Below, piece after piece: positions 1 through 64,000 of a stretch of 64,000 nucleotides of DNA. Numbering within the stretch: position 1 is the stretch's first letter; the number at the start of each line of letters is the position of its first letter. The position numbers and the translations under genes are program-made. The notes under the pieces were generated by a model. That model saw only the letters and a program-made list of their open reading frames with translations. It had not been told where the DNA came from and searched no databases. Source of the stretch: Cyanidioschyzon merolae (taxonomy: Eukaryota). The stretch lies in the NCBI GenBank assembly GCA_000091205.1, contig AP006499.2; one strand, given 5' to 3'.

Positions 1-974
1 TCGGGTACAGCGTTGAAAATGGTGCTCGCATACGGCAAAGAGCGGTATCCAGGCCACTGGTCCTCTGTCGGTGTTCCCAGGAGCGAAAAGATCAAGTTTG
101 CTTGACTAACTTCATCTTTGCCTGGGAAGACCGGGCGCCCGGTCAACATTTCCAGAATGAGGCAGCCAGCGGACCAGATATCCACAGCGAAACCGTAGCA
201 GTTTTCCCCGAGCAGCAGTTCCGGTGCTCGATACCACAACGTGACCACCCGGTTGGTGTAGCGACGCCCGGTTTCCCCGAGGAAGCGAGCGAGTCCAAAG
301 TCAGCGATCTTCACTTTGCCGTCGCGACTAATCAGTATGTTGCTTCCCTTGATATCCCGGTGCATAACGCCCCGCGCATGGCAATATGCAAGACCACGGA
401 GGAGTTGCTGCGCATAGCATTTGACCTGTGCTTCCGAGAAGTGAATCTCTGGCGTGTCCATTAAACCCGTGAGGTCGTAGTCCATATATTCAAACACCAT
501 GAAGATATCGCCTTTGCGGTTGGTCTGGGTACCGCCTTGGCCTCTAGATGTTACCATCTCAATTAAGTTCACAATGTTCTCGTGCCGCAGCTCCCGCAGA
601 ACTTTGATCTCCCGGCATGCTGTCAGCGGGAATCCTTCCCGTTCATTGGCCATACGGAGGCGTTTAAGGGCTACCTCTTGTCCTGTCTCTCGGTTCCGGG
701 CGTGGTAGACTTCACCGTAGGTGCCTTCACCAACCTGTTCTAGTTTCTCGTACACCGTATCATCGCGAATCTTCCAGGGTGCTTCTTTTCGTCGTTGAAT
801 ATTCAGCGGCTTCGCGGTAAAAGTCTGTTCGGCATTTCCTAGAGAGCTGAGCGCTGGCGATGTAGATGGAAGCCGGGGTTTCACTGTCCACGGAGCCGAT
901 CCAAGAGACGTCCCTTCGGTCGTCTTGGACTCTGCAGAGGTTTTTTGGGCAGTCCCATTCTCCGGTGCGTGCAT
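1..974 (-). CDS. cyclin-dependent kinase, CDK9/PITALRE-like (3' end cut by window edge)
   Basis: Minus-strand translation from ATG at 974..972 reads MHAPENG...VGEGTYGEVYHARNRETGQEVALKRLRMANEREGFPLTACREIKVLRELRHENIV...YCHARGVMHRDIKGSNILISRDGKVKIADFGLAR...VTLWYRAPELLLG...DIWSAGCLILEM. These are the glycine loop, VALK, PLTACRE (PITALRE-like), HRD, DFG and APE motifs. There is an in-frame stop upstream at ~1046. It is absent from the ORF track because it runs off the window. Confidence 0.85.
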   Translation of the reverse strand, partial: MHAPENGTAQKTSAESKTTEGTSLGSAPWTVKPRLPSTSPALSSLGNAEQTFTAKPLNIQRRKEAPWKIRDDTVYEKLEQVGEGTYGEVYHARNRETGQEVALKRLRMANEREGFPLTACREIKVLRELRHENIVNLIEMVTSRGQGGTQTNRKGDIFMVFEYMDYDLTGLMDTPEIHFSEAQVKCYAQQLLRGLAYCHARGVMHRDIKGSNILISRDGKVKIADFGLARFLGETGRRYTNRVVTLWYRAPELLLGENCYGFAVDIWSAGCLILEMLTGRPVFPGKDEVSQANLIFSLLGTPTEDQWPGYRSLPYASTIFNAVP

Positions 975-1424
975 GGCTGCTATGAAGCCGTCCCCGATAC
1001 GTAGAAAAGAGCTACTCAACGTAACCGCTGTCCTGTCCGTCTTTCAACAACTGTGAAGAGAACCTCGATAGAACGCGCCCCAGCAGCGCGGACGCAACCC
1101 CTTACAGCGCTGTCTGCAGCGTGGAGGTCACCAAACCGTGAAAGCGTCCGTTACAACCTCGTTGGTTGCTATGCTTAAGAAAAACTGGAGCGTCCTTTTT
1201 CTCGAGTCGTTTTGTATCCGGCGCCGTTTCGTTTCGACTCGCTCCAACACGTACACGAAGAATCAGTCGTTGGAGGAAACGTAGCGTTTTTGACCGTTCT
1301 TCGCGATCGATTGGACGCGTCCGCGTATCGCCGAGAAAAGACCAGCAGGCTAGCCGTCAAAAACGTTACCCAAACACAGTACGCTCTTTAAAGCCGGTTA
1401 TCCCAGCGTTCAGCAGGGTCGAGC

Positions 1425-1453
1425 GCTCACTCACTCACTCACTCACTCACTCA
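1425..1453. repeat. (CACT)n microsatellite, ~7 units
   Basis: cactcactcactcactcactcactcac is read directly in the promoter region between the CDK gene and the downstream ORF. Confidence 0.9.
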
Positions 1454-1970
1454 CGCTATCAGGCGCTGCACCGAGACTCGACCAAGCTCGACCGCGTACT
1501 TTCACCAAGGTACTGTCGAAACGTAGCGAGCTTGAGATTTCAACGTGACGGAAACACTTGACTTTGTATGCGTTTGCCAAAGTGTGCGTCCGTGTGCCTG
1601 CTGCGCGGAACCCACACGCTCAAGCTGATTCCCGAACTGCGGAAACGTGTTGAACGCAGTTCAAACCTTCCTTCGTTACCGTTTATACCTCAAGCTCGGT
1701 GACTTTCGTGCAAGTTAATTAGAGAACCCCACCAGAACCTCAGCTTGAAGTACTGAAAGATAACCAATCGAAAAACAACGCCGAAGACCCAGACGTCCTA
1801 TAACAAGTAACCAACGAACCAACAGAATAGTAAGCTCGGTATTTTCGAGGATTCAGAGACCGCCAGTTCCATCGGCGAGCACAGCTTTGTGTCAAAGCTG
1901 CGTTCGGGCGGCGGTGCAAGAAGCTCGGGTCCCGAAGCACTTTGTCCGGCGTTTAGCTCCGACTCTGCGG

Positions 1971-4271
1971 ATGCCGGTGGCGAAAAGGCGACGAGGCGGG
2001 AAAACTGCTGCAGTTGAGCCGGACACTCGCGACACACGCTCGGATGCAGTCGCAGACCGGAAACGCACTGCCGCTGAGGTACCTGCGTCGAAGCTTCCAG
2101 GAAAGATCACGGACTTTGGAAGCGTTCCTCTGTCGAGACCTCTCGCCCCACCACTGCTCTTCGAGCTAGCTGAAGAGCGTGCGGACGATCTTTGCCGACT
2201 TGTGCTGGTCTCCCACGAGGGACGCCCGGTGTCCAGCGTCGACGCCCTATCGGAGTCGGAGTGGCGGGGGTTTGCGACTCAGGCAGTGCTGGCTCGCGAA
2301 GCTTGCTTCGCTGCTATACAGGGCGTACACCAGGGTGAGGCTCGTTCAGAGGACACGATTAAAGGAAACCAACGCGCAGCAGCACGCGATGTCAGTGAAA
2401 CTGCGAGCGACGCTGAGGCGGAACCATCTCCAGAAACTGCTATCCAGACGTCCGTATCTATTGCGGTGAGCGAAATGGATGAAATGATCACTCTATTAGA
2501 TGCTGTAATTGGTGGGTTTCTGCAGACCTGCGCTGCAGAAAGGTCAGGCTCTACTCGAGTCGAAGGCGGGGCCTCTCCGGCAGCACCACCACCTATCCTG
2601 CGCCCGGTTCCTCGAGACCGCTTGACAAGCCTCAAAACGCCGGAGACATTGCATCTGCATTCCAAAGACATGGATACAGAACGAGATACAGCGATAGTAA
2701 GCGTACAACGAGGATCGAGCGATTCCATGGGCTGGGCTCCACTCTGGATGCGTCGTGTTCAAACACTACAGTCGATTGCGGCGTTTTTGCGCCATCAGCA
2801 TGAGGTACTGGTTGGGCAAGGGACCAAGAATCGTCGCTTTCGTGAAGATCTTGCAATGCTCTGTTACGGAGACACGACAAGTTGCTCTGTGAATCGTTTG
2901 CGCCCGGTTCTGCTCGATACCCGTCTCTTGAGCGATACGAGAACAACAACAACAACAGCAGCAGCAGCAATGAGTCCGAAAGCTGGTACGCAGCGAATAC
3001 GGATCGAAGCGCACCTCCATGATGACTGCTGGATACCGCTCTGGCCCTGCGAGCGACACGAGTCTGCACTCCATGGCCATATCTCCGTACACGCATCGGA
3101 TATCGCTTCCCGTCTGGACTGCACCTGCCCGGTGCTGTTGCAGTGTTTCCGTGGACCAGAATCCTCGACCTGGTATCCAGATCAAGAGCCATTACTGCCC
3201 TTACAAAACCCAGATCCGATGTCGTTCCGTTCCGTGCCTTCTGCGATGAATGCAAACTCGGAATTCGTCGGTGTGGCTGCAGTTCGCCGTCTTCTGTTCA
3301 GGGTACGCTATCAGCAGACAATGCGACGACTGTATGAGCGACTCATCCACCAGGCGCATGACTGGCTTCGGATGTCCTTGCAGAGGCGATACCCTGGATC
3401 GCCGTTCGCCCGATACGATGGCGTCTGCGATCTTCGCGACGTTGACGAACGAGGCTTCACTTTCTACGATGCGCTCTCAGAGCAGGCGCTGCTGCGCGTT
3501 GCACTTGAACAGAAAACTCCTGGGGTGCTCAGAAGCGAAACGCATAGCGCTTCGGTGCCGCCGCTCCTGCAAGTTGTTGATGATATCGTCGGGCAACACG
3601 GTGCTGATTTTCCTGTGTTATGGCAACTCCTGGGCAATGCGTTGCGCATCTGTCATGGAACACTAGCTGTGTACACCGCAAGTCAGACATTGGGGCTGCT
3701 CGTTGCGAGCCGTCGCGACGGGTCACTGCATCCTCACGATGCAGCTGCTTCACGTGCCGACGTTGCGCACTTTACATTGGAGGTACGCTGGCCACAAACC
3801 GCTGGTGATGCAGCCAGTGTATGTCGGCTTCACTTCGGGAGCGATGCAGTTTCTGGGTGGGCATCAACGGATGCCGCCTCCCATCCAGAAAAGCTCTCGG
3901 ATCCTTCCCAGTTCATTGCGTTCTTGATTCGCAGTGTAGAATCGACACTGCTACGTCGAGCGATCGATGCATGGCATCGCGCGCTGCGTACACAGGCCCT
4001 GGAGTACGAGGTAGCGCTCCTTGCGAGCGGCGTCGCTCGAGTGAAGGTATGGCCTTCGGGTGCTGCGGCCTCAAGCGATGTCGTGGAACCACAGCGGATC
4101 ACGATGCATGTGGAGGCGCTGCAGAGCCCGTCAGCCTTGCCCAAATGGACGGGGCATGTTCAATTCAGACTTTGTTTGAACAGTGAGGAATGCTTTGTCG
4201 GCGATGCTGGTGCGCTCTGGACCTATTTGGACGAGTCGCTCAATATCCAGCGCCTGTTGCCGAACCTGTGA
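1971..4271 (+). CDS. hypothetical protein, low-complexity/disordered, ~766 aa from first ATG
   Basis: The 2.4-kb uninterrupted ORF (track 1887..4271) is too long for chance even at this GC. The track start is TTG; the first ATG at 1971 gives MPVAKRRRGGK (basic N-terminus). It contains a (CAA/CAG)n run coding T/A at ~2940-2975. No recognisable domain. Confidence 0.45.
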   Translation: MPVAKRRRGGKTAAVEPDTRDTRSDAVADRKRTAAEVPASKLPGKITDFGSVPLSRPLAPPLLFELAEERADDLCRLVLVSHEGRPVSSVDALSESEWRGFATQAVLAREACFAAIQGVHQGEARSEDTIKGNQRAAARDVSETASDAEAEPSPETAIQTSVSIAVSEMDEMITLLDAVIGGFLQTCAAERSGSTRVEGGASPAAPPPILRPVPRDRLTSLKTPETLHLHSKDMDTERDTAIVSVQRGSSDSMGWAPLWMRRVQTLQSIAAFLRHQHEVLVGQGTKNRRFREDLAMLCYGDTTSCSVNRLRPVLLDTRLLSDTRTTTTTAAAAMSPKAGTQRIRIEAHLHDDCWIPLWPCERHESALHGHISVHASDIASRLDCTCPVLLQCFRGPESSTWYPDQEPLLPLQNPDPMSFRSVPSAMNANSEFVGVAAVRRLLFRVRYQQTMRRLYERLIHQAHDWLRMSLQRRYPGSPFARYDGVCDLRDVDERGFTFYDALSEQALLRVALEQKTPGVLRSETHSASVPPLLQVVDDIVGQHGADFPVLWQLLGNALRICHGTLAVYTASQTLGLLVASRRDGSLHPHDAAASRADVAHFTLEVRWPQTAGDAASVCRLHFGSDAVSGWASTDAASHPEKLSDPSQFIAFLIRSVESTLLRRAIDAWHRALRTQALEYEVALLASGVARVKVWPSGAAASSDVVEPQRITMHVEALQSPSALPKWTGHVQFRLCLNSEECFVGDAGALWTYLDESLNIQRLLPNL

Positions 4272-5434
4272 ATGCTCGTGCGATCGTCTCCGCGGTGGTT
4301 CGGCAGATCGTGCAGGACACTTCGCCATTGGACACTGGGCGGAGAGCGTTTACGATCGGCAGCAGAGCTTCTTCGAAAAGCGCAAAGCAACTGAAGTTTT
4401 TTTTCATCGAGCACTGGACATGTCCAGGAGCTTGATTCGCAAACGCGGACCTTCTCGGGATGCAGTACCGACACACAGGGACTGCCACCAGTCCCGAGTA
4501 CGAATTGCACAGGCGTCACAGGCTACAGCTTGTCGAGACGCGTCTGGCGGACGCATGTCTCATCTGTTGGTGCTTCATAGGCATCTTCCTAGGCAATGGT
4601 GCTGTTGTCTCGCAACATTGTTCGTCCCGAGCGAATGACGTGCTCGGTTTCCGCATGGATGCAGTGTCGCTTTTCTCAATTCGGAGTATCGGTATACAGC
4701 GTACAACGCATCTTTCGTGCAGTCAAGAGTGACTTGCGAATCTAGAGCGTCGCTTAAGCTAGAAAAACACCAACTGCCGATGCAATACGCTTTTCTATAT
4801 GTATGCGACCTAGGTCTCATCGATGAATAGAATGAGTATGTCGATCATTTTCTCGATAGCGCACAGCACCAATTTTGGTATGAAACATTCAGACTGTCAC
4901 GCACTTCCAAGTCATCAGGGGATATGTTCTACCCGCTTCCTCATACGCACACACACACACACATACGGCAGGTGCCGCACAGGTCTACACGCTCAAACCT
5001 GTGTGCTTCTGCCCTTCAAGCCAAAGCCTCAGAAAGCACCGCGGTCCCGGAAAAGCACCCCGGACGAAACGTTAGAGATAATAAAGTGAGGATAAAATTA
5101 TAGAAAGCAATACAGCAAGGTTTCTTCCATAAGACAGGAATCGCTGCCCCAACCAAACGCTCCGCAACGCACCAACACGCCTCAGTATCAAGCCGATAAC
5201 AGCAGTTCTCGCGTGAGCGCTTTTCCGTGCCGCTGGTACCGAGATAGCGTGCAGGCGCTGCGAGACGTATCCCCGACCACGCAGACGATTCCGGTATCTG
5301 GTGCCGTTGACCCCAAAACACCCCAAAGGACTGATTTCGACTTGATTGTTGCCACAGTTGAATCATTGAATACGTTTCATTTTGCAAGCGCTGTTTCCTA
5401 GACGCTTCGTTTGGCAAGTAACGTAGGCCTCGTT

Positions 5435-6214
5435 ATGGCAATGGGTACCACGGCGTCGACTCCAGCAACACTGGAAACTGACAAGAAACAGCTCTTGGAA
5501 AGGTTTGCTGAAGAGGAAGCAGCTTTCTCTGAAATACGCTTAGCGCAGCAAACTCTTGAACGCTGTCAGCTTCTGCTAGAGCAAGCAAAAGCGTTCTACG
5601 AGCGGGCGCTCAAGAGTACACAGCGCGATGCCCAGTCGGACACCGCTTTGGCCTCGACGTTCGACTCGGGCACTGTGGAAGTGCAGCCGCACAGTTTGCT
5701 TATTCGGGCACGCTTGCAACTATACAGATCTCAATTTAACTACGGCTGGGCACTTGTACAACAGCCGCAACCGACTGGACGAGAGCTGGTGCGAGAAGGC
5801 ATCCAACTGTTGCAGCGTCTCGCCAGTGAACTGGAGCGGGATGAGCACGCGAACGACGAGAATCTCGCCTCTGAATGCTATTACTTCGCTGCTTACGGCC
5901 TGTATCGCCTCGGTGAATGGTCCGAGGCTCGCAATATGCTGCGAATACTGGTGAGTCGGCGCGACGGCTCGAGTCAGCAGCGTCGTCAAGCGAGTGCTTT
6001 CCTGGCCATTGTCGATGATCGTATTCGGCGTGATGGATGGATTGGACTCGGCGTTGCCACAGCGCTATTCGGTGTCGCCGGTGCGGCTGTTGTCGGGGGC
6101 ATCCTCGCAATGCAGAAATTAGGCAACCGAGACGCGTCTGCGACGGATGCTACAAAGGCGCGACGAGGCTCTGCGGTCGCGTCCCGTCGCGAAGCTTCGC
6201 AAGGTCCGTCGTGA
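5435..6214 (+). CDS. FIS1: mitochondrial fission 1 protein (Fis1), TPR-like, tail-anchored
   Basis: SQFNYGWALVQ and ECYYFAAYGLYRLGEWSEARNMLRILV match the Fis1 TPR helices. The C-terminal TM segment is WIGLGVATALFGVAGAAVVGGILA followed by a basic tail. The track start (5411) is TTG; the first ATG is 5435. Confidence 0.75.
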   Translation: MAMGTTASTPATLETDKKQLLERFAEEEAAFSEIRLAQQTLERCQLLLEQAKAFYERALKSTQRDAQSDTALASTFDSGTVEVQPHSLLIRARLQLYRSQFNYGWALVQQPQPTGRELVREGIQLLQRLASELERDEHANDENLASECYYFAAYGLYRLGEWSEARNMLRILVSRRDGSSQQRRQASAFLAIVDDRIRRDGWIGLGVATALFGVAGAAVVGGILAMQKLGNRDASATDATKARRGSAVASRREASQGPS

Positions 6215-9053
6215 AGCGGCTACGACGAAGCACAAGTTTTCTAGTTTTCGGAAGTAAGCACGTGGATATGGCGCTCCGAGTCTCTGGTGGTGATGTTCGT
6301 TTCAAACGAAAAATGCGGATGAAGATGGATGAAAAAGTGCATGCGCATGCACCGGTCTCTCGGTCGAGAGATCCGGCACCTGCCGCAGCTGCTCTGCCGG
6401 AGAAGCGCACGGCAGTGGTGGTGCTGGCGTCTCTGAAGCGAAACCAAATCAGCAGACGTGAACGGTATGTTGGGCATTGCGTGTCCTACCCAAAGCATGT
6501 GCAACACGTTGCTTGCAACGGAGACGCTACTGGGCCAGTTTTCTTACAGAAACGCTTCGCCGTCGAGCAATGGCCAGCGAATGTAACATTTTCCCTGAAT
6601 CGTTGCGGTTCGTTGAAAATTGCTTGGAAAATCGGTGATGACGGCTGCGGTGCACACGGAACTCCACACAGAAGCACCTGTTCATGTCGTGCCCCTTGGG
6701 GGATATAGCGTGCTCTGGGTCGGCTGAAGACCGGATTTCTACGGCCTGGTTGCTTCTCATCGGGGCTTTCGTCGGCGCACAAGGAACACAGTGGACGAGA
6801 CTTTTGGTACCAGCGTCGTTCACTTCGCTGAACCCTCGGGTCTCGATGCCCTCGCGCAGCGGCGGTACTGATTGACGACATCCATGAGACTGCAGCACGG
6901 ACACGAGGGTGCAATGTATCTCATATGAATACTCATCGGAACCGGTCTTGCATACCAATCTGATACTCATTTCAGAGTAAAAAATGAAATGGACACACTC
7001 ACATAAGTAGAGCGAACACGCTAAATTTTGGGCCTGTTACCACTTTCTGGAACACCAGTTTTGCGGGCTTTCTCTGTGACTGCTTCGTTTTTCGTCGCCC
7101 CAGTCTGAGGCGTTAAATATGCCAGTCTCTAGTGTTGCTCTAGCTTCGATACAAGCAGTCGAAAGATATTGATGACGGCATTCTAGTCCCGATTTGGCAG
7201 TTTCCGGCAGATGTCGAGGCATTTCATGCACAGGTGGAAATAGCGATCTACGCTCCGCTGGCTGTTGTCATCTCCCCAGCATGCAGCTTCAATGCGTCCT
7301 TGGAAGCGTCGACGCTAGGATGTGGTCAGGCATACCCACATGTCCATCGAACCTTCTCGTTTTCCGAGGTTCGGCCCTGTGGCTCGTGAAGGTCCATGTC
7401 ATCGCTCGGCGCTTGCCCTTGGCGGGTACGCAGAGCTCCCCTCGATGCAGTGCTTTGTTTCCGCGTTCCATGCCGTTCCCTGCGACCGTGGACTTTTGGA
7501 AGATCCCCCTGGCGAGTGCTCTGTTCGGCACATGCGGAAGCGCACGCTGTTGCATTCTACAGCGTTTCTTTTTTAAAGCGATTTTGTCGAAGATGAATCT
7601 AGTAGCGGGAGGAAGATCCTGGCCGGATTCGCAGTCGAGAAATCTCGATCTACCTACGTACCTGTCGTGCGAAGCGGTGACACACGCTTCACTGGGAGCG
7701 ATCGCCACGATAACTGAATTCCGAGGCCAACCTCCTTTTTCCATGCAAACAGAAGAGACGGGCGCCCCTTCGGACATATCTTGTGTGGACTACCATGTTA
7801 CTACCGTCGAATACCATGTCGTCGATGGCGAAAAACAGAGAATGTTTTTCTGCTGAACGGGATCGATTTTCTGACGGTGCGAATTTCAATGTGCTTTGGA
7901 TATGAGTTGGTCAACAGGTCCTCAATGGGCGAGGTCGAGCTCTGGACTTCGTCAATCCTGCAGTCCGAACGGATGTACCCAAGAAATCGGGTTGGAGCAA
8001 CATGATCGAAGACTTGAAGAATACGTGATTCTAGCATGCTAGGCGCAGGACAGAAACAAGAGCGGAGGCCTGTACGTGTGCACTGGATATTGGTGTTGGT
8101 GAATTTACGAATCCTTCTTCGAGAGCGTCTAAAATCATCTTGATTCCCGACACAACACGAATTCCACCTGCGATACATCGAATGATCCGCTCTTGAAAAA
8201 CGAGCTAGAATCCGAAACCTACACGTGAATCCGCACGCCGTTATTGCTGCACTTTTAATGTCGAGGCTGTACATCTAAAAGAATGTCCTGAAAGATCTCC
8301 AGGCGGGGACAGATCGCGTCGTTCAGACTTCGATTTGAATCTGACACGAGCGCACATTTGCTAGATATTGGTGTCAGAGATGGATCGTGGATATGTTTCA
8401 GGGCTCTGGGAGATTTTAACCCCAATGTACTCGATGAAAGGCTCTATTCTTTCTTTCAGGCCATGTACAGATGGTGTCTGGAATTCGGCATCGCAGCGAT
8501 TCGAAGTTCCGGTTCACGATAGGGCACGCTCAACAACTAGCGTCCGACGTTGCTAAGGTGAAGACGCCAAAATTACCATGCAAACTTCATGTCGGTGATG
8601 CGCGGAATTCGGGAGCGTTCGCCACGTTGGTTTATTTTGAGCGCAAAACAAAACTTGTGGCAAACACTATACATCTGTGCGTTGAGCCTGTCGACGGCGC
8701 TCTGTTCCGGGAGTCGGGCGTAATGTCAGCACTGGGCTGCAGTGCATCCGGATCCCTTGGTGAACAAAAAGGCATTGTCGGCGAATAGAGGTGAGAGGTG
8801 AAAATTGGCTGGTTCATGTCTTGCGCTTTGAAAATCAGGGCCCGATTCAAGTTCTCTACCACACACGTTCGATGTACATGCTTGCATCCTGATCACAATC
8901 AAATGACCTCTTAATCTATATCCAGTGGAAATTCACGTCTGCATCACAGCGAAAACCCCCCGAGTTTCCGCAGCGTCGCCCCTGCATTCGCCAAATAATA
9001 TTTTCAACGTCCAGTTCGCCAGGAGCGTTCCTCCTCTAACACGCGTGAGATAC

Positions 9054-9638
9054 TTAAGCCCCAGGGATACCGCTTTCAAAGTCCGCTTCTCCAGGAGGTT
9101 TCCGGATTGCAGCGTGGGCTATCGCGATCGTTGCGACAACGAACAAGAGCGTACTGAACGTCGCACCCGCGCCTGTTAACCACAGAATAACCAAAGAGAA
9201 GACCAAAACAACGACACTTTTCCCGCGACTATCTAAAACCACGCGGTCGCCGAGTGCTGTGATCGGTTCGGGGTTCAGCGCAAACAGGTACGTGTAGAGA
9301 GCGAAAATGGCCAGCGCACCCAGAATGCTCAGCGGTGACACGAGCACCATAAGCACAACAAGCACAGCGAAGATCGTGGCATAGTTGTACGCGTAATATG
9401 CAAGGTTCTGCGACACTCGTTCACGAAGCTCACTCAGCTCGGGCTTATTCATAGCGGCTGTGTTAAAGAACTCATTCCAGGGTCGAGAACGCGTCCACAG
9501 GTCGCCGATGCGCGCTCGAAAGTCCTCGCCTGTCGGTAAGCGCCGCAGAAGACTCCCGAGGACGCCCGGCGCCTCCATAACTGCCGTCGAAGACACCGAA
9601 CTTGCGGCACCTCCATTCGGACTCACTTGTATCGCCAT
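9054..9638 (-). CDS. PRA1 (prenylated Rab acceptor / Yip3) family protein
   Basis: RPWNEFFNTAAMNKPELSELRERVSQNLAYYAYNYATIFA is followed by two hydrophobic hairpins typical of the PRA1 domain. The track start at 9698 is GTG; the first ATG (MAIQV) is at 9638. Confidence 0.7.
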   Translation of the reverse strand: MAIQVSPNGGAASSVSSTAVMEAPGVLGSLLRRLPTGEDFRARIGDLWTRSRPWNEFFNTAAMNKPELSELRERVSQNLAYYAYNYATIFAVLVVLMVLVSPLSILGALAIFALYTYLFALNPEPITALGDRVVLDSRGKSVVVLVFSLVILWLTGAGATFSTLLFVVATIAIAHAAIRKPPGEADFESGIPGA

Positions 9639-9858
9639 GGAAAACGTAGCGAAAGGAGAACACAACTGAAGTCTGAATGGCAACGAAGTGGTAGACACGC
9701 AGGTGCCTCGCGTAACGAGTGCTGTCCAGGGGTTGCGTTGGCGCCGGTGTGCTCATGTCCATGAAGCGATTTGCTGGACGGTGTGCATGATTGTACTGTT
9801 ATGTACTGTAATACAAAGTTTGTACGGAATGCCGGCTTTACGCGCACTGGGGCTGCCT

Positions 9859-10112
9859 CGCGTGCCCTGATCGTGGCCCTTGGCATGCAGAAACTGTACA
9901 GAAACGGATTTTGCTGCCCAGACATGTCGCGTGCCCTGATCGTGGCCCTTGGCATGCAGAAACTGTACAGAAATTCCTTTTCCTGCCCAGACATGTCGCG
10001 TGCCCTGATCGTGGCCCTTGGCATGCAGAAACTGTACAGAAACGGATTTTCCTGCTCAGACATGTCGCATGCCCTCATCGTGGCCCTTGGCATGCAGAAA
10101 CTGTACAGAAAT
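9859..10112. repeat. 69-bp tandem minisatellite, ~3.7 units
   Basis: Unit cgcgtgccctgatcgtggcccttggcatgcagaaactgtacagaaacggattttgctgcccagacatgt starts at 9859, 9928, 9997 and 10066. It reads as RALIVALGMQKLYRNxFxCPDMS x4 in the ORF track, and sits in the divergent intergenic region between PRA1 (-) and the MBOAT gene (+). Confidence 0.9.
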
Positions 10113-10231
10113 GCCTTTGCCTACCCTAGCAAGAAGGCGTGCTGCATGTGCTGCAGGCCGACCGTTTTGCGCAGCCGATCGCAGGCTGCCGGCAGCGAAG
10201 CGCCACGCACCAGTATACACGCTGTACCGGG

Positions 10232-11950
10232 ATGCGTGCTTGTGTGCGCTGCCAGGCACCAGCTCACGTGCACGAGCAGCACAAGCACTACCGACCCCTT
10301 ATGACGACAGAGTCTCCAGCGTCTGCTCCTGAAAATGAAGTGATCCAGGGCTCAAACGGTGTGCAGGATGATGCAGCAGCGGTTGAAGTGACTCGCCCTT
10401 CAATATACCCGCAGTCGCACCGTCCGCAACCGCGGGACGTGCCGCTGTCCTTCATCGACGAGCGCAACTTGTTGAGTGAGTTGAAAACATCACGTCTAGA
10501 GGGGTTTTATAACTTGAGTTTTCTCTTACTCGGTTTCGCGCTTTTCTACATGACAGTGCGCTCTATTGTCGAAAAGGGACTGCTCGTGGACTTTGGTGGC
10601 ATCTTGTTTCGTTGCCCAGCGTTCTTGTCCGATGTCTGGTTCGTTCTTCGATTCTCCGCAGCACTTTGGGTGTATTCTCTGCTTTTCTTCCTCTTAGTTT
10701 GGCTGGCTATGGCCCAGAAGCAATACAGTCGCCGTCGCTGGTTACAGCGGCTGCGCATCGCGCTTGCAGTCTGCGGCTACATCGCAGTCCAGGCGGTGTT
10801 ATACTGTGGAAGCACTTGGGTGCTCTGGCAACGACCAACGACACCAGCGCTCGGAGGATTCCTGACTCTTTGGGTTATTACGATATCGCTGAAAGGTCAC
10901 AGTTATTTCATCACAAATTGGTACCTGGCCGAGGAAGCGGAACGAGCTTGGCGAGAACGGGCGCGTCGCAAAAAGGAGACACCCGTCGATGCGCATGAGG
11001 AGCCCCCGCACTCTGATGTAGCGCTTGGTGACGCTACATCTGGTACCACGAAGACCTCGCCAACGGAATCAGATCGTCAGTCGTCGTCTGACATGCCTGA
11101 TTCAAGGGCGGGAACGCAGAGCCGGCCCCTGAAGCGGGACTCCTCGGTATCGAGCGATCTCTCCAGCACGATGAGTGTCGGGTTTTCGCGTGCAGTCCGC
11201 CAGAATCGATTGCGTGGCTTTCCGGCGAATGTGAATTTGGGAAACTTTGCATACTTCATGGTCGCGCCCACGCTGGTCTACGAGACGGAGTATCCTCGCA
11301 CGGAGCGTGTCCGCTACCGCTACGTTGCAACGATGGTAGGCGTCATACTGCTCTGTATCGCGACTCAAGTAGCGATCATGCAGCAGTTTATGCTCCCAGT
11401 TTTACAGGGACAATCGGCTGGTTATTCTCTGGTTTATCATGCAGCAAAACTTGCGATTCCGTCCATTATTGTATGGCTGTTGGGTTTTCTGTGGTTCTTT
11501 CACTGCGCGCTCTCGGCATGGGCAGAGCTGCTTCGCTTCGCGGATCGTCAATTCTATCAGGATTGGTGGAACGCCACGACTCTAGAGTCATTCTGGAACA
11601 AATGGAATATGCTTGTGCATGAATGGGCTTTGCGTCATGTGTTCATTGAACTTCAGTACAGAAGCAAGCGAGTGAGCAAGGCAGCCGCCGGCTTTGCAAC
11701 ATTCCTCGTGAGCGCTGTGCTCCACGAATACCTGTTCGCTGTCGCGTTCAAGACGATCAGCGTTGGTATGTTTCTGGGAATGATGATTCAGGTTCCGGGC
11801 ATCTGGCTTACGCGACACTCGTATTTCCAGGGACGGCGTCGCGGCAATCTGCTCATGTGGCTAATGCTCTTTCTGGGGCATCCGCTGGGCGAGTTGCTGT
11901 ACTTTCGGGCGTATTTTCGGAACCATCATAACTTCTTCTGTCATGACTGA
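10232..11950 (+). CDS. MBOAT-family acyl-CoA acyltransferase, DGAT1/ACAT (sterol or diacylglycerol O-acyltransferase) type
   Basis: FYQDWWNATTLESFWNKWNMLVHEWALRHVF matches the FYxDWWN motif of DGAT1/SOAT. AVLHEYLFAVAF carries the MBOAT catalytic His, and there are multiple TM segments. The track start (10139) is GTG; the first ATG is 10232, with an alternative at 10301 (MTTESP). Confidence 0.85.
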   Translation: MRACVRCQAPAHVHEQHKHYRPLMTTESPASAPENEVIQGSNGVQDDAAAVEVTRPSIYPQSHRPQPRDVPLSFIDERNLLSELKTSRLEGFYNLSFLLLGFALFYMTVRSIVEKGLLVDFGGILFRCPAFLSDVWFVLRFSAALWVYSLLFFLLVWLAMAQKQYSRRRWLQRLRIALAVCGYIAVQAVLYCGSTWVLWQRPTTPALGGFLTLWVITISLKGHSYFITNWYLAEEAERAWRERARRKKETPVDAHEEPPHSDVALGDATSGTTKTSPTESDRQSSSDMPDSRAGTQSRPLKRDSSVSSDLSSTMSVGFSRAVRQNRLRGFPANVNLGNFAYFMVAPTLVYETEYPRTERVRYRYVATMVGVILLCIATQVAIMQQFMLPVLQGQSAGYSLVYHAAKLAIPSIIVWLLGFLWFFHCALSAWAELLRFADRQFYQDWWNATTLESFWNKWNMLVHEWALRHVFIELQYRSKRVSKAAAGFATFLVSAVLHEYLFAVAFKTISVGMFLGMMIQVPGIWLTRHSYFQGRRRGNLLMWLMLFLGHPLGELLYFRAYFRNHHNFFCHD

Positions 11951-12625
11951 ATCGCAGATGCTGAGACAATGGCCCGCCTCCGCTGCGGCACCCCGATTTC
12001 ATCATGAGTTGGGCCAAGTTGCGCGCGATTCTCGCAAGCGTACACCGCATACAGCGCGTCTCTCATCGAGAGCATGCGCCCAGGTACCGTGCTGCACAGC
12101 GTCAACCGTCTCAAGCGACAAGCGCATGGCACCGAGGGCGCACGGCATCGTTATGCGTCGCAGTGTAGCGAGGCGCAGTTCGCTTGTTTCGCACTTGGAT
12201 GCGTCGTGGTCACCAAGTGTGCGCAGTTATCAGATGGCTCCATGAGAAACCGCCGCGGCGCACCGCGGATGCATGAATGCAGCACATGTATCGATGCAAG
12301 GTGCTTTCACCAAGTTTCTATTATTCGTGACCGCATATCACCATGCTGGGATCATTGCGATCCTGGTCGCTGACTTGGATATGTCGCAGGCTTGCAGCGT
12401 GTGTAATTGTGCGTCTGCGGCCGCTCCGAATTCTCCCAGTGACCTCACAACAGACCCATATCGTATGATGTGCTGTAGTGCAGTATTGCGCTGTATCTTT
12501 ACGGAGTAACGGACGTGTTGGACCGTGCTCTGTGAACGTGCGCGCTGCGTCCAGCGTAATCATGGCAATCACAAGGTTCTGTTTCAAGCATTTCAGGAGC
12601 GCGACCGCTGGTGTCGTGTTCGCGC

Positions 12626-13573
12626 TTAGCCCGGCGAGCGCTGCGATGCACCTGATGCGGTACCCGCTCGCTGCTGCTGCTGCTGCTGCTGCGCAGATGA
12701 GGCCCGGGCTGCAGCCTCAGGATCGGGCACAATCTGACCCTTGACGAGCCGGAAGAACTCCACCTCTGAGCCACCTGCGGCTGGAAAATGCTCCCAAGGA
12801 GTCTGAAAATCAAACGTTCGAAACTCTTGCGTGATCTCCAGCGGCTCGTATACGACGCGCTTCTCAACTTCATCATATCGAACTTCTTCGTACCCCGATA
12901 ATGGAAAATCTTTGCGTAACGCATGGTAGCTTGTTCCGTAATCGCTAAGAATGCGACGCAAATCCGGGTGATTCATGAAAAACACGCCAAACATATCGTA
13001 GACTTCTCGTTCGAACCAGTCAGCGCCTTTGAAGACGGAGGTTGCAGACTCGAGCGGGGTCAATTCATTGACGTGCGTCTGCACGCGGATTCGGGTATTG
13101 TAAACGAGAGACTGTAAATTGTAGACAACACGAAAGCGATCGGGCCGATCTGGAAAGTCGACACCACAACAGTCGATAAAGTGGCGGAAGCGACAAGTCG
13201 CGTGATCGCGTAAGAAACGCAACACCGGCACAGTGGCCGTTGGCGGCACTTCGAGGACCAGCTCACCCCCCGAGTTCACGTCATGGCCGTGGTGAATGTA
13301 TACAGCTGATATGAACTTGGGAAGCATCTCTACGATTGAGGCTGCAAAACGTTTCTGGGACTCCAACCGCAGAGGTTCGCTGTGTTCGGGACCTGCGCGG
13401 TATACCGGGTCAGCTGAGCGCTCCCTGTTCAACTCATCTGAAGTAGTGCTTCGTTGCCGAAAGCCCAGCGTGCCGTGGCGTACGGGCAGTACCGTACTCC
13501 TGGTTAGCGTATGCAACCAAAAGCGCCCAACCATTCCGCGGTGCGTTAAGAGCGCGCGCCACAGCTGTACCAT
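12626..13573 (-). CDS. NDUFS3: NADH:ubiquinone oxidoreductase 30-kDa subunit (NDUFS3 / Nad9 / NuoC), nuclear-encoded with N-terminal presequence
   Basis: ELTPLESATSVFKGADWFEREVYDMFGVFFMNHPDLRRILSDYGTSYHALRKDFPLSGYEEVRYD is the conserved NuoC/Nad9 core. The N-terminus MVQLWRALLTHRGMVGRFWLHTLTR is an R-rich, amphipathic presequence. The C-terminus carries a (Q)7 run from (CTG)n at 12671-12690. The track start is TTG; the first ATG is 13573. Confidence 0.85.
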   Translation of the reverse strand: MVQLWRALLTHRGMVGRFWLHTLTRSTVLPVRHGTLGFRQRSTTSDELNRERSADPVYRAGPEHSEPLRLESQKRFAASIVEMLPKFISAVYIHHGHDVNSGGELVLEVPPTATVPVLRFLRDHATCRFRHFIDCCGVDFPDRPDRFRVVYNLQSLVYNTRIRVQTHVNELTPLESATSVFKGADWFEREVYDMFGVFFMNHPDLRRILSDYGTSYHALRKDFPLSGYEEVRYDEVEKRVVYEPLEITQEFRTFDFQTPWEHFPAAGGSEVEFFRLVKGQIVPDPEAAARASSAQQQQQQQRAGTASGASQRSPG

Positions 13574-15675
13574 TTTCGAAGCAAACGCCACACACCGTGC
13601 AGTCTTCTCTGTCCTGCTCACAAACAAGTTGGTTGGTCGAAACAAACCGCCAGTACGTTAAGTTTGGTATCGACGGTGGCGACCCAGAACAACGCACCTG
13701 CAGGAGAATTCGTGAAGCGTTGCGCGCTTGAACGCAATGTCGATTCGTGGTATGGGATCGTTGATACGAGGCAGGCGGTGAACAAATAGTTAGATAGATA
13801 ATTAGTTAGTTAGAGCGTCATGAGTGCTTGTATCGCTGGATGGTACCACAGCCATGATCGAGCTGATGCTCGTGAAGCGATCTATGTTGCTTCTTCGGCA
13901 GAAGGTGTATATCGACGGGGGTTCTAAGTTGCACGCTGGACATCAGCGATCGGGGAAAAACGTCCATCGTTCCACCAACCTTGAAATTCCAATCATCATT
14001 ACGCTCACCAGCGATAACGGTCATTTTGTACGTTCAGTCGTGCGTCGGGCCTAGTGTGAGCGACCGCAAATGGCCCCTCTAGCACCTGTGTGGAAGGAGC
14101 ACGGAGATAGAATCCATATCCCAGGCAGGTAATGGTGTCGGCTCGAGGCCCGGTTCATCGGACGCGGGTTTGGGAGTGATCGTCGACGGGTGCTCCGGCA
14201 GTCTCCGGGAAGCGACTAGGTGCGTTTCAGCAGACCCCAGCGGTACATGCAACGCCGTCGCAAGCTTCTGCAGAAAGTCTGGCAGCTGAAGAATGCCGCG
14301 TTGATCAGGTCACGACGTTTTTCGTAGGATACTGGACGTGAACAAGCGGAACGTGGATTTGTCCGGTAAGGAGCAAAGGTCACTTCCCTGGCTACAAGCA
14401 GCATGCACGGATGGGTTAGCGTTCTCGTTCAATACATTGGTGCTACGCTTGCAAACGAAACGCTAGCATTTTCCGCTCCTCACATGCTGCATACATGGAG
14501 CACACGGCAAACGAGCACGAACGAAACGCCAGCATCACCATAGCACTCCGCTCGTGTGGCACTCTCTAGGATGCACATTGATCTCGCATCATAGCAAGGG
14601 TGCCGCTTGGGATCCCTGGTTCATCTCATCGATTGCTCACCATGAACGAAACATGGATCTCGGGGAGTCGGTCGTAGACAAGTATTCGCAATGCCGGGAG
14701 CCCGCCGGCCATGCAGATGCAGTACCCCGTACGTCTGGGATGATCACGAGATCCGTTTTCATGTGGGCGTCTGTCATGCTTCATTGCGGGTATCTCGTGC
14801 CTCTTTACCATGCGGCAGTGAGGCATCCGGTGTACTACCCGCTCATACCGGAGCGCGACCTATCGAAACGTACCGAGAACAAGAGCCAAGGTTACTGATA
14901 GCATGACGCAGCGCGTCACCATCTGTGTCAACGACGACAGGTGACCCCTGCTTCACACTCGTGCAGCTGTTGCCATCGATTTTGGTACCATACATTCGAT
15001 GGGTACCGCGGTTGCTTGAACACATCGCGAAGGATACATGAAGCGTTGACACCATGCAGTCGGAACACTTCCTCGACACTGGCGGCGTGGTCGTTCTCCA
15101 AACCGGAATCGATCCACTTGGGATGATGGTGTCGGCGAGTCGCCGCTGCCGGAGGTGCTGCAGCAATTTTGGCGCTTCTGGTATCCCAAAAGCGACACGT
15201 CCTAGACGGCATTGTGTTGCTCTGGTGGAGGCACCGTCGTCAAAAAGCGCATCCTGCCTGGTTCCGTGCATTTCAGGTCGCTCGGCGTTGCAGTCGAGTC
15301 GAGAGAATGCCCAGAACTGTGGCGACTTTCCCATGTACCGGATGCGTATTCGTGTACACGACCATGAACCTGGTGCGACTGAAACACCACGCTCATTCCG
15401 TATGGACTATGAGACTCAAGACAGACCCGAATGATACACATGGCACTGAGGTCTACGATTTCATCCGCATGGACATGTGAAGCATGTGCGAGATCAAGCA
15501 ATCGTTTTTTTCCAGGGACGCTGTAGCACCGCTGGATCAAGGTCGATCCCCAACTAGGCGTGCGAACGCTATCGAGCATGCTCCACAAGGTTCATCGAAA
15601 ACAACCTCTGCACCATGAATACAAGTAGAACATGCAGATCCTACACTTGCGGCTGAACGGAAACGCTGAACGCCC

Positions 15676-16455
15676 ATGGACGATGCACCAAAATACTCGT
15701 CAACGATTGGTTGCTTGTTGTTGTTGTTCCTGCTGCTGCTTCTGCTCCTTTATTCACGTGGACGTTGCGAGACCGGCGTTTGGAAGACGCGTCCTCTCCG
15801 AGCGATGGAAACCTATGGTGCTTGCGTCGTCGGCCTTGCACCAGAATGTTTGCAGCCGCTGCCCAACATGAGTGGCAAGTTTATGGGGGCACTCTCGGTA
15901 CCGACGCTCGGGACTGAAAACTCCAACGCGACGCCATGTGCGAAACCCGTTGTGCTCGCAGTGTGGAGGGCGGCTCCGCAGCCGCTCGTGCACGTACCAA
16001 ACTGTTGCAGAGCTGACGTGTTTCTCTCGTTTGACCAGGGCGCTTCCTGGGTTGCAGCCGCAAGCCTGGACCCCGGGCAGAACTCTTGTCTGGTGGTGAT
16101 TCCGGCAGCGTTTCTGGAACAGACTTGGCGTAGCTCTAAAGTTCCAGGCCACGCTATTCTTCAAGTTGGTATTAGTGTAGAAGATGCCAGTGTTGTTCCA
16201 CGACCTGCTCAGGCCACCGGACTCACCCAGGTGGGTTTCGGGGAACATCCGCTTGCCGCCACCGCAGCCGGTACCGGTGTCGTGCCGCCGGGTTTACCGC
16301 AGGCGCTGGCGCGCGACCTCTACCAGTTTCTGCATAGCTTTGATACGACGTTACCAGAGCGTTGTTCTCCTCTGCTTGATCGATGGCTGAAGCGTGTCGA
16401 GCGTCGCTTCGAAGCCGATCCCTGCTGGTGGCGACGCGTGGGGCAAAACACCTGA
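15676..16455 (+). CDS. hypothetical secreted/membrane protein with N-terminal signal peptide
   Basis: A true ATG at 15676 is followed by LLLLFLLLLLLLYSRGRC (a Leu-run signal peptide from (GTT/GCT)n at 15715-15745). The 259-aa ORF has no recognisable domain. Confidence 0.35.
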   Translation: MDDAPKYSSTIGCLLLLFLLLLLLLYSRGRCETGVWKTRPLRAMETYGACVVGLAPECLQPLPNMSGKFMGALSVPTLGTENSNATPCAKPVVLAVWRAAPQPLVHVPNCCRADVFLSFDQGASWVAAASLDPGQNSCLVVIPAAFLEQTWRSSKVPGHAILQVGISVEDASVVPRPAQATGLTQVGFGEHPLAATAAGTGVVPPGLPQALARDLYQFLHSFDTTLPERCSPLLDRWLKRVERRFEADPCWWRRVGQNT

Positions 16456-17039
16456 GTCGGCATGGTGTTCACGTGGATACGCAGATGCTAGAGCATGGTG
16501 TGCACTGCGGGAACAGGTCATACTTGGAGGTGTCGACGCTTGCAATGCTAGGATCGTTGGTCGTCGCTGTCAATGAGCGATATCCGCGGGACTGCTTGGC
16601 TGGGCGATGTCACCAAGCTTTGATGAAAGTTTTTCCTCGAAGCGAAAATTTTTTATATAAATACACCGGATAAAACCCAAGTGGATCGTGTCTACAACGC
16701 TGCTGCTGGCGCAGACGAGGCAATGCTCTGGCATCAGAGGCCTTAGTATATGACAAGCAGCGGGAAGTAGCGCGGGTTTTCATGGGTACGCTTCACGCCG
16801 GTGGTATCACGAACGATCATCCCCGGCGTCTGTGGGAAGAGATGGATATGGCTGGGCGGCAGAGATGAGCTGCGCGTATCATGATACCCATGGCAGCGTA
16901 AAATGGAATGCCTCACGAGACCAAGTAGACCGTTCAGGTTCAAGTTTGGCGCTCGATCCGATTTCTTCTACAGAACCGTATCTGCCGGCTTTTTGAGTAA
17001 CTGCTTGTTTTTTCTCGTTAAATGCCGACTGCACCCACA

Positions 17040-17290
17040 CACACACCGGGCTCTTCTTTCGCTCCAGTTTCGGGGCGAAAAGTCGAAGGATGTGGATCGG
17101 AGCGTTCAAGTCCCGATTTAGCTACTTTTGGCCGTTGTTTACGCAAATCACACGCAGGTAGAAGCAGCTATCTCCGCTTCGCTTATCATTTCCATCTCGT
17201 TTGTCGACAGTCTCGACGCACTCCGCGCAGCGGTGACATGTAGCTGTTGGCATTGGGTCCTATACGTCTACGAGACCTGCTGCTACGTGC
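17040..17290 (-). mobile_element. TnpB/Fanzor-like relic, subfamily 2 (3'-terminal fragment)
   Basis: Minus-strand reading gives ...TCHRCAECVETVDKRDGNDKRSGDSCFYLRVICVNNGQK*LNRDLNA (CxxC zinc-ribbon remnant plus a RuvC-III-like NRDLNAxIN). The nucleotide sequence is homologous to 31920..32130 (agcgttcaagtcccgattt(a/c)gctactt, gcttcgctt(a/g)(t/c)catttccat..gtt.gtcgac, gcggtgacat). Confidence 0.5.
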
Positions 17291-18399
17291 ACTGCGCCGT
17301 CGCACCTGAACGTTTACTTGATCGAACGGTACATTCTCGTGATGAGTACAGAAGGTTAACCTCTGTGCCTTGCTCCGTTTTCGCGACAGGTGTCGTCAAC
17401 GACGACCACGGGCATCCAGCGGGCTATCCGTTCGGCGCGTACGCTGTCCGCAGCAGGTGCAAGCGCTCACCGTTCCATTCCATAGAGGACTTGAGGAGCG
17501 CGATGCTTTCCAGGATAAAGCAAGTACCTGAAGCAGAATCCAGGCTGAGGAACAAGTCGAGCATTTCGATTTGTCTACGCTCTCTTCCTGCAAAGCAGTG
17601 ATACGTTCGCCGCAAAAAGCGATCGCTGCGCTGACTCAACCCCGAGTTTAAGGTCCATTTCTATGCCAGTAGTAGAGACGACAGCCTCTAGGCGCATATA
17701 CAATGCGAGGTATCATGCTGCTGATGCATTGCATTTCTCTGATGCCTCTCAAGTGAGGGGGATGTTCGTTTCGAACGGAATCGATTGGTTGAAGTAAGAC
17801 GTTTGGTGAATGTTCCGGATGGTCTGGTGGATCATTCGTCAAGGAACGAAACGTCCGGTACGTTTCTTCGTCCGTGGAGCCGTGCGAAGGGCTTCGCCAA
17901 CGATTTCGCTTGAAACACGAAGATCGGGAGCTTGGAAGCCGCGTGCTTTCCGCATACTGTACATAAGGAAAGGAGAAGAGAGCAGGCCTTTGCGTTGGAA
18001 TTCGGTGGTGGTACCACTTATCTTACGTACCGTATTACGAGAGCCCCGCGAATAACGTTGAAGACGGTTGGATAACGAATCCAGTGGCAAAGCGTCGACG
18101 CAGCTACTTCGAAACCTGATTAAGAAACCTACACTACGATTGCATTCCAAAGCACTTATAGTCTCTCATCTCAAATTCGTTTTACCCCCCAGGTGCATGT
18201 CATCAAATTCATTTTCGTGGTTTATAGCAAATATGTTCGAAGTGCTCTCATTTGGAAGAAATAGAAAATCCATGGAAAGGGGCGGACCTGGAAGTCAAGG
18301 ATCCTGCAGGCTCGATGTCGCCGGGTTCAACAGCTTTTGGAAAAAAATCCTCTTCTTGGCAACCATAGAGCGAAGAAGAACAAGTGACGGAGAAGAACA

Positions 18400-18740
18400 A
18401 GAAGGGAGATAGGTGAGAAAATGTATTCGTCCGAAGTGACGATGACGAGACTTTAGTGTCACAGAAGACGCGAGTTCTAGGAATCCTCCTATCGCTGAGT
18501 TCAACCAACGGCAGGAAACGCATTGAGTTCGTGAACCGAGACTTTAATACCGCCATCAATATCAGACGATGTGTGGCGTTGGAGACGAGTCCCGAAGAAC
18601 CAAGGCAATGCAACTTCATGATGCAGCCTCTGACGCTCGTCGTACGACTGGATACACCGAGGCCGATAGCAGGCGGCCGGGGGAAAAAGACTGCGAAGCG
18701 TTTGCGGAACAGTATGTATACACTTACCGTTCAGGATCTT
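18400..18740 (+). mobile_element. TnpB/Fanzor-like relic, subfamily 1 (last ~35 codons plus conserved 3' non-coding module)
   Basis: The plus-strand ORF reads QKTRVLGILLSLSSTNGRKRIEFVNRDFNTAINIRRC (motif at 18528..18569). Downstream ~170 nt (gatagcaggcggccggggg..aaaaagactgcgaagcgtttgcgg..gtatgtatacacttacc) aligns with the 3' regions of the 21.5k, 36.6k and 46.1k copies. Confidence 0.55.
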
Positions 18741-20513
18741 AGGGCGTTGTCCGTTTTCACTCATCACATATTGCAGAGCGTGGTATTTCAAGCCTGCACA
18801 GCGATCAACATTTCGGCTAAAAATCGAAAGGCAAACATCGCGCGAGCTCCATGGTCCCCCAGTTTCGTCTCGTACGAGTGTAGACACGTCCTCTGGACTT
18901 GATGCAGAAGCAGCCGATATCGATAAGCGACACCTGTACAGCACTTGGAGCCTCACGTGTTCTGGTTGAAGCTGATCGTGCACATGTCCACGCATCTTGC
19001 TAGAGAAGGCATCATCGAATAGATTTTCACCGCATCCATACACCTGCTCAGATGATGCAGGTTCTCCATGAGCGTGCATCTGTGCTGCGCAGACACATCG
19101 CGTCTCGAAAAGAAACACAGGCGCTGCAATCAAGTGCGGATCTGAGGATTGCTGGACAACACGAATCGATGCAGGACCTCGGAGCCATTAGCTCGCAGTT
19201 CAGATTCGGGACCCAGCGACGGCTTGTACCGACATCGATTACCGAAAGATATGTGCATGGCGATAGCTAGACTCGGAAATGCAGGAGGAATCGGTATGTG
19301 ACGTTCTGGAGAACGACCTGAAGCGGAATCGAATCATACCAATGTCTGAAGAGACTCTTGTCGAACGGCGGTCCAGTATGACGTGTCACGGGTATGCAAG
19401 ATCATCACGTGATTGGTTTCTTGTGCAGATCCATTGAAAATATCGCATGGAGATGAAGAGCGAGCGTAAAGAGGCAGCCATGCATCAGTCGAGCGCAGGC
19501 CACGAGCGCTACCCTGGAAGGCCGGGTCGCCGACGCAGCACCACAAGCTGCACTCCACGCCTGGCAGCCATTCTATGCCAGTTGGTGCAACATCGCCAGC
19601 ATCCTGGCTCATGGGCAAAGTCTCGGTTGCATAGTGATGTCCAGGCGAGCCGGATTCGCTGATCGCCTCCAGCTGGCAGTACCAGACGCCGATGCGACGT
19701 GTAGCGCCCTGCATGGAAATGCCCAATCCATAGACATTTTGCGAGTCTCCAAATCGCACCGGGAAACATGTCCGCCGTTTAGGGTTCTGTATTTTTCATG
19801 GGGCGTGCCCAGTGTGTCGAACCTGAGCCCCCTGGACGTGTGATTCCTAACTGCGACCAGTAACGCATTCGCGGTTCGAATAGAGAGCTTTTGGGTTTTC
19901 ACAGAGCCCGGGCATGTGTCACACAGCCGGAAATGTGGTATGCATCCACTTTGCGACGTTCCAGGATCCAGAACATGCCATTGGCGCTTGCTGCGATGCA
20001 TTGCTCTGTAGCGCCACCGCGATCACTGTCCAGGGACAGCGCCGCTTTTCGGTGCTCCAATGGAGGCGTCGGCTCGAGGTAAATTCCTCTGTATTGGAAG
20101 CAAGCAGCGTAGATTCTGTGAAATGCCTCCATCGTGACGCTACGGCCGTTCAAGTGCGCTCCGCTCCTGACGCGAATCCCTATTCGGTATGCATCCGTGG
20201 ATTCCCAGTTGCGAATCGCGTCAGCTGCGGTTCCACTGCATCACACCTCTCAAAAAGTGATCGGGGTTTACGAATGGGCGTTTTTGGCCAGCGATAACAA
20301 GCTGTTGAGATTCATACGAATGCATCCCGTTCTTCAGTCCTGGGGCTCATAGTGAACATTCAGCGAGTGCCCGGTGCCAGGTACGGAAGCCAAGGACGGT
20401 CGAGTCGGCAACCAAACGCGCTGCTTTGAAGGATCCACTCGCCGAATGAATCGTCATCAAATCGCATTCCAGTTTTGATGTCGTTGCCGTCTGAGTCGAC
20501 GCTTTACGACCGA

Positions 20514-21371
20514 TCAAGCGAAGGCATATGCCTGGAAACGAAGTTTCTCAGCGAGGTACCGATTCGCCGCAAGAATACCTCTACCGTCGAGAATGAACTG
20601 CGCTCCGTTTGGCAAGAGACAAACACCACCAGCTTCCTCGACAAGCACTTGACCAGCGGCGAGATCCCAGGTATACGGACCCCATTCCGTGACCACATCG
20701 AAACGTCCACAAGCGACGAAGGCCATATTCAGGGCGGCACTGCCGGTGCTTCGAACCGCTTGGGTGCCGTTCTCGAGGATAGATCGCACCATTTCCAGCA
20801 TCATGGCGACTTTGGAGGCGGAGCGATCACTACCGTATTCGGTAGCAATACATGCATCGGGGAGTTCGCTCACACCGCTACAGAAGATCGGCTTGCCGTT
20901 CAGAAACGCCCCTCGACTGCGGCGGGCAACGAACATCTCCTCCATGATGGGGTTGTACACAACGCCCAGTCGAGCTTGACCTTCGGTGATCAACGCAATA
21001 GAGACAGCACATAGCGGAATATGGTGTACGAAGTTGGCCGTGCCGTCGATCGGGTCGATTGCCCAGGTCGGCGGGTCCAAGTCTTTGACCTGGAGGCTTT
21101 CAGGGCGCCCGTCGAAACCCTCTTCCCCGAGCACTCTGTGGCCCGTACCGTACCGCTCCAGGATGCGCCTTCGGCAGAGCTCCTCGACAGCTCGGTCAGT
21201 TTCTGTTACCGGATCCGTACGTTTCTTAACGTCGTATGCCGTGTGGTACCCGCCCACTGGAGCAGTTCGGAACGGCCAGTCTTTGAAGAAAGCCTGGCGA
21301 ATGAGCTCGCCGCACTCACGAGCCAGTGCTTCTGCGAAAACAAGTGCCTGATCCAGCTCCGACTCGAGCAT
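20514..21371 (-). CDS. inositol monophosphatase family protein (IMPase/FIG superfamily)
   Basis: PVTETDRAVEE, WAIDPIDGTANFVHHIP and VVTEWGPYTWDLAAG are the canonical IMPase metal-binding motifs. The track start 21539 is TTG; the first ATG (MLESELDQALVFAEALAREC) is at 21371, which matches the usual IMPase N-terminus. Confidence 0.85.
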   Translation of the reverse strand: MLESELDQALVFAEALARECGELIRQAFFKDWPFRTAPVGGYHTAYDVKKRTDPVTETDRAVEELCRRRILERYGTGHRVLGEEGFDGRPESLQVKDLDPPTWAIDPIDGTANFVHHIPLCAVSIALITEGQARLGVVYNPIMEEMFVARRSRGAFLNGKPIFCSGVSELPDACIATEYGSDRSASKVAMMLEMVRSILENGTQAVRSTGSAALNMAFVACGRFDVVTEWGPYTWDLAAGQVLVEEAGGVCLLPNGAQFILDGRGILAANRYLAEKLRFQAYAFA

Positions 21372-21603
21372 ACCTCGAGCCTTCAATCCTATGCAGGTAT
21401 ACGCTGCGTTGCCTGCGTAATGTCGTAGTAACCGTGAAGCTTGTCGTGGAAAAGTGCAGCACCGACAGCGAACGCCTTTCAAAAGAAAAACGCTGCCGCC
21501 GGCAGCGTACAGCCGTGGCGAAAAACCCGCCCTCGACAAGACGTCTCCAGCTGACGTGCAGACGCCTCCCAGACTTTTTTGGACCGGCCACCTACTACTG
21601 GTT

Positions 21604-23315
21604 TCAACTTCTTCTCATATAATTCCACCTTGTGAAGTTCCCCATAAAATTCTCTCTCGTCAAGTACGCAAGTCTTCTTTCCATCACCGCCCTTCTCCTG
21701 ATATTGATAGCGGCATTAAAGTCGCGATTCACAAACTCCATCCATTTCTTGTTGCAGCTGGTAGCACTTTCCATTGCAAGTAGTCCTCGAAATTTAACCC
21801 TCCTTTCCATTTGCTCATCTGTCAGCGCTCCGTACTTTTATATATCTTCAGGACTCCGCTGGCACTTTTCCATTTCGACCCTCTGAAGTGTACACCCCAG
21901 TTCATGGTGTGTATGGGACGTTCGAAACTCATCTACAGGTATTGTAACAAAACGCCTTGCGCACTCCTTGTATGTTCTTGCCGTTGGAGCTGGTGTAGTC
22001 CCTTTTTGGGTCTTCCAGCGCCCTGCTCCGTACGCTACTAGGAGCCTCTGACTTTCATCCTCCTTCAAGGCACTCAACTGATTGAAAAAATTCGCGAATG
22101 CACGCTGCTTCCCACAATACAAACTCATTCGCAAACGAGCCCACCGGGGCTTGCTGTACTCCTCCCACAGCGCATCCCAATGGGCGATGCGAACTTCCAT
22201 GAATGTCCGAAAAGCGTTAAAGTCTGCTCGTCGGCTCGTCACCTCGCACAAAGATTCCAGGTGATCCTTCATTCCTGCATTCCATGTCTCGATTTTCTTC
22301 CTCGCATTCATTATACCAGATTCTCGATAGTATCTTGCTCTCGAGAACCTCAAAAGACGCTTGCCTTTCCGACGTAAGTGTCCGTCAGTACCATCTTCCG
22401 CGCGCTTGGGTACTGTGATGTTTATTATATTCGTGTTTGCGGGGTCCGCGCCACCGACAAAATCGTTGTTCTCATGCACTTCTTGCGTCGCAGGATCCGC
22501 CTCTTTGTTTTCTTCAAGCGCCGATAGTGTACGCATATGGATACGCCATTGGTTTCGATTATCCCAGTGAATACCTTTTGCTTGCTTACTTTGAGACGTT
22601 TGAAATCGAAGGTACTCTTCCAGTACGTCTCCCGATTTTCACCGATGAACTCTGTCTTCCTTACATTGAACTCCGGACAGATCTCCTTCATGATGCCGTA
22701 GAGGACTCTGGAGTCGATAGTCACAAAATTCGACTTGATGTGGCACAATGGAACTTCGTTGAAGTGCTTCTCCAGAACCGCAGCCTTCCGTTTCGCCCAC
22801 TTTTCATTTTTTTCCACACTCAGTTTGATCTCCGCTTTGCGTTCGACTTCTCGGTTCAAAAACATGACATAGTGCAGGATGAGGCGATAGCGTCTTTCTT
22901 CATCTTTTTTCATATCTAGTACCTCTTCTGCTCGATTCGCCAGCCCCAGTGCCGCACGATGCTCATGCATAACCGCACGGATCACAGAAGCCTCATTCTT
23001 TCTCCTGCGCGATGTCTTCTTGTTTACAAATTCGGTCTCCTGTTCGTTTTTACTAACGTTCGTGACGCCATCGATGATGGTCCATATCCCTTTGCGAGAC
23101 AGGTCCGGGCGGAGTGCGAACACGGCGCGTATCATGAAACGTTCGAGGTTCATCGTGAAATGATTCTTCATGTTCGTGAGGTACCTCATGGCCCCGTGGG
23201 TGTGCATATCCGCGTCACCCTTGTATCGAGTACCGTTGATGCTACAGAAGATATATTTTTCGTGGAGGGCGTGCACTAGCTCATTTTCACTCCGCATATC
23301 CCATGTGCCAAGCAT
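21604..23315 (-). pseudogene. TnpB/Fanzor-like (OrfB zinc-ribbon, RuvC-III) transposon-encoded nuclease gene, disrupted; plus conserved 3' module 21470..21603
   Basis: Three collinear minus-strand ORFs: 22425..23315 (296 aa, ...[22 protein letters not shown]...); 21838..22536 (232 aa, a different frame with a 112-nt overlap, ...LLVAYGAGRWKTQKG...FVTIPVDEFRTSHTHHELGC...CQRSPEDI*); and after a single in-frame stop, 21604..21810 (...KKWMEFVNRDFNAAINIRRR). VDEFRTS..C resembles the TnpB VDExYTSxxCxxCG zinc ribbon, and NRDFNAAINI resembles the RuvC-III DxNAAxNI motif. A possible N-terminal extension is ORF 23338..23532. Confidence 0.55.
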
Positions 23316-24722
23316 CAGGTGACGAATAAAGGTCTTGTCAAAAAAACTCGTCCGGAACCTCGACTGTTTCTGTTCCCGTCACGTCACGATACATCCCCTT
23401 CACCAAATGCATTAGTCCCAAAGAAGCCTCACGAACACTCGTGGAGTACGAGTCGACACGATTTCTGATGGCCTCTCGGAAATCTTCCTTGTACGGATCC
23501 TTGATATGTTTAAGAAGACAGGCTTTCACCACTATCTCGTCGTTGTGTCGTCTTTTGTGCAGCTTCTGACGTCGGGTCTCCCCGTTTCGCTCCTACGTCT
23601 TCTCCTGTTCCCCTGAGCTCGGCTCTGATTTTCGTTTTTTCCCAGCAGCCGGCGGCACTGGGCCTCCAAGATCCTTTACTTACATCTCCAAAATTTTTTT
23701 GAAAGAGCACGCTCTTTGAACGATTCTGCGATAAAGCGCGAAAAAACACTTGAGTAAACTAAACTGAGGGTTCAAAAACGATTCAATTGAGAAACTATGC
23801 CACGACTTCAACACAAATACATCTTGTACGGTAGAGCAAGAAGACAATGAGTAGAATCGCGTTTCCCTTCAACGGCGAGAAACCAATACTGTCTCATGCC
23901 TGCCAGGATGGAGGTGCACGTATCGACCGCGCTATATAGAACAATGAAGAGAGACTAACCACTAACTGGCAACGATATGAGAAGTTCGTTCCCCCTCTAT
24001 GATAAACGTTACAAGTGGAAGGCTTTCCATGTTGTCGAAGGTTTACGTTCTAGGTGGAAGGTCCCTCGAGCTGGACGAATCTGCCGAGCTTGCGCTCCGT
24101 GCGACTCTGAAATGGCGGCCACTGTAGTGAAATCTGTGCAACTCATCCGCAGCGCAGTTTACTCTAGGACTCGGAGCGAGTAGAATGCATCTGGGCGACG
24201 CCAATGTTGCAGTTCTCTCCTAGCGTGCCGCTTCGCGCTGCCGCAGGCAGTAGGTCTACCGGTCCAGTTTGCAAGCTCCCGGAATAATGATAAACCCTGA
24301 CCCTGTGGCGGGTCGACGACGACTGGAGCGGACGCCGTCAGTGGTATGGCACAGCTCGTCTTTCTTCGTGTTGTAAAAGCACAAGTAGTATAGGCGGTCT
24401 TGCGGGTGGAGCTATGCAGGCACTCGGTGCACGATAGAACAAACGAAACGACCAGTTTCTCCCAGAGAACGTATACATCATGGATCCTAAAGGTAGCACA
24501 TATCGTGAAGGAAGCTTCCCTGAATGCCAGTATCCATGGTCAACGTAAACATTCTTTCAATCCAACAGAAAAGTACATCGGGATACCTGTGTCCGCTGAG
24601 CGAGACGTCGTCCGCCCAGGGCGCTGCCCCCGCGGGAGATCCGTCGAGTGCACCAGATAGGCCGCTCTGGCGTGCGTTCGGTGACCTTAGCTTTTTAAGC
24701 GCAATATTCGTTGAAACTTATA

Positions 24723-26213
24723 ATGTGGGCCAGCGTTCTTCGGTTCTTACCAAAGCATAAGGGAAACTTAGGTCGTTGTATGTCCGTGAGAGCCAGCGTC
24801 TTGCGTTCTGAGCATACGGCTCCGTTTTGGGAAGCACCATTGAGCAGGGCGTTGCCGCTGTACCAGGAGGGTTTCCTGCCCCGAACGGCTTCTGTGAGCC
24901 AAGCCGAGCCGACGCGCACCGAAACTGCACCCGTGCGCTTTCAGATGGCGCCAAGTGGAGCGGGGGACTCGTTGGTTTTTTTGCATGAAACATCGTCGGT
25001 ACGTGGTGCTCTCGAAGAGATGGTGCACCGGAATACCGCCTTTGTTCTCGTTGTGGGCGACCCCTTTAACCGGTCATCGCCAAAGGCGGACGTTCCTGCG
25101 TCAACTTCGGATATTGTGCGCATCTCCAGCGAAGCTGAGGGTGATGATCAGCGCGTTGATACCGAGCATGCTGCCGTGATCGGGTTGTTCACAGAGCGCG
25201 ACCTCTTGCGCTGCCTGGCGGACGCCGTCGCGGAGCAGCGCACCGGCGAAGCTGCAGCGCTCTCATTCCGTCTGCGGAAGGCGATGAGTCCGCTTTACGA
25301 TCGGTTTGGGACGCTAAAAGTGTCATCAAATACCATATATGATGCTGTTATGGTCATGCGGGAACGGAACATTCAAACCATACCCATCATTCGCGAGGAG
25401 GAGCACGAAGAGGACTACATCTTGCCGGGGGGTCATCCAGCAGCGGGCGAGAGCGCTTCCAGCAGCTACACCCTGGCATTGCCACCTCGATCGTTTTGTG
25501 GCGTTCTGACAGCACGCGATGTGGCTCGCTTCTTCCTCGCCCAAGATGCTAGCGTCCAAGATGCAGTCTGTAGCCTGGAGACGTCGACTGACGCTGGCGT
25601 CAGAGCATCGCGATCGACACGTCCGATGCTTCTGCGTCATCTCTTGTCTTGGCGCCTGCGTCGACTCTTTGAAGGCGCTCGACCTTTAAGTGATACTTTC
25701 CTCGAAGAAGACATCGTCGTGTACGAATCCGAGCATTACAGGGTGGTTTCAGTCCCTCGCTCGGCATCAGTGCGGGACGCGATCGCGGTCATGGCACAGC
25801 ACGATGTTCGTACGCTTCTGATTAGTGAGGACGCTAGTTCCGGCTTCGATGCAGCCGGACCCTATCCCAGTATTTACGGTGTCATTACGTTGCGAGATCT
25901 CATGAGGCAGGTCTTCTATCCACGAAGAAATCCGCTGGCGCTCAGCATGCAGACTCTCTTTCGTGAGCGCTGGACAGCGGCAGGGGTATCGAGGCCGCAA
26001 CTCGCAGCCGAGGAGCGCAAGTACGGAATCTCACCTGATGATGAAGTGGCGCATGCGCTGCGCTTGGTCGGTGGTATGAACGAGCGGCACATCCCAGTGT
26101 ACGTCTACAATGACGCTGATCAGACGAGCAACTGCGTCGCGATGGTGAGCGTCAAGGAGATGCTGTCGGGTGTCCATGCGGCAGAGCAGCGGCGGCGCGG
26201 GCAACGGTACTAA
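24723..26213 (+). CDS. CBS-domain protein (tandem CBS pairs)
   Basis: CBS-like segments recur: VIGLFTERDLLRCL, CGVLTARDVARFF, YGVITLRDLMRQV, VAMVSVKEMLSGV. The track start is TTG; the first ATG is 24723, and alternative internal ATGs are possible. Confidence 0.55.
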   Translation: MWASVLRFLPKHKGNLGRCMSVRASVLRSEHTAPFWEAPLSRALPLYQEGFLPRTASVSQAEPTRTETAPVRFQMAPSGAGDSLVFLHETSSVRGALEEMVHRNTAFVLVVGDPFNRSSPKADVPASTSDIVRISSEAEGDDQRVDTEHAAVIGLFTERDLLRCLADAVAEQRTGEAAALSFRLRKAMSPLYDRFGTLKVSSNTIYDAVMVMRERNIQTIPIIREEEHEEDYILPGGHPAAGESASSSYTLALPPRSFCGVLTARDVARFFLAQDASVQDAVCSLETSTDAGVRASRSTRPMLLRHLLSWRLRRLFEGARPLSDTFLEEDIVVYESEHYRVVSVPRSASVRDAIAVMAQHDVRTLLISEDASSGFDAAGPYPSIYGVITLRDLMRQVFYPRRNPLALSMQTLFRERWTAAGVSRPQLAAEERKYGISPDDEVAHALRLVGGMNERHIPVYVYNDADQTSNCVAMVSVKEMLSGVHAAEQRRRGQRY

Positions 26214-26470
26214 TGCGGTGACTAGGCGCTGCTGGTTGCCTGGTAGGTAGGGTGCCAAGCAACGCTGTCCTGGGGATTGTAGGCGAAAAGATGATCATCG
26301 TGCTCGATTTGCGCACCAGGAGCAACTTGCGTTGACCGATGATACCTGTAGACTACTCCAGACGAATGCTCGCGAAAGCATATATGCATTGATCACGCGA
26401 GCTGTTTAGAGTATAAGCGCTGGTGAAAAGGCACGCGCATACGCTTAACATGAACCTGTTCTATAACAGG

Positions 26471-26603
26471 CAAAACTGATGCTATGTGCTCCACATCGCC
26501 GCTTTGACCTGCGCAAGTTGTACCGTATTCGCAAATAGCGCTCAAAACTGATGCTTTGTGCTCCACATCGCCGCTTTGACCTGCGCAAGTTCTAGCGTAT
26601 TCG
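26471..26603. repeat. 72-bp tandem duplication (2 units)
   Basis: caaaactgatgct(a/t)tgtgctccacatcgccgctttgacctgcgcaagtt(g/c)ta(c/g)cgtattcg is repeated at 26471 and 26543. It lies in the intergenic region 3' of the CBS gene. Confidence 0.85.
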
Positions 26604-27513
26604 TGACATTTGTCAACACCATTGCCGCAGCCGCCTTCTCAAGGAGCGTATCCGGCATGCAACATGGACCTGTTCGAATGAGCAAGCGATACCCGCGTTT
26701 CACGACGTAAGCCGTCGCCTAGAGCACGTTTACCTAAACCATATAGTGTTGCTGATGCACGTGTCGTGCACGAGGCGCGCTGACACCGATCCCATGTACC
26801 TGGAGGATATATGGTTGCCCGAGTGCTTTCACAGGAAGCACAGGGCCCGCCAGCATATGTACACGCGGGAGCCTGCCAATGCCAAGCTCATCATCGGTGC
26901 TCATTTCGCTGCTGAACGCACCGTCACTGGCACCCTCCGTTGACTTGACAGCTCTGCGCGTTTCTCGACGAAAGCTATCGAGCGTGCATCTGAAGTAAGA
27001 CTCTGAGAAGGGCGTTTCTCTGCCTCCCATTATACACCTATGCCCGCGTATATGGCTCGGTTACGACACGTACAAACGCCGATACGCTGCGACTCGACTG
27101 CAAGAAGCAGCGCAACAGTGCCTGGAAGAGGTAACCCGCCACAAGTCGCCCGTTCATAGCGCAGCCAATGCGCGATACGGGTAAACGCGCATGCTCAAAA
27201 CGACAGCTTCTCTTTGTAGATACCAGCGATACGCGTATTGCTTAGTTGGCATGCACCGGACTCAGTTTAGAGCGCGCTCGTGAGCTTGCCACTCGGTCGA
27301 CGAGCACACGGTTGCAGTAGTTCGGCAGCTGCAAGCGTACGCGCACGTGCGCTACTAGAGCTGGAGCCCGACGCACACGCTGGAAACGCTTCGTCGTCGT
27401 CGTCGTCGTCGTCGTCGTTTCGCCAGCTTCCATGCAACTCCGCGAGGTCGCGGCAAGCGATCAAGTCGCAAGGTGTGATCACGCGAAACTCGCCGAAGAA
27501 GGATATCCCTGAC

Positions 27514-27537
27514 TAGCTAGCTAGCTAGCTGGCTGGG
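27514..27537. repeat. (CTAG)n palindromic microsatellite immediately 3' of the STE20-like gene stop
   Basis: ctagctagctagctagctggctgg; CTAG is self-complementary and gives stops in several frames on both strands. Nearby are a (TCG)8 run at 27393-27419 and (A)n/(T)n runs. Confidence 0.8.
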
Positions 27538-27540
27538 CGT

Positions 27541-30500
27541 TTACGCTCCAGGTGGATCCCCGATATGATGTGAGCGTTGTGGCGCCTCTGATGCAACGGA
27601 CATGCCGATCCCTGCTTTCGGGTTCGTTGTCGCTGCCGTTGAGTTCGTTGGGTAAGCACGGTCTCCGCTATCGCCAAATACGTCCGTGGGTTGCTGTGAC
27701 CCCGAACCCGAGACAAGCGGCACTCGTTCTGCGCGCGTCGTTGCAGGCATTGCCAGAACAGTGAGATGCTGGAGCTGTTGGCGCACCAGGGCCATTTCCT
27801 GCCGCAGTGCTTCAATATCGCGACGCAAAGTCCCTTGTTCCTGGCGGAGGGATGAGAGCTCTCCTCGCAAATGTTCCACAGGTTCATTGCCTGGCTTGAT
27901 CGGTCCATTGCCGGATGGTACTGCACCCATGGCTGGATGCGGCAACAAAGCGGGGCTATAACCAGAGGTACCTGCAGGCGGTCCGACACTGATGCCGCTG
28001 GCTGCCGCAGCGCCGCTTTCCATGCCGCTCGCTTGACTGTGCTCAACACGTGGTGAAACGTAGGAATGGAGCGGTCCGGTTCCGGAGCCACTATCATGTA
28101 TACTGGAAACACCGTGCGGAATACCAGGGTACAGAGCGGCACTGGATGCCGGCCCTGCTCCTATGGAGATATCCGCGGCTGAGGCAGCGAACTGCAGGTT
28201 TCCGGCCAGCAGGGCCGAAAGTGTGCGTTGCAGGCCTCGTGCGTGGTGCAGCAATGCCAGCAGGTCCTCCTCGGAGACATTCGCTAGTGGCAGATTTGTG
28301 GTGGCGCGTTGCGCTCGACCTGGAACAGTACCTGCTGCGGAGGCATCTGTGGATGGATCCTTCGGAGACGTCGACGACGATGCAGTGATGCGAGTATGCG
28401 GCTGCCAAGCGTTACAAGTGGCAGTACCCGGAACGCTGCCATATCCCCGTTGATTTGGATGATTGTTGTTCATCGACGGTTGCGTCGCCCAGCGCGACGG
28501 CGGCGGTGGCGGTGACTTGGGTTTCGGTGCACGCGGAGGAGAACGCGTCGCACTCTGTGGCTGCTGGAATACACCGTCCAAAGCAGCTAGCGAAACGTAC
28601 AGAGGATTATGCGGAGAAACATCCCCAGTCGACGCGCTAGATCCTGGTGGTTGCGCTGTCGTTGCGGCTGCTCCACTGGAAAGAGCGGCTCTGGCAGAAG
28701 CAGAAGTTGGCATCGCCTGATGCAGTGGAATATCGATAACCTCAAAACGCCCGTGACTCGAGCGTCGAGACGCCTCGCCCAGTGCAGAGCCACCAGATGG
28801 TACATGTGGGGTCGAGCTTCGGTTCGGATGCGACGTGCTGGCTTCATGGACTGCTGCAGATGATGATGCCGCAGCTGCAGCCGCAGTTACTGCCGCCTCA
28901 GAAGGTCGTGCATTCCCTGACTCAACGGAATGCAACAGTCGCCTCGTTGATTGCCCCTGAGCGTTCCCCGGGTATATGCCATCCCCCAGAGAAGTGATCG
29001 TGGTGGATCCTTCATCGGTCGTCATCGATGTGCCAGTTCGCATGCCCAGTTCAGGTGGCGCGGTATTCCGACTCCCAACAGATTGGTTATAGAACCGGGG
29101 ACGTACGCTGCTGGTGCTGCTGCTATCACTAGCACATGGGTCTGCGGAGACCGCTCCCGGCCTTGGACTCGCGCGTGCTCGCACGTCCTCCGTGAGCATC
29201 TCACGCGTGATAATGTCTTCATGGACAAGGCACGCTGTACTAGGCGAGGTGTGTGGGCGGGACGGCTCCGTATCCACCAGGAGGAAACGCCCAGCTCGTC
29301 GAGACGACCCTGTCTCCACTTTGACAAGATTTTCTGCTGCAGGAGCGGTTTCCTGAGAAAGCGCTGACTCCGTCTCTGCTGATGCGCGCGACGTACGCAC
29401 CGGCGCCGGTTCCACGACCGAGGATCCTAGTGACTGTATATGTTCGTTTTCTGAAACAACAGCGGCAAGATCCGTTACAGGCTGCAGCCTATCTGGGGCT
29501 GGTACTGCGATGCTTTCCGGAATCCGCTGCAGATCACGTTCACGTTTTGCCTCAATTAACTCAGGGCTGTCTGCAAAGTTCCAACCACTGATACCCATCA
29601 CATTTCGGGGATGCTCCGGCGAGCGTCGTCCAGTCTGCGATGCCTGCGATTCCATCGTGCTCGATGAGGCGCTGCTGGCAGGCTGTTGCGACCAGGGCTC
29701 CTGCCCGGGATGCTTCGCCCCAGCGCCCGCTGACGCCACGTGACCCCGTTGCAGGGAGATACGCTCCTTCTCGGAGAGTGGATTCAACTCCAGCGGCGGC
29801 ATTCGGGAGAGCATGTTGGCAGCCCAGCCATTTTCCAATGGAAGCTCCGTCTGCATAAATGGATGTTTCAAGAGCTCACTCGCAGAAGGCCTCTTGTGTG
29901 GATCCTTGTGCAGGCAGAGTTCGACGAAAGCCCGAAACTCGCTGCTAAACCGCTCCGGATGCTCCAGTGTCGGTGGCGGACCCTGTAAGGTTAACTGAAG
30001 CACTTTCATCGGTGCGAAGCGCTCATAGGGCGCACATCCCTGGGCTAATTCGATAGCTGTGATGCCGAACGACCAAATATCTGCCTTGTAGTCGTAACCA
30101 GAGACCTGCTCCATTACTTCCGGCGCCATCCAGCACGGCGTTCCGACAAAAGTCTGCCGCAAGCGACGCGAGATGCCGCTCTCCAGCATGAGCCCCAGAT
30201 ACGTATAGTCTGTGAGCAGGATTCGGGCATCTGGTGTCAGTAAAATGTTATCTGCTTTGATATTGCGGTGGATCTGACGATTCCGGTGAAAGTATTCGAG
30301 GCCCCGCAGCGTACCGTGCAGTATGTACCGAATCACGGCCTCGTCAGGGAAGCCTTCGGGATACAAGTGGCGCAAAATCCGCCCGACAGGAGTCCCTGCG
30401 ACAAAAGGCATCACAATCCAGAGGTTATGCCCCACGGAAAAGGATGTTCGATAGGGCACAACGTTTTCGTGGGAGCTTAAAGACATGACGCGAATCTCCT

Positions 30501-30708
30501 TGATTAGATCATCGAGGGAGAGCGGCAAGCCTTCCAAGTTGATTACTTTGATCGCTACAGCTTCATTGCCGGCCGCAGGACAGATCGCCCGGTACACTGC
30601 TGAGTTTTCCCCGTGACCCAGCTCTTCGAGGAACTCGTACCCGTCAGGCGTCACCGGGTAGCGGCGCGGCGAAGCGGCAGTCACCACATCAACTCCTTTA
30701 TCCGCCAT
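27541..30708 (-). CDS. STE20-family (OSR1/SPAK/STRAD-like) kinase-fold protein with degenerate catalytic motifs and long disordered C-terminal extension with terminal coiled coil
   Basis: The N-terminal kinase domain has LGHGENSAVY, AVAIKVINL, HRNIKADNILL (HRD to HRN), LLTDYTYLG (DFG to DYT), FVGTPCWMAPEVM and DIWSFGITAIELAQG. The C-terminal ~750 aa are S/A/P-rich, ending in ...LRGELSSLRQEQGTLRRDIEALRQEMALVRQQLQHL. The track start 30855 is GTG; the first ATG (MADKGVDVV) is at 30708. Confidence 0.8.
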   Translation of the reverse strand: MADKGVDVVTAASPRRYPVTPDGYEFLEELGHGENSAVYRAICPAAGNEAVAIKVINLEGLPLSLDDLIKEIRVMSLSSHENVVPYRTSFSVGHNLWIVMPFVAGTPVGRILRHLYPEGFPDEAVIRYILHGTLRGLEYFHRNRQIHRNIKADNILLTPDARILLTDYTYLGLMLESGISRRLRQTFVGTPCWMAPEVMEQVSGYDYKADIWSFGITAIELAQGCAPYERFAPMKVLQLTLQGPPPTLEHPERFSSEFRAFVELCLHKDPHKRPSASELLKHPFMQTELPLENGWAANMLSRMPPLELNPLSEKERISLQRGHVASAGAGAKHPGQEPWSQQPASSASSSTMESQASQTGRRSPEHPRNVMGISGWNFADSPELIEAKRERDLQRIPESIAVPAPDRLQPVTDLAAVVSENEHIQSLGSSVVEPAPVRTSRASAETESALSQETAPAAENLVKVETGSSRRAGRFLLVDTEPSRPHTSPSTACLVHEDIITREMLTEDVRARASPRPGAVSADPCASDSSSTSSVRPRFYNQSVGSRNTAPPELGMRTGTSMTTDEGSTTITSLGDGIYPGNAQGQSTRRLLHSVESGNARPSEAAVTAAAAAASSSAAVHEASTSHPNRSSTPHVPSGGSALGEASRRSSHGRFEVIDIPLHQAMPTSASARAALSSGAAATTAQPPGSSASTGDVSPHNPLYVSLAALDGVFQQPQSATRSPPRAPKPKSPPPPPSRWATQPSMNNNHPNQRGYGSVPGTATCNAWQPHTRITASSSTSPKDPSTDASAAGTVPGRAQRATTNLPLANVSEEDLLALLHHARGLQRTLSALLAGNLQFAASAADISIGAGPASSAALYPGIPHGVSSIHDSGSGTGPLHSYVSPRVEHSQASGMESGAAAASGISVGPPAGTSGYSPALLPHPAMGAVPSGNGPIKPGNEPVEHLRGELSSLRQEQGTLRRDIEALRQEMALVRQQLQHLTVLAMPATTRAERVPLVSGSGSQQPTDVFGDSGDRAYPTNSTAATTNPKAGIGMSVASEAPQRSHHIGDPPGA

Positions 30709-31919
30709 GGTTGCACCTCTGAATCTCAACGATACAAACGAAGGGCGTACAAGAACAGGTGTCAGCGCAGCGGTTTGCTCTAGCGCCTCCAAGCAGCAGC
30801 AGCACGTATGCGGTAACCGCTTCAACCAGCCAGCCAGCAACAAACAAACAAACACTCACGTGCGTTTACCGAAAAACGGTTTGGAGAATGGACGCATACG
30901 GTGCGCGCCGAGCGCTCTCTGTGTCAACAGCGGCAGTATACAGAAACACAGGAGAGCGTCAACCGGCGTTCAGCTTCAATGAACGATATCGCAGTACAGT
31001 GCCAGTGATGTGTCCGATAACATGGTGCTGGCTTGTGCATAGGGTCTCCACTTGACGTCTCCGCTCCTAAGCAGGTCTCGCGCAAAACGCACCGCCTAAC
31101 GTCGTCGAATGCTCTACATGGAGCGTCTGTGGAACAGCGATTCGTGGTGAGCGAAGAAGTGTCCATAGAAATCTGCATTTTGTCTGATAACGGTGCATGC
31201 AGTCTGGTCGTATGTGTGTTGATATAGGCTCCAATGCGTGCCTGAGGTCGTACGGGTAAATACGCGCTGGAAGCTGCGGACGGAATCCAGGTAGCGCTAT
31301 GACAATCGAAGGATCCGCTAGCGAGTGGTCGACGCTGACGGCTCGACGTAGTCGAATCACTGTGCAAGGGCACGGGGCGAGCCCAGGTCGAACTCGCTGA
31401 GACCCAACCAGCTGCGGATGAAAGAGGTGCTCCAAGGAACGCAGCATCAAGGTCAGCGATATGGCAGAAGCGGGAACGCACGCACACACAGTGTGGAACG
31501 AGTGCAGTGCACGATGGATCTGGTATTGCTGTCATCGCTTTTGGTACATGAGTATCACCTGTCGACCGAATGAAGTCCGTAGCGACAGCAAGTGGCGCCT
31601 GGGCGCGGGGAAGGTTGGGCGTTTTCCCGGAAGCGTCGCGAGTCCGCACGAAAGACCCGCTGGTCGACAGTGCACCGACGATAACTGCGTCGACTCGTCA
31701 TGCATGACATGAAGAGAACGACAGCCTCGGTGGTGTCCGTACAACTAGACTACTGCAGAGCGGTGATTTTTGCGGCACGCTAGTCGTACTCGTACGAGAA
31801 TAAAATGGTATGGGCCCAAGCCGAGCGTACACGTTCAAGTATCGGTCTCTTCCGAAGGTCATCAGCAGAAGCCGTTGCGAGCTTTTTCCTGTGACCGCTT
31901 CCTTGCGCTCTGTTCAAAT

Positions 31920-32130
31920 CGCCGGCTATCAATAGGTCTGGAGCTCCAGTCCCTCTGGATCCCTTACCAGCTGTCGAAGCATGTTGATGGAAGCGTTCAA
32001 GTCCCGATTTCGCTACTTCCGGCTGCTGTCAGAGCATGTCATGCATCGGCAAACGCTGCGACCTATGCTTCGCTTGCCATTTCCATGTTGTTTCTGTTCG
32101 ACTTCGATGTACGCGTCAAAGCGGTGACAT
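31920..32130 (-). mobile_element. TnpB/Fanzor-like relic, subfamily 2 (second copy)
   Basis: The minus strand reads RCHRFDAYIEVEQKQHGNGKRSIGRSVCRCMTCSDSSRK*RNRDLNASINMLRQ. The stop sits at the same codon position as in the 17.1k copy, and the nucleotides are homologous to 17040..17290. Confidence 0.5.
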
Positions 32131-33978
32131 CTGGTTATCTTGCGGTGTTCTCCTGTGTCCGCAACGCCGGCTTCACGGGGCTACTTCCTTGTGGTGCCTG
32201 AACGCTTACCTCATTGCCCGCTAGATGCGCTTGACGGATGCAGAGACGCTCGTCCATATCCGAATCCGTTTCTGCGCCCGGGGATGCAGCGCCCGATCAG
32301 ACGTGCTTTTCCAGGTTATCCACTTGGTGCGTAGTTGGTCCCCTGTATGCGTATGCGAACGTTGCGTCATCCGACAGAGGATTTGCGGATCGCGATATTG
32401 TCCATGATGAAACCAGTACCGCGTCCGAAATCGGAGCCCGACGATCAGCTCGTCACATTCCCATCGGTATACGCCCCGTCGTGCACAGCAGTGATGCTCT
32501 CGCTATCGCAAGCAGTCGCTGCGATGACTAGATTCCGAGTGAAAGATGCTATTCCAAGTCAACAGAAGAGAACAGAGACGATCGTGCATATCCCGTGAGA
32601 GGTATTGTGCTGGTGTCGGATGCCGTTTCGTCTAAGGTCACATGGAGAGGAGGATTTGTATTCCGCAGTTGTCGATTGCTTGACGTGACACGTTCATTGA
32701 ACTTTAAACAAGAACTTGTGAACAAGTGCTCTAGCGACGACATTGAGCTGTTTTCTTCATCGATCCAGTGGCACGAATAGCGGCGCCTGCGACTTGCCTT
32801 GGTTGATCAAAAACGTGCAGCATGCGCAAACCATACATGCAGCACGTAAGGAATTCAGAAGATCAAAGGCTTCTATCTATGAATTTGTTGATGATATCGA
32901 TTATTTTACGAAGCCTTTTTCGAAGGTGTCTCGATTCGCCCTGATGTTGAGTACGTAACGAGTCCATGCGGCAACGAGTCGACGCAGTCACTCCACAGAA
33001 ACAGCCGAGAATCTTAAAAGGACCTTTGAATCCGTTGTCTCTCTCTTTGCTACAGTTCGATTCTTAAACCTGAAAATCTACAATCATTTTGGAAAGAATC
33101 GCCAGGCTAAAGCAGCACGAGCAGATACGCATCCACCCGACGCCTTTGGTACTTGGGCGTTTGGACGCGCGTGCGCTGCGCTTCAGCAGGCGAGGGACCA
33201 GATCCGAGAGCACCAAGAGCGTTACGGTGCTAGGTGGCCCTGGCTGGTGCTCTTTAAAGTGACGCAGGTGTTCAGGGGGTTCATAGGCTCGTGCGAAACA
33301 CTCGAGTCCATAGGCGCGAGCAGCCGTGCTCCACTTGGTTGTGGACGACTGGTTGAACTTGGGCACCTGTGCCTTGGCTTTGCGCGGCAGAGAGGCTCGA
33401 TCTTTACGTCGACCCTGCACACGGAACCTCACATCGCTTGGAGCTGGGAGAGGCACGCGAAATCCTGTTTCGTGTAGCTGAGCGACTTTTTCGTCTTCTT
33501 AAGCGGTGTATGAACTTTTGGAAAACCTCGGCACCGGCGTAGGGGTACGACCTGGAAAGCGCGGCGTTATTTTGGAGGTGGAGGCGAAGGGCATCGAGCG
33601 GAGACGGCCCCGACTGAGGAGGCAACCGTGCACGCCCGGGCTTCTGTGTATCGGTGCAGCTGCTGCTTAGACGCCTTCTTGCTGACGGCTGATCTGCCTG
33701 TGGCACGGAGCTCGAGCTTCAGTGCGTAACACAGGCAGCGTCGGGTGCTCTCGTTGGCACGACTTGTCTGCGGACGCACGTAGTGCGTATTTTCTTGCAT
33801 CTCTCGGGACGAACCCGTATCTGTATTGCAGAACTGCAAAAGCTTGCTCCTGGAAACAGCGCTGTCTGTACTGCAGCAACAGATCACTCGGGTGGAGGCG
33901 TCTTTAGGTAGAGATCCAGCACTACTAGTGCGCACGCTGGGTGCACCGGAACCTTCTGCATCCTTCGAGCTGCACTCC

Positions 33979-35877
33979 ATGCCGCTGGCGACCCATTCAG
34001 TTCACTTTCTCCGTACAACAACACCAACTGCGATGTTGCAAGACAAAGCGTGCCCAGGATGGACCATTCATATGCAGACGAATGCCCGAATACTCTTGCG
34101 TCACGACTGGCTCCGTGAGGATAGAACGCTGCAGGCTGCCTGGTACAGCGTGCTGGACCCTACAAAACTGAGCAAGCCGGGAGCATCTCTCGCTGGTTGT
34201 GCAAATGGTTTTAGAGCTCCTATCTCGCCCCGCTGGTCATTCGGAACTGGCAGTCAAAAGGAGTCGAGCGATCAGGAGAAGCTGCAGCCGCGAGACTCAG
34301 ATCCACTGGCACGCCTGCAAACGCCTCAGATGAGCGATGGCGTTGAGGCTGCAGCGCCAGGTGATTCTCCCGAGGAATCGAACAATACCGAATACACGCC
34401 GACACTGGCGCGCAAAGGAGCGAGCGTTGCCTCACTTACTCGCCGAAGAAGACATTCGGAGCTAGAGAAGGCGTCTACCAGGTGCACATCGCCCGAACGT
34501 TCGGTGTCGAAGCATCAGCTTTCCTGTGCTGCTTCGCCAGAGCGAGAGCATCCTAGCTGCCAGGACGCAATCCGAACTCGAAACGCTTCCGGAGACGAAC
34601 CGTCTGCACCAGCACGTGATTTAGGTTGCCTGTCGCTGCTCGTTGTAGGTTGCAAATCGCCGTCAAATATGAGTCGGCAGGAGAAACAAGCGCTTTCTGA
34701 AGCGCGAACGCTCTGGGAGATGCACGGCGGTCGTTGGCTGGACCCGTGCGACCTCTCGCAAGTCTTCCAACTGCTGGAGACGTTTATCGAGACCACAGGT
34801 ACCGCAAGTGCCGCCACGGATGATGAGACTTCAAACGCTTGCCCGAGTGCCGGCGAGGAGTCATCACCGATTTCGAAGCGCAGACGCTACGAACCGAAGC
34901 CCGGCGTTCGCGAACCTGCCGCAGGAAAAGCGTCACCGGAGCCAGCGCTGCTGATTGCAGCCCTGCATCATAGCGTTGCTGCATGTTTGCAATCAAAGCA
35001 GTGCTGTCCAGTAGACGGCCTGGCTGCACAACAGTTATACGCTATTGCGTCAATCGCGTGGCAACGCGGCTGGGCCCTCCTGATCGATCTGCAAAACACG
35101 AAGGACGACAAGGATATCCGTAACGCCGGAGCTGCCGCGTTGAGGGTGTGGATTCGTTCTGTTTTGAGCGAATCTGCATCTAGAATGGAACAATCCAAAT
35201 CAGAGGCTTCCCTTCAGGACGGCAACGAAAGCCTTTGGGAGCGAATTCGTAATCACGCGTTGGAGAATACAACCCCGAGCAAACTCGGTGTTTTTTCCAA
35301 TTTTGCTTTTTCGTTCATAAGCGAGAAGGATCATGTCGGTGTATCTGCTCCAGCTGCGAAACGGAGGAAACACGTCCGCCAGCACAGCTCAGAGACAACG
35401 GAACGTTGGTCAGCGGGAATGCAGCCCGGCGATGAGCATTGGCATCATGACGTGCAGCTGCTGATCCGTCTCGCGGGAGGCATCTGCGTCCCCGAGCAGA
35501 GCGACGCGGCTTGTATCCGAGAGCGCGCTTCCATTTCAGTAACAAGGCAGAAACGAACAAGGACACAGAACCCGGCGTCGACCGAGTCGCCTATGCATGC
35601 TTTCAAAGTATGCCGAGCGCTTGACCTCGCGAGAATGGAGGAGAACGCAAACTTCCCGGACTCTTCGCTGCCGCTGATTGACTGGGACCGGCTGCTGTCG
35701 GCAGTTTGTACTGGGACAGGGCACGCTCTGACGTCGTCGACAACCGCCTCGTGCCATGTGGAGGCGCCGAAATCCCCCGAACGGCAAGCATCAGCGACTC
35801 CAAAACGAGAGCAGAGCAAGCGGCGTGGAACCCGTTCGCCATCAAGACAATCCCAGAGATCAAAACGGCGATCCTGA
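33979..35877 (+). CDS. hypothetical protein, low-complexity (S/A/P/R-rich), ~632 aa from first ATG
   Basis: A 2-kb uninterrupted ORF (track 33826..35877, TTG start); the first ATG is 33979 (MPLATHS). No recognisable domain. The C-terminal tail is basic (KREQSKRRGTRSPSRQSQRSKRRS). Confidence 0.4.
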   Translation: MPLATHSVHFLRTTTPTAMLQDKACPGWTIHMQTNARILLRHDWLREDRTLQAAWYSVLDPTKLSKPGASLAGCANGFRAPISPRWSFGTGSQKESSDQEKLQPRDSDPLARLQTPQMSDGVEAAAPGDSPEESNNTEYTPTLARKGASVASLTRRRRHSELEKASTRCTSPERSVSKHQLSCAASPEREHPSCQDAIRTRNASGDEPSAPARDLGCLSLLVVGCKSPSNMSRQEKQALSEARTLWEMHGGRWLDPCDLSQVFQLLETFIETTGTASAATDDETSNACPSAGEESSPISKRRRYEPKPGVREPAAGKASPEPALLIAALHHSVAACLQSKQCCPVDGLAAQQLYAIASIAWQRGWALLIDLQNTKDDKDIRNAGAAALRVWIRSVLSESASRMEQSKSEASLQDGNESLWERIRNHALENTTPSKLGVFSNFAFSFISEKDHVGVSAPAAKRRKHVRQHSSETTERWSAGMQPGDEHWHHDVQLLIRLAGGICVPEQSDAACIRERASISVTRQKRTRTQNPASTESPMHAFKVCRALDLARMEENANFPDSSLPLIDWDRLLSAVCTGTGHALTSSTTASCHVEAPKSPERQASATPKREQSKRRGTRSPSRQSQRSKRRS

Positions 35878-36469
35878 TGCCCTGGCCTGTACTAAGATGC
35901 CGGATCCGCACCCAGACTGGTCAAGTACAACAGCATCAACGACCTAGTGATGACGCGAAGAGATGTCCGACGATAGAGCTGGCTGTGCCTGCTGCCTGGA
36001 CCCGCCAACATGAGGCAATACGCAGTCATCTCGAACAATGAAATACCATCGTGATTCACCAATTGCTCACAAAATGCATTCCCGATGTATCTATACAGCG
36101 CTTTCTTCTTACTGGACTGCTGAACCGTACGAGAGCAGTGCCTTGGTGCAGACGGAGATCCAATGACCACTCTCGTGGCCATTGATTTTTTTCATCGGAA
36201 TTTGTCAGCATGTGAGTACAGTGCCTCGACTGCGTTCTCAGCGATTCCCACGAACATTCGCGTAAAACGAAGCTGCTGGAGGCCCCGGAGAGCATGAATC
36301 ATTTCCGGATATTGATCGAGGCGCTCAAGTATCGGTGCAGAAGGTGCTTCGGCGCATTGTTGATAGCAAAGTCACACCATAGCGAGCCTCGCTTCCTCCA
36401 TTGCCTCTCCGTTTGGCGCTTGATTCGCTCTGCCCGACGCCATCTCGAGCATTCGTCTCTGTTTCACGC

Positions 36470-36900
36470 CTTGCTTATGCATCTGTTGGATATGCGATCC
36501 GTAAAACAGAAAATGCGCCACGACCATGGCGGGTACGTTTCCATATACCCACGCGCAGACGCGTCCCAGCATTTTTGACTGGCTGCCTGCTATCGGTATC
36601 GGATTATCCAGGTAAACGTGGTGCTTGAGACGCTGCCCCACAAAGTTAGCTCGCGTTAGCTCCTTGGGTATCTCGTCAGTTGCACCGGAAATCGTCTGAT
36701 ACTGATATCGACGTTGAACTCTCGATTCACGAACTCCTTGCGTCCGTTGTCGCTGGTGGAACGCACCAGTGCAACGATCCCCGGAACGCGAGCCCTCTGG
36801 GTCACAACAGTCTCGTCGTCATCCCGTCGCGGAAACCCCGCGTCTCGTCTATCTTTCCTCTTTCTTTTGTCGTATGTTCTTCTGTGCTCGATGATTGACA
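36470..36900 (-). mobile_element. TnpB/Fanzor-like relic, subfamily 1
   Basis: The minus ORF 36656..36946 reads ...VVTQRARVPGIVALVRSTSDNGRKEFVNREFNVDISIRRF (motif 36692..36736), aligning residue-for-residue with the 18.5k and 46.2k copies. The downstream ~230 nt (gatagcaggcagccagtcaaaaatgctgggacgcgtctgcgcgtgggtatatggaaacgtacccgccatggtcgtgg) is conserved at the nucleotide level with 46.1k, 21.5k and 18.6k. Confidence 0.55.
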
Positions 36901-39900
36901 AACAGCGGATTTTTCCGGTTTTCCGGCATCTGGCGATCACGGGCATCTAGGATCCCCGACTTTTACGTCCATACCGTCCGCTTGGATTGTTTATTTCTTC
37001 AAAATGAACGCACTTTGAACGCGTCTGCTATAAACCACGAGAAAGCATTTGATTACAGGAACCCAGGAATAAAACACATTTGAGGCGAAAGACGACTAGG
37101 TGCACCGGTGCTTGTGATGCGTGTATGTTGTCCTTGACGTATGAAAGCGAATCATAGCACATCGTCTCCTGCACTCGTTGTGCGCTATCTTGGGCACAGC
37201 AGGAGTGCATTCTCGTGCGCGACAGCTCGTCCAGCGCCATCGTCAAGCACCAAATGATGCAGGTTATCAGTCAACAACGCTTCTGACTCATTGCACAAGT
37301 CGGTGAATGCACATTTCTTGCCTCCGTCCAATCGAGACGGGTCGGCAACCCCAGCGCGGTTACAGGCGTCTTTGACAAAAATCGTTCCCGTGATCCACTT
37401 GAACAGTCACGTTTTATCTAAATGAAGCGTACAGAGTCTCGCTGGCGGCTCGATACGGTTCTCAGAGTGTCGAGACTCGGCTGCTCACGCCGTGATTCCT
37501 CTTCCTGGCATGTCGCCTAGCATTCAGGATTCCCGACTGCAGATGATGTCGAGCCCCGGAGACGATGAGCAGCAGCATCTGCTTTTCGTTTTTGGCATCG
37601 GGTCCGTCCGTCCTTTAAATTTAGCAGTACGGAGACGCCCTTGGAGGTCTTCAATCCAGGATCCAAGTCCGTTGCCAAGTCTTTCTCTTCATCTACGTCG
37701 AGCGGATGAACATAAGAATCGTTGCCCGAATGGGACCTCGGTTTTCACCAAATGCATGCAGAGCGATGTGTGGTCGACCTCCATTGCCCCAGTACACTCG
37801 TTTTCATTTCCTCCCTGTGAACGTGAAACCTTGAACGAACTCCGTCACAATGTTCCTCATGAAGTTCTTCGAATGCTGCATGCCTGCTCGCGGAGACCAG
37901 ACGTAACGGACTGAGGTCGGCATGCAACGCAGTCCAGTCCAGAAGTATCTACGGGCACATGTACAGGAACACGGAGTTGGATACGGTTCCCCGATCGAAC
38001 GGAAACCTTGAGGAGGATTGAGTGCTCGGATCCGGGATGGCAGTCTGGTTTGCTGTCGAGGGCTCTGTTCAGGAAAATCCAGAAGCGAAAGATGCAACGA
38101 AGGTAGCGATGACGTACCCAGCGCCTTCTGGATACGACATCCCGCCGTCCGCAACCGTGTGCAGCACGACCAGCGTGAACGATCTGAAGCGAACCTCGTT
38201 CTCGTAGCGACACCTCTCCTGAACTCGCTACCACCCTTAGCGCTTCCGTCACCAGTTCGTCATTTGCATATAGCGAAAGACCAAGAATCCCTTACATCAG
38301 TCCCTGCTCCTCTGGGTCAGCTAGGTGATGGTATCAAGCCCATAGGTTGCATTTCACGAAGCGCTCGAGATGGACCCGTTGATGGATTTTCAGGTTCGTT
38401 AGATGCACTTTGTCACCTGTCCTCTGGACGTTCCGCTAGAAAACATGACAAGCCTGCGAGTCAACCTTTCATCCGAAACGCATTAGCAACTGTTTGATTC
38501 TGAGATCGAACCGTTTCGCATCTAATATCCTGGGGAATCGTTGTGTTGTTCCACGACAGCTAGATCAAACTTCCAAGCGAATGTGGTGAGCTTCCAGACC
38601 GGCTTCGCGACCTTGTACGAAGTTTGGCTTGACCAGGCGCGTCTAGACAAGGGAAGCAAGGCGGACCTTTCTCGAGTGAGAAGCTACTCGACCTCAAAAA
38701 GGGCTCTGCAATGCTCCATTCGAAAGATTCTCAACGCCGTATTGGTATGTTTGAATTTGGAGGCAATAAAATTGTTATCACAGTGAGCTTCTTGGTCCTA
38801 TGGTTTTCCGGTCTTGTGCCTTTTCGCCCTCTCTTCGGAATAATCTTTCTCTTCTATGGCTGGTGATGTCTTCTCTGTCTCTATTACTTGGCGGGATTGT
38901 AAAGCCCCTATGCTCTACATCCGTTCTTTCCCTCGTGACTCACATATGCGCTGGGTCCACGATAGGACTGAGACTCGTCTTTTCTAATTCCATTTCCAAA
39001 AGTTCTCAAGTACCTCCTCATCACCTTCTCCGTCGCAAGCAAGCCCGCGGACTGAAGGGCACCGTCCCGCTCGCTCCTGTACACGAGCACAGAAGCAGCA
39101 GAGCAGCCAGGGCCGGTGAAGATGCTCGAGAACGCATTGTCGAAGTGAGGTGTCACGGATCCGAACAACTCGTCTAATGATCCATGAATTGAAACATAGC
39201 GCTCGAAAAAACATAAAAGACGCTTTCGAACGGGTTGAAGCGGGGAGGCTAGGCTGGCATGAAGCGTTGGTCAAAGCCAGTCTCCACCGGATGCTTCTTG
39301 ACCGCTTTTGATTCATGGACATCGATGTTGTCTAACAGCAGCACCGAAGCATGCGGGATGGAGAATCCACAAAGCGTACGTCGACGAAGGATGCGGTTTC
39401 GAGCATTCCCTTCCGTTTGGCGATTCGTAGGTAACGAAACGATAGCATCGCAGCTATCGCTGGTGCTGTCGCCGTGCCCGGTTGTCGCTTCTTAACGAAA
39501 AGCGGATTACCCCGCTTTGTGAACCCATAAACAGGTCAGCAGCTTCCCGTGAATGAGTCTTGTTGAGTGAGACAAGCATACGTCCCTCCTGTACAACGCG
39601 GTCGTGTTTCAGTACGAAATCGATATGGTGTTGGTCAATGCGTAATGGTCTCCCAAAGGAGCGTGCTTTTTGCTTCGTCAATCTGTGTCATTTATCACTG
39701 TACGGATCAACGATTCGCAAACTCTACATCCTGTAGCTTATCAGATAGTAATTCTCAGAGTATGCATATGGTTTGGAATGCATGGACGAGGCGAAAATCG
39801 TGTGGATAGAGCTTGATAAGTGCTGCTTTGGGTCCACGACTTTCTACGAGAAGCGTGTTTCATCCATCCGTTGATCGTAGAATGGCTTTCTTGCACACCA

Positions 39901-40811
39901 AAGACCTCTTCTCGCTAGCTTTCATTGACAGCACGGTCTTTCCGCGTCCTCTCTCAAGCCTCAGGGATGCAATCCTTTTGTTAAATACCTACCAGAAAAA
40001 CAAATTAAAACAGAAACGGCGTGCTGGTACGCATGTACCAGCATTCACTGCGCTCATTACATCACAGGTGGTAGCGCCGCCTCCCGGGCCTAGCACTCGG
40101 ATATGCGACCTACTCTCGCTCGAGTTCGATAAACGGCCAAGAGTCGGCTCTGTGTCATGGTTTCGCAAAACCGAGCACTTGTTGGATGCAGGTCCCGAAG
40201 CGCGAGCACTTGCGCCTCCCGCACATATCTTCGAGAAAAGAGCGGTCCACTGCAAGTCCAGTGCCAGAGAAACCAGCGCATGTTTTCCTGATACAAACAT
40301 TTCCTGGGGCGACTCGTTACCTAGATTCTAGTCATCTTTACGTGTGCCTCACTAGCGTCGGAGCAGAATCGATATGCCGAAAGTGCGCACGCTCTAGCAA
40401 AGCGTCAGCACAGCCGCCCCCTGCACGCAACGTGGACCCGAGTCACGAACACGGGTGCAGTGCCCTGTAGCAGCGAACTTTTTTGTTCCAGCCGTTGCCA
40501 CAGCTTCCGTTCCTACTACCGTAACGATTCCCCGGACTCCCGCGAATCTAATTCTTCCATAAGAAACTACCAGCAAAACGAAGCAATCACCCGCCCAGTC
40601 ATACGCAACGCTCGTTTGCGAACATACCCGGTGTTCCGCAGCGGAGTCCGAATGCCACCGCAGACGTCGCCGGTGCGGTAACGCACGTTCCATCGAATAC
40701 GCTGCTCCTTGCGGCTGCGCTGCTCGACTGGGTCCACGTACCGCTCTTGTTGCTGGTGCGGCATCGACAACTGGTACAGCTACCAGTGCTTTGGTTACTC
40801 GTTCCATCGCC

Positions 40812-43406
40812 ATGGCTTTTGGCACAGACGACACCTACGGCTCCACGACTCACGGGAAATATCGTCCCAAGTCCGATATGCGGTACGACGGGGCGGCTGC
40901 GCAGGTGTTCTTCACGTGTCTGCTGGGCCTGCTGTGCGTGAGTGTTACCTGGGGGCGCTGGCGGCACCTGATTCATCAACGAAAGGTTTCCGCCGAACAC
41001 GAACGAGCGCTATGTCCGTGTCGTGCGTGTCGCAGTCGTCGTCACGCTAAAATCGCTCAGAAACGGCGAAGCGAACGCTTGAAACGGCTAGTTGTGAACG
41101 GCGTGCTGCTGGGCCTCTGGCTCCTCTTCCTTTTCGCTGTAGTGTTCCTGTACCGCAGCGTTTCCGCGTCACTCGCTAACGAGACGCCATTCGACCCGTA
41201 CGAGGTTTTGGGAGTCTCCAGAAACGCTGATCGTGAGCAGATCGTCCGTGCGTACCGCAAACGCTCGCTTGAACTGCACCCAGATAAAAACCTGCAGAAT
41301 CCGAACTATCAACCCGAAGCGTTTGTGCGGTTGAACAAGGCGTACCGAGTGCTTACAGACCCCGTAGCTCTTGAAAACTACCAAAAGTACGGGAACCCTG
41401 ACGGATACCAAGGCACACGTTATGGGATCGCGTTGCCGAGTTGGCTCGTGGACCGGGGCACCCCGGTCCTCCTCGGCTATGCGCTGGTGTTGCTGGCGGG
41501 ACTGCCACTCGGGGTGGGTATGTGGTGGCGTCGACGGGCCCATCTGCTATCCGAGAGCGTTAGTCAAGAGACATATGCGCTGTTTGCAGAGTTTCTGGGC
41601 CAGCCAACGGCGATAAAGTTTCGCAACTTGCCCGAAGTCTACGGTGCAGCACTCGAGTTTGCAACCCGTACACCGTTCGAGGCTGAATGTGGCGATCGTG
41701 AGGCCATCAGTCTGCTCTGTCAAGCGCTTGAAACAGGTGGCCGGTTTGATCACCGCGAACAACGACTGTTTAATCGCGGACTCCCGCATTTTACGATGAA
41801 CAATGTGTTACTGCACGCGCACCTCGCTCGTATAGAGTTGGATCGTTTTCCCGTTGATATGACCCGTATGAAACAAAATGTGGAGGTTCTGCTTGCACAC
41901 GTGGATAGCATGATACCAGCGATGGTTGACGTGGCTGGTGCGACGCCTCGACCCGAGGTAATGCGGCGGTATCAGCGCGTCTTCTCCACAGGTGGCTATA
42001 TCGACCGGGTGCTGCGCATAATTCAACTCGAACAGAGTCTTTGTCAGGCGATGCTTCCGAGCGAAAGCGAGTTGCTCCAGTTGCCGTGGTTTGGGCTCAG
42101 CGAAGTCAAAGTTTGCGCAACAAGTCGCAGGTTCGGGGCCGATGGGATCCGCACGATCGCTGAGCTGCGGGAGCGTGTCTGGGAACCCGATGTGCTTGCG
42201 ATGCTGGCGAGCCAGGGGCCATCAGCCCTGTTCCCCATAGAGGCACCAGCAACGGCAGCGAAGCGGTGCATACGTCGTTCGGACCTCCAAGAAACGCGCG
42301 GCCGCCACGGAGCAGCAACGGAGGCATCCACAGCGCCGTGCGGGCTCGAGTCCCGGCTCGATACCGGCGCTGAGCGACTGTTGCGGTGCAACTGGGACGG
42401 CACTCGACTCCGATCTCTGTTGCGCATGTTCTCCGATGCTCAACTCGATGATATCCACCTGTTTTTGATTCGCTACCCCCGCAAAGTTCAATTGCAAGTA
42501 GTCGAGCCTTACGTCGTGGACCAGGATCGCGCTGGTGAAGCGGACCTGGTGCGCGATCCTCGCGTTCATGCTGGCGATATCACGACGCTGGAGGTTCATA
42601 TCCTCATCGAGCGTTTAGGCTGGCAAGAGATGCCGAATCGAACCACTTACTACCCGTGTTGCAGTCGATTGCCGTTTGACAAGAACGAGCACTGGTGGAT
42701 GATCGTCGGCGATCGGAAGATGAATTCCATCGTCGCTGTTCGGCGGCTTCATGCCCGGCAGGCTGTTCAACAGCAGCCGGGGTCTCGGCAAGCGGCTGCA
42801 TCTGCCGGGGAAGCAACAGATGCCCGGGACATGACGTGTACACCATCGCCGCCCACAAGCGCTTCGAGTCGCACCTCGACGCAAACTGATGCCTCTGACA
42901 CCGCCACAAGTGGCAGCAACAACATCGGCGATCGTGATGGAGCAAGTCCCGTAGCCGCATCCGGGGCTCGCGAGTACGCCCAGCCCACAGACAAGTGCGA
43001 CCTGGCTCCGTATATCCGACGAGAAGCGCTTTCGTACAGCGTTCAGTTCATGGCGCCGCCTCAGGTTGGTACCTGCAAGCTGGTCGTGCACGCCCTACCG
43101 GATTGTTATTTTGGGCTCAATCGCCATGTACAGTTGGATGTGGATATACACGAGCACAAGCCGCCTGAACCGGAAATGCATTATTTCGATCCGAGCGATC
43201 TTAGTGAGGACGACGATGACAGGCCCACTGGCCAAGCACGATCGCTTACCGCTGAGCATACGAGAGCAGTGCCAGCGTCGAATGGTGAACAGGGCGTCTC
43301 CAGTGAGCGCACGTCCACGCAACAGGTTCCAAATGATACCGAATCCGCAGAGGACACTGATTCGAGTGCTGATGACGCCTTCGACATCGACGGCGAAGCG
43401 GACTAG
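40812..43406 (+). CDS. SEC63: Sec63 (ER translocon-associated DnaJ protein) homolog
   Basis: The N-terminus MAFGTDDTYGSTTHGKYRPKSD..FFTCLLGLL parallels the Sec63 N-terminus. A luminal J-domain follows the TM segments (DPYEVLGVSRNADREQIVRAYRKRSLELHPDKN...YQKYGNPDG), then a long Brl/Sec63 domain, then an acidic C-terminal tail (SEDDDDRP...AEDTDSSADDAFDIDGEAD). The track start 40791 is TTG; the first ATG is 40812. Confidence 0.8.
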   Translation: MAFGTDDTYGSTTHGKYRPKSDMRYDGAAAQVFFTCLLGLLCVSVTWGRWRHLIHQRKVSAEHERALCPCRACRSRRHAKIAQKRRSERLKRLVVNGVLLGLWLLFLFAVVFLYRSVSASLANETPFDPYEVLGVSRNADREQIVRAYRKRSLELHPDKNLQNPNYQPEAFVRLNKAYRVLTDPVALENYQKYGNPDGYQGTRYGIALPSWLVDRGTPVLLGYALVLLAGLPLGVGMWWRRRAHLLSESVSQETYALFAEFLGQPTAIKFRNLPEVYGAALEFATRTPFEAECGDREAISLLCQALETGGRFDHREQRLFNRGLPHFTMNNVLLHAHLARIELDRFPVDMTRMKQNVEVLLAHVDSMIPAMVDVAGATPRPEVMRRYQRVFSTGGYIDRVLRIIQLEQSLCQAMLPSESELLQLPWFGLSEVKVCATSRRFGADGIRTIAELRERVWEPDVLAMLASQGPSALFPIEAPATAAKRCIRRSDLQETRGRHGAATEASTAPCGLESRLDTGAERLLRCNWDGTRLRSLLRMFSDAQLDDIHLFLIRYPRKVQLQVVEPYVVDQDRAGEADLVRDPRVHAGDITTLEVHILIERLGWQEMPNRTTYYPCCSRLPFDKNEHWWMIVGDRKMNSIVAVRRLHARQAVQQQPGSRQAAASAGEATDARDMTCTPSPPTSASSRTSTQTDASDTATSGSNNIGDRDGASPVAASGAREYAQPTDKCDLAPYIRREALSYSVQFMAPPQVGTCKLVVHALPDCYFGLNRHVQLDVDIHEHKPPEPEMHYFDPSDLSEDDDDRPTGQARSLTAEHTRAVPASNGEQGVSSERTSTQQVPNDTESAEDTDSSADDAFDIDGEAD

Positions 43407-43773
43407 ACGCACAACGCGATGGTGCTGCTGCATATATAGGCGGCATTCGCAACTGCGATCCAGTGACTGGTACGGACAGGATCTCACAGCCTGCATCGCG
43501 CGTGCTGAACATCACGGGCTCTGGTCGAGAGTGCACTCAGGGAGCGCCTAAACCAGGGACGAGGCGGAAGCGGGCACCTGTCAGCTGTTCGATGATCGCC
43601 CGTGGTCGTGAGAGCGCTCACGCGGAAACACCATGCTTTTCCCTAAAGTCAACGATAGTATTTAATGGAAATGCGCATTCATGTGGAGCGCTTTCAAGCA
43701 GCGCGCGTCATTGGCAGCACCACGGGCATGCGCGAGGCATCTCGCTCTCCGTCCAGACGCCCACGGACTCGAA

Positions 43774-45477
43774 TCAGAGCTCCCGAAAAGACTCCCCGAA
43801 GCTTTCTTGCGCCTCCATCATAACGGTACTGTCGTCGCCGGTGTCGGTGTCGGAGGTATTTCCTGTGTTAGGAATCCGACTTTGCAACGGGGCACTCGCA
43901 TCGTCATCATCAACGTCGATCATGTTTGGAATACTGGCATTTCGAAGCAATTGCGGATGAACGATTTGAGAGAGCGGACCCGTGGCAGTCACAGCGGCTG
44001 CGGCAACGTGTGCTCGTTGGTCATCTGCTCCGGCCGCTTTGGTATGCTCTGCGACACACGGCGTATGATAGGTGGATTCTACGGCATTACCGACGATCGT
44101 CGGTTTCAGTCGGATTGCAGGCGCATCTTCGGGCCTGTCTCGAGCCATGCCCTCGACCTGATTCCACATTGTCGCCAGTTTTTCCTTGGGCATGCTCGCA
44201 TACGCTCGCTCGTACGGTATTCCGTCCCGCTGTTGACTCGTTAATGCCGCGCGGAAGCGATCCGCCTCACTGGGGATCTCGTATCCTCCCGCATGGCCTC
44301 GTAGCATCGTCTCGCGTAAATCTGGATGGTAGTGCAGGATTTCCTCCCAGAAAAGCTGCCGCATCTGTGATGCAGTGAGCTGCTCGCGTTCGAAGAAGAA
44401 TTCCTCGGGCGGCAATGGGCTACCAGATACAATGGATTCCGGAGTATAGAGGCCTCTAAAATAAACATGCTGGAGTGCTTCCAGGGCTGTTAGGCGCTTG
44501 TTCGGATCAAACTGAAGCAGGTTTCGAAGCAGGTCCAATGCATCCGGGGGCGCGTCTGGGAACACTGTATCCAAGGGTTTCGGCGGTCGCGGCGGCAGCG
44601 AGCGCAGATGTTGTCTTACGCGCTGATTCCGCACCTTCGCAATCGACTCCTCATCCGGGGTACCGAGCAGCTTCACAATCAGCTCCAATTGCTCAAAGCT
44701 ATTCATACCGGGGAACAGGGGTTTTCCGCGATTCAAAAGTTCGGCGAAAATGCATCCCGCAGACCAGATATCGATCGCCGCTGAGTACTTTGACGAATAA
44801 CTCATGATCAGCTCTGGTGCACGATACCATCGCGTCGCCACATAATCCGTCCAGCACGCCATATCTTCTTGTTGGTTGTAGGCTAGTCGGGCGAGCCCAA
44901 AGTCGATCACCCTTAAATCACACAACTCATTAATCATGATGTTGTTCGGTTTTATATCGCGATGAAGCACGTTGCAGCTGTGCATGTAATGAAGCGCTTG
45001 CAATAGTTGATACATGAGCCATCGGATATGATCCTGCGATAACGGAATGGGTGCCCTCAGGACTCGATTCAAGTCCGCTGGCATCAACTCGAAAACCACG
45101 AACACGTCATCAAACGAGTCACGCTCCGAAGGTGCAAGAATCTCGCGGATGCTAATGATGTTTTCGTGGGAACGCAGGAGGCGCAGGAACCGAAGCTCCC
45201 GCAGGATGCGTACAGCTTCGGGAATCTCGTCGAAAACGCGGCGAATTCGTTTCACAGCCACTTTTTCCCCTGTCTGTATATCAATCGCTGAGCACACAAC
45301 CCCATAAGCACCTTCTCCGATGATTGACACGAACCTGTAACGGTTACCAATTAGGCGTGCATCAAAGAAAGCGCTGCGCGCTTCAGCCGGGCGGTGTGGC
45401 TGTGGCGCCTGACGCCTATCCCCTACGTTGTAACCATCCTGAACTCCTTGGGCATGGCTGTTGCGCAAGTCGCTCAT
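43774..45477 (-). CDS. mitogen-activated protein kinase (TDY activation-loop type) with extended C-terminal region
   Basis: IGEGAYGVVCSAID..KVAVKRI, HRDIKPNNIMI, DFGLAR, ACWTDYVATRWYRAPE (TDY dual-phosphorylation motif), DIWSAGCIFAELL. There is a true ATG at 45477..45475. Confidence 0.85.
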   Translation of the reverse strand: MSDLRNSHAQGVQDGYNVGDRRQAPQPHRPAEARSAFFDARLIGNRYRFVSIIGEGAYGVVCSAIDIQTGEKVAVKRIRRVFDEIPEAVRILRELRFLRLLRSHENIISIREILAPSERDSFDDVFVVFELMPADLNRVLRAPIPLSQDHIRWLMYQLLQALHYMHSCNVLHRDIKPNNIMINELCDLRVIDFGLARLAYNQQEDMACWTDYVATRWYRAPELIMSYSSKYSAAIDIWSAGCIFAELLNRGKPLFPGMNSFEQLELIVKLLGTPDEESIAKVRNQRVRQHLRSLPPRPPKPLDTVFPDAPPDALDLLRNLLQFDPNKRLTALEALQHVYFRGLYTPESIVSGSPLPPEEFFFEREQLTASQMRQLFWEEILHYHPDLRETMLRGHAGGYEIPSEADRFRAALTSQQRDGIPYERAYASMPKEKLATMWNQVEGMARDRPEDAPAIRLKPTIVGNAVESTYHTPCVAEHTKAAGADDQRAHVAAAAVTATGPLSQIVHPQLLRNASIPNMIDVDDDDASAPLQSRIPNTGNTSDTDTGDDSTVMMEAQESFGESFREL

Positions 45478-46019
45478 CGGCGCCTTGAGCAGTCACAACA
45501 AGCTGTCGCACGCCCGACCCCAGCTCCGACAACGCCTCCGTCTGTCTTTGAACGTGTGCGGCGGACCGGCCAGGACTCGCTAGCCCGCAGCACGTTACAG
45601 AGCCGTGTAAAGGCAGAGCACAACACGCAACGCCCTACTCTAGCCTAGAGTATGAAGTGCAGACGAAACACCGCCACCTTTTCAACCTTGCGCCGCTTTC
45701 TTGCAAGGTTTACCTGCATGCAGGGACACGTCAGTGCCGCCAGCGACAAGGATGCGTGCGCGCGTCGTGACGATGCGTGCGCTGTCACGCCTAATCCCGC
45801 GCCGGGGCCGCTGGCCGCCTTCGAGGCCTCCGGCGCAAATCGAATCGCGCTGAGCGGCTGACGCAGCGCAGCGCTGCGCAGCGCAGGGGTGGGCTTGTGC
45901 GGTGCGCGACTGCGCAAATGCGCTCGTGGAGTGGGGGGTTGTGGAGCTGCGGCCCCGCCGCACTTCGCTGCGTTGCGCGTATCGAGCCGACGTCCCCGTG
46001 CCGTCCCCGCCATGCTCTG

Positions 46020-46330
46020 GTCAGGAAAACGAACACTGTTCCACGGCCATGGAAGGTATCTATACACCCACGCACGGATGCCTGCCAGCCGTTTTGTTTC
46101 GACCGGCCGCCTGCGATCAGTTTTGTTTTATCAGGGGACAGTGCGAGCCTGAGAGACAGCCCAAGAAAGTCGGTTCTCATCAACAGCGCCTATCGTCGGA
46201 TATTGATAGTGGCATTGAAGTCCCGATTCACAAAGTCCATTCGTGCGGTTCCGCTGGTGGAACGCACGAGTACCAGGATTGCGAGAACTCTTGTCCTCAG
46301 TGCCGTTTAGTGCTCTGCTCGCTCTTCGTA
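46020..46330 (-). mobile_element. TnpB/Fanzor-like relic, subfamily 1
   Basis: The minus strand reads *TALRTRVLAILVLVRSTSGTARMDFVNRDFNATINIRR* (motif ~46198..46240; an upstream in-frame stop limits the coding part to ~45 aa). The downstream sequence (gatcgcaggcggccggtcgaaacaaaacggctggcaggcatccgtgcgtgggtgtatagataccttccatggccgtgg) is homologous to the 36.5k copy. It lies ~550 bp upstream of the MAPK start. Confidence 0.55.
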
Positions 46331-47648
46331 CTTTTTTATCGCCGAAGCGTTCGGCCGGCTTTGCTCCATCTCGACGTTCTCAAATGTTCAATACAGCGCA
46401 ACCTCTGCACTTCCTATTTTTGAAACTGAAAGCACTCTTTCTTATGCCATTGTTTGAAGACCTTGCCGGAGAGAGAGGCACGAGCGCAAGAAAGACGACA
46501 TATGTCCGAGTGTGTCGCCATGTGCTGAACGCTTCACCAATTCGCCCAGTGCAGCGATTATAACGTTTCACGATAGAAACCACGTCTTCGATTGGCATGA
46601 ACCAGGAAGCGTATGGAGGAATGATACGCGGCTCTACCCCTGATAGAATCGGAAACAGCTCGAATGCAAGGGGAATGTTATAACGCCACCTTATCTAGTA
46701 GAAGGACGTCGTCGGACGTCAGGGAGAGGTCTTCAGTGATTCGATAAAGTGATTTGTGCTGCAGTATGAGCCTTCTCTACGAGCGAGACTTAGGCTGGCA
46801 AATGAATCCACTGCAGATAGAACAGATGATGATGTCGTCGTTCCCTTTGAGCTCGATCTTGCATGCAACCGGTGTCCTGCTCCTCGAATACCCATACACG
46901 CTCCGTCTGTCTCGTTTGAAGCAAGTCACATCGACTGGAAAAAAACAAACCGATGTTCCTCTTCTTCATGTCGATCGCTGCGTTCCAGGAAAGCTGTGGC
47001 AGTTTCGATTTCGATGGAAGATGGCCGTGCGTGAACTAGGACTTTTTTGCGACTGTATATTCGTGTTTCCATGATTACACGAACGAGCTCTTGAGAAACA
47101 GAGACGCCCGCAGTAAATAGAATCGACGCTTTTGTTTTCCGTAAGGTGTTCAACGGGTCGTTTCTACACCATTGACCGCAAGAAGTCTTTCAGAGTATCG
47201 GCATTTGATGCGGAGCGCGTGTACTCTTTTCTATGAACATTCCTCAGTCATCAGGGTACTGTGCAACGACTGACCTGAAGGAGGAATGCCATCCTCCATG
47301 CACTGCTCAGTCAAGTATATATATCCTAAAGGCAATTCGTCTACGATCTATGCTGTACATTGCATCGATCTTTCGATCTCTCGCGCTGTACTGCGAAAAA
47401 AGCATTCGATCACATGCGGCGATGACGGAATAAAATAGAACTGAACGACCAGAAAAGGCACTTTTCACGCGACTCCGAACTAGCAGGTAAAGCGTGCCGG
47501 TACGCCTGCGCAGCCGATTGGCGCTCGAATTCCTTGCCGCTGCGCAGCACTGCGTCTGAGTAGGTCGTTGTGCTGCAAGGCTGCGGCCTTTCTCGAGGGT
47601 GTGCTGCAGAAACCGCCTTGACGGTGGCTAGGGGCGACAGGACCGTGT

Positions 47649-48596
47649 ATGTTCCTGAACGTTCAAGTCTGTGCCCGTTCGGTTACTCCCAAGCCGGCAG
47701 CGTCTCTCGCATTGCTCGTTTTGCAGTCTCAGCGAGGGCCTCTCCCTGCAGACGCCGCACGGTGTCGGCGTCAGTTTCCGACCTCGCAAACGAGGGTCTG
47801 TCGCTTGCGAATGGCCTCACCAGTGAAGAAGCTCAACTTGGAGGATCTTAGAACGAAACTCATACGTCAGGAGGAGACCATCATCTTCGCGCTGATAGAG
47901 AGAGCGCAATTCAAACACAACGCAGTAATCTACGAGAAAAATGGGCCGCTGTTTCGCATACCGGGCTTTACCGGCTCATTCCTCGACTATCTTCTGGTGG
48001 AGACTGAACGACTACACGCCAAAGTGCGGCGCTACACAGCCCCTGACGAGCACGCCTTCTTCCCAAACCAGTTACCGCAACCGATACTCCCGCCGTTGGA
48101 CTACGAGCAGGTGCTCCATCCGAACGACATCAATGTGAATCACAAAATCATGCAAGTCTACGTCCACGAGATCGTCAACCGCCTCACAGAAGAGGGCGAC
48201 GATCTCAACTATGGCTCATCCTGCGTGAATGATGTGGCCTGCCTACAGGCTTTGAGTAAGCGCATTCATTACGGAAAATTCGTAGCCGAGGCCAAGTACC
48301 AAGCCAATAAGGAACAGTATCAACCTCTAATCGAGCGACGCGATGCGGCCGCTATTGAGCAGCTGCTCACGGATCGGGCGGTTGAAGAGAAGCTGCTGCG
48401 ACGAATCGAGATGAAAGCCGCCACCTACGGCCGAGAGGTCGAGGTTGGTCAACTCCAACGATGGCGCACGGGATCGGATCGGTTTGGTGACGAGGTCCAG
48501 CAGTTTCCACACCTGTTAGCGAACATCTATGAACATTATGTCATACCGCTGACAAAAGAGGTTGAGGTTTTGTATATGCTGCAGCGATGGCCCTAG
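47649..48596 (+). CDS. chorismate mutase (eukaryotic AroQ type) with N-terminal extension (probable transit peptide)
   Basis: LNLEDLRTKLIRQEETIIFALIERAQF, YTAPDEHAFFPNQLP, VNHKIMQVYVHEIVNRLTEEGDD and RIHYGKFVAEAKYQAN match yeast/plant chorismate mutase. There is a true ATG at 47649. The first 54 aa are S/R/A-rich with no acidic residues before the MASPVKK core. Confidence 0.8.
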   Translation: MFLNVQVCARSVTPKPAASLALLVLQSQRGPLPADAARCRRQFPTSQTRVCRLRMASPVKKLNLEDLRTKLIRQEETIIFALIERAQFKHNAVIYEKNGPLFRIPGFTGSFLDYLLVETERLHAKVRRYTAPDEHAFFPNQLPQPILPPLDYEQVLHPNDINVNHKIMQVYVHEIVNRLTEEGDDLNYGSSCVNDVACLQALSKRIHYGKFVAEAKYQANKEQYQPLIERRDAAAIEQLLTDRAVEEKLLRRIEMKAATYGREVEVGQLQRWRTGSDRFGDEVQQFPHLLANIYEHYVIPLTKEVEVLYMLQRWP

Positions 48597-51113
48597 AGAC
48601 GTGACCGCACGGTATACCTGCACTTTCAGAACTGGGCATGTGCATGCGTCTTGACGACCCAGGGCGAGAAACTGCAACAACGACGCCAGATACAGCAGGC
48701 AGCAGCGGCTCGAGCGAGTGCGTCTCGCGATACCATTTGCGAAGCGACCGGCATGCTGGAACGACCACAAAGACGCGCGGGACGCAGCGTGATCGTACCT
48801 GTATCTATCGCTAGTGGTTGCAGCACTACGTAGCGAGATCCGATGCACTCATCGAGAACACGTCATCGTGGAGAGAAATGCGCACAGAGACTATCGCTGC
48901 ATCATTTTCGGGTGCAGCATTGCGACGCACCGAGGAAAACCGATCACGCGAGCATACCGTGAAGCGGGATAGATGTTTCCGCGAAGAAAAGTTTTTTCCA
49001 CAGTCTAAAATAGGGCCTTTTTGCATCATTCCTGGACGTTCAAATGGAAACACCAAGCATTGATTGCCCTTGACGTATTCGCCGGGCCAGATGGTTCCTG
49101 TTCCAGCTGCTCTGAGCATGAAGAATGCGGAACGTGCACGCTGCATTCCACGAGTTGCTGCGCCGCAGTAGCACGCGTTTGCGCGGTCCCGATTACAGTC
49201 CGCAAAGGTTCAGGTTTTTGGTTTCAAGCTGGCGACAGTTCGTATGTGCAGGAGGGATTGGGGATCCATCTAGACTGCCAATAGAAAAGCGCGAGTCGAA
49301 AGCAGCGTTCATGTACGGCGCTCAACTCTGCAGATCCGCTTTGCAAGGAAGCGATCGGACGGTTGCACGCGACGTCGCATGCGTTTCGATACACCCGCCT
49401 AACGCGTTACCGGGCAAGAGACACCACGGAAACCCGGCTAATATACACGATGTGTCGATAAAGACACATGCTTCATGCAGCCTGCTGGTCTGCTGGACTG
49501 CAACGCCGCCACCCGTGAAGTGTATTGAACGCGCGGAAGCGTCGAGGCAGCTGCATTGGAGCGGAGATCGAGACCCTGGGAACCGGCTCTGGAAGCGGAA
49601 ATTCCGGTTTACCCGTGTCAGAATAAAAAATAGAACGAGTCGCGTTCGCCAGCCGAGGCATACGTTCTAAAGTCTGGGACTCTTCGCATGAACGCCAGCG
49701 CCAGCCTCCACGGGATTTTTTTGCGTATGTTTTGTTTGCTTGTCTCGGAACTATAACTCTGTTTTCAGCTGCCAGGCGATGTGCACGGCGACGTAAATGT
49801 TCCTATTTCGTCGCTTTCGGGGGTTGTCGACGCATTTCATGCTCAGGTAAAAGTTGTAATCTCCGCTTTGCCAGCCATTTTCCTTCTCTTTAGATACAGG
49901 ATCGGTGTGCCCTGCGCAGCTGTGGCACTTGACTAACGGCACGTGCTCCGATACATTCAATGCATCTTCTCGCGAGAGCGCCGAACTCTGCCGCGTGAAC
50001 GCTTGCTTCTTCGCTCGGCACATGCCCTTGACAAGGACAGAACTTTCACCCTGATGCTGTTCTCCGCTTCTGCGCCCAGGATCGTACCATGCGATCAGGG
50101 GCTCCTTCAGGGAGCTCGCCCCGGAGAGCACGCCGGCTGCTCCTTATGCGAGCGCATGCAGTTCCATTCGAAAGAGAGTTTCTGAAAGGCGAGGCTCTCC
50201 GTGATGAAGCAAGTATTGTAAGGAAAAATCAGGCTGGAGATCGTCTCTAGAAATTCCGATCCGTCTGTGATCCCTCTTTGCGGAAAGCGTTGACGAAGTC
50301 TCCATCGGAAGCGATCGCCTCTGTGGCTCAAGTCCGAATCCAAGACTCTTTTCCATGAAAGAAGACACGGGAACTTCTGGGACCATACCTTGTGAATTGT
50401 ATCATGGTACAGTGGAGTCCCGTTTCACCAGTTACCATGACGAGAGGAGGATTTATCTCTCGAACGCAGTCTGTGATTCAGCGAGACAAGTTCAGTGAAT
50501 GTTCGGCATGAGATTGTGAACAATGCCCCCAAAGAGTGAAGTCGAGCAGTTTCCTCGTCAATCGAGCGGGCGAATGATTATGGTCACGAGATGTCCTGGA
50601 GCATGAAGATCGATAAGATAAGGCAAGCTTGATTTGTGTATTTTACATATAAGGGAAGGAGAAGGATGGATGCTTTTTCATATGCATTGGATAATACTGT
50701 CGGTTGTTTTACCAGTGCTTGTTCGAGCGCGTTACGAATCATCCCGATTCCGGTGACGCAACGAATGCCAGTGGCAGACAATATTGCAGGTGCCACTTCG
50801 AAACGACGACCGAGGATCCGAAAACTACCTATGGATCCGTAAGCGCATTGTGCTGCGCTTCGAACGCCTACCAAGCGCATCAAAAAAATTCGTACGGAAA
50901 TCGAAAACCAGGAAACGATTGCCCAGTTCACTTTACCACTTGAAGCTGACACCAACGTAGATGCATAGATCCAAAACTCTACGTCAACTCGCCGACGCCC
51001 CTAGAGCGATTGTGATCATCATCAGGTCGAGTGGTGCGCGATGTGCGCTCGCTTTTGCTAGAATGGCACCAGATGCATTCGGGGTGTACGGAACGCGAAC
51101 AAGACTGCTTTAT

Positions 51114-52766
51114 TTAAACGCGAAGAACTCCGGCCATACTCAACGGTGAATGATTGTTGTCGGCTTCAGCATACCGACTGCGATACTCGTCTAGATACGG
51201 ATACACGCATTCGTGCAAAAATTCATCGACTTGTTGGGGCGCACGGCCCACGAATTCAGAGCCGCTACAAAGCGAGTCTATTTGATCCCTAATACAAGCG
51301 AAACGATCATCGTTTCTGAGACGTTCCAGAAGGTCATTGTCAAGCCCTTGGTCCTTCACGCGTGCAGCTGCGGCTACGCTATGCTGCCGAATCGCTTCAT
51401 GCATGGTTTGGCGGTCTTGCCCGGCGCGAACTGCGGCCATAAGAATATTTTCCGTCGCCATGAAAGGAAGTTCTTGAAGCAGATTGCGCTCTACTACCCG
51501 AGGATGCACAACCAGGCCACGACTTATGTTGAGCACCAGCTGAAGGATCGCATCCGTTGTCAGAAACGCCTCACTGATCGCAAGTCGCCGATTCGCCGAG
51601 TCGTCCAGGGTGCGCTCCAACCACTGCGTCGAGGCTGTTTCGGCGGGATTCAACACAAGCGTTTGCAGGAAACGAGCAAGACCATTGATCCGTTCCGAGC
51701 GCATCGGATTTCGTTTGTAGGCCATCGCTGAGCTCCCGATTTGGTGCTCCTCGTACGGCTCCTCGACCTCCTTGAGATGCTGCAGAAGTCGAATGTCGTT
51801 CGCCATTTTGGCCGCCGACTGTCCGATTCCAGCTAAAACTGCCAAGACGAAAAAGTCCTGTTTGCGAGAATACGTCTGACCGGTGACAGCGAAGCTCGCT
51901 GCGAAACCCATTCGCTCTGTGACGAGTCGATCGAGCTGCCGCACACGCTCGTGCTCGCCGTCGAACAGCGCCAGGAAAGATGCCTGGGTTCCGGTGGTTC
52001 CTTTCACACCCCTGAACTTGATCTCATTCAGCATGCGCTCGACCTGGTGTGCGTCCATCAGGAAATCCTGAATCCATAGACATGCTCGCTTGCCCACGGT
52101 TGTGGGTTGTGCCGGCTGGAAATGCGTGTAGGAGAGGGTCGGCAGCTCGCGGTATCGCTCCGCAAACTGGGCGAGCTCTCCAATACAAAGCCAGAGCATA
52201 CGATGGAGCAACGTCAGTCCGCGTCTTTGCTGTAGAAGCTCAGAATTGTCGGTGACATAGCACGACGTAGCCCCTAGGTGGATAATGGGTCGCGCGACCG
52301 GTACCTGATCACCAAGCGCGTGGACGTGGGCCATAACGTCGTGGCGAAGCTTTGCCTCATAAGCGGCGGCTGCCTCAAGTGGAATCGGAAAATCATCTTC
52401 TGCGGCTTTGCGCAGGGCCTCAACCTGTTCGGAGGTTATCTGAAGACCCAGGGAGCGCTCACAGTCAGCGAGGACGTACCACAGTTTTCGCCACAGGCGA
52501 AAGCGGTACACGTCCGAAAAGGTCTCGCGCATTGCGGCTGAAGCATATCGCGTGGAGAGTGGGGATACATATGTTGGGCCAGTTGCGTTAAACTGAGACT
52601 TTTGCGCTTCGTTCGCCGACATGACGCTATGAACACAGCGTTGCAGCGCTACCGATCGGAAAGCTGCCCCTTTTCTGCGCCTCGCGACAATTTCTCCCCG
52701 ATGACTACTTTTTCGTAGACTTGTAAAACTCGGAGCAGCGGAAAACGCAAAAGCGAGCGTCAGCAT
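51114..52766 (-). CDS. ADSL: adenylosuccinate lyase (purine biosynthesis), with N-terminal extension
   Basis: SPLSTRYAS..FSDVYRFRLWRKLWYVLADCERSLGL aligns with the human ADSL N-terminus. The fumarate-lyase signature GSSAMAYKRNPMRSE is present, and the domains are full length. The track start 52814 is GTG; the first ATG (MLTLAFAFSAAPSFTSLRK..., transit-peptide-like) is at 52766, and an internal ATG lies at 52622. Confidence 0.9.
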   Translation of the reverse strand: MLTLAFAFSAAPSFTSLRKSSHRGEIVARRRKGAAFRSVALQRCVHSVMSANEAQKSQFNATGPTYVSPLSTRYASAAMRETFSDVYRFRLWRKLWYVLADCERSLGLQITSEQVEALRKAAEDDFPIPLEAAAAYEAKLRHDVMAHVHALGDQVPVARPIIHLGATSCYVTDNSELLQQRRGLTLLHRMLWLCIGELAQFAERYRELPTLSYTHFQPAQPTTVGKRACLWIQDFLMDAHQVERMLNEIKFRGVKGTTGTQASFLALFDGEHERVRQLDRLVTERMGFAASFAVTGQTYSRKQDFFVLAVLAGIGQSAAKMANDIRLLQHLKEVEEPYEEHQIGSSAMAYKRNPMRSERINGLARFLQTLVLNPAETASTQWLERTLDDSANRRLAISEAFLTTDAILQLVLNISRGLVVHPRVVERNLLQELPFMATENILMAAVRAGQDRQTMHEAIRQHSVAAAARVKDQGLDNDLLERLRNDDRFACIRDQIDSLCSGSEFVGRAPQQVDEFLHECVYPYLDEYRSRYAEADNNHSPLSMAGVLRV

Positions 52767-53100
52767 CACCCGATAGCGACGTGTTGCTCGCGTTGTACGC
52801 AGGTTACGCGTCACTCGTTGAACGCGAGTCTGTGGCAGCGCAACGAGTTCGGGGTCGAGGCGACCGCTAGCGTCTATGGAGTGCGTTCCTCGCGGCAGGT
52901 AGCTGTGGTATGAACAATGGTGACGGATACAGCTCCGAGCGTTGCCACTTCACCTGGCGTGTATACCAGCTTTATTTTTAGAACCTCATGGAAACGCGCC
53001 CAGTCATAGGCGTATGCAAGGCGTGCATGAGCGCCCGGACGGCAAACACTAGCGCGCAACGCTTTATATACCAAATTTCGTGCTAATTGTTGCGAGTCGC

Positions 53101-53185
53101 GGTAGTATAGCTCAGTCGGTTAGAGCGTGCGGCTGTTAAGACAGTAGAAACCGCAAGGTCGAGAGTTCAAGCCTCTCTACTACCG
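53101..53185 (+). tRNA. tRNA-Asn (anticodon GTT) with 11-nt intron after the anticodon loop
   Basis: Manual fold: acceptor GGTAGTA/TACTACC (7 bp), U8, D-arm GCTC-AGTCGGTTA-GAGC, anticodon stem TGCGG/CCGCA with loop CTGTTAA (identical to the canonical Asn loop), ~11 extra nt (gacagtagaaa) between loop and 3' stem, variable AGGTC, T-arm GAGAG-TTCAAGC-CTCTC, discriminator G. A T6 run at 53191 serves as the Pol III terminator. Confidence 0.8.
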
Positions 53186-54619
53186 TCAGCTTTTTTCCTC
53201 CGCCAAAGTTCGAGAATCTTGCGTGAAATATATAAGCTGCAGAATTTCGACGTCAAAAGAAAGCCTTCCCTACATGAAGCCGCCCTTCGCTGAGCGATAG
53301 TGTATGCGCTGCCCGCTAACGTCGTGGATGTTCTACCACAGAGACCACGCTCTCAACAAAGAGGTCGTGCACGAGCACCATGTCGTCACGACTGGCGACG
53401 AGAACGTGAGTGCGAGTCCAAGACAGCAGGCTTCGTGCGCCACTACAGCGCATACGACCGGTGCACTTGGGCTGTTGAGGTCGCGTTGTGCTCGCCCGGT
53501 CTCCTGACTCTGGACTTGTTTGACCTCAGCTTTTGACGGGGCGCGACGGTTTTCGGCTGCAGAACCTGGAAACCCCCTCAACCGTCCGACAGATTCATGG
53601 GTTTTTCAATTGGACAAGACGCGCTTCGGGGCCACGTGCGCAAGAGACAAAAGCGCTTGCCTCGCATATCATTACTGCAAAGCTACCGGATGCAGCAGAG
53701 GTATGTGCATGCTTTATCGTTACAGGCTGCAGTCCGTAATATGCTTCTCGCGTTTCAAGCATTCAATGGAGTTGCCCCATAGAACGCCTAAACCTCCCCG
53801 TCACTGCAGCGGATACGACATTGCTGGTATATAGACGACACCTGGTTAGTGCACCGTCGGCTTCTGTGAGACCTGCATGCCTCGGGCCTCCGAGTGGCAA
53901 GCGCTTCCACGCAGAACGTTCAGTGCCTGCGCTGGGCAGTGCATGAAAAAGCGGGGCGATTGCTCTTGAACTTCCCGCATTGTGTCACGCTTCGGGTTGC
54001 TTTCACGTCGCTCCGGGAAAACGATTCCCATGTGACAACAGTTATCGCTCATGCGGTGTACAGAACGAATTTCATCGAATGACTTGTGTTTGCATCTATG
54101 AGCTACCGCTGCTCAAGCCGCGGACCAGTGCGCTAGTCGCAGGCATGTGTCGCTCACACCGGATCCGTGTCTGTCACGATCGATATGGACGAGTCCGGAT
54201 TCCTGCCATACAAAAAGAATCTTGGTAAACGAACCACGACTCTAGATGGCATGGTATCCGCTCATGACTTGCCACTTTTACTGCGCATGCATCTGTAGCG
54301 CATACGTCGTTCCCCAGCTACCTGTGTTTGGCGAGGTCCCGCGGCAAGCTAGAATATCGTTCAGTGACCAGCAGGTTCCGAGAGGGCACGGGCCGCCTGC
54401 TGCCGGTCGTTGTGGCCTCGGTCTGAGCTCGGAATCCTTCCGTCGACAAAGAGAACGGACGCGCATGCGGCTCGAAAGACCCTCCATGACAAGCGCCTGG
54501 GATGCAACATGTTTCCATGGTATGAGGAACCTGCAAGTCACAGCGCTTCTTGAGAGTGGCGACATACAAGGACGAACCCCCATTCGCAGTTCAAAAAAGC
54601 TATTGCATGGTTTACGTTC

Positions 54620-55999
54620 TCAAAGAATATTCACATACTCGCGAAGCATCGCGGTCAAACTTGGATGACGCAACTTTCGCAGAGCTCGTGACTCAATCAG
54701 GCGAATCGTGTGAACTGGTAACTTGAACCTTGCACTGAGTTCCTCCGCGGAGTGCGGACGTTCGTCATCCGAAATGCCGTACCTCAAACGAAGAATCTCG
54801 CGTTCCTGGAACGGAAGGGTGCGCAACACGCACTCGACATCTTCACGCATACAGCTCCGCTCCAGAGCCTCCTCGGGTGTCTCCTCTGTGGCCTCTATGA
54901 CGCTGCCAATGGAGAGCGGCGCCTCTCCCTGCTGTGCCTTGTAGAGACTCTGGGCCTCAGTGCTTGGTGGCCCCTCTAGACTAAGGGTCTGCGTTTCCCA
55001 GGCGTGTTGCGTGATCTTCTTCAGACGTTTCAGTGTCATATTGCATGCCTCAGCGACTTCCTCGTCCGTTGGTGGTCTCTTCAAAACGTGTTGCAAGCGG
55101 GCCCTCGTCCGATAAATCTGTCGCAATGATTCAGTCACATGATTGGGTAAGCGGATCGTGCGTGAGTGCTCAGACACACACCGCTGGATTGCCTGCCTGA
55201 TCCACCAAGTCGCGTAGGTTGAGAACTTGAAACCTTTGGAGGGATCGAACTTCTCCGCCGCGCGGATGAGGCCAATGGCTCCCTCCTGAATGAGATCGCC
55301 GAGAAAAATGTTATGCTGCCTCTGAAGTCGCACTCGTTCATGAGCGGGCACCTCTATTCCGCTCTTCGTCTTGGACCGCCAGGCAGAGCGCACTACTGCC
55401 CGAGACTTGTAACGATTGGCTATTGCTAGAACTAAACGCAAGTTTGCTGCGACAAGACGTTCACGCGCCCTCCGTCCACGTTCCACCCGCTGCTGGATTT
55501 CCTCTTCGGGCGCATCAACTGCAGCCGCCCACTCTGCGTTTGTAGGCTCACGCCCCAGGGTGTTCCGGAGCTCGTCACGTTGTTTCAACAGCGCGCAGTA
55601 GTCCTGCGTGGCTCGCGACAAACGCGCAACCTCCTCGTCAGAGATGCGGTCCAACTTACAGATCTCTCGGACATAGGCCGTGGCTGCACAGGTCGTCGTG
55701 TGATTCGTTCGACGTCGAGGCTTCTTCGCCGCGCTCGTCGGCTCCTCTAGCTCGTCAACTTCGACCTTCTCAAGATCTTCTTCTTGAGCAAGCACCTTGT
55801 TCTCGTCCTTGATAACAGGAACATTTGGCACCGAAACCAACGTCGACAACGAGCGCAGCGACTCCGGCAAGGACCCCAGCGGGGTAACCTTCATGTGCGG
55901 GGTCATCACTGCGTGGCCCCGCGCAACCCGCGAAACGGGACAGACCCGCGCAGCAACCTGCCGCTTAAGACTCGAGACGCGTGCCCAACTGAGAAACAT
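54620..55999 (-). CDS. sigma-70-family RNA polymerase sigma factor (nuclear-encoded plastid SIG) with N-terminal transit-like extension
   Basis: Region 2 ([40 protein letters not shown]), region 3, and region 4 ([50 protein letters not shown]). There is a true ATG at 55999; the first ~60 aa are R/S/V-rich. Confidence 0.85.
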
Positions 56000-56437
56000 A
56001 GAGAGGGATACAAAGCAGTCTCCTCGTGAAACGAGGTGTCAGCTGCGTAACCAGGAAGAAACAGGTCCTGCTTGAGCACAGGTCACCGCAACGAGAGTAC
56101 AAAGAACGTTGGCTGAAACCCGCCGCGTGTAGGGCGTGTGCTCGCCCCCGATCTCAACGACGGCGGGGCAACGCAGTGACCTCAGGGCGCGCGCGCGCAC
56201 GCCCCAGGGCGTGGCTGGAGAGCTCGACCGCGGGTGTGGACCCCCGCCGGGGTGCACGCGCCCGAATCCCAGATCAGGGCGGTTGGTTAAGCGGGTGCAC
56301 GCTCGGCGCAGCGCGTCGGGATGCTGCCGTCTGAGTCTTAAAACTGGAATTTATTGGATATTTTGGTCGTGCGTCGGCTTCAGCAGGCGCCGGCGGCCGC
56401 GGCACACCTCAACCATCCCAGATACGGCATCGTGAGC

Positions 56438-57433
56438 GCGCGTCCGATAAAGGTGGAATCCTGAGATGTTCGCTTTGTTCTTGGCTTGCGATTTACGTTA
56501 CGAACGATTCCCAGAGGTACAGCGCCAGCATTCGGATCGCAGCAATAGGGGATGACGGATTCATACGTAGTTTCAGGATGATCGGTCATCGTTTCGAAAT
56601 GGCTCTTTCGAATCTCTTTCAGAGGGAACACGCAACGATACCACACTGAGGATGATCCTCGATGCCCTCGAACAACGGCTCCTAAAATAACCGATCTCAT
56701 CATCCAATGCATACGTACAAGCCTCCACGCCTCTCTTTTCCTCAGGTGCAGCACGATCGAATCACCCATGCCTCAAGGTATCGATCCGTAGGTTATGAGC
56801 GCAATCGTAGGCGCACCAATTTGGACTGCTGCATTACCATGGGGAAACAGTATTCGACATCGCTTCCCTAGGGCTGGCCTGTGACCTCGTTGCGGACGTT
56901 CGCTGAATTTGGCACGTTCAATAGTCGATTCGATTCGATTCGATTCGAATCGAATGACAAATCCGGCTCCATCTGCGGCTATCGACGAAACGGCAATCGA
57001 CTGCAGCACGGGAGGTGCCACGGGGTATGGGCTGCGGGGCTCCCGTGCCTTGCGTTTGCATGGAAATGATCATTGGGTCGGTCTCGGATCGTCCGTTGCG
57101 TTGGCATCCAGCGGATACTGCGTCACTGCGGTGCACGGAAAGCGGGTGCCTGGGTCGATATGTACGGACCTGATCTCCAGCCTGGATTTTCATCCTGGTA
57201 CGTGTTTCTTCCTGATGAACATCGCGTGCCGCAGACCCTCGTCTCGTCGCGAAACAGCGAAGAACAGAGGCTGAATACGATAGAGAAGAAGAAGACAAGC
57301 GAAGCGTAGATCGCAACGACCGCTTGTGCTTGCAATGGATGCACAGCAGCTGGAAGCCGCGTCATTGCGTCGATAACGCTGCTATCAACAATCCTTCGAC
57401 TGCTCAAGATGGAGTTGGTGCAAAAAGGGAGAC
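56438..57433. repeat. ~995-bp direct repeat, copy A (>98% identical to copy B)
   Basis: From cgcgtccgataaaggtggaatcctgagatgttcgc... to ...ctcaagatggagttgg. It contains a (CGATT)n/(GATTC)n microsatellite at ~56925-56960 (more units than copy B) and a 129-aa minus ORF duplicated in copy B. Confidence 0.9.
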
Positions 57434-57860
57434 CAGCAGATTGAAAGCCGGAGATTCGAGCGAGGAAAAGGACGGAGTTCCAGATAAAGCACGCAAATGC
57501 TTGTGTTGATCACTGAAAAAGAAAGCGACTCACACCCTATAGTCTCCATCCGTTTTTAGGGAGTTGATCGGTTCGGTTTTCTGTCTGACATGGGTGCAAA
57601 ACCCCAAATATGTGACCTATGCGTTTTGAAAAGCCGACATACTTCACGGCCTCCTGCGGTGTGCAACTGCAGCTGCAGCACCTGCGGCTCGGTATCGCAA
57701 GCGGCATTCTACTCAGAGGCCGCCATGTAACGCGTCGCGGTGCGTCCAGCCGGTGGGCGGTGTCCTGGCTGAGTCGCAGCGCCGGGCGTAGCTGACGTCG
57801 AGTGCGAGCCTGGTGGTAGCCAGCGACTTCCTCCGTACCAGCACGAGGCACTGACAGGTC

Positions 57861-58853
57861 ATGTTCGTGGCACTCGGACCTGCCAAACTAGGCCTTGACC
57901 GGCGGCTTGGAGCCCCTCGAGTTTCAAACCGGTTGAGGACGTTAAGGCTGTCGTTCGCGGAACGCGTGGAGCGCAGCTTGCGGAGAAAGTTTCCTGCCGA
58001 CTCGGTCGCCCGTGTAATCCAAGCTTGGCGACAAATTCAAAGAGGCGAGATGCTTCGCGAGGATCAGAGGGAGGCACATAGCTATATTCGAGGACTTCGC
58101 ACTGCCAGGTTTTTTGATAACGCCGAGTTTCCCTGGGCGGCTGCTCTCGAGAGGAACTGGGAGACCATCCGCGACGAACTGCGGCACTGGGAAACGCGAC
58201 GCCAGGAGCTCGAGGCGCTTGGCTCGCAAGTTTGGGTTACTGCAGCTCGAGCGGAGGCCGTTGCCTATGGCCCGGACTGGCGCACCCTGGTTCTGCAGGA
58301 TAGACGCTGGCATGACGACAACTGCAAGCTCTTCACCAAAACGACAAGAATTATTCGGGATTGCGGTGTGCCGTCAGTCGAGGCTTTTTTTGCCAGGCAA
58401 GCACCCCAGAGCGGCATCAAGCTTCATTCTGACGGATGCAACTTTATTTTGACAGCGCATTTGGCACTTCAGGCACCGCCACGACAGTCATGGATTGCAG
58501 TTGGCGGCGAGCGCCGTTTCTGGGAAGACGGGAAGGTGCTCATTTTCGATACCAGCTATCTCCATGAAACATATAACGAGAGTCAAGACTCTGATCGGTA
58601 CGTTCTTTTGTTGCGTTTCTGGCATCCTGAAACAACTAGAGTAGAGCGCGAGGCCTTGCAGTACATTTTTGACGTGGTCGACAACCCGTCGTGGGTCGAT
58701 CGAGACCTGAATGATCTGGGAGCAGGTCTCGATTCCTCGCTCGTAGAAGATTGGATACAGCGTCCGAATAGGAAGGCGCGGCGTGGCACCGGCGGCAAAG
58801 ACCGCAAGGACCGCACGTTAAATCCGCCCAGGGGTTTCGGTCGCTCGGAATGA
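57861..58853 (+). CDS. aspartyl/asparaginyl beta-hydroxylase-like (2OG-Fe(II) oxygenase, AspH/Asp_Arg_Hydrox family) protein
   Basis: FFDNAEFPWAAALERNWETIRDEL, RRWHDDNC and KLHSDGCNFILTAHLALQAPP resemble the conserved AspH catalytic-domain motifs (Fe-binding His in HSD...H). There is a true ATG at 57861. Confidence 0.65.
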   Translation: MFVALGPAKLGLDRRLGAPRVSNRLRTLRLSFAERVERSLRRKFPADSVARVIQAWRQIQRGEMLREDQREAHSYIRGLRTARFFDNAEFPWAAALERNWETIRDELRHWETRRQELEALGSQVWVTAARAEAVAYGPDWRTLVLQDRRWHDDNCKLFTKTTRIIRDCGVPSVEAFFARQAPQSGIKLHSDGCNFILTAHLALQAPPRQSWIAVGGERRFWEDGKVLIFDTSYLHETYNESQDSDRYVLLLRFWHPETTRVEREALQYIFDVVDNPSWVDRDLNDLGAGLDSSLVEDWIQRPNRKARRGTGGKDRKDRTLNPPRGFGRSE

Positions 58854-59755
58854 TGATGCCTTGGCTTCTCCGAGGCTGTGCCATTCAAGCGCTTGCGCGT
58901 TCGCGATCGACATTGGGTGCTCTTAGAATTTTCCAAGACATATTGTTTCTGAACTTGGCGTGCACAGAGGGTCAGCCTGGTGATTTCCAAACGTAACGTG
59001 GTTTCGCACGGGGAGTACTGCTCGACGAGCACGTCCCGCGAGGACTAGCGAGACACGCGACGACGCCAAAGGTGTATTACCGCTCCCAGTCTGGATTGCT
59101 TTTCGTGGATAGCCCAGAGCTTTACCCGGGAGCAAAGGACAACAAAAGAGCAGCGTACATGCCTGTATTAGCATCACTCGATCATGTGGCACAGGAGCCG
59201 GTTCAACTGCTAGCAACATGCGTTCACTCAAGGAAACATTCGACTGTAAACGAAAGCAGCAAGCTGTTTTGAGTCTCTTCTCGAATGCGGCAACATGGCG
59301 CTTAGCATTCAGTATTCCCTTTTCCAGGATGTCGAGCTATGGTTTCAGCGTCTGTGCATCTTGTGTTGCATATTAGCTGACATCGATGCGAGTCGTAAGA
59401 GCAAGTTGCAGAACAGCTACAAGCTCTGTTCACGAACAGGTCCATGTGTGGCGCTGGGCAAGCTCATTCGCGGGATTTTGATCAGCACTAGAGCGACAGC
59501 GATCTCAGGGTTGTGCAGTACATCACTTTCGCATGATCGACTTGATTGAATGTCAGCTTCGAGCGGCACGTTTTCAGTAATGGCTTCCAAGGGCATCTTC
59601 TGGAGCCCGGCTTCAGTGCATGATGCGCCACCTTTTCACTCTCGTGTGCAGGGCGTGCTGTGGGAAAATACATTGTACGGAAATCGATTGATTTGCGATG
59701 TAATCATGGCTCCGTGATGGTTCCAGCTGGCACCACCAGCTCATTCCGCAATACC

Positions 59756-60745
59756 CGCGTCCGATAAAGGTGGAATCCTGAGATGTTCGCTTTGCTCTTG
59801 GCTTGCGATTTACGTTACGAACGATTCCCAGAGGTACAGCGCCAGCATTCGGATCGCAGCAATAGGGGATGACGGATTCATACGTAGTTTCAGGATGATC
59901 GGTCATCGTTTCGAAATGGCTCTTTCGAATCTCTTTCAGAGGGAACACGCAACGATACCACACTGAGGATGATCCTCGATGACCTCGAATAACGGCTCCT
60001 AAAATAACCGATCTCATCATCCAATGCATACGTACAAGCCTCCACGCCTCTCTTTTCCTCAGGTGCAGCACGATCGAATCACCCATGCCTCAAGGTATCG
60101 ATCCGTAGGTTATGAGCGCAATCGTAGGCGCACCAATTTGGACTGCTGCATTGCCATGGGGAAACAGTATTCGACATCGCTTCCCTAGGGCTGGCCTGCG
60201 ACCTCGTTGCGGACGTTCGCTGAATTTGGCACGTTCAATAGTCGATTCGATTCGATTCGATTCGAATGACAAATCCGGCTCCATCTGCGGCTATCGACGA
60301 AACGGCAATCGACTGCAGCACGGGAGGTGCCACGGGGTATGCGCTGCGGGGCTCCCGTGCCTTGCGTTTGCATGGAAATGATCATTGGGTCGGTCTCGGA
60401 TCGTCCGTTGCGTTGGCATCCAGCGGATACTGCGTCACTGCGGTGCACGGAAAGCGGGTGCCTGGGTCGATATGTACGGACCTGATCTCCAGCCTGGATT
60501 TTCATCCTGGTACGTGTTTCTTCCTAATGAACATCGCGTGCCGCAGACCCTCGTCTCGTCGCGAAACAGCGAAGTACAGAGGCTGAAGACGATAGAGAAG
60601 AAGAAGACAAGCGAAGCGTAGATCGCAACGACCGCTTGTGCTTGCAATGGATGCACAGCAGCTGGAAGCCGCGTCATTTCGTCGATAACGCTGCTATCAA
60701 CAATCCTTCGACTGCTCAAGATGGAGTTGGAGCGAAAAGAGAGAC
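59756..60745. repeat. ~990-bp direct repeat, copy B
   Basis: Collinear with 56438..57433 with a handful of substitutions and a shorter (GATTC)n array (~60240-60265). The flanks outside the repeats are unrelated. Confidence 0.9.
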
Positions 60746-62124
60746 TTGCGTATCAAGAGCCGGCGATAAGTCGTAGGAGAAAGATGCATTCGCAGGAAAA
60801 CCAGCAAACGCTGGTCTTCATAGCGCTTGGAGTAGACCGAAACTTGTGAATATATGCTCCCGCTCGAAACGCGGACCTGGTTCTTTTTTATTTTGGAGTG
60901 GGTGTAGAACCATGTCAAGATAAGAGTATCTGCGATCAAGTCACGCTGGCGCTCGCTCTTCGATATTCGCAGGCGGAGGCCTTGGCGGCTGCTATCAGAA
61001 TGCCATCCATAACCGGGTCGAGCTCCGTTTTCCCTGTTTCCGAGCATTTCCGCCTATTGTAACACTTTAAAGTCAGTTGATCATCTGAGGCACGAGTTGT
61101 CAAACCATTGGTTCAAAGATCAGCCCCGACCGAAGCGGGCCTGCTCAGCATCTCTGGCAGGCTCATAGCCCTTTGGGCGCTCCGGTAGCCGCTCGAGATG
61201 TAGAGATTCAGCACCAAGTCACCGGGACGTCGTTCAGCGCATATTCTGGTGCCCCGAACAGCGGTTTTTGCCGCGTGATATCGCGGAAACGAGGCAAAAC
61301 TTCCCGAATGCGCAAGCGGGAATCGCAACCTGCTAAAGACCGAAGTTACTCACCAGGTGTGATAACATTCCCCGCAAATCCAATATCAAGTTCTATGCTC
61401 GAATAAAGGCCTCATCGATCCAGCAAGCCACCAGAACCGAGCGCTACTGGTGGTGCACCCTGCGACGTCGGATGCGTCGCCGCCGCGGTACCATTACCGA
61501 GATGGAACCGCGTTGCAGTCCGTAATCGGTCATCGGTTCGAGGTCGTCTAGCCAGCGATTGCATAGTGTCTGTTCACGGTTTAGAGTTACGACGATTCGT
61601 TGACGAGGCGCGCAGCCCATGTTGCCGCTTCTGTGCATGCATCGACCCAGCTCAAGATTGACTCCGGGGACACCCTGCATAGACTCGGAAGGCGAAAATT
61701 CATACCTACGCTTTGGAGACGAATGCACAGTCGGAGACAATTCGAGACAGGCACGCGCACTCTCCGCCGCATGAAAGCTACCAAGCGGCTCGCTTGTGTC
61801 CGAGCCTAACGTCGTGCGAGAAGACGGTGCAGTGTACCTGGCCAACACCACGCCATCATTTCAGCTATGGGTAGCTCGCTTTAAATCTGCATGATTTGGG
61901 CATCGTATACGCCACCAGTCTCGAGCAGTACACACCAGGGATGATAGAGCGCCTCATGATCTGACAGAATGATTAGCAACATCGCGGATGCACGCTGCAG
62001 AAGACCATGCGATCGACAGCTGCGAGGCCGTCCTCGGTACGCATCGATTGTGCACCGACACGCTGCCCAGACGCACGGAATCGCGGTAGCCCAGCAACGT
62101 GCATCTTCAAACTATATCTTTCTG

Positions 62125-62400
62125 AACTTTATGGTTAAAATATCCAACAATATACCCCAAATGCTCGCGGACAGCGTTCGCAGAGGCAATACCCGATGAA
62201 CAGAAATATCACTAAAATATACTTTCCTCCACCTTATGGGAAAGAGTGTACCAACATTCCGACTCGATATGCGCGCGGACAGCGTCCCCCGGAGGCGATT
62301 CCCGATGAACAGGTACATCACAAAAATATACATTCCAGAACTTTATGGAAAAGTATACCCAGAATTGGACTCCAAATGCGCGCGCAATCGATCCAGCGGG
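62125..62400. repeat. ~108-bp tandem repeat, ~2.6 units
   Basis: Units begin ctttatgg..aaa at ~62125, ~62233 and ~62341. The shared core is gcgcggacagcgt.c.c.gaggc.at.cccgatgaaca....atcac.aaaatata. It sits ~400 bp upstream of the CHD gene ATG. Confidence 0.8.
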
Positions 62401-62810
62401 CCAATGCTGCGTGCTGAGCAAGCAGACGCGTACGCGTCGCCAGAAGCGCCCCGTGCCTGCCCGCGATCCAGCGGCTGCCAGCAGCAGCTCCAGCACCGAA
62501 ACGTAAATCGCGCGCCTCCACACGCGCCAGTAGAGGCAGGTGTAGCCATCGGCGATGAGCCGGCGCGCGCTGTTCAGATGCCGCGCTCCAGCACTAGCCG
62601 GCAGCAAACGCGCTTGCAACGACAACAAGTATGCGAATATGGTCAATGCGCGATCATGGCTGCTGGCCCCCCACGGGGAACAACACGGAGCCGGCGGTTG
62701 CGCGCTAGACGTGACACGGGAACGCAGCGCCTCTGTCGTCGGCGGTGTGTTTGGAATTGGTGTTCGTGAACTTTGGCAAGTTGACGGCTTGAAAGAGAGC
62801 GTTGGGCTGC

Positions 62811-64000
62811 ATGGGGCTTCAGCTGGAACACACTGGGAGACGTTTGCGAGGTGACTCAGCACGTCAGTCGAAACGCTCGCGCTCGGAGTCGTCCTCCGGA
62901 ACCGATGCGCTCAGTGAAGCTAGTTCGTGGTTGCGCGATGAGAGCAGCGGGCTCTATCCTGAAGCAGAGGGTGTTCGTCGACAACCGAGGCGCAGTGCGC
63001 GGGCTAGCCGCTCGATGCGTGTTGAGTCTAGCGCTTCGGAGCAGAGTGATGAGGCTCTGTACCTGAGTGATTCGTCGACGAGCTCGCAGTCTTCGACTGG
63101 AGCCGATAGCGAAGCGTGCGTGCCGCGAGCAAAGCGTCGTCGTGAAGCGCGAGGCTCGGAGGCAACCCGCTCCAGCCGAGGGGAGGTTGAAGAGGTTTCC
63201 GATGCACACACTCCGAGAACACCCGGCGATCAGGGTGCTTCGTTGGACTCGTACCCAATGGAGCGCATCCTTGCGCGGCGTGTACGCCATATGACCCTGG
63301 AAGAGGCGGCTGAGATGAACTCGAGTTTGTCACCAGCGTCGAAAGTCTCTGCTGGCGCCGAAGAGCGTTCGCCTGCAGAGGGCTCGGGCGACCGCGGTCG
63401 TCTGCGTACCCCCATGGTAGAGGAGTACCTGATCAAGTTTAGGGGACTCTCCTATATACATTGCCAGTGGGTCCGGGAGGATTTTATTCTGGCGCAGCCC
63501 AGTGGGAAGCAGCGTCTCCAGCGGTTTCTGAGCAAAGAACAACAAGAGGCTGCATACCGAGGTGTCCGAGGTGTCCTGGGATCGGCCTCCGATGCTGAGG
63601 ATCACGATGAGGAGGACGAAGCAATTCCCGAAGACTTCGTCACGGTGGATCGAATCATAGCCGAACACGTGGGCCCCGACGGCACACGGCAGTTCCTCGT
63701 CAAGTGGTGCTCGCTCGGCTACGATGAGTGTACCTGGGAATACGAGCACGAAGTCCAGGACGATCTCAAAATCAAGGAATTTTACGAGCGGAATACGCTG
63801 CCACCGGAAAGCGAGCGAAAACGGCCACCACGGCCAAACCCAGCAAGCTTCGTGAGGCTCTCGAATCCATCCTTTAAAAATGGAGGCGAGCTACGCGAGT
63901 ACCAGCTCGAGGGCCTCAACTGGCTGGTGCATTGCTGGTTCAAACGTCAGGGGTCCATTCTGGCCGATGAAATGGGCCTGGGCAAGACCATTCAAGCTGT
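62811..64000 (+). CDS. CHD-family chromodomain-helicase-DNA-binding protein (5' part; continues beyond window)
   Basis: Frame from ATG 62811 (stop upstream at 62790) reads MGLQLEH...S/E/R-rich N-terminus. Then tandem chromodomains ([17 protein letters not shown]...[21 protein letters not shown]...; [37 protein letters not shown]). Then SNF2 motif I ([36 protein letters not shown]) at the window edge. Confidence 0.8.

Follow-up and report, generated by a model that had tools for sequence, protein, structure and literature searches.

A shared in-frame stop codon in Fanzor-like relics of Cyanidioschyzon merolae is an incidental lesion in fossil copies of a non-autonomous DNA transposon

Introduction

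Fanzor1-carrying elements of the Tc1/mariner type have been described in which a transposase gene and a Fanzor1 gene are located between inverted repeats (Bao & Jurka 2013, PMC3627910). For Cyanidioschyzon merolae, the same study listed a single Fanzor1 family of unknown classification, CMe-1A/TE-N2_CMe, an old family without inverted repeats, with ca. 150 copies of ~3 kb that are ~80% identical to their consensus (PMC3627910). Besides, the P-MITE survey reports MITEs in all but one of the 41 plant species that it covered, Cyanidioschyzon being the exception (PMC3964958).

Here, we analyze a stretch of 64 kb of C. merolae 10D nuclear DNA (the window), in which a first-pass annotation had pointed out two short segments of a second TnpB-like subfamily (subfamily 2), both interrupted by a stop at the same codon. 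Both are fossils of a non-autonomous DNA transposon of ~1.39 kb with terminal inverted repeats, which resembles the described Fanzor1 Tc1/mariner elements in combining a mariner-type transposase part and a Fanzor1 part between its repeats.

Results

Two homologous loci with a stop at the same codon

The two loci, named c17k and c32k, read on the minus strand ...TATCHRCAEC...SCFYLRVICVNNGQK-TAG-LNRDLNAPIHILR and ...TRCHRF...VCRCMTCSDSSRK-TAG-RNRDLNASINMLRQL, respectively. Translation confirmed the order claimed for both of them, i.e., a CxxC…C zinc ribbon, K, TAG, and (L/R)NRDLNA, and alignment confirmed that the two TAG triplets represent the homologous codon. Of the four cysteines of the zinc ribbon, each copy retains three. 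Chance cannot account for the similarity of the two loci (blastn E = 9e-14; nhmmer E = 0). However, the 75-80% identity reported earlier was an overestimate, as we measured 70.8% over the 161-nt blastn match (17082-17239 versus 31973-32130) and 56% over the whole element, with ~84% being reached nowhere but in a stretch of ~50 nt surrounding the RD motif. Neither is the homology confined to the segments of ~250 nt originally delimited, but it extends co-linearly over ~1.39 kb, with the 5' end of c17k displaced. The features of the two copies, all on the minus strand, are the following.

Copy c17k
16876-18265, minus strand: main body (nhmmer with the family HMM, positions 5-1387, E = 0; 30.6% of sites differ from the consensus)
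18763-18877, minus strand: displaced true 5' end, with inverted repeat and leader (second nhmmer match, HMM positions 6-120)
17421-18189, minus strand: HTH and DDE_3 transposase relic, mapped from the alignment, ending in YAPNG*P (the YSPxxNP motif)
17636-17638, minus strand: TGA at transposase codon 184 (alignment)
17424-17426, minus strand: TAG, second stop in common with c32k (consensus TCG; alignment)
16939-17418, minus strand: Fanzor1 C-terminal relic, mapped from the alignment; consensus KKPVIVGYGTG...RNRDLNAAINIL...ERPAYL
17314-17316, minus strand: TAA, third stop in common with c32k (consensus CAA; alignment)
17143-17238, minus strand: zinc-ribbon remnant, CHRC...(C->R)xxC, with three of four cysteines (translation versus consensus CHRC...CMKC)
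17122-17124, minus strand: in-frame TAG; consensus CTG (Leu), Fanzor-part codon 98 (translation, alignment)
17101-17118, minus strand: NRDLNA, RuvC-III motif remnant (translation)

Copy c32k
31777-33150, minus strand: full-length copy (nhmmer, HMM positions 24-1388, E = 0; 28.1% of sites differ from the consensus)
32316-32318, minus strand: TAA opposite the c17k TAG at 17424-17426, in the YSPxxNP motif of the transposase part (alignment)
32206-32208, minus strand: TAA opposite the c17k TAA at 17314-17316, Fanzor-part codon 34 (alignment)
32034-32129, minus strand: zinc-ribbon remnant, CHR(C->F)...CMTC (translation)
32013-32015, minus strand: in-frame TAG (translation, alignment)
31992-32009, minus strand: NRDLNA, RuvC-III motif remnant (translation)

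In c17k, the body and the 5' end are parted by a ~610-nt fragment of the other Fanzor-like lineage of the window, subfamily 1 (18152-18771, plus strand; blastn match to 37103-36490). Approximately 100 nt at the 5' side of c17k align poorly because this fragment interrupts the copy. The insertion shows that subfamily 1 was still active once c17k was in place.

The location of c17k and c32k in the same orientation and only 15 kb apart would fit a segmental duplication of a chromosomal block. However, the flanks of the two copies are not homologous and their flanking genes differ, and at least 18 copies are dispersed over many contigs. Since the similarity stops at the inverted repeats, we consider a segmental duplication practically excluded.

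A family of diverged copies

No Pfam match was obtained with the raw translations of c17k and c32k. A PDB sequence search with the c32k peptide and the C-terminus of subfamily 1 returned no meaningful match, and a protein database search with the raw c32k translation returned none at E <= 10. As raw translations matched nothing in Pfam, the PDB, or the protein collection, metagenome contigs were scanned at the nucleotide level with an 18-nt pattern located just downstream of the stop (AAATCGGGACTNGAAYGC). At least ~40 pattern loci were found on C. merolae-like contigs, corresponding to 14 distinct copies among the matches listed. Most of the additional copies were found with this pattern, and the sample is skewed to copies that are well kept beside the stop. 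An HMM built from the 14 distinct copies detected at least 18 distinct copies across all sequence examined and six in the window, where the other four are the following.

6954-8354, minus strand: copy c7k (family HMM); Leu codon CTG at the site of the shared stop, and a TAG two codons past RD
49601-50959, minus strand: copy c50k (family HMM); CGA at the codon in question
56433-57606, plus strand: copy c57k (family HMM), shortened by an internal deletion of ~265 nt; CCG at the site of the shared stop
59750-60913, plus strand: copy c60k (family HMM), with the same internal deletion as c57k

Copies c57k and c60k are 95.6% identical over 1072 nt within the element, and the summed lengths of the six copies amount to about 13% of the window. 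In an alignment of 15 copies, conservation is restricted to ~1.35 kb, and the divergence of individual copies from the majority consensus amounts to 24-31% of sites. Pairs of copies are 54-62% identical, and their tree has the shape of a star.

Intact relatives and coding content of the consensus

A protein search with the 15-copy consensus retrieved intact relatives on metagenome contigs, only 28-35% identical. Among these, P0005 and P0006 are transposases of 306-307 aa beginning with MYSLD, with HTH_Tnp_Tc3_2 and DDE_3 domains, while P0007 is a Fanzor protein of 704 aa ending in ...FKLRNRDLNAAINIL...EDRPVYL. On the contig encoding P0005, a DDE_3 gene is followed in tandem and on the same strand by a gene for a 636-aa PF07282 protein, and on contig L127 a DDE_3 gene is followed in the same manner by P0007. 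The intact relatives are, hence, two-gene units composed of a 307-aa transposase and a 636-704-aa Fanzor. A search for terminal inverted repeats on L127 gave no convincing pair. With respect to an autonomous partner with the same ends as subfamily 2, the consensus protein search yielded only decayed copies and these distant intact relatives from other sources; no such partner was found in C. merolae sequence.

The consensus restores coding sequence that is absent from any single copy. Its transposase frame (MYSLDIRS...FVAIDETAF...FIMDNIAFHKSS...RTAYSPRGSP) matches DDE_3 (PF13358) with 39.9 bits against a cut-off of 28.6 (E = 4.9e-10), together with a weak winged-helix match. Residues 1-257 of the consensus align to residues 1-252 of the 307 residues of P0005 (31% identity, E = 6e-26). 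This alignment breaks off at YSPDYNP, directly ahead of the IE with the third catalytic residue, and the Pfam match ends at position 117 of the 146 of the profile; the catalytic triad is incomplete. The second frame (KKPVIVGYGTGRG...HLTTAKCHRCEG...CMKCVDNSRKLRNRDLNAAINILRLL...ERPAYL) contains a C4 zinc ribbon and the RuvC-III RD motif and matches PF07282 (Cas12f1-like TNB domain) with 30.5 bits against a gathering cut-off of 26.3 (E = 4.2e-7), while consensus residues 254-385 align to residues 561-692 of P0007 (E = 2e-16). The proposal that the C-terminal segment comes from a TnpB/Fanzor gene is, thus, well founded. On the other hand, the element is not a nuclease alone, as the first-pass annotation had it: the Fanzor part comprises only the last ~140 codons, and the upstream part, which makes up three-fifths of the element, derives from a DDE transposase and had been missed.

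The transposase and Fanzor parts are joined out of frame. The ~560 N-terminal Fanzor residues, which should include RuvC-I, and the RuvC-II region were found in no copy examined. The ends consist of terminal inverted repeats of ~28 bp, CACCC(A/G)TGTCAGA(A/T)TAAAATGGAAC, the 5' consensus and the reverse-complemented 3' consensus agreeing over ~26 nt. From inspection of the alignment by eye, the dinucleotide TA follows the 3' end in about four of the nine copies that are cleanly readable, whereas the 5' side is too decayed.

A dead derivative copied in trans

The junction of the deletion is identical in all 15 aligned copies, and it removes the catalytic end of the transposase and about 560 of the about 700 Fanzor codons. 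Because all copies share this junction, we infer that the subfamily-2 element was copied in trans; the junction being out of frame, with the catalytic end and most Fanzor codons lost, its spread would have needed a transposase supplied from elsewhere. Besides, seven of 14 copies carry a TGA at transposase codon 184, which was probably already present in the master copy. The earlier suggestion of a dead progenitor that still proliferated is, therefore, supported by the common junction and by this TGA, but not by the shared TAG on which it had been based.

Based on the intact relatives and the consensus, we propose that the ancestor was a two-gene element of the Tc1/mariner/IS630 type with terminal inverted repeats of ~28 bp, which would have encoded a ~307-aa HTH and DDE_3 transposase and, downstream of it and in the same orientation, a Fanzor1 (the eukaryotic TnpB) of ~640-700 aa. 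A single internal deletion would then have fused Fanzor codon ~560, out of frame, to codon ~257 of the transposase, with the break inside the YSPxxNP motif and just ahead of the catalytic Glu. This would have left both ends, a crippled transposase gene, and the zinc ribbon and RuvC-III tail of the nuclease. The dead derivative may subsequently have been multiplied by transposase provided in trans, with every copy decaying neutrally thereafter to its present distance from the consensus.

Neutral decay of the copies

Divergence at the first, second, and third codon positions is nearly equal, both in the transposase part (0.253/0.259/0.262) and in the Fanzor part (0.271/0.261/0.267). Between strains, comparing the window with orthologous contigs, 1.01% of subfamily-2 positions differ, compared with 0.89% in other intergenic DNA, 1.26% in subfamily 1, and 0.37% in ORFs. 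Considering the equal divergence across codon positions and the intergenic-like rate of change between strains, the subfamily-2 copies decay neutrally, and no selection is visible. This answers the question of neutral decay versus purifying selection posed in the first-pass annotation. The ancestral frame contains 4-13 stops per copy (nine in c17k, 13 in c32k), and each copy has roughly ten indel runs (about 13-14 in c17k and c32k).

The ancestral state of the shared stop

In the 18 copies listed, the codon in question is CTG (four copies), CCG (four), CGG (two), TAG (two), TTG, CTC, CAC, CCA, CAA, or CGA (one each), that is, a sense codon in 16, with TAG occurring only in c17k and c32k. The intact relatives read K-L/I-R-N-R-D at this site (KLRNRDLNAAINIL in P0007 and KIRNRDLNAAINIL in P0002). 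From the sense codons in 16 of 18 copies and the Leu or Ile of the intact relatives, it follows that the ancestral codon was Leu (CTG). Copies lacking the stop, which the first-pass annotation had recommended looking for, are accordingly the rule, and TAG is not ancestral. A role of the TAG as the 3' splice site of an intron was also considered and dropped, because the frame runs across the site in the intact homologues and in the 16 other copies.

Two copies with the same lesion may nevertheless share some history. Three stop positions are common to c17k and c32k, resulting from the changes TCG to TAG or TAA, CAA to TAA, and CTG to TAG. In simulations of independent decay, three or more shared stops arose in this pair in 3% of trials (P about 0.03), and the CTG to TAG change, which requires two substitutions, never occurred in both copies in 4000 simulations. 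The two-step TAG in both copies, together with the three shared stops, makes it likely that c17k and c32k have some history in common or have exchanged sequence, although the genome-wide measures of similarity show none. Over the whole element, the two copies resemble each other no more than they resemble the rest, and they are not sisters: their 56% identity lies within the range of all pairs, they rank 12/105 in shared derived sites, and they rank 18/91 in exclusively shared derived sites (z = 0.9).

One way to account for the shared stops is that c17k and c32k descend from a source copy in which the TAG and the two further stops were already present, so that the lesion was inherited in a sub-lineage. 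In addition to the simulations, this is consistent with a C-to-G change private to the two copies, located 10 nt from the shared TAA in Fanzor-part codon 34, and with the TTG of copy L074 as a possible intermediate. However, the ordinary similarity of the pair over the element argues against it, as do the occurrence of three shared stops in another, unrelated pair (L028/L108) and the different codons, TAG and TAA, at the second shared stop. We, therefore, regard descent from such a source copy as a tentative explanation that is rather unlikely to be the right one. The TAG may also have arisen in both copies by parallel mutation, or it may have been transferred through a short gene-conversion tract, although the derived sites common to c17k and c32k are scattered and not clustered. 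Irrespective of its route, the shared TAG is an incidental lesion without functional meaning.

No indication of TAG recoding

If the TAG were read through or recoded, by a variant code or a suppressor tRNA, the copies could still encode a working nuclease domain. TAG is, indeed, involved in two of the three stop positions common to c17k and c32k, and the single tRNA of the window, at 53100-53187, was labeled 'tRNA-Stop (tta)' by ARAGORN. This tRNA is the sole match within the window in Rfam at gathering thresholds. It was rejected as a suppressor, since the Rfam alignment and the loop CUGUUAA, read by eye, identify it as a tRNA-Asn(GUU) whose anticodon loop is followed by a short intron; no cognate suppressor tRNA was found in the window. 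The host genes of the window are long ORFs in the standard code, and two of its ORFs are identical to the C. merolae 10D proteins BAM82107.1 (plastid sigma factor) and BAM82104.1 (MAP kinase). Recoding of TAG would, moreover, have to contend with the presence of this triplet at the site in only two of the 18 listed copies, with ancestral frames that are interrupted by stops of all three kinds and by the indel runs mentioned above, and with the absence from every copy of the N-terminal Fanzor codons in which the RuvC-I site is expected. We give this explanation essentially no weight, and there is no pointer to any unusual decoding of TAG.

Conservation at the RNA level

The guide RNAs of TnpB/Fanzor systems overlap the gene at its 3' end. 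The deletion derivative keeps exactly this overlapping part, and the conserved block might be maintained at the RNA level, for example as a Fanzor guide RNA (omega RNA) spanning the 3' part of the gene and the element's right end. The last 280 nt of the inferred ancestor also fold modestly better than shuffled sequences (z = -2.4; 3 of 200 as good). However, RNAalifold found no consensus base pair when applied to the 290 nt at the 3' end of 14 copies, and Rfam gave no family match for the elements. Along the element, identity to the consensus varies little (0.67-0.80), with a small peak at the 18-nt retrieval pattern, and from strain to strain the copies change at the rate of other intergenic DNA. 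No Pfam match was obtained for the alternative frame, which runs open past the TAG, and the RD frame is that of the intact proteins. The other reading frame or RNA-level conservation considered in the first-pass annotation, thus, found no backing, and maintenance as an RNA is very improbable. Compensatory changes noticed by eye in a hairpin within the 3' inverted repeat were likewise discarded, having no RNAalifold support.

A related idea is that the 1.39-kb elements were once guide-RNA-bearing satellites, with their spread or retention relying on a Fanzor nuclease acting in trans and not only on the DDE transposase. It comes to mind because the deletion kept the guide-RNA-encoding Fanzor part and the right inverted repeat. 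We consider it speculative and improbable; if true, such guide-RNA satellites would be a eukaryotic counterpart of guide-only TnpB satellites.

Subfamily 1, a second Fanzor lineage

The C-terminal half of subfamily 1 (FVNRDFNAAINIRR) is co-linear with residues 461-674 of P0007 (E = 2e-4), and its RD region matches the subfamily-2 consensus, while a Pfam search with its raw sequence reached PF07282 at only E = 0.038. The P0007 alignment identifies subfamily 1 as a distant Fanzor relative and agrees with the claim that two lineages of one nuclease family coexist in the window. Subfamily 1 also sits downstream of DDE_3 relics, as follows.

39192-39681, minus strand: DDE_3 relic, upstream of the following Fanzor relic
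36671-38405, minus strand: Fanzor relic
46527-47360, minus strand: DDE_3 relic, MYSIDRRR...PPYASWFMPIE
46160-46387: Fanzor C-terminal fragment directly after the relic at 46527-47360

A near-match to the inverted-repeat motif at 47423-47441 (plus strand) led only to a host ORF at 47649-48596, which by eye resembles a chorismate mutase.

Discussion

Considering all these results, we are confident that c17k and c32k are neutrally decaying relics of a deletion-derived mariner–Fanzor non-autonomous transposon, in which the TAG replaces a Leu codon and has no decoding or regulatory meaning. This removes a false lead, as the shared stop is not a sign of recoding, of an RNA gene, or of a working nuclease. 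It also calls for caution in annotation, since what looks like a nuclease motif belongs to the tail end of a chimera, the rest of which becomes visible only through the family consensus. Subfamily 2 is an ordinary fossil transposon of a kind already described. To judge by the published description of CMe-1A, from which it differs, it is possibly a family not previously reported for C. merolae, and at most an uncatalogued one.

The closest known systems are the Fanzor1-carrying Tc1/mariner elements (PMC3627910), the two-gene layout of which is also found in the contig of P0005 and in L127. The C-terminal half of their Fanzor signature, [TS][TS]-x-x-C4 zinc finger-x(5,50)-RD, is recognizable in the subfamily-2 consensus as TTAK-CHRC...CMKC-x9-RD. 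In contrast to these elements, subfamily 2 is only a deletion derivative, with ~140 Fanzor codons and without the third catalytic residue, and its TA target duplication is only suggestive.

Based on the published descriptions, the ~3-kb copy of subfamily 1 at 36.6-39.7 kb would correspond to CMe-1A. Subfamily 2 differs from CMe-1A in being more diverged (~72% identical to its consensus) and 1.39 kb long, with clear inverted repeats and a transposase relic. Because both Fanzor1 lineages of the window adjoin DDE_3 relics of the IS630/Tc1-mariner type, our results suggest this superfamily for the elements that were left unclassified by Bao & Jurka 2013 (PMC3627910).

Subfamily 2 also resembles the MITE-like derivatives produced by internal deletion (e.g., Ds/Ac), in which the ends are kept, one deletion has destroyed the coding capacity, and amplification depends on a transposase acting in trans, and its copies form a similar star-like burst. 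It is larger than typical MITEs, and the consensus protein search did not recover an autonomous partner. With bacterial TnpB (IS200/IS605, IS607) and the Cas12f TNB domain (PF07282), it shares the zinc ribbon followed by the RuvC-III RD(x)NA(A/S)xNI motif. On the other hand, it differs from bacterial TnpB in lacking RuvC-I, the N-terminal Fanzor region, a Y1 or serine recombinase, and subterminal hairpin ends; it is bounded by inverted repeats and associated with a DDE enzyme.

A probably inherited stop codon and possible gene conversion in subfamily 2

In the non-autonomous subfamily-2 relics, a TGA occupies transposase codon 184 in 7 of the 14 copies, namely at 17636-17638 in the copy c17k and at the homologous codon in six others. 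It is this stop that does look like a heritage of the master copy. Two other copies, c57k and c60k, are neighbours:

56439-57510 and 59756-60821, (+): near-identical subfamily-2 pair, 3.3 kb apart, with a host gene in between

These two copies are 95.6% identical, whereas other subfamily-2 pairs reach only about 56%, and they have in common an internal deletion of about 265 nt. The high identity extends from the 5' inverted repeat to about 96 nt short of the 3' end, while the last ~96 nt are similar at the family level only. Besides, the orthologue of c57k in another strain (L004) is 98.3% identical to c60k of the window. This identity pattern, together with the closeness of the L004 orthologue to c60k, suggests gene conversion between the neighbouring copies.

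Other features of the window

53100-53187, (+): tRNA-Asn(GUU)
9858-10111: tandem repeat, 69-nt unit x3.7, 93% matches, adjoining the MBOAT gene
62157-62384: tandem repeat, 109-nt unit x2.1, 77% matches

ARAGORN labelled the tRNA gene 'tRNA-Stop, anticodon tta'. This label was rejected as a tool artefact, since the alignment in Rfam, together with the loop sequence CUGUUAA, identifies tRNA-Asn(GUU) with an intron of ~11-12 nt after the anticodon loop. Such an artefact could misdirect hunts for suppressor tRNAs.

Subfamily-1 genes and relics

The second and distant Fanzor1 lineage, subfamily 1, is represented by an almost intact gene and by relics accompanied by transposase relics:

21610-23315, (-): Fanzor1 gene, almost intact, consisting of a 296-aa and a 232-aa ORF
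36671-39681 and 46160-47360, (-): Fanzor relics with DDE_3 transposase relics upstream on the same strand

The two ORFs of the gene share the stretch 22425-22536, an overlap that implies a single frameshift; the gene also contains one TAA (21838-21840), and the G+C content around it is locally lower (48% at 22-24 kb). The position of the DDE_3 relics ahead of the Fanzor relics on the same strand suggests that these elements, published as unclassified, would belong to the Tc1/mariner/IS630 class. In the 46-47 kb copy, the transposase relic is full-length but decayed (MYSIDRRR...PPYASWFMPIE) and is directly followed by the Fanzor C-terminus only; this copy is a second deletion derivative of independent origin. 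A near-match to the subfamily-2 inverted-repeat core (three mismatches) was observed at 47423-47441 (+). The start codon of this transposase relic is 63 nt away, but the match is in inverted orientation; it may be a solo end or what is left of an adjoining element.

Comparison with relatives and published elements

L129-L132, contigs of another eukaryote: P0002, 610 aa, adjoining the RNA polymerase II Rpb2 gene
18152-18771, (+): subfamily-1 fragment, ~610 nt, inserted in the 5' region of c17k in opposite orientation

The Fanzor relative P0002 is an intact 610-aa ORF with the same sequence in several samples. Its Fanzor content is the C-terminal third only (KRPVIIGYGTGRGNGGGHKGEP...KIRNRDLNAAINILKLL), whose zinc ribbon carries a long insertion; the N-terminus of the protein is of low complexity (GQGQGQ, AAAAAAAA, HAQHAQ). 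P0002 could be either a truncated relic open by chance or a domesticated fragment. The insert in c17k corresponds to the 3' part of subfamily 1, including FVNRDFNTAINIRR, and is of a size reminiscent of the 635-bp TE-N2_CMe (Bao & Jurka 2013, PMC3627910).

Follow-up and report, generated by a model that had tools for sequence, protein, structure and literature searches.

The Fanzor1 family CMe-1A of Cyanidioschyzon merolae was described by Bao & Jurka (2013, Mob DNA 4:12, PMC3627910). According to that paper, about 150 copies are present, each about 80% identical to a consensus of about 3.2 kb. The copies are reported there to have no terminal inverted repeats (TIRs), target-site duplications (TSDs) could not be determined, and the class of transposable element (TE) is given as unknown. 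The 5′ 635 bp are described as common to a separate element, TE-N2_CMe, and the table of the paper contains only this one Fanzor1 family for C. merolae (PMC3627910).

A 64-kb window, that is, the whole stretch of DNA analysed here, belongs to the same genome: its adenylosuccinate lyase ORF (51114-52814, minus strand) is identical at 550 of 550 residues to C. merolae 10D XP_005538142.1 and falls into the same 90% cluster. The CMe-1A consensus (3169 bp, taken from Additional file 2 of PMC3627910) matched the window at 24537-21473 (minus strand) from position 45 to 3169, with 82% identity over 3135 bp, and this is a full copy of the published family. The relic at 18.2-18.8 kb is, on the basis of sequence comparison, a derivative of CMe-1A, and very probably it is a copy, now dead, of a short non-autonomous form of this family with an internal deletion.

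The most complete related copy of the window (21.6-23.6 kb, minus strand) was rebuilt to 661 amino acids by bridging two frameshifts and one stop. It was used as a query and yielded 71 homologues, nearly all from JGI metagenomes, and a protein profile (A1) was made from 15 full-length homologues. A DNA profile was made from four full-length copies, one in the window (at 22 kb) and the others in the metagenome loci L002 and L003. The search of A1 against PDB retrieved the Fanzor1 of Parasitella parasitica (9cf0, E=1.9e-7), with the ETDGV/DPG and the DEFRT...NRD regions aligned. Searches of the fragments with Pfam and NCBIfam gave only sub-threshold matches to Cas12f1-like_TNB and Cas12b; the family assignment depended on the search of A1 against PDB and on the consensus of Bao & Jurka. 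The parent family has the WED/RuvC core in common with Fanzor1 (Parasitella 9cf0, Spizellomyces SpuFz1) and bacterial TnpB, including the motifs ETDGV, DPG, DEFRT and NRDFNAAINI, while a canonical CxxC...CxxC zinc finger is missing from the CMe-1-type proteins that were inspected.

Two further features of CMe-1A copies were observed. Many of them carry a coding tandem repeat of about 78 nt with variable copy number directly upstream of the RuvC-I DPG (profile 2072-2150; for example, L002 6540-6618), and four KHEE.K.A.P.TQ.VQDND..V units are present in protein P0001. The full-length copy in the window abuts the 5′ region of the inositol monophosphatase gene, since its 3′ end (21473-21478) lies within the upstream portion, probably not translated, of that gene's longest ORF.

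Structure of the CMe-1A derivative at 18157-18771

The element and its parts are as follows:

18157..18771, plus strand: internally deleted CMe-1A Fanzor1 derivative, complete copy of about 615 bp (five-copy alignments, profile and consensus matches)
18157..18461, plus strand: 5′ segment, CMe-1A about 786-1068, with 120 nt of leader before the Fanzor1 ATG and about the first 55 codons, ending ...DDDETLV
18462..18740, plus strand: 3′ coding remnant, about the last 90 Fanzor1 codons (CMe-1 residues about 645-734), fused in frame to the 5′ segment
18741..18771, plus strand: 3′-terminal non-coding tail, ...GTCCGTTTTCACTCATCACATAT, where the homology between copies stops

The original prediction had placed a TnpB-like relic at 18400-18740. 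The remnant itself was verified, and the limits turned out to be 18157-18771, with an uncertainty of about 7 nt at the 5′ side and about 1 nt at the 3′ side. Alignment of 18152-18771 with a second copy at 37103-36490 revealed 67% nucleotide identity, and the homology ended at both sides. In an alignment of 13 3′ ends of the short-form subfamily, the conservation stopped after ...TTTTCGTTTT..CATAT, which is position 18771 in the window.

Both halves of the relic were recovered at the DNA level with two methods. The DNA profile matched (nhmmer) at 18156-18408 with positions 746-975 (E=3.8e-23) and at 18473-18706 with positions 2804-3040 (E=4.6e-24), and the published consensus matched (blastn) at 18157-18324 with positions 786-948 (70%, E=4e-16) and at 18473-18592 with positions 2849-2971 (77%, E=5e-21). 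At the protein level, a six-frame search with A1 found positions 585-671 at 18381-18647 (plus strand) with E=1.6e-14, so that the remnant is clearly not a chance match. Around the relic, the same search gave no plus-strand match to positions 1-584. The segment 18462-18740 aligns with the C-termini of the intact relatives P0010 and P0009.

In the consensus the Fanzor1 ATG is at position 906, and the ORF (906-3110) encodes 734 amino acids. In the relic approximately codon 55 is joined to approximately codon 645, giving the junction ...DDDETLV^SQKTRVLG... (^ marks the junction). About 1.77 kb are gone (CMe-1A about 1069-2834), encoding Fanzor1 residues of about 56-644, and positions 1-785 of CMe-1A are also absent. 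Since the full structure of about 3.2 kb with a 734-aa ORF is missing, the relic is a derivative. In comparison with Fanzor1 and TnpB, only RuvC-III was kept (NRDFNTAINI at 18534-18563), while the RuvC-I aspartate (DPG), the RuvC-II glutamate (DEFRT), WED and REC are absent, and therefore the relic cannot be a nuclease. The motif had been reported earlier as intact and without a stop. The frame is indeed open from 18456, within ORF 18456-18902 (plus strand), which includes the peptide that had been quoted, but two in-frame stops are located directly upstream, and the motif is only the last of three RuvC motifs.

Two other readings of this region were rejected. A 'CSKC' at about 18225 had been considered as a Fanzor zinc finger, but the DNA profile places this stretch in the leader before the ATG. 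A processed retrocopy, with the deletion produced by splicing, was dismissed because no GT...AG boundaries of the consensus coincide with the junction (by inspection).

A recurrent short form and its nesting in a second Fanzor1 relic

The short form is present a second time in the window, and it was surrounded in both cases by other Fanzor1-type relics:

36490..37103, minus strand: second window copy of the short form, same junction (profile matches 36802-37095 and 36547-36787)
16923..18156, minus strand: larger piece of a relic of 1.3 kb that belongs to a second Fanzor1 lineage with a zinc finger, called sub-2 here (nhmmer, sub-2 profile)
18772..18866, minus strand: rest of the interrupted sub-2 element, which resumes after excision (end extrapolated to about position 1335)
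7000-8340, 31818-33123 and 49659-50944: further sub-2 copies (sub-2 profile match)
56454-57513 and 59771-60859, plus-sense coding: sub-2 copies in the opposite orientation, which keep ...KRSVDRN...VDNAAINN (sub-2 profile)

The copy at 36490-37103 is nested in a decayed full-length CMe-1A (37118-38714, remainder 36287-36460). For comparison, 80 metagenome loci with relatives were fetched, which were selected for carrying Fanzor copies. The same junction and the same 5′ and 3′ limits were found in L044, L031 and L043/L022, where the flanks are unrelated in every case, and in the inverted pair L013/L014. The junction of these other copies reads ...DDDETVV^.QRARV.... The short-form copies are 66-74% identical to one another, and their K2P distances to a leave-one-out consensus are 0.30-0.37 (0.33 for the relic).

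It could be argued that a full CMe-1A had inserted at 18.2 kb and had lost its middle in situ, so that the relic would be a one-off product of decay. Deletions are common in old TE copies, and CMe-1A copies with other deletions do occur, for example, in L031 (profile 648-1289 missing) and in L014 (457-1037 missing). However, such an origin is very improbable, because identical limits and an identical junction recur at 36490-37103 and in L044, L031 and L043/L022, with flanks that are all different. Due to this recurrence the relic is regarded as a member of an old non-autonomous deletion-derivative subfamily, which is represented at no fewer than three further independent metagenome loci. This subfamily is mentioned neither in the main-text passages nor in the Additional file 1 table or the consensus of Bao & Jurka (PMC3627910).

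The 3′ terminus of the short form is common to full-length copies of the same subfamily ('3047-type'; L022, L053, L059, L064). The 5′ limit (profile about 746, CMe-1A about 786) is internal to the parent, full-length copies of which begin at about 1 or about 610, and this makes mobilization of the short form harder to picture. For some of the copies, recombination or gene conversion could be an alternative route of spread. A 3′ hairpin, CGCCA-TGGTCG-TGGCG in the 37-kb copy and TTCCA-TGGCCG-TGGAA in the 46-kb copy, was not consistently kept in the remaining copies.

Several observations concern the ends and breakpoints of CMe-1A. The starts of 21 profile matches in the fetched loci fall at 600-649 and point to a second discrete 5′ boundary. 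Head-to-head CMe-1A pairs, consisting of a full-length copy and a copy starting at about 617, with the 5′ ends about 60 bp apart, were found in L003/L004 (1751-7426) and L034 (427-6102). The short-form copy interrupts the CMe-1A at 36287-38714 (minus strand) at about profile position 2690, and a 5′-truncated fragment at 46070-46396 begins at profile 2697; this site may be a recurrent breakpoint.

The host of the relic was characterized with a profile of six sub-2 copies (1335 positions). It matched at 16923-18159 with positions 6-1239 (score 625, E=9e-190). When 18157-18768 was excised in silico, the match was extended from position 1239 to 1306, and the score rose from 625 to 645. As the sub-2 match stops exactly at the short form and resumes upon excision, the CMe-1A short form is nested inside a sub-2 element (16923-18156 and 18772-18866). 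That the relic adjoins a relic of a different lineage had been predicted correctly, but this second relic had been described as a 250-bp piece 1.2 kb upstream, while it is in fact 1.3 kb long and encloses the CMe-1A relic. No clear TSD was found at the borders ...GCACTTA^TAGTC...CATAT^TGCAG (excised join GCACTTA^...^TTGCAG).

The best sub-2 ORF (49751-50131, minus strand) was used in an exhaustive search, which retrieved mostly short fragments and one intact relative of 551 amino acids, P0232. This protein contains the motifs ETDGV, DPG, EHYTTQKCHRC and RNRDFNAAINI, and it keeps the zinc finger that was missing from the inspected CMe-1-type proteins. Its comparison with A1 (hhalign, probability 98.5%, E=3e-15) indicates that sub-2 is derived from Fanzor1. 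Sub-2 is a second Fanzor1 lineage, with six copies in the 64-kb window, all of which are decayed. The copies at 56454-57513 and 59771-60859 (strand entered as minus, coding sense plus) are 3.3 kb apart and have the same internal deletion (profile about 294-563); the pair is either a second copied deletion derivative or a local duplication.

Decay of the relic and the load of Fanzor-derived DNA in the window

A metagenome contig from another strain (L001) is 99.17% identical to 14520-33529 of the window and has the same nested structure. The relic differs at 13 positions in 615 bp (2.1%), which is the highest value in this 19-kb comparison; the values are 0.3-0.4% for genes, about 1.0% for the tract and about 0.7-1.0% for neighbouring non-coding DNA. 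The raised divergence could be due to hypermutable sites or to gene conversion among copies. Within 18456-18740 all six strain differences are on codon positions 1 or 2 (hand count), and the position-1 differences at 18573, 18600 and 18657 are non-synonymous. The identities of five copies at the three codon positions are 0.69/0.66/0.62, and thus there is no codon-position signal. Every other copy that was compared has stops or frameshifts in the frame of the remnant. The open frame of the relic is due to chance, and the intact motif does not indicate preservation: RuvC-I and RuvC-II have been lost, the strain differences fall on positions 1 and 2, and the sister copies are full of stops. A SNP-free stretch at 18761-19567 was considered as a sign of constraint and was dropped, because such a gap had P=0.18 in a simulation.

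Fanzor guide RNAs come from the 3′ non-coding region that abuts the right end of the transposon (PMC10530073), and for this reason the 3′ ends were analysed for structure. RNAalifold predicted no pairs for the 3′ regions of 12 copies of the short-form subfamily, and for 30 full-length 3′ ends it yielded a weak fold of -9.7 kcal/mol with covariation of about 0; both are weak tests with decayed copies. These results bear on the idea that the short form is functional, either as a satellite providing only a guide RNA (fRNA/omegaRNA) or as a mini-gene of about 145 amino acids, working together with Fanzor1 from full-length copies. The retention of the 3′ end and of the leader before the ATG is compatible with this idea, as is the in-frame fusion of the N-terminus with RuvC-III in the window copy. 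Nevertheless, it is extremely unlikely, given the RNAalifold results, the mutual identity of only 66-74% among copies that carry stops and frameshifts and lack a codon-position signal, and the top rank of the relic in strain divergence. The satellite version alone, with transcription from the leader, an fRNA scaffold at the 3′ end, a guide derived from the flank and Fanzor1 supplied by full-length copies, has very little likelihood. It is very unlikely for the present decayed copy at 18.2-18.8 kb and more conceivable for an ancestral master copy. If it were true, the short form would correspond in eukaryotes to solo omegaRNA or PATE-like derivatives.

The two relics are located between converging genes, a Hikeshi-like ORF (weak Hikeshi-like_C Pfam match) and an inositol monophosphatase gene (Pfam E=2e-62). 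TE DNA makes up 1.94 kb of the spacer, and about 2.1 kb are left without it. The non-TE parts of the spacer, and one additional CMe-1A piece, are:

16456..16922: unique non-coding flank, downstream of the Hikeshi-like ORF 15676-16455 (plus strand); no Pfam match in the ORF tested
18867..20513: unique non-coding flank, downstream of the inositol monophosphatase 20514-21539 (minus strand); no Pfam match in five ORFs
13958-14184, plus strand: CMe-1A 5′-module fragment (profile positions 25-256, E=2e-10)

As the last of these matches the 5′ module only, it fits the separate element TE-N2_CMe. It had been stated that the tract contains no recognizable host gene, and this was confirmed for 16456-20513: no Pfam (eight ORFs), Rfam or tRNA match was found, and the coding potential was weak. 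The clusters of the tract ORFs consist of automatic metagenome calls only and have no C. merolae RefSeq or EukProt member, unlike the adenylosuccinate lyase cluster. The possibility had been raised that the tract is unique host sequence spanned by an expressed spliced gene. The rest of the tract is indeed unique, but no gene was detectable. C. merolae reportedly has only a few dozen introns, which makes a spliced gene across the tract improbable a priori. A decayed composite transposon had also been suggested. No long inverted repeats were found in 16400-20600, and a search of the tract for direct repeats also gave nothing relevant. The flanks (16400-16930 and 18760-20520) showed no repeated sequence when compared with the window and with 84 related loci (537 kb), so that with neither terminal inverted repeats nor repeated flanks the arrangement is a simple nested insertion.

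Fanzor-derived DNA amounts to about 14.1 kb, or 22% of the window, in at least 12 pieces instead of the six TnpB-like fragments counted in the original prediction, and relics are present in roughly 10 of about 17 intergenic spaces (hand count). With such a load, spread over the majority of intergenic spaces, shared spaces and nested copies are to be expected by chance and no hotspot is needed, which disagrees with the preferred insertion zone that had been proposed. The pieces are divided into four plus-sense and eight minus-sense ones (hand count), and this was judged to be no strand bias. The relic had been called the only copy on its strand; this holds true for the family-1 protein profile, but at the DNA level 56454-57513, 59771-60859 and 13958-14184 are also plus.

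Targeted insertion was weighed against this background, that is, the short form could home to Fanzor elements or to a GCAC motif 1-3 nt before its 5′ end, and the tract would be a true preferred site. Both short-form copies of the window are inside other Fanzor1-type relics, the copy of L031 is 58 bp from a sub-2 end, and three of five copies have GCAC before the 5′ end. However, with TEs occupying 22% of the window and, as a rough estimate, close to one half of its non-genic DNA, the chance probability of two nestings out of two is about 0.2, and the short form does not have the same position and orientation relative to sub-2 in L031 as in the window. Moreover, GCAC may belong to the element itself, the full-length consensus having GCAAAGTATAGT at this place, and the sample is biased, because the loci were picked for carrying Fanzor copies. 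Targeting is thus very improbable.

Three features elsewhere in the window were recorded. The sole tRNA call is at 53100-53187 (plus strand, ARAGORN), with the anticodon tta ('tRNA-Stop'); possibly an unusual tRNA gene, for example one with an intron, was parsed incorrectly here. The ORF 9771-10304 (plus strand) has about four tandem units of 26 amino acids (SRALIVALGMQKLYRNGF.CPDM), directly upstream of the long ORF 10139-11950. A direct repeat of 61 nt (26471-26531 and 26543-26603, 95% identical, 72-nt spacing) is found downstream of a CBS-domain gene; it gave off-diagonal matches when the two strains were compared.

Proposed history and comparison with known elements

The following history is proposed for the relic as a dead copy of the short form. 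An ancestral CMe-1A element would have lost about 1.77 kb (about 1069-2834), while the leader, about 55 plus about 90 codons and the 3′ end stayed. The short form would then have been copied several times, presumably in trans by the machinery of CMe-1A itself. One copy would have entered the older 1.3-kb sub-2 relic in a tail-to-tail spacer, where insertions would be little harmful, so that passive retention, and not targeting, would account for its place. The spread and the insertion are inferred from the common junction with different flanks and from the excision experiment in silico. Neutral drift would have acted since, and the relic would now be inert, encoding no nuclease and giving no indication of a guide RNA.

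The relic is ordinary genomic debris of a known family in a published genome, and its importance is very small: it is a rediscovery of one of about 150 catalogued CMe-1A copies, and it opens no new question. Minor increments are the recurrent deletion-derivative subfamily of CMe-1A with a defined junction, the remains of a second, zinc-finger-bearing Fanzor1 lineage in C. merolae, and the finding that Fanzor debris makes up about one fifth of the window in an otherwise very compact genome. The results may be of use for TE annotation in Cyanidiales and for picking intact Fanzor1 orthologues for biochemistry.

Like the published CMe-1A, the relic has no TIRs and no definable TSD, and the 5′ 610-650 bp (approximately) of CMe-1A behave here as a separable module, as published for TE-N2_CMe (PMC3627910). 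A Helitron was rejected, because the ends TAGTC...CATAT do not agree with 5′-TC...CTRR-3′, a subterminal 3′ hairpin and insertion between A and T. The relic differs from MITE-like and PATE (IS200/IS605) derivatives in having no TIRs, no palindromic ends and no TSD, and only one of the two parental termini was kept, namely the 3′ end, while the 5′ limit is internal to the parent. In common with them it is a short unit without the coding middle, and copies with one and the same deletion junction are dispersed over the two window sites at 18 and 37 kb as well as L044, L031, L043/L022 and L013/L014.

Follow-up and report, generated by a model that had tools for sequence, protein, structure and literature searches.

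A degenerate copy of the Fanzor1-bearing element CMe-1A upstream of an inositol monophosphatase gene in Cyanidioschyzon merolae

Fanzor proteins are eukaryotic homologues of TnpB, and their RNA-guided nuclease activity was demonstrated in 2023 (PMC10432273). The sole Fanzor1-bearing family of transposable elements reported for Cyanidioschyzon merolae is CMe-1A, described in 2013 as ~150 copies of ~3 kb, ~80% identical to their consensus and devoid of terminal inverted repeats (TIRs). Some of the copies stay intact, and the 5′ 635 bp of the element correspond to TE-N2_CMe (PMC3627910). We analyzed a stretch of 64,000 nucleotides from C. merolae (contig AP006499.2; hereafter, the window), four proteins of which exactly match entries of C. 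merolae 10D. A plastid sigma factor is among its genes and, like these exact matches, speaks against a trypanosomatid source, which the intron-less ORFs and the GC content had suggested; that source is rejected. The published CMe-1A consensus (3169 bp) and the CMe-1 protein were taken from the supplements of PMC3627910. The segment from 21473 to ~24563 (minus strand, as are all features below) is almost certainly an old, fixed and neutrally decaying copy of this element. The identity of the locus, a CMe-1A Fanzor1 element, was already published and is not new; as a discovery it carries little weight, since the 2013 paper already gave the family with its copy number, placed it in Fanzor1 and noted that it has neither TIRs nor target-site duplications (TSDs) (PMC3627910). 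A base-level lesion map now exists for one copy.

Boundaries and modules of the element

In the blastn alignment, positions 45-3169 of the consensus matched positions 24537-21473 of the window with 82.0% nucleotide identity over 3135 columns. The global alignment placed consensus position 1 at ~24563, revealed a 19-bp deletion near the 5′ end of the copy and located that end to within ~20 bp; the whole near-full-length copy (21473-24563) measures ~3.09 kb. The 3′ end is set by the loss of homology at 21473, against the consensus as well as against ten other copies. Nucleotide homology to the CMe-1A consensus from the same species is thus full length. The preliminary description had the element extend over 21470-23532, and its 3′ boundary essentially stands, while its 5′ end has to be moved to ~24563.

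With 77 homologues, at E values down to 1e-273, and the 82% match to the consensus, the resemblance is well outside what chance would produce. A search for intact copies elsewhere, for terminal repeats and for TSDs had been suggested earlier. Ten further copies were found at other loci in Cyanidioschyzon-like contigs, and relics also occur inside the window. The Fanzor1 gene is carried by a multi-copy eukaryotic transposable element. Neither TIRs nor TSDs were detected in the flanks of 8 copies, in agreement with PMC3627910. The 3′ flanks of the copies are G/T-rich, loosely only. There was no empty site among the IMPase-anchored metagenome loci: the four close relatives (L001, L005, L006 and L007) are all occupied by the same insertion, and for this reason no target site or TSD is definable.

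The copy divides into a 5′ module equivalent to TE-N2_CMe (23932-24563; consensus ~1-647) and the Fanzor unit proper, which takes in the 5′ leader, the remnant of the ORF and the non-coding 3′ end (21473-23931; consensus ~648-3169). The copies at L002, L003, L049, L051 and L052 begin at consensus 648-670, without the TE-N2_CMe module, and in L049 and L052 the module is inverted and adjoins the 5′ end of the element. Judging by these arrangements, the module is separable from the Fanzor unit, and, given the copies that lack it or carry it inverted, the published "A" consensus looks composite. The layout of the element is a TE-N2_CMe-like 5′ module of ~0.63 kb, a leader of ~250 bp, the Fanzor1 gene and a 3′ non-coding end of ~60 nt closed by a hairpin. 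The gene is a single exon of 734 codons and encodes an N-terminal KKRK motif, a large helical part that resembles REC (Pfam DUF8286) and, in split form, a RuvC domain with the residues D/E/D.

The 3′ end and the host gene downstream

The gene directly downstream, in the same orientation, encodes an inositol monophosphatase (IMPase) of 285 amino acids (20514-21371; Pfam Inositol_P, E 2e-62), identical to C. merolae 10D BAM82099.1 and with its annotated ATG at 21371. A spacer of 101 bp (21372-21472) separates this start codon from the end of the element, close to the distance of ~100 bp first proposed, and 0 of its 101 positions vary among four strains. For the dead copy, passive effects are the only plausible ones at present: in inserting between the CBS-domain and IMPase genes, the element split a divergent promoter region of ~260 bp, and all of the sequence upstream of -101 relative to the IMPase ATG now comes from it.

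The last part of the element, comprising the ORF tail and the 3′ non-coding end (21473-21700), is conserved. Over about 230-250 nt, the mean column identity among 11 copies is 82%, and the fold z-scores are -2.65 and -2.77. Compensatory change was seen in ten pairs, compared to 4.0±1.5 in shuffles, with an RNAalifold covariation term of ~0. The 3′-terminal hairpin, CGTTTTTC-TTTT-GAAAGGCG (21473-21492), has its counterpart in CGTTCGA-CTT-TCGAACG of the other subfamily; it is helix 10 in one of two structures and helix 9 in the other, and in each 5 pairs are changed on both sides. The long-range CAGUAGUGG/CCACUACUG helix exhibited zero compensatory change. An alternative RNA structure, the single-sequence MFE of L053, was rejected, with 81.6% of cells paired vs 91.4% for the RNAalifold consensus. 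Rfam gave no relevant family, either for the whole window at the gathering threshold or for the 3′ end at E <= 1. We consider the region a candidate ωRNA/fRNA module by analogy with SpuFz1 (PMC10432273). If intact family members behave like SpuFz1 and GtFz1, transcription of their guide RNA would proceed out of the 3′ end of the element and past its right boundary.

The location of this conserved, stably folding end only 101 bp from a co-oriented ATG, in an insertion that four strains have, raises the prospect that the dead element has been co-opted, its 3′ end acting as promoter or 5′ leader of the IMPase gene or its guide RNA being used in trans by intact CMe-1 proteins. Such a role is compatible with a pseudogene, and we regard it as improbable. 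In its favor, a co-oriented host gene starts 5-436 nt downstream of the element 3′ end at 9 of the 10 independent loci whose neighbor could be identified, but the sample is small and non-random, the contigs having been chosen through ORF calls (one-sided binomial p ~0.01). The relics in the window have no such bias, one of the three being co-oriented. The 3′ 134 nt hold 2 polymorphic sites (about 15 per kb), a density no lower than that of neutral DNA. Furthermore, in a compact genome short intergenic regions are the only places where insertions survive, and the co-orientation could come from nothing more than selection against antisense read-through.

Whether CMe-1A-type elements insert, or persist, specifically just upstream of co-oriented host genes is a related proposition, to which we give slightly more credence while still doubting it. 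If true, the bias could reflect insertion coupled to transcription or to single-stranded DNA, as in IS200/IS605 (no TIRs, no TSD, a 3′-terminal hairpin); alternatively, the conserved 3′ end would be a co-opted promoter or 5′ leader and the dead copy a part of IMPase regulation. The covarying 3′-terminal hairpin and the separable TE-N2 module are leads on the mobility of TIR-less Fanzor elements, and a further one is the possible bias, in a genome as compact as this, for sites right before genes of the same orientation.

Lesions of the reading frame

The remnant of the Fanzor1 ORF (consensus ORF 906-3110, 734 codons) occupies 21532-23685. Read in the consensus frame, 551 of 735 residues are identical (75% amino-acid identity), and the codon-wise alignment holds 90 synonymous and 162 non-synonymous differences. 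Three colinear ORF pieces, a 112-nt overlap and an in-frame stop had been reported from a first reading, and all are present: a first piece of 296 aa (22425-23315), a second of 232 aa in another frame (21838-22536), which overlaps the first by 112 nt, and, after the in-frame TAA, a C-terminal piece (21607-21835). That account of one frameshift and one stop is correct and incomplete, as further pieces, stops and indels exist. An additional piece of 64 aa (23532-23341) lies in the third frame behind a run of seven Ts.

From the 5′ end, the ATG (23685-23683) is immediately followed by a premature TAA (23682-23680; the two together, 23680-23685). The basic, NLS-like motif KKRK (23629-23640; AAGKKRKT in the consensus protein) comes next and, from its sequence, would serve in nuclear localization. 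A premature TAG (23593-23595) replaces consensus codon 33 (Lys). The 7-T run (23340-23346; TTTTTC in the consensus) shifts the frame by +1 and is polymorphic among strains, L001 lacking the extra T that the window shares with L006 and L007. P0005, a 99%-identical allele, reads through this site. A deletion of 49 nt (consensus 2080-2128), its junction at 22516-22517 on the edge of a 77-nt repeat region, shifts the frame again and accounts for the 112-nt overlap of the ORF pieces; it is common to L001, L006 and L007, and P0005 has the same out-of-frame tail at its end. The in-frame TAA (21838-21840) replaces consensus Glu633 and is identical in all three aligned strains (L001, L006, L007). A 1-nt deletion at approximately 21649 changes the frame of the C-terminal tail, which means that the ancestral stop is not the TGA at 21606-21604. 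A +1 indel follows at ~21580. The copy has also lost its ancestral stop (21534-21532). No uninterrupted ORF remains and, as its sequence reads, the window copy is unable to make the protein: three stops end the frame prematurely and four indels shift it.

A pseudogene and an intron-containing gene had both been envisaged for this locus, the latter a functional Fanzor gene in which the overlap of 112 nt would be spliced out along with the in-frame stop. The codons of the three catalytic residues are all kept: the RuvC-I Asp (22444-22446; DPG in the consensus, with Gly changed to Ala in the window copy), the RuvC-II Glu (21928-21930; VDEFRT) and the RuvC-III Asp (21721-21723; NRDFNAAINI). These codons, the 75% identity in the consensus frame and a GTAAGT-like string after the ATG are what can be said for a functional gene, which we nevertheless hold to be very unlikely. 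In the published consensus one exon encodes all 734 aa, and each break of the frame in the copy is an indel relative to it (+1 in the T-run, the 49-nt deletion, -1, +1); with the three separate stops besides, at least 5 introns would be needed for rescue. The T-run frameshift moreover differs between strains, and the region varies like intergenic DNA: the element has 20.4 variable sites per kb, compared to 4.7-5.4 in the flanking coding sequences and 13.8-20.6 in intergenic DNA. Introns are few in C. merolae, only about 27 in the whole genome. It is thus the pseudogene that holds.

Fanzor1 assignment and comparison with described systems

The protein, disrupted in the window, belongs to the Fanzor type of eukaryotic TnpB homologues, as was suspected at the outset for this disrupted gene just upstream of the IMPase gene. 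We base the Fanzor1 assignment on the full-length identity to CMe-1A, and it is backed by fold and profile-profile matches. With hhalign, the family aligned to Chlamydomonas/Chlorella Fanzor1 with 99.5% probability (E 3e-23), the DPG, VDEF and NRD motifs being aligned. D364, E536 and D605, as well as N607, are invariant in a family alignment of 112 sequences. The RuvC-I Asp aligns to GVDPG of Chlamydomonas/Chlorella Fanzor1 and to GCDPG of GtFz1; the RuvC-II Glu and the RuvC-III Asp align to IDEYxTS and NRDVxAA, respectively, of Chlamydomonas/Chlorella Fanzor1. The structure was predicted for P0001, an intact relative (60-69% identical), in place of the broken sequence of the window. The AF2 model (pLDDT 84, pTM 0.81) matched Fanzor1 over its full length: the seven top Foldseek matches in the PDB are all Fanzor1 (SpuFz, PpFz, GtFz; E 4e-16 to 2e-13), and Cas12/TnpB matches come later, with E >= 0.01 only. 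The TM score on target length is 0.71 for Fanzor1 and 0.15-0.30 for TnpB/Cas12f. As modeled on the intact relative, the fold is Fanzor1-like (WED/REC/RuvC) over the full length, and the protein of intact family members would, by homology and fold, be an RNA-guided DNA endonuclease.

Both motifs first noticed, VDEFRTSHTHHELGC and KWMEFVNRDFNAAINIRRR, are present in the C-terminal part. The reading of VDEFRTSHTHHELGC as a zinc ribbon has to be abandoned, since this motif holds the invariant RuvC-II Glu and the four zinc cysteines are not conserved in the clade. These cysteines, invariant in Chlamydomonas/Chlorella Fanzor1, align in the CMe-1 clade to non-conserved, mostly non-Cys positions, and the CxxC...CxxC zinc finger of the target-nucleic-acid-binding insertion between RuvC-II and RuvC-III is missing. 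This is a clade-level difference, outweighed by the evidence from the fold and the catalytic site.

Standard Pfam and NCBIfam scans miss the CMe-1 Fanzor1 clade. For the stitched translation, Pfam gave only Cas12f1-like_TNB at 13 bits (E 0.12), below the cut-off of 26.3 bits, and NCBIfam gave no match; for eight homologues, the two scans returned sub-threshold Cas12f1-like_TNB or nothing. A search of this kind against OrfB/TnpB profiles had been suggested as a check, and its result nearly misfired as a refutation, in contrast to the profile-profile match. The family profile searched against PDB sequences reached only E 0.072 at best, to GtFz1. As the direct scans stay sub-threshold, the Fanzor homology is visible only at the level of profile-profile and structure comparison. 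About 3,900 clusters (50%-identity representatives), mostly metagenomic, match the family profile, and some members are labeled only DUF8286 (PF26935). A precomputed match to PF26935 lies in the N-terminal part of P0005 and of other family members; the Pfam scan that we ran on the stitched translation and the homologues did not return it. PF26935 is classed as a domain of unknown function, a link to Fanzor is not stated for it, and the literature search found no paper on DUF8286. Our results point to a correspondence between this domain and the REC-like region at the N terminus of the CMe-1 Fanzor1 clade.

A prokaryotic TnpB of the IS200/IS605 or IS607 type, arrived by horizontal transfer or contamination, is scarcely credible, as the element sits, in four strains, between host genes on a nuclear chromosome of C. 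merolae, encodes a protein of ~734 aa that has a large REC region and the Fanzor1 match above, leaves the Pfam TnpB C-terminal model sub-threshold and the prokaryotic NCBIfam models without a match, has no adjacent tnpA and no transposase ORF in or beside it, and has no prokaryotic name among the homologues listed, the only organism-named match being a green alga. Neither of the two marks of such an element, a significant OrfB/TnpB profile match and a TnpA, was found.

Compared to ISDra2 TnpB of IS200/IS605 (PDB 8H1J), the CMe-1 protein is twice as large and has a big helical N-terminal region; it is eukaryotic and nuclear, carries an NLS-like motif, stays sub-threshold with TnpB models and has no TnpA partner. 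SpuFz1, GtFz1 and PpFz1 (PDB 8GKH, 9CEU, 9CER, 9CF1; PMC10432273) have only 12-15% sequence identity to the CMe-1 clade. They are experimentally characterized nucleases, whereas the CMe-1 clade, which does not conserve the zinc-finger cysteines, is known here from sequence and model. The Spu-1 element is flanked by 30-nt inverted repeats, unlike CMe-1A. The window copy fits CMe-1A as published in copy number, ~80% identity, ~3 kb length and absence of TIRs (PMC3627910). It has the species and the TE-N2_CMe 5′ module in common with the CMe-1A consensus and is colinear with it throughout; in both, the ORF is a single exon and TIRs are absent. It differs from the consensus in being degenerate, with its three stops, four frameshifts and 19-bp 5′ deletion.

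A decayed CMe-1A copy upstream of the IMPase gene

The Fanzor1 feature on the minus strand upstream of the inositol monophosphatase (IMPase) gene was compared with CMe-1A, the one Fanzor1 family listed for C. merolae (Bao & Jurka 2013, PMC3627910), with the consensus DNA and protein sequences taken from the supplements of that paper. By blastn, window 24537-21473 corresponds to consensus 45-3169 at 82.0% identity over 3135 columns, and a global alignment, which contains a 19-bp deletion, extended the match to consensus position 1 near window position 24563. On account of these two alignments, we read the feature as a near-full-length CMe-1A copy of ~3.09 kb. The preliminary description had given its extent as 21470-23532; the 3' end stands (21473), but the consensus alignment carries the 5' end about 1 kb further. 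The published family numbers some 150 copies, each at ~80% identity to a ~3-kb consensus (table entry, 3169 bp; single-exon protein of 734 aa), some of which keep an intact ORF; it has no TIRs, its TSD was undetermined, its 5' 635 bp are another repeat, TE-N2_CMe, and its classification was left unknown by Bao & Jurka (PMC3627910). The Fanzor/TnpB-type identification was correct, given the CMe-1A match and the Fanzor1 fold and catalytic motifs of the family. It is not new, the element having been published in 2013, and the window copy is an inert relic of it.

The three colinear ORF pieces and the motifs originally quoted are present on the minus strand. A 296-aa piece (22425-23315) overlaps by 112 nt a 232-aa piece in another frame (21838-22536), and a C-terminal piece runs from downstream of an in-frame TAA (21840-21838) to a TGA (21606-21604). 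A fourth piece (23532-23341), in the third frame, lies behind a run of seven Ts (23346-23340). Searching with the stitched translation gave 77 homologues with E down to 1e-273, among them an uninterrupted relative of 752 aa (P0001) and metagenome proteins of 600-730 aa, ~40% identical; judged from these sequences, the homology signal is not chance. Lesions were mapped by codon-wise comparison with the consensus. The start codon (23685-23683) is followed directly by a premature TAA (23682-23680) and then by a premature TAG (23595-23593). Downstream are a frameshifting +1 insertion in the T-run, a 49-nt deletion (22516/22517) that shifts the frame against the consensus and accounts for the 112-nt overlap, an in-frame +3 insertion (~22470), the in-frame TAA, a -1 deletion (~21649), a +1 insertion (~21580) and a lost ancestral stop (21534-21532). 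In the consensus frame the translation matches at 551/735 residues, and the codon differences comprise 90 synonymous and 162 non-synonymous changes. The preliminary description had left a pseudogene and an intron-containing gene side by side. The latter is ruled out, because the consensus gene is single-exon and indels relative to it account for each of the frame breaks; by this comparison, the window ORF is a pseudogene.

The locus, its variation and other copies

The long intron-less ORFs of the window include those for a plastid-type sigma factor, a MAP kinase, a chorismate mutase and IMPase, and four window proteins are identical to entries of C. merolae strain 10D (BAM82099.1, the IMPase; BAM82104.1; BAM82105.1; BAM82107.1). 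Judged by these matches, the window is nuclear DNA of this compact-genome red alga. The sole Rfam match at gathering threshold is a tRNA gene (53101-53185, +; 60.9 bits). The IMPase gene (285 aa, an exact match to BAM82099.1; annotated start 21371, -) lies 101 bp from the element end at 21473, as the earlier figure of ~100 bp had it. This spacer has 0 variable sites among four strains, its length being too small for that to be informative. On the other side, the CBS-domain gene is divergent from IMPase (start 24723 or later, stop codon 26213), and ~260 bp of the divergent intergenic region are left outside the element. A few hundred bp beyond the CBS-domain stop, paired 61-bp direct repeats (26471-26603; 95% identical, 72-bp offset) are present in the window and in three strains.

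Hot-spring metagenomes supplied four Cyanidioschyzon contigs, ~99% identical, with the same insertion (L001, L005, L006, L007). The 49-nt deletion and the in-frame TAA are common to L001, L006 and L007, the three contigs covering both, whereas the T-run frameshift is polymorphic: it is missing from L001, whose protein (P0005) reads through. Among the four strains, the element has 20.4 variable sites per kb, as against 13.8-20.6 in intergenic DNA and 4.7-5.4 in the flanking IMPase and CBS coding regions, a fourfold denser variation than in the latter. The window copy is old, fixed in the strains compared and without detectable constraint, and its variation is neutral-like.

Ten further copies at different loci were also compared, and their 3' homology with the window copy stops at a common point, ...GAA(A/C)GGCG(T). 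Five of them (L002, L003, L049, L051, L052) start at consensus 648-670, without the TE-N2 sequence, which in L049 and L052 adjoins the 5' end of the Fanzor unit in inverted orientation. Since several copies show these arrangements, the Fanzor unit proper is, from the alignments, ~2.5 kb (21473-23931). The absence or inversion of the TE-N2_CMe-like 5' module (23932-24563) in several copies suggests that the published "A" consensus merges two elements that are often neighbours. A 77-nt tandem repeat (consensus 2117-2195, window ~22440-22517), encoding a ~25-aa acidic repeat in the disordered linker just before RuvC-I, is present in 1 to 5 copies depending on the locus (L002 6168-6376, L051 1790-2091, L053 463-691); the frameshifting 49-nt deletion abuts it. 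No TIRs or TSDs were visible in the flanks of eight copies. T-rich strings just 5' of consensus position 1, TACTTTTCTGTTGGATTGA in the window (24545-24585) and GCGTTTTTTTCTTTTTGA in L057 (~640-680), resemble the element 3' end GCGTTTTTCTTTTGA; L004 has no such string. At its 5' end the published consensus may lack ~15-20 bp, or the termini may carry a short direct repeat.

The next downstream host gene is co-oriented in 9/10 independent loci with an identifiable neighbour (window, L004, L049, L051-L056; the exception is L002; one-sided binomial p ~0.01 in a small, non-random sample). In the co-oriented loci, the first possible ATG lies 5-436 nt from the element 3' end (101 nt for IMPase). Three relics in the window show no co-orientation bias.

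The 3' end as a candidate RNA module

Fanzor/TnpB systems that have been characterised transcribe their guide RNA from the element's right end (PMC10432273). The last 250 nt of CMe-1A are 82% conserved in 11 copies and fold more stably than shuffles (z -2.65 and -2.77). Under the RNAalifold consensus there are 10 compensatory pairs, where shuffles gave 4.0±1.5 and slid controls 1-5; the RNAalifold covariation term was about zero, and an alternative fold fitted more poorly. Rfam gave nothing relevant to the 3' end. The best-supported single feature is a hairpin in the last ~20-25 nt, with two sequence versions (CGTTTTTC-TTTT-GAAAGGCG and CGTTCGA-CTT-TCGAACG) and five covarying pairs. It may act in RNA, as part of a scaffold, or in DNA, as a transposition signal.

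Fanzor1 membership and comparison with known systems

Direct profile scans are almost blind to the CMe-1 clade: Pfam gave Cas12f1-like_TNB only (13 bits, E 0.12, cut-off 26.3), and NCBIfam gave no match. Homologues (P0001-P0363) carry the precomputed Pfam label PF26935 (DUF8286), without a stated Fanzor link. Against PDB sequences, the family profile found only Guillardia theta Fanzor1 (E 0.072), across the strands entering the DPG motif. The relationship expected from TnpB/OrfB profiles, sub-threshold or empty in direct scans, emerged by hhalign against four Fanzor1 proteins of Chlamydomonas/Chlorella given by Bao & Jurka (probability 99.5%, E 3.2e-23), with GxDPG, VDEF/IDEY and NRDxNAA aligned. 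The family has the Fanzor1 fold and catalytic motifs. The three acidic residues of GxDPG, VDEF and NRDxNAA are invariant in 112 members, and their codons are kept in the window copy (22446-22444, 21930-21928, 21723-21721; -). The motif first labelled a zinc ribbon is not one; VDEFRT holds the RuvC-II glutamate. At E <= 1e-3 the clade numbers 3,929 clusters (50%-identity representatives), most of them metagenomic sequences without a name; the only organism-named match is a partial Haematococcus lacustris protein, and the C. merolae 10D annotation contributed none of the matches obtained. Within the element in the window, no transposase gene was seen.

Other Fanzor relics occur in the window. 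A second Fanzor1 pseudogene (36287-38717, -) is older and has diverged much further, with 25-30% aa identity to CMe-1 and its relatives. It has DLDPG and degraded forms of VDEFRT (IRFHTSRTTYTHH) and NRDxNAA (HRYLSASINIRK); a nested ~620-bp short element (~36490-37100) sits between the two degraded motifs. A C-terminal/3'-end relic (46088-46390, -), identical to CMe-1A at 43% of aa and 68% of nt positions, is located about 0.5-0.6 kb upstream of the co-oriented MAP kinase gene (43774-45477, -), and a weaker C-terminal match lies at 7105-7272 (-).

By analogy with the SpuFz1 and GtFz1 work, intact CMe-1 proteins would be RNA-guided nucleases using a 3'-end RNA. The CMe-1 clade differs from the Chlamydomonas/Chlorella Fanzor1 proteins in that the four cysteines invariant in the latter align to non-conserved positions. 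An ORF-less derivative, in which the CMe-1A leader (consensus ~786-959) is fused to the element 3' end (consensus ~2849-3088+), is present as two colinear ~620-bp copies, 67% identical (18157-18780, +; 36490-37100, -), comparable to the 'ghost' Spu-1 elements of the SpuFz1 system.

Follow-up and report, generated by a model that had tools for sequence, protein, structure and literature searches.

A GCK-VI kinase of the OSR1/SPAK/BLUS1 type in Cyanidioschyzon merolae with asparagine in place of the catalytic aspartate: a predicted pseudokinase of the Cyanidiophyceae

Introduction

In a published tree of eukaryotic kinomes, OSR1 and SPAK, STRADα and STRADβ, and the BLUS1-type kinases of Arabidopsis make up one LECA clade, OG099. 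The GCK-VI group of STE20 kinases, to which OSR1, SPAK, Drosophila Fray and the plant MAP4K clade III including BLUS1 belong, is the ancestral clade from which STRAD also arose. In plants, the kinase upstream of BLUS1 is phototropin, and the regulatory Ser-348 of BLUS1 sits in an RRISGWNF consensus. The WxF motifs found in kinases of this kind bind MO25 (PMC3725419). Members of the clade without the canonical catalytic residues include Arabidopsis MAP4K9 (AT1G23700), which has neither HRD nor DFG (PMC8415026), and the HRD Asp alone has been exchanged experimentally in BLUS1, whose D157N variant no longer phosphorylates MBP in vitro (PMC8254492). As for LKB1, the kinase activated by STRAD, a kinome preprint indicates that red algae kept it and green plants did not. 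Here we describe a member of this clade in the red alga Cyanidioschyzon merolae in which the catalytic Asp is replaced by Asn.

Results

The gene lies on the minus strand of the window, the 64,000-nucleotide stretch of C. merolae contig AP006499.2 that was analysed and to which all positions refer (Table 1). Its reading frame opens with the ATG at 30708 and continues without interruption as far as the stop codon at 27541-27543, and the 1055-aa product is identical over its whole length to BAM82101.1 / XP_005538137.1 of C. merolae 10D, annotated in GenBank as 'Ste20/SPS1-like serine/threonine kinase'. The identical protein is also present in many metagenome and Logan assemblies. Pfam gives Pkinase only (E 2.8e-49), a domain modelled by AlphaFold2 (AF2) with pLDDT values of 80-97. 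The CCT/PF2 domain (PF12202) was not detected in the C. merolae protein; among the matches listed, nematode OSR1 is the only one to carry it, and the plant and red-algal homologues are without it. In a separate search with a Chondrus WNK kinase domain as query, plant and fungal WNKs dominated the matches, the plant WNKs carrying PF12202, and no red-algal WNK was found among these matches bar one 90%-identical sequence.

Table 1. Features of the gene and of its predicted product, with positions in the window.
Feature	Position	Strand	Basis
Complete CDS, 1055 aa plus stop	27541..30708	-	100% identity to BAM82101.1
Protein kinase domain, aa 24-285, GCK-VI / Fray / OSR1-SPAK type	29854..30639	-	Pfam, PDB matches, AF2, Foldseek
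VAIK lysine K54, retained; ATP-anchoring pair with E71 (30496-30498)	30547..30549	-	
Catalytic loop HRNIKADN, aa 147-154; K151 and N154 retained	30247..30270	-	
Codon AAT, Asn149, catalytic-base position, HRD to HRN	30262..30264	-	
DYT instead of DFG, aa 167-169; Asp retained	30202..30210	-	
End of activation segment RQTFVGTPCWMAPE, aa 184-197: Thr186, then P+1 loop, APE	30118..30159	-	
GISGWNFAD, aa 372-380; Ser374 homologous to BLUS1 Ser-348	29569..29595	-	Homologue alignment
First GRFxV-type motif RRAGRFLLVD, aa 470-479 (GRFLLV 473-478)	29272..29301	-	
Second GRFxV motif RRSSHGRFEVIDI, aa 648-660 (GRFEV 653-657)	28729..28767	-	Fits RFx[V/I] consensus
Conserved island LYVSLAALDGVFQQPQ, then proline-rich SPPRAPKPKSPPPPPSRW, aa 703-740	28489..28602	-	87% invariant, three Cyanidiaceae
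Conserved predicted helix VSEEDLLALLHHARGLQRTLSALLA, aa 811-835	28204..28278	-	AF2 813-835, pLDDT 64-71; 87% invariant
C-terminal heptad-repeat helix (leucine zipper), aa 942-985	27754..27885	-	AF2 single helix, pLDDT 77-90

In the PDB the best matches are OSR1 and SPAK, at 273-277 bits versus at most 195 for MST and PAK kinases (MST3 about 192), and SPAK and OSR1 also rank first in Foldseek. In the tree, the protein falls within a red-algal Fray clade (bootstrap 95), and the clade containing OSR1 is separated from MST3 with a bootstrap of 100. The STE20/OSR1-like domain recognised in an earlier note on this DNA is borne out by these scores, by Foldseek and by the tree: the protein is the C. 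merolae orthologue of the GCK-VI STE20 kinases (OSR1/SPAK/Fray and the plant MAP4K clade III including BLUS1). The catalytically competent HRD Asp expected of this family is missing (N149), and this marks a degenerate member of GCK-VI rather than a non-member.

When aligned by phmmer with OSR1 (2vwi) and SPAK (5d9h), the protein has IHRNIKADNILL opposite IHRDVKAGNILL and LLTDYTY opposite QIADFGV. Asn149 occupies the position of the catalytic base, as follows from the register of the first pair, so that the change from HRD to HRN described in the earlier note is confirmed. At the DFG position the protein reads D167-Y168-T169; the title of that note was correct in giving DYT, whereas its text, with 'TDY', was off by one residue, and the Mg-binding Asp, D167, is retained. 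The fold had otherwise been described as intact, and the alignment shows the glycine loop (GHGENSAV), the VAIK Lys K54, E71 of helix alphaC, K151, N154, D167, Thr186, APE and DIWSFG in place. By homology, Thr186 corresponds to the T-loop phosphorylation site of OSR1, and RQTFVGTPCWMAPE is in identical register to OSR1. By the generic definition, a pseudokinase is missing one or more of three residues, namely the Lys of VAIK and the Asp residues of HRD and DFG, and here it is the HRD Asp that has given way to Asn; with the catalytic base missing from an otherwise intact fold, the prediction of a pseudokinase stands. The GenBank label 'serine/threonine kinase' probably overstates the activity of BAM82101.1. 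To judge from the homologues, DYG is ancestral in red algae, the Tyr of DYT being inherited from it, and only the replacement of Gly by Thr is new and specific to the Cyanidiaceae; from the codon of T169, ACG or ACC, it takes two changes to reach a Gly codon.

HRN is invariant in the three Cyanidiaceae and three Galdieria sequences, hence in all sampled Cyanidiophyceae, and among the 150 best representatives (50% clustering) it occurs in Cyanidiophyceae only. About 140 of the 150 have HRD together with DFG, DYG or DLG, and HRD is kept in the other red algae and in plants. As the neighbour-joining (NJ) tree joins Galdieria to other red algae (bootstrap 93) and does not group it with the Cyanidiaceae, it is the accepted species tree, and not the gene tree, that speaks for a single origin of HRN. 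The 120 best matches (all of at least 288 bits) include no other GCK-VI protein of the Cyanidiophyceae, and among the matches listed the protein looks like the sole family member in these algae.

Purifying selection on the kinase domain is strong: 90% of its columns are invariant across the three Cyanidiaceae, and its pN is 0.03-0.05, with synonymous sites saturated (pS 0.75-0.83), against a pN of 0.20-0.32 in the tail. K54, E71, K151, N154, D167, Thr186 and APE are invariant in the family comparison. The residues predicted to ensure ATP-Mg binding and an active-like closed conformation have all been kept under strong purifying selection.

The tail, which the earlier note had put at about 750 disordered residues, comprises 770 (aa 286-1055). 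It contains 52.5% S+T+A+P+G, versus 30.5% for the kinase domain, and it accounts for almost all of the 661 residues of the protein for which AF2 pLDDT is below 50. The terminal coiled coil proposed in the same note is supported by the AF2 helix, whose a/d positions (L947, L951, L954, L961, I965, L968, M972, V975, L979 and L982) are conserved in the orthologues. The zipper consensus L-x6-L-x6-L-x3-N-x2-L is found family-wide, plant homologues included. KGRFxV motifs and the C-terminal leucine zipper are features of the Archaeplastida subgroup; both are present in the protein and both are family-wide, with R654 and F655 reaching at least 90% conservation in the family as a whole. Similarly, W376 is invariant and F378 at least 90% conserved in 45 homologues. 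WNF (376-378) is a WxF-type motif, like WEF in STRAD, WIF in MST3 and WEW in OSR1, and it is internal and family-wide. Six of the ten MST3 residues that contact MO25 are identical in the C. merolae protein and two more are conservatively hydrophobic.

The combination of HRN and DYT had been regarded as characteristic of STRAD-type adaptors, a proposal that did not hold. STRADα, whose sequence was checked against PDB entries 2wtk, 3gni and 8vsu, is further from the protein than any other comparator (32% identity and 142 bits, with OSR1 at 277 bits and MST3 at about 192). It has VTVRR without the Lys, HRS, His for the catalytic-loop Asn, GLR for DFG and a degenerate glycine loop; STRAD is also without the T-loop Thr, whereas in the C. 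merolae protein the HRD Asp is the sole loss. In the tree STRADα lies outside the red-algal clade, its own placement having a support of 24%, and STRAD is not in the Foldseek top 50 with the C. merolae protein as query. The protein is not a STRAD orthologue, and its predicted loss of catalysis is an independent one within the same ancient clade.

The search for LKB1 suggested at the same time had a positive outcome. C. merolae 10D encodes STK11/LKB1, BAM83288.1, as established by a metagenome scan and exact look-up; among solved structures it matches human LKB1 best, with 282 bits against 181 for CaMKK2. LKB1 orthologues are also found in Galdieria, Cyanidiococcus and many other red algae. The metagenomic STK11 P0190/P0273 was considered as the C. 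merolae protein and rejected, being 48% identical to the Cyanidiococcus protein. Another candidate, the neighbouring CBS-domain gene (24711-26213) as an AMPK gamma subunit, was set aside, with no solved relative at E 1e-5. A literature search found no paper naming both Cyanidioschyzon and MO25.

Discussion

The protein is probably a lineage-wide pseudokinase, predicted to serve as a non-catalytic signalling scaffold. On balance, we favour the view that the HRN protein of the Cyanidiophyceae is a GCK-VI orthologue of an origin independent of STRAD that would signal by conformation and docking. Such a protein would bind nucleotide but have little or no capacity for phosphotransfer. Thr186 and Ser374 might be phosphorylated by upstream kinases, and the alphaC/beta4 surface, together with WNF, could be where MO25 docks. 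Partners may be recruited through both GRFxV motifs and through the proline-rich island, and the C-terminal zipper would dimerise the protein. Because AF2 confidence is low over the ISGWNF and GRFxV segments, docking through them is purely something that we infer.

Alternatively, the protein might still be an active kinase with low turnover or an atypical mechanism, 'pseudokinase' being a mis-prediction. We consider this unlikely, but it has to be weighed, as a single canonical catalytic residue has changed and the ATP-site, catalytic-loop and APE residues listed above, together with the P+1 loop, are invariant over very deep divergence. In addition, an Asp specific to the Cyanidiaceae, D153 at HRD+4, adjoins the active site; however, Galdieria has HRN without this change (KAAN), and no shared compensating residue is evident. 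The Gly to Thr replacement in DFG is an additional departure in the Cyanidiaceae. Replacement of the HRD Asp by Asn is the standard kinase-dead mutation, and inactivity is likely because this very change abolishes BLUS1 activity. Atypically active pseudokinases nevertheless exist, with Arabidopsis ILK1 as a precedent (PMC9403797). An active enzyme, too, would be expected to have all the other catalytic and substrate-binding residues intact, the P+1 loop GTPCWMAPE included, and this speaks against inactivity.

A second alternative, to which we give an outside chance, is that the protein is a functional analogue of STRAD. Together with MO25, it would be a pseudosubstrate-like partner and allosteric activator of C. 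merolae LKB1/STK11, in a convergent module. STRAD and the OSR1-type kinases do share the ancestral clade OG099, but the kinship of the protein to STRAD is no closer than that, and the hallmark STRAD losses are absent. The retention of LKB1 in red algae, C. merolae 10D included, would fit; however, the presence of LKB1 is not tied to the pseudokinase state, because HRD-intact red algae also have it, and the two traits are uncorrelated. The WxF motif and most of the MO25-contact residues are kept as well, but they are general to GCK-III/VI kinases, not STRAD-specific, and about 680 residues follow the internal WNF, whereas the WEF of STRAD is at the extreme C-terminus. The ATP site is kept too, and STRAD needs its own for LKB1 activation (PMC2686265). 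The retained Thr186 and Ser374 point instead to regulation of the OSR1/BLUS1 type. If the protein did activate LKB1, it would be a convergent STRAD-like activator that arose independently from the same ancestral kinase clade. The genome of C. merolae is very small and gene targeting is feasible in this organism; as it has LKB1, an OSR1-type pseudokinase could be directly tested in a STRAD role.

Finally, there is practically no chance of a sequencing or assembly error at the Asn149 codon, which the earlier note had envisaged, or of a decaying pseudogene: AAT is one transition from GAT, but it is the codon in C. merolae, Cyanidiococcus and a third Cyanidiaceae species, independent assemblies give the identical protein, HRN is conserved, and the intact 1055-codon frame and the low pN of the kinase domain against saturated synonymous sites refute decay.

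A GCK-VI orthologue that signals without catalysis would add to a series of such losses in the ancient OSR1/STRAD clade, where catalysis has repeatedly disappeared, in animal STRAD, in Arabidopsis MAP4K9, in a florideophyte-like protein and in the Cyanidiophyceae. In the latter, the apparently sole family member has remained strongly constrained despite losing just the catalytic base, which would make it a clean natural example of a kinase fold functioning without phosphotransfer.

How the protein relates to described systems can be summarised as follows. MAP4K9 represents a separate degeneration in the same clade, far more advanced and without the disordered tail. The florideophyte-like protein, P0079, combines HRN with DYC and has a changed T-loop segment (RETLVGAP), a separate event as well. 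HER3/ErbB3 belongs to the unrelated receptor tyrosine kinases, and its resemblance would be one of mechanism only: its sole canonical loss is that of HRD to HRN, it retains ATP binding and its role is that of an allosteric partner, and proteins of the HRN type, HER3 among them, have been reported to be weakly active. With STRADα/β (STLK5/6), the C. merolae protein shares membership of OG099, a kinase domain that has no catalytic base and is followed by a WxF motif, and a genome that encodes LKB1.

The likeness to human OSR1 (OXSR1) and SPAK (STK39) and to Drosophila Fray is closer, with kinase domains about 50% identical, 277 bits and the best fold match. The T-loop and P+1 segment TFVGTPCWMAPEVMEQ is identical in OSR1/SPAK and the C. 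merolae protein, a Ser plus a W-x-aromatic motif follow the kinase domain in both, and the MO25-contact surface is largely retained. The differences are the Asn for the catalytic Asp, DYT for DFG and, in place of the CCT/PF2 domain of the animal kinases, a mostly disordered tail bearing a terminal zipper in addition to two RFxV-like motifs. The plant MAP4K clade III, with BLUS1/MAP4K10 and TOT3/MAP4K4, is among the closest homologues outside red algae and has the same architecture: kinase domain, (R)ISGWNF with the regulatory Ser, disordered tail, KGRFxV and LxxELQ...N zipper. The C. merolae tail is longer than that of the plant proteins and has two GRFxV copies. The plant members have kept HRD and are active, and the natural state of the C. 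merolae protein corresponds to that of the engineered BLUS1 D157N.

Gene identity and kinase domain

The gene under study encodes a member of the GCK-VI family, the Fray-type STE20 kinases that comprise animal OSR1, SPAK and Fray and the plant BLUS1-type proteins; its product is called the Cm GCK-VI protein below. A longer, GTG-initiated version extending up to position 30855 is a mechanical possibility only. From end to end the protein matches BAM82101.1 / XP_005538137.1 of C. merolae strain 10D with 100% identity, from which it follows that the window is nuclear DNA of this species. The surrounding genes are ordinary nuclear genes, coding for an MBOAT protein, the complex I 30-kDa subunit, an inositol monophosphatase, a CBS-domain protein, a Sec63/DnaJ protein, a MAPK, adenylosuccinate lyase and a sigma-70-type factor; the last is presumably a plastid sigma factor encoded in the nucleus. 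The CBS-domain gene is convergent with the Cm GCK-VI gene and lies immediately downstream of it. An assignment of its product as an AMPK gamma subunit found no support, as no solved-structure relative was found at E 1e-5. The MAPK gene is a second protein kinase gene in the window.

Features of the Cm GCK-VI protein and of neighbouring genes
Feature	Residues	Position	Strand	Remarks
CDS of the Cm GCK-VI protein		ATG at 30708, stop 27541-27543	minus	uninterrupted ORF, 1055 aa
GISGWNFAD	372-380			W376 invariant, F378 nearly so in 45 homologues (alignment)
First GRFxV motif, RRAGRFLLVD	470-479	29272-29301		
Second GRFxV motif, HGRFEVIDI	652-660	within 28729-28767 (aa 648-660)		
Conserved island LYVSLAALDGVFQQPQ, then proline-rich run	703-740			
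Predicted helix	811-835			
Terminal helix, conserved a/d heptad core	942-985			pLDDT 77-90
CBS-domain protein		24711-26213	plus	500 aa; Pfam CBS, E 6e-16
MAP kinase		43774-45477	minus	best solved relatives Arabidopsis MPK6 and human ERK5, about 320-329 bits
Sigma-70-type factor		54620-55999	minus	regions 2, 3 and 4
Long ORF		1887-4271	plus	794 aa; no Pfam match at E 0.01
Long ORF		33826-35877	plus	683 aa; no Pfam match at E 0.01

The Pfam protein kinase domain spans residues 24-285 (E 2.8e-49). Among solved structures it scores best against OSR1 and SPAK (273-277 bits, E about 1e-81); MST3/4, MST1/2 and PAK trail clearly, with at most 195 bits. In the OSR1/SPAK alignment, IHRNIKADNILL of the query lies opposite IHRDVKAGNILL and LLTDYTY opposite QIADFGV; therefore HRD has become HRN (N149), and DFG corresponds to D167-Y168-T169. 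The earlier note had reported both changes. Its Asn is indeed at the position of the catalytic base, and the DYT of its title is correct, but the 'TDY' of its reasoning is one residue out of register. The fold is otherwise intact, as the note had also proposed: the Mg-binding Asp (D167), the glycine loop GHGENSAV, the VAIK lysine K54, αC E71, K151 and N154 of the catalytic loop, DIWSFG and Thr186, within RQTFVGTPCWMAPE, are all retained, and the domain is confidently modelled by AlphaFold2 (pLDDT 80-97).

Distribution of the substitutions

The same HRN and DYT motifs are found in two further Cyanidiaceae orthologues, 62-63% identical overall to the Cm GCK-VI protein, one from Cyanidiococcus yangmingshanensis (KAK4530127.1) and the other from a third species represented by NCBI and metagenome contigs. 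Codon 149, AAT in C. merolae, is AAT in all three species, which disposes of a sequencing error at that codon, the refutation that had been envisaged; codon 169 is ACG in C. merolae and ACC in the two others. Galdieria has HRN with DYG in three sequences; HRD accompanies DYG in the remaining red algae listed, and either DFG or DYG in plants. As DYG is common to Galdieria and the other red algae, it is the ancestral red-algal form. On these alignments, the substitutions that carry weight are Asp to Asn, common to every Cyanidiophyceae sequence sampled, and Gly to Thr, in Cyanidiaceae only.

An exhaustive HMMER search found HRN confined to Cyanidiophyceae among the 150 best representatives at 50% identity, about 140 of which are canonical. 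A 1391-residue florideophyte-like homologue (P0079; locus L001, GCA_016292395.1, contig JADWZK010175890.1) clusters with Chondrus and Gracilariopsis; it combines HRN with DYC, and its T-loop segment is changed (RETLVGAP). In this family member the catalytic Asp was lost independently of the Cyanidiophyceae. No second GCK-VI protein of Cyanidiophyceae was present among the 120 best matches, all of at least 288 bits. Residue 153 (30250-30252), at HRD+4, is Asp in Cyanidiaceae (KADN), Ala in Galdieria and other red algae and Gly in OSR1; the acidic side chain, close to the active site, arose in the lineage in which DYG became DYT.

Architecture of the tail

A disordered tail ending in a coiled coil had been predicted, and both features are borne out by the model: pLDDT is below 50 over most of the tail, 52.5% of which consists of Ser, Thr, Ala, Pro and Gly, and the heptad helix at its end matches the LxxELQ...N zipper of plant homologues. 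The GISGWNF motif corresponds to the plant consensus RRISGWNF, whose Ser, BLUS1 Ser-348, is targeted by phototropin to relieve autoinhibition (PMC8254492; PMC8415026). It is also of the W-x-F type; motifs of this type bind MO25, as exemplified by WEF in STRAD and WIF in MST3, with a related WEW in OSR1 and SPAK (PMC3725419). Almost every red-algal and plant homologue has (K/R)GRFxV. Since GISGWNF, GRFxV and the zipper are common to plant homologues, the architecture is that of an Archaeplastida GCK-VI kinase, extended by linkers.

The (K/R)GRFxV motif of Archaeplastida GCK-VI tails also fits the RFx[V/I] consensus bound by the CCT/PF2 domain in the animal WNK-OSR1 pathway. PF12202 is absent from the red-algal and plant BLUS1-type kinases listed and present in plant WNKs. 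This suggests a reversed docking polarity, in which the CCT-like domain of a WNK might bind the motif on the Fray-type kinase. We found no open-access literature connecting GRFxV of GCK-VI kinases with the CCT domain of plant WNKs.

Catalytic activity

Replacement of Asp by Asn at the HRD position is the textbook kinase-dead change. By analogy with BLUS1, we infer that the Cm GCK-VI protein is catalytically inactive: the engineered equivalent, D157N, abolishes phosphorylation of MBP in vitro and signalling in planta (PMC8254492). In BLUS1 orthologues, 196 residues separate the Asp of HRD from the Ser of SGWNF; the 191 residues between D157 and S348 in Arabidopsis are compatible with this. Residual or atypical kinase activity would accord with the conservation of all other catalytic and substrate-binding residues and with the Asp at HRD+4 in Cyanidiaceae, though not Galdieria; nevertheless, we deem it rather unlikely, as the same substitution in the same family leaves BLUS1 without activity.

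Relationship to STRAD and LKB1

The motif pattern had been considered characteristic of STRAD, with a role in an LKB1-MO25 module, yet the pattern that defines STRAD is not found in the Cm GCK-VI protein. STRAD orthology is rejected on three grounds. The BLASTP alignment with STRADα contains long gaps and reaches 142 bits at 32% identity. In a kinase-domain tree built by neighbour joining (285 columns, 300 bootstraps, MST3 root; STRADα and MST3 sequences being exact matches to PDB chains), the protein belongs to a red-algal clade (bootstrap 95) that lies within the OSR1/BLUS1 group, and STRADα forms a long branch outside that clade, in an unsupported position (24%). Finally, a Foldseek search of the PDB with the AlphaFold2 model ranks SPAK and OSR1 first and the MST kinases next, with STRAD absent from the top 50. 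The assignment as an OSR1-like STE20 kinase thus holds by both sequence and structure.

According to the kinome preprint, LKB1 has been kept by red algae and lost in the rest of Archaeplastida (bioRxiv 10.1101/2020.01.27.920793). A search from the Galdieria LKB1 domain retrieved STK11 orthologues throughout red algae, Cyanidiococcus among them, and a metagenome scan with Cyanidiococcus STK11 recovered a 69%-identical gene, whose 90%-identity cluster includes BAM83288.1 (P0400), 'serine/threonine kinase 11 [C. merolae 10D]', of 561 residues. Among solved proteins it is closest to human STK11 (282 bits, versus 181 for CaMKK2), so the genome does encode the LKB1 orthologue that was to be sought. 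In addition, six of the ten MO25-contact residues of MST3 are identical in the Cm GCK-VI protein and, as in OSR1, two others are hydrophobic. Both facts would suit an LKB1 activator acting like STRAD. They are, however, unspecific, because LKB1 also occurs in red algae whose orthologue has an intact HRD, and because GCK-III/VI kinases in general have the WxF motif and the MO25 surface. Together with the rejected orthology and the absence of STRAD's defining pattern, this makes such a role improbable.

Constraint and proposed function

The kinase domain is strongly constrained despite its missing catalytic base. Among the three Cyanidiaceae, 90% of its columns are invariant, versus 6-40% in the linkers; its pN is 0.03-0.05, with saturated synonymous sites (pS 0.75-0.83), and the tail has a pN of 0.20-0.32 and a dN/dS of about 0.15-0.18 where computable. 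A decaying gene is ruled out by the low pN of the kinase domain at saturated pS.

The Cm GCK-VI protein is a GCK-VI orthologue whose catalytic Asp is replaced throughout the sampled Cyanidiophyceae, with ATP/Mg-binding and regulatory residues conserved. We find it somewhat probable that it serves as an allosteric signaller. It would bind nucleotide, be regulated at Thr186 and Ser374 and perhaps also by MO25, dimerise via its C-terminal zipper and recruit partners through its GRFxV and proline-rich motifs, acting allosterically in place of phosphotransfer.

GenBank already lists the gene, as a 'Ste20/SPS1-like serine/threonine kinase', and predicted pseudokinases are common; we found no literature on this gene that names Cyanidioschyzon together with pseudokinases. 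The gene is of interest because a minimal loss, of one residue, has become fixed throughout a class in what is apparently the sole family member, because its product co-occurs with LKB1 in a genetically tractable organism and because losses of this kind recur within the OSR1/STRAD clade. In the kinome tree for eukaryotes, OSR1, SPAK (STLK3) and STRADα/β (STLK5/6) share one ancestral clade, OG099, which also takes in seven Arabidopsis genes including BLUS1 (bioRxiv 10.1101/2020.01.27.920793). Arabidopsis MAP4K9, of the same clade, is also devoid of HRD and DFG (PMC8415026). Given their separation in our tree and their shared membership of OG099, STRAD and the Cm GCK-VI protein have degenerated independently from one ancient kinase.

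Follow-up and report, generated by a model that had tools for sequence, protein, structure and literature searches.

The ~230-nt module that recurs at four loci in the window, by which we mean the whole 64,000-nt stretch of Cyanidioschyzon merolae contig AP006499.2 that was analysed, consists of the last ~50-54 codons of a Fanzor1 nuclease gene followed by 63-78 nt of non-coding sequence ending at the right end of a transposable element. The loci that carry it are dead copies of the Fanzor1 transposon CMe-1 and fall into two subfamilies. We refer to them as A (18158-18778, plus strand), B (36481-37098, minus strand; the focal locus), C (21454-24559, minus strand) and D (46015-46387, minus strand), where A, B and D make up subfamily 1 and C is of the CMe-1A type. 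The explanation that best accommodates the findings is that CMe-1 Fanzor1 elements terminate on their 3' side in this module, which probably supplied an omegaRNA scaffold in the active copies. For the narrower proposition that the ORF tail and the right end together encode such a scaffold in active copies, we put the chances at about even.

CMe-1A is a Fanzor1 family described for C. merolae by Bao & Jurka (2013, PMC3627910), with ~150 copies (~80% identity to their consensus), a length of ~3 kb and no terminal inverted repeats (TIRs); in that paper it is unclassified, its target-site duplications (TSDs) are undetermined and its 5' 635 bp equal the repeat TE-N2_CMe. Copy C fits CMe-1A in organism, multi-copy nature, length, lack of TIRs, single Fanzor1 ORF and distinct 5' part of ~635 bp, the comparison being with the published description. 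The D1 repeats of the window (7158, 17082, 31973 and 49771) were compared with the 5' part of CMe-1A and are not copies of it. As for the chromosomal surroundings, four ATG-started ORFs in the window are identical to proteins of C. merolae 10D, namely a MAP kinase (BAM82104), a chorismate mutase (BAM82105), a plastid sigma factor (BAM82107) and BAM82108, and the host chromosome is 1.23 Mb long; chromosomal genes of the window are also carried by JGI metagenome assemblies.

With the reconstructed copy C as query, a protein search returned 251 homologues, and HMMER run in full over 1.84 billion representatives extended the family to 1459 relatives, a large number of which measure 600-700 aa. Neither single proteins nor a narrow 15-sequence profile gave any match in Pfam, NCBIfam or the PDB sequence search, so that a broader, diverse profile of 44 members was needed to reach the solved Fanzor1 structures: PpFz1 of P. 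parasitica (9cf0, E=5e-20), SpuFz1 of S. punctatus (8gkh, E=1e-13) and GtFz1 of G. theta (9cer, E=2e-7). A Cas12f1-like TNB domain was matched by 8 of the 44 representatives. Both the family consensus and copy C carry the RuvC triad D..E..D, in the form VGADPGNTN ... VDEFRTS ... NRDFNAAINI, and show the order D-X(125-275)-[TS][TS]-..-RD that characterizes Fanzor1. Between RuvC-II and RuvC-III the consensus reads THHELGCTLQRVEMEKCQ, i.e. an H-H..C..C arrangement and not a CxxC..CxxC zinc finger. An AlphaFold2 model built from a shallow alignment had a pLDDT of 31.6. Since SpuFz1 and PpFz1 stop just after the "RPxxF(S/T)R" segment in the profile alignments, the CMe-1 proteins bear an extra, lineage-specific basic C-terminal extension of ~35 residues downstream of RuvC-III.

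That the four loci share sequence, as the first-pass annotation of this DNA had proposed, was borne out by self-blastn and by a four-way alignment, in which their kinship goes far past what chance would give. Copies A (18152-18771) and B (37103-36490) are 67% identical over 627 nt (E=8e-40), the pairs A/C, C/D and B/D show 77-82% identity across 60-88 nt, and the mean column identity in a MAFFT alignment of the four loci is 67%. The same annotation had described the shared stretch as ~230 nt of non-coding sequence lying immediately 3' of the stop codon, and here six-frame translation and comparison with intact homologues led to a different reading, in which most of the stretch is C-terminal coding sequence. 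A stop directly after INIRR is found only in D (TAG, 46192-46190). Copy A reads through the entire module in one frame (..FVNRDFNTAINIRRCVALETSPEEPRQCNFMMQPLTLVVRLDTPRPIAGGRGKKTAKRLRNS.., within the ORF 18456-18902), and B and C yield the same peptide as A after one frameshift each. Intact metagenome homologues extend 54 codons beyond ..AINIRR (..CAVLEKRPPELTRENFVGQPLKVELYEKKLEAVVGGRSKKTGRRLHVSWRRFV*), and the full-coverage homologues all terminate in ..AINIRRCAVLE(K/T)RPPELTRENFVGQPLKVELYEKKLEAVVGGRSKK(T/A)GRRLHVSWRxx*. The tail of A matches the family consensus protein at 47% identity over 91 aa in a single frame (E=2e-18, tblastn), and the conserved nucleotide block that had been singled out, 'gatagcaggcggccggtc.aaaa..gctgg...gcgtctgc.cgtgggt', encodes P-I-A-G-G-R-S-K-K-x-G-R-R-L-R-V-G. 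Altogether about 150-165 nt of the ~230-nt module, or two thirds, are coding (the last ~50-54 codons). Since A/B/D and C have unlike non-coding ends, the sequence common to all four loci is coding sequence. The main argument for an RNA element, namely that 230 nt were conserved without a reading frame, was therefore wrong; the apparent lack of coding-frame consistency arises from frameshifts in pseudogenes and is not proof of non-coding sequence. The correction is of some general use, in that frame-inconsistent conservation across pseudogenes is tempting to misread as non-coding, and in the present case it masked a 54-codon C-terminal extension.

The other proposal made for the module, that it includes a transposon right end, is well supported by a sharp conservation boundary in dozens of copies and by the retention of this end in mobilised internal-deletion derivatives. 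We fetched 80 metagenome loci encoding relatives and aligned 55 distinct 3' ends. Column conservation is 0.84-0.90 through the ORF tail and ~0.77 for ~80 nt past the stop (0.75-0.9 over the two together), and falls to ~0.3 beyond that distance. The true non-coding right end measures about 63 nt in the A/B/D subfamily and 78 nt in copy C. For the C-type end, a covariance model found 75 copies, spread over dozens of contigs and flanked by unrelated sequence, and within the window it recovered C alone (83.8 bits), even with filters off. An nhmmer profile of A, B and D, in turn, aligned C-type copies across the coding part only. Four more subfamily-1 copies were identified among the metagenome loci (L042, L049, L080 and L025), which brings the subfamily to seven. 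A TAA follows directly after GRRLRLG in L049 and after GRRLHIG in L080, and D has its natural TAG two codons later (46062-46060); these stops place the ancestral stop of B at 36546-36544. Similarity among the seven copies fades ~63 nt past the stop, after ..GTTTT..CAGA(G/T), which corresponds to ~36481 in B, ~18778 in A and ~46015 in D. In a Helitron the 3' terminus is CTRR, and 10-12 nt ahead of it lies a short hairpin rich in GC. The present elements end in ..GGTGATGG or ..GGTGCTGCAC and not in CTRR, and their hairpin, at 50-60 nt, is too long and reaches the very boundary, so a Helitron 3' end is not supported. On the left side, the 5' flanks of the four usable mini-elements (A, B, L042 and L049) share no clear TAM-like motif, and the CMe-1A left end is blurred by the extra 5' part. 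A possible (T/A)GCA(C/T) occurs on both sides of A and B at inconsistent distances, and no TSD or TAM is definable.

Copies A and B are two copies of one internal-deletion derivative of ~620 bp, in which the element 5' end and the first ~57 codons are fused to the last ~95 codons and the 3' end. Mini-element B spans ~618 bp, from a left end reading TAGTCGTC.. to a right end reading ..CAACAGAT. Its Fanzor N-terminus remnant (36803-36972, minus strand) runs from an ATG at 36972 (MDVKVGDPRCP*SP..) to ..DDETVV at the junction 36803/36802; set against the consensus translation, the full-length protein reads MKKQVDDPGGPVSP...RLYDEMVV where B reads MDVKVGDPRCP*SP...DDDETVV. Downstream lie the RuvC-III remnant FVNREFNVDISIRR (36692-36733), in which the catalytic D has become E (NREFN), the frameshifted C-terminal coding tail (36544-36691; ..PKELTRANFVGQRLKHHVYLDNPIPIAGSQSKMLGRVCA / GTRLRVG), which matches intact homologues at the protein level and forms the bulk of what had been taken for the module, and the true non-coding right end (36481-36543), which is ~63 nt long and contains a GGGTA..TACCC hairpin across the stop (36550-36531) and a small CCATGG..CGTGG stem (36529-36518). 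With RuvC-III alone remaining, and that in the form NREFN, B is not a nuclease. Mini-element A, of ~621 bp on the plus strand, is the same derivative, with its ATG remnant at 18272 and its junction at 18458/18459; its RuvC-III and tail lie in one frame, the ancestral stop is at ~18714-18716 and the non-coding end at ~18717-18778. The extra segment of the two copies (18158-18458 in A, 37098-36803 in B) is homologous to the element 5' UTR plus the first ~57 codons, and is joined in frame to ..TQRARVPGIVALVRSTS.. at the start of the last ~95 codons. This homology rules out the reading of the ~285-nt A/B segment (18152-18430 and 37103-36830) as an intron or a zinc-finger insertion. Likewise, the string VVFRLKC in B, considered as the RuvC-II motif VDEFRTS, belongs to the mini-element left end, which is common to A and the CMe-1A 5' UTR, and its assignment to RuvC-II was ruled out.

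The junction DDETVV|TQRARV is common to five copies, namely A, B and the metagenome loci L042, L049 and L080. Flank comparison showed that A aligns with B over the full ~620-bp unit and that there is no homology outside it. B, moreover, is inserted into an older Fanzor1 pseudogene, copy E, whose 5' part (37099-38435, minus strand; residues ~160-646, ending in ..TYTHHKHRCT) was recovered by tblastn and hmmsearch and whose 3' part (36250-36470, minus strand) was recognized by hmmsearch and manual translation, with ends that are approximate; in the latter, ..RMLEMASGR.. corresponds to QRVEMEKCQR, ASINIRK lies at ~36330-36310, and the RuvC-III region of A matches E at 36339-36308. Since five copies have the same junction, the flanks do not align and B is nested in E, we conclude that A and B are copies of an internal-deletion derivative that was mobilised as a unit. 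Both ends are kept, the junction is recurrent and the flanks are unrelated, as expected of "ghost" or MITE-like elements. The first-pass annotation had noted that the 3' end persists in copies that had lost more than 90% of the ORF. This holds for A and B, which are deletion derivatives; C is a complete pseudogene and D a 5'-truncated fragment. Its persistence in A and B speaks for a requirement for the element ends in cis.

Copy C, a complete ~3.1-kb CMe-1A-type pseudogene, has an ATG at 23685 followed by a TAA, and several further stops and frameshifts. It covers residues 5-764 of the consensus protein (tblastn), its 5' 700 nt match the consensus 5' region, and it is 69-80% identical to the metagenome proteins. 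Its frameshifted coding tail (21532-21693, minus strand), earlier called non-coding, comprises the 54 codons past INIRR, and the ancestral TAG stop is now GAG (21534-21532). The true non-coding right end (21454-21531, minus strand) opens with a small GC stem at 21531-21516, GGGCGGG-TTT-TTCGCC, and closes with a hairpin at 21512-21454 that is long and imperfect. The end of C lies ~80 nt upstream of an inositol-monophosphatase-like ORF. Copy D is a 5'-truncated but otherwise undeleted subfamily-1 remnant holding residues ~646 to the end, with upstream sequence reading ..TFENVEMEQSRPNASAIKKYEE.. and no deletion junction; the TAG at 46192-46190 is a nonsense mutation, and the non-coding end runs from 46059 to ~46015. 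All copies in the window are dead, too decayed to function, and most of the CMe-1 copies examined are pseudogenes.

With the element boundaries in place, the resemblance to the Fanzor1 systems that have been studied elsewhere can be drawn more closely. The Spu-1 elements, which encode SpuFz1 (PMC10432273, PMC11423790), specify a homologous protein, have ~75-85 nt of conserved non-coding sequence between the stop and the right end, show two stems followed by a variable flank, and include short non-autonomous copies that keep the ends and lose the nuclease ORF. A and B resemble the latter, the "ghost" Spu-1 loci of S. punctatus (PMC10432273), but they retain about 150 codons of ORF remnants. Spu-1 also differs in having 30-nt inverted repeats and a CA/TA target, none of which was found in the C. 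merolae elements. In CMe-1 the conserved non-coding sequence begins at the stop and gives out abruptly 63-78 nt further on, which is where an omegaRNA is expected, and the succession of a stop-adjacent stem, a second stem and the flank matches the SL1/SL2/guide layout of Fz1 omegaRNAs (Xu et al. 2024, PMC11423790; Saito et al. 2023, PMC10432273). The right end of C is a candidate omegaRNA scaffold with SL1-like and SL2-like parts, from which a guide would begin at ~21453. It can be hypothesized that in active copies a sense transcript from the ORF tail to the right end would form the scaffold, with the small stem beside the stop codon followed by the long terminal hairpin, and that transcription would continue for 15-20 nt into the flank to add the guide, as in SpuFz1 and GtFz1. 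If active copies had such an omegaRNA, the 3' end would be kept in deletion derivatives and synonymous sites in the tail would be less variable than elsewhere in the ORF.

How far the right end behaves as a structured RNA was examined in several ways, with mixed outcomes. Apart from one tRNA, there was no Rfam match in the whole window or, at a relaxed E-value, in the focal region. A covariation and folding check with RNAalifold, as the first-pass annotation had suggested, gave essentially no consensus structure (56 sequences x 310 nt; 42 sequences x 98 nt). Folded alone, nearly all C-type copies adopt the same arrangement, i.e. a GC stem just past the stop (GGGCGGG-TTT-CTCGCC) and a long imperfect hairpin to the boundary. 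Across 42 copies the 80 nt past the stop have a mean minimum free energy (MFE) of -29.0 kcal/mol on the sense strand (z=-1.8 against dinucleotide shuffles, as for the other z scores of this set) and of -22.9 on the antisense strand. For the same copies, the last 64 nt of the ORF plus the stop give -21.5 kcal/mol (z=-0.57) against -15.2, the ORF body -12.7 to -15.6 kcal/mol (z~0) against -11.8 to -15.6, and the flank -19.5 kcal/mol (z~0) against -19.9. The right end of copy C itself reaches -39.8 kcal/mol (z=-4.9), and the focal module B folds no better than shuffles (z=-0.78). In the C-type stem G-U appositions outnumber A-C appositions by 189:53; an excess of this sort would follow from pairing that counts on the sense strand, but the cells are not independent of one another. 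In MAFFT alignments of two hairpin variants, 67-71% of cells pair, no more than in column shuffles and with no covariation, and the two small stems in a MAFFT alignment also pair no better than column shuffles. In a structure-fitted alignment of 75 copies, made with the covariance model, each of the five covariation measures lies above the shuffles (0-9 of 500), with 82 cells changed on both sides against 51.8±7.4 (0/500), 74 further pair types against 63.6 (1/500) and several pairs running A-U / G-U / G-C; such an alignment leans towards the structure and is built from related sequences, both of which inflate covariation. The covariation support is thus modest and alignment-dependent. In subfamily 1 the hairpin across the stop is present in six of the seven copies with arms that differ (GGGTA/TACCC, GGCTG/CAGCC, AGGTT/AACCT), a set too small for statistics.

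A second line of evidence comes from the coding tail. In the ORF body of 51 copies, the ratio of diversity at codon position 3 to that at positions 1 and 2 is 1.4-3.0 (~2), a clear codon periodicity, and in the last two 27-codon windows it drops to 1.28 and 1.13, where positions 1 and 2 vary more and position 3 less. At 4-fold sites the diversity falls from 0.306 in the body to 0.215 in the last 53 codons (p=0.019, Mann-Whitney), in a set where most copies are pseudogenes. A tail under weak constraint as protein and under additional constraint as nucleic acid would be expected to vary in this way, and the signal is modest. The reduced synonymous variation would fit an omegaRNA overlapping the end of the ORF, by analogy with TnpB of IS200/IS605 and with GtFz1 (PMC10432273), where the scaffold overlaps the ORF tail as the candidate scaffold would here. 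Unlike in those systems, the overlap in CMe-1 is deduced from a modest statistical signal (p~0.02), and CMe-1 lacks both a TnpA and a defined TAM. Within the coding tail, neither a pseudoknot nor a conserved structure came to light. Taken together, the omegaRNA scaffold put forward for the module is only plausible: its position, the two-stem layout, the sense-strand fold and the reduced synonymous variation speak for it, and the lack of covariation in unbiased alignments and the unremarkable fold of B speak against it.

The simplest alternative is that common descent alone accounts for the module, which would then be the decaying C-terminal coding sequence and 3' UTR of dead copies that never had an RNA function, with the hairpins as incidental palindromes. 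The coding nature of the tail agrees with such a view, as do the alignments free of structural bias, the shuffle-like fold of B and the preponderance of pseudogenes, to which every copy in the window belongs; in addition, nucleotide conservation in the tail (0.86-0.88) is no higher than in the remaining C-terminal half of the ORF (0.86-0.93). Common descent would not, however, by itself account for a right end that is stabler than shuffles on the sense strand only, for the reduced synonymous diversity of the tail, for the excess over shuffles in the structure-fitted alignment, or for the retention of the 3' end in a mobilised deletion derivative, and it sits poorly with the finding that every experimentally tested Fanzor has an omegaRNA at this position (PMC10432273, PMC10530073). 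We regard it as unlikely, though worth keeping in mind.

A different possibility is that the terminal hairpin acts at the level of DNA, as a cis signal recognized by a trans-acting putative transposase and not as a guide scaffold, or that it plays both roles. Parallels are to be found in the subterminal hairpins of IS200/IS605 and in the ends of Helitrons. The hairpin lies exactly at the element boundary, the mini-elements keep both ends, as expected of cis-acting transposition signals, and the published CMe-1A lacks TIRs and a classification (PMC3627910). On the other hand, many of the G-U pairs would turn into A-C mismatches on the other strand, and such pairs are weak in DNA; the CTRR terminus of Helitrons is absent, no transposase gene is associated with the element and the left end showed no hairpin to match. 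As the full explanation, such a signal seems rather improbable to us, but it is compatible with the omegaRNA reading and the two are not mutually exclusive. That a host-gene UTR or a segmental duplication came to lie beside Fanzor remnants by chance is scarcely credible and already refuted: nothing was found in its favour, the flanks of A and B do not align outside the ~620-bp unit, which excludes the duplication scenario that the first-pass annotation had named as refuting its reading, and the same 3' end is found in the 75 C-type copies with their unrelated flanks.

Returning to the 3' end of CMe-1 as a probable source of an omegaRNA scaffold, much of this is ordinary biology: the CMe-1 family and the omegaRNA at the Fanzor 3' end were known already. 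The paper describing CMe-1A (PMC3627910) has no right-end hairpins, omegaRNA, A/B/D subfamily or ~620-bp derivative, its TE-N2_CMe being the 5' 635 bp only. A literature search found no paper on a C. merolae Fanzor RNA, and the literature searched gives no account for C. merolae of where exactly the right end lies, of its hairpins, of the second subfamily or of the ~620-bp derivative. What is gained is the location of the CMe-1 right end, an omegaRNA candidate of about 80-190 nt and the identification of a mobilised deletion-derivative family. If RNA data were to confirm the candidate, CMe-1 would be one more Fanzor1 system with an omegaRNA overlapping the ORF, an increment and no new principle. 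A more far-reaching scenario, which we offer only tentatively and consider doubtful, is that the last ~54 codons of CMe-1 are dual-coding and constrained mainly as the 5' part of the omegaRNA, and that the mini-elements are omegaRNA-carrying 'ghosts' kept or spread in trans by a few intact Fanzor1 genes. C. merolae is a genetically tractable red alga with very efficient homologous recombination, and if the mini-elements were indeed such ghosts, the alga would lend itself naturally to experiments on eukaryotic transposon homing driven by a Fanzor.

Among CMe-1A-type copies, that is, copies of the Fanzor1 transposon family of C. merolae, 13 of the 56 carried a TAG at one common codon, changing PPE(W/L)TR into PPE-stop-TR, while other copies had TTG, CTG or TGG there. 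The carriers include, among others, the metagenome loci L001, L003, L004, L009, L011 and L012, and the codon is equivalent to window position ~21660 in copy C, the complete CMe-1A-type pseudogene in the window. Exactly 43 open codons separate the common TAG from the normal stop in 11 of the 13. These copies may form a subfamily descended from an already truncated master copy, or else the nonsense codon may reflect recurrent mutation. Directly upstream of RuvC-I, the Fanzor1 proteins of this group (the metagenome homologues P0001, P0002, P0005 and P0012, among others) have acidic repeats of ~19 aa in variable number, of which copy C has a single unit (~22480-22560). This acidic repeat region results in a frameshift in the nucleotide consensus.

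The right-end covariance model, which was built from the non-coding 3' ends of CMe-1A-type elements, also gave a weak match on the minus strand at 30319-30386 (18.5 bits, E~0.006), inside a 1104-aa ORF (27541-30855), and this match is probably due to chance. The sole tRNA gene in the window, found with ARAGORN and Rfam (53100-53187, plus), was labelled 'tRNA-Stop (tta)' by ARAGORN. In the Rfam alignment the anticodon loop reads CU-GUU-A and is followed by a 12-nt insertion, so that the gene most likely encodes tRNA-Asn(GUU) with a short intron, and the suppressor call was therefore rejected as an ARAGORN artefact.

Several other repeats were present on the plus strand. A direct repeat of ~1.07 kb (56439-57510 and 59756-60821; 95.6% identity, and 99% over 300-nt stretches) has its two copies spaced by 3.3 kb near an aspartyl beta-hydroxylase-like gene (57861-58853). 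At 9858-10126 a 69-nt unit is repeated in tandem three to four times with 92-96% identity, and this array overlaps ORFs of both strands (9623-10093, minus; 9771-10304, plus), and two 61-nt units with 95% identity lie 72 nt apart at 26471-26603. Four dispersed copies of a ~158-nt repeat (7158-7315, 17082-17239, 31973-32130 and 49771-49928; 61-70% identity) proved on comparison to be unrelated to the 5' part of CMe-1A, and may represent a separate old repeat family.

In the metagenome locus L049 (4420-5110), a minus-strand mini-element, i.e. an internal-deletion derivative of Fanzor1, lies tail to tail with the right end of a plus-strand CMe-1A copy, their 3' ends no more than ~10-20 nt apart. 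Taken with mini-element B (36481-37098, minus), which is nested in the older Fanzor1 pseudogene E, this arrangement hints that these elements insert into or beside one another. As for host genes, only ~80 nt (21373-21454, minus) separate the right end of copy C from the ATG of an inositol-monophosphatase-like ORF downstream on the same strand (20514-21373), and read-through transcripts of the element would thus enter this gene.
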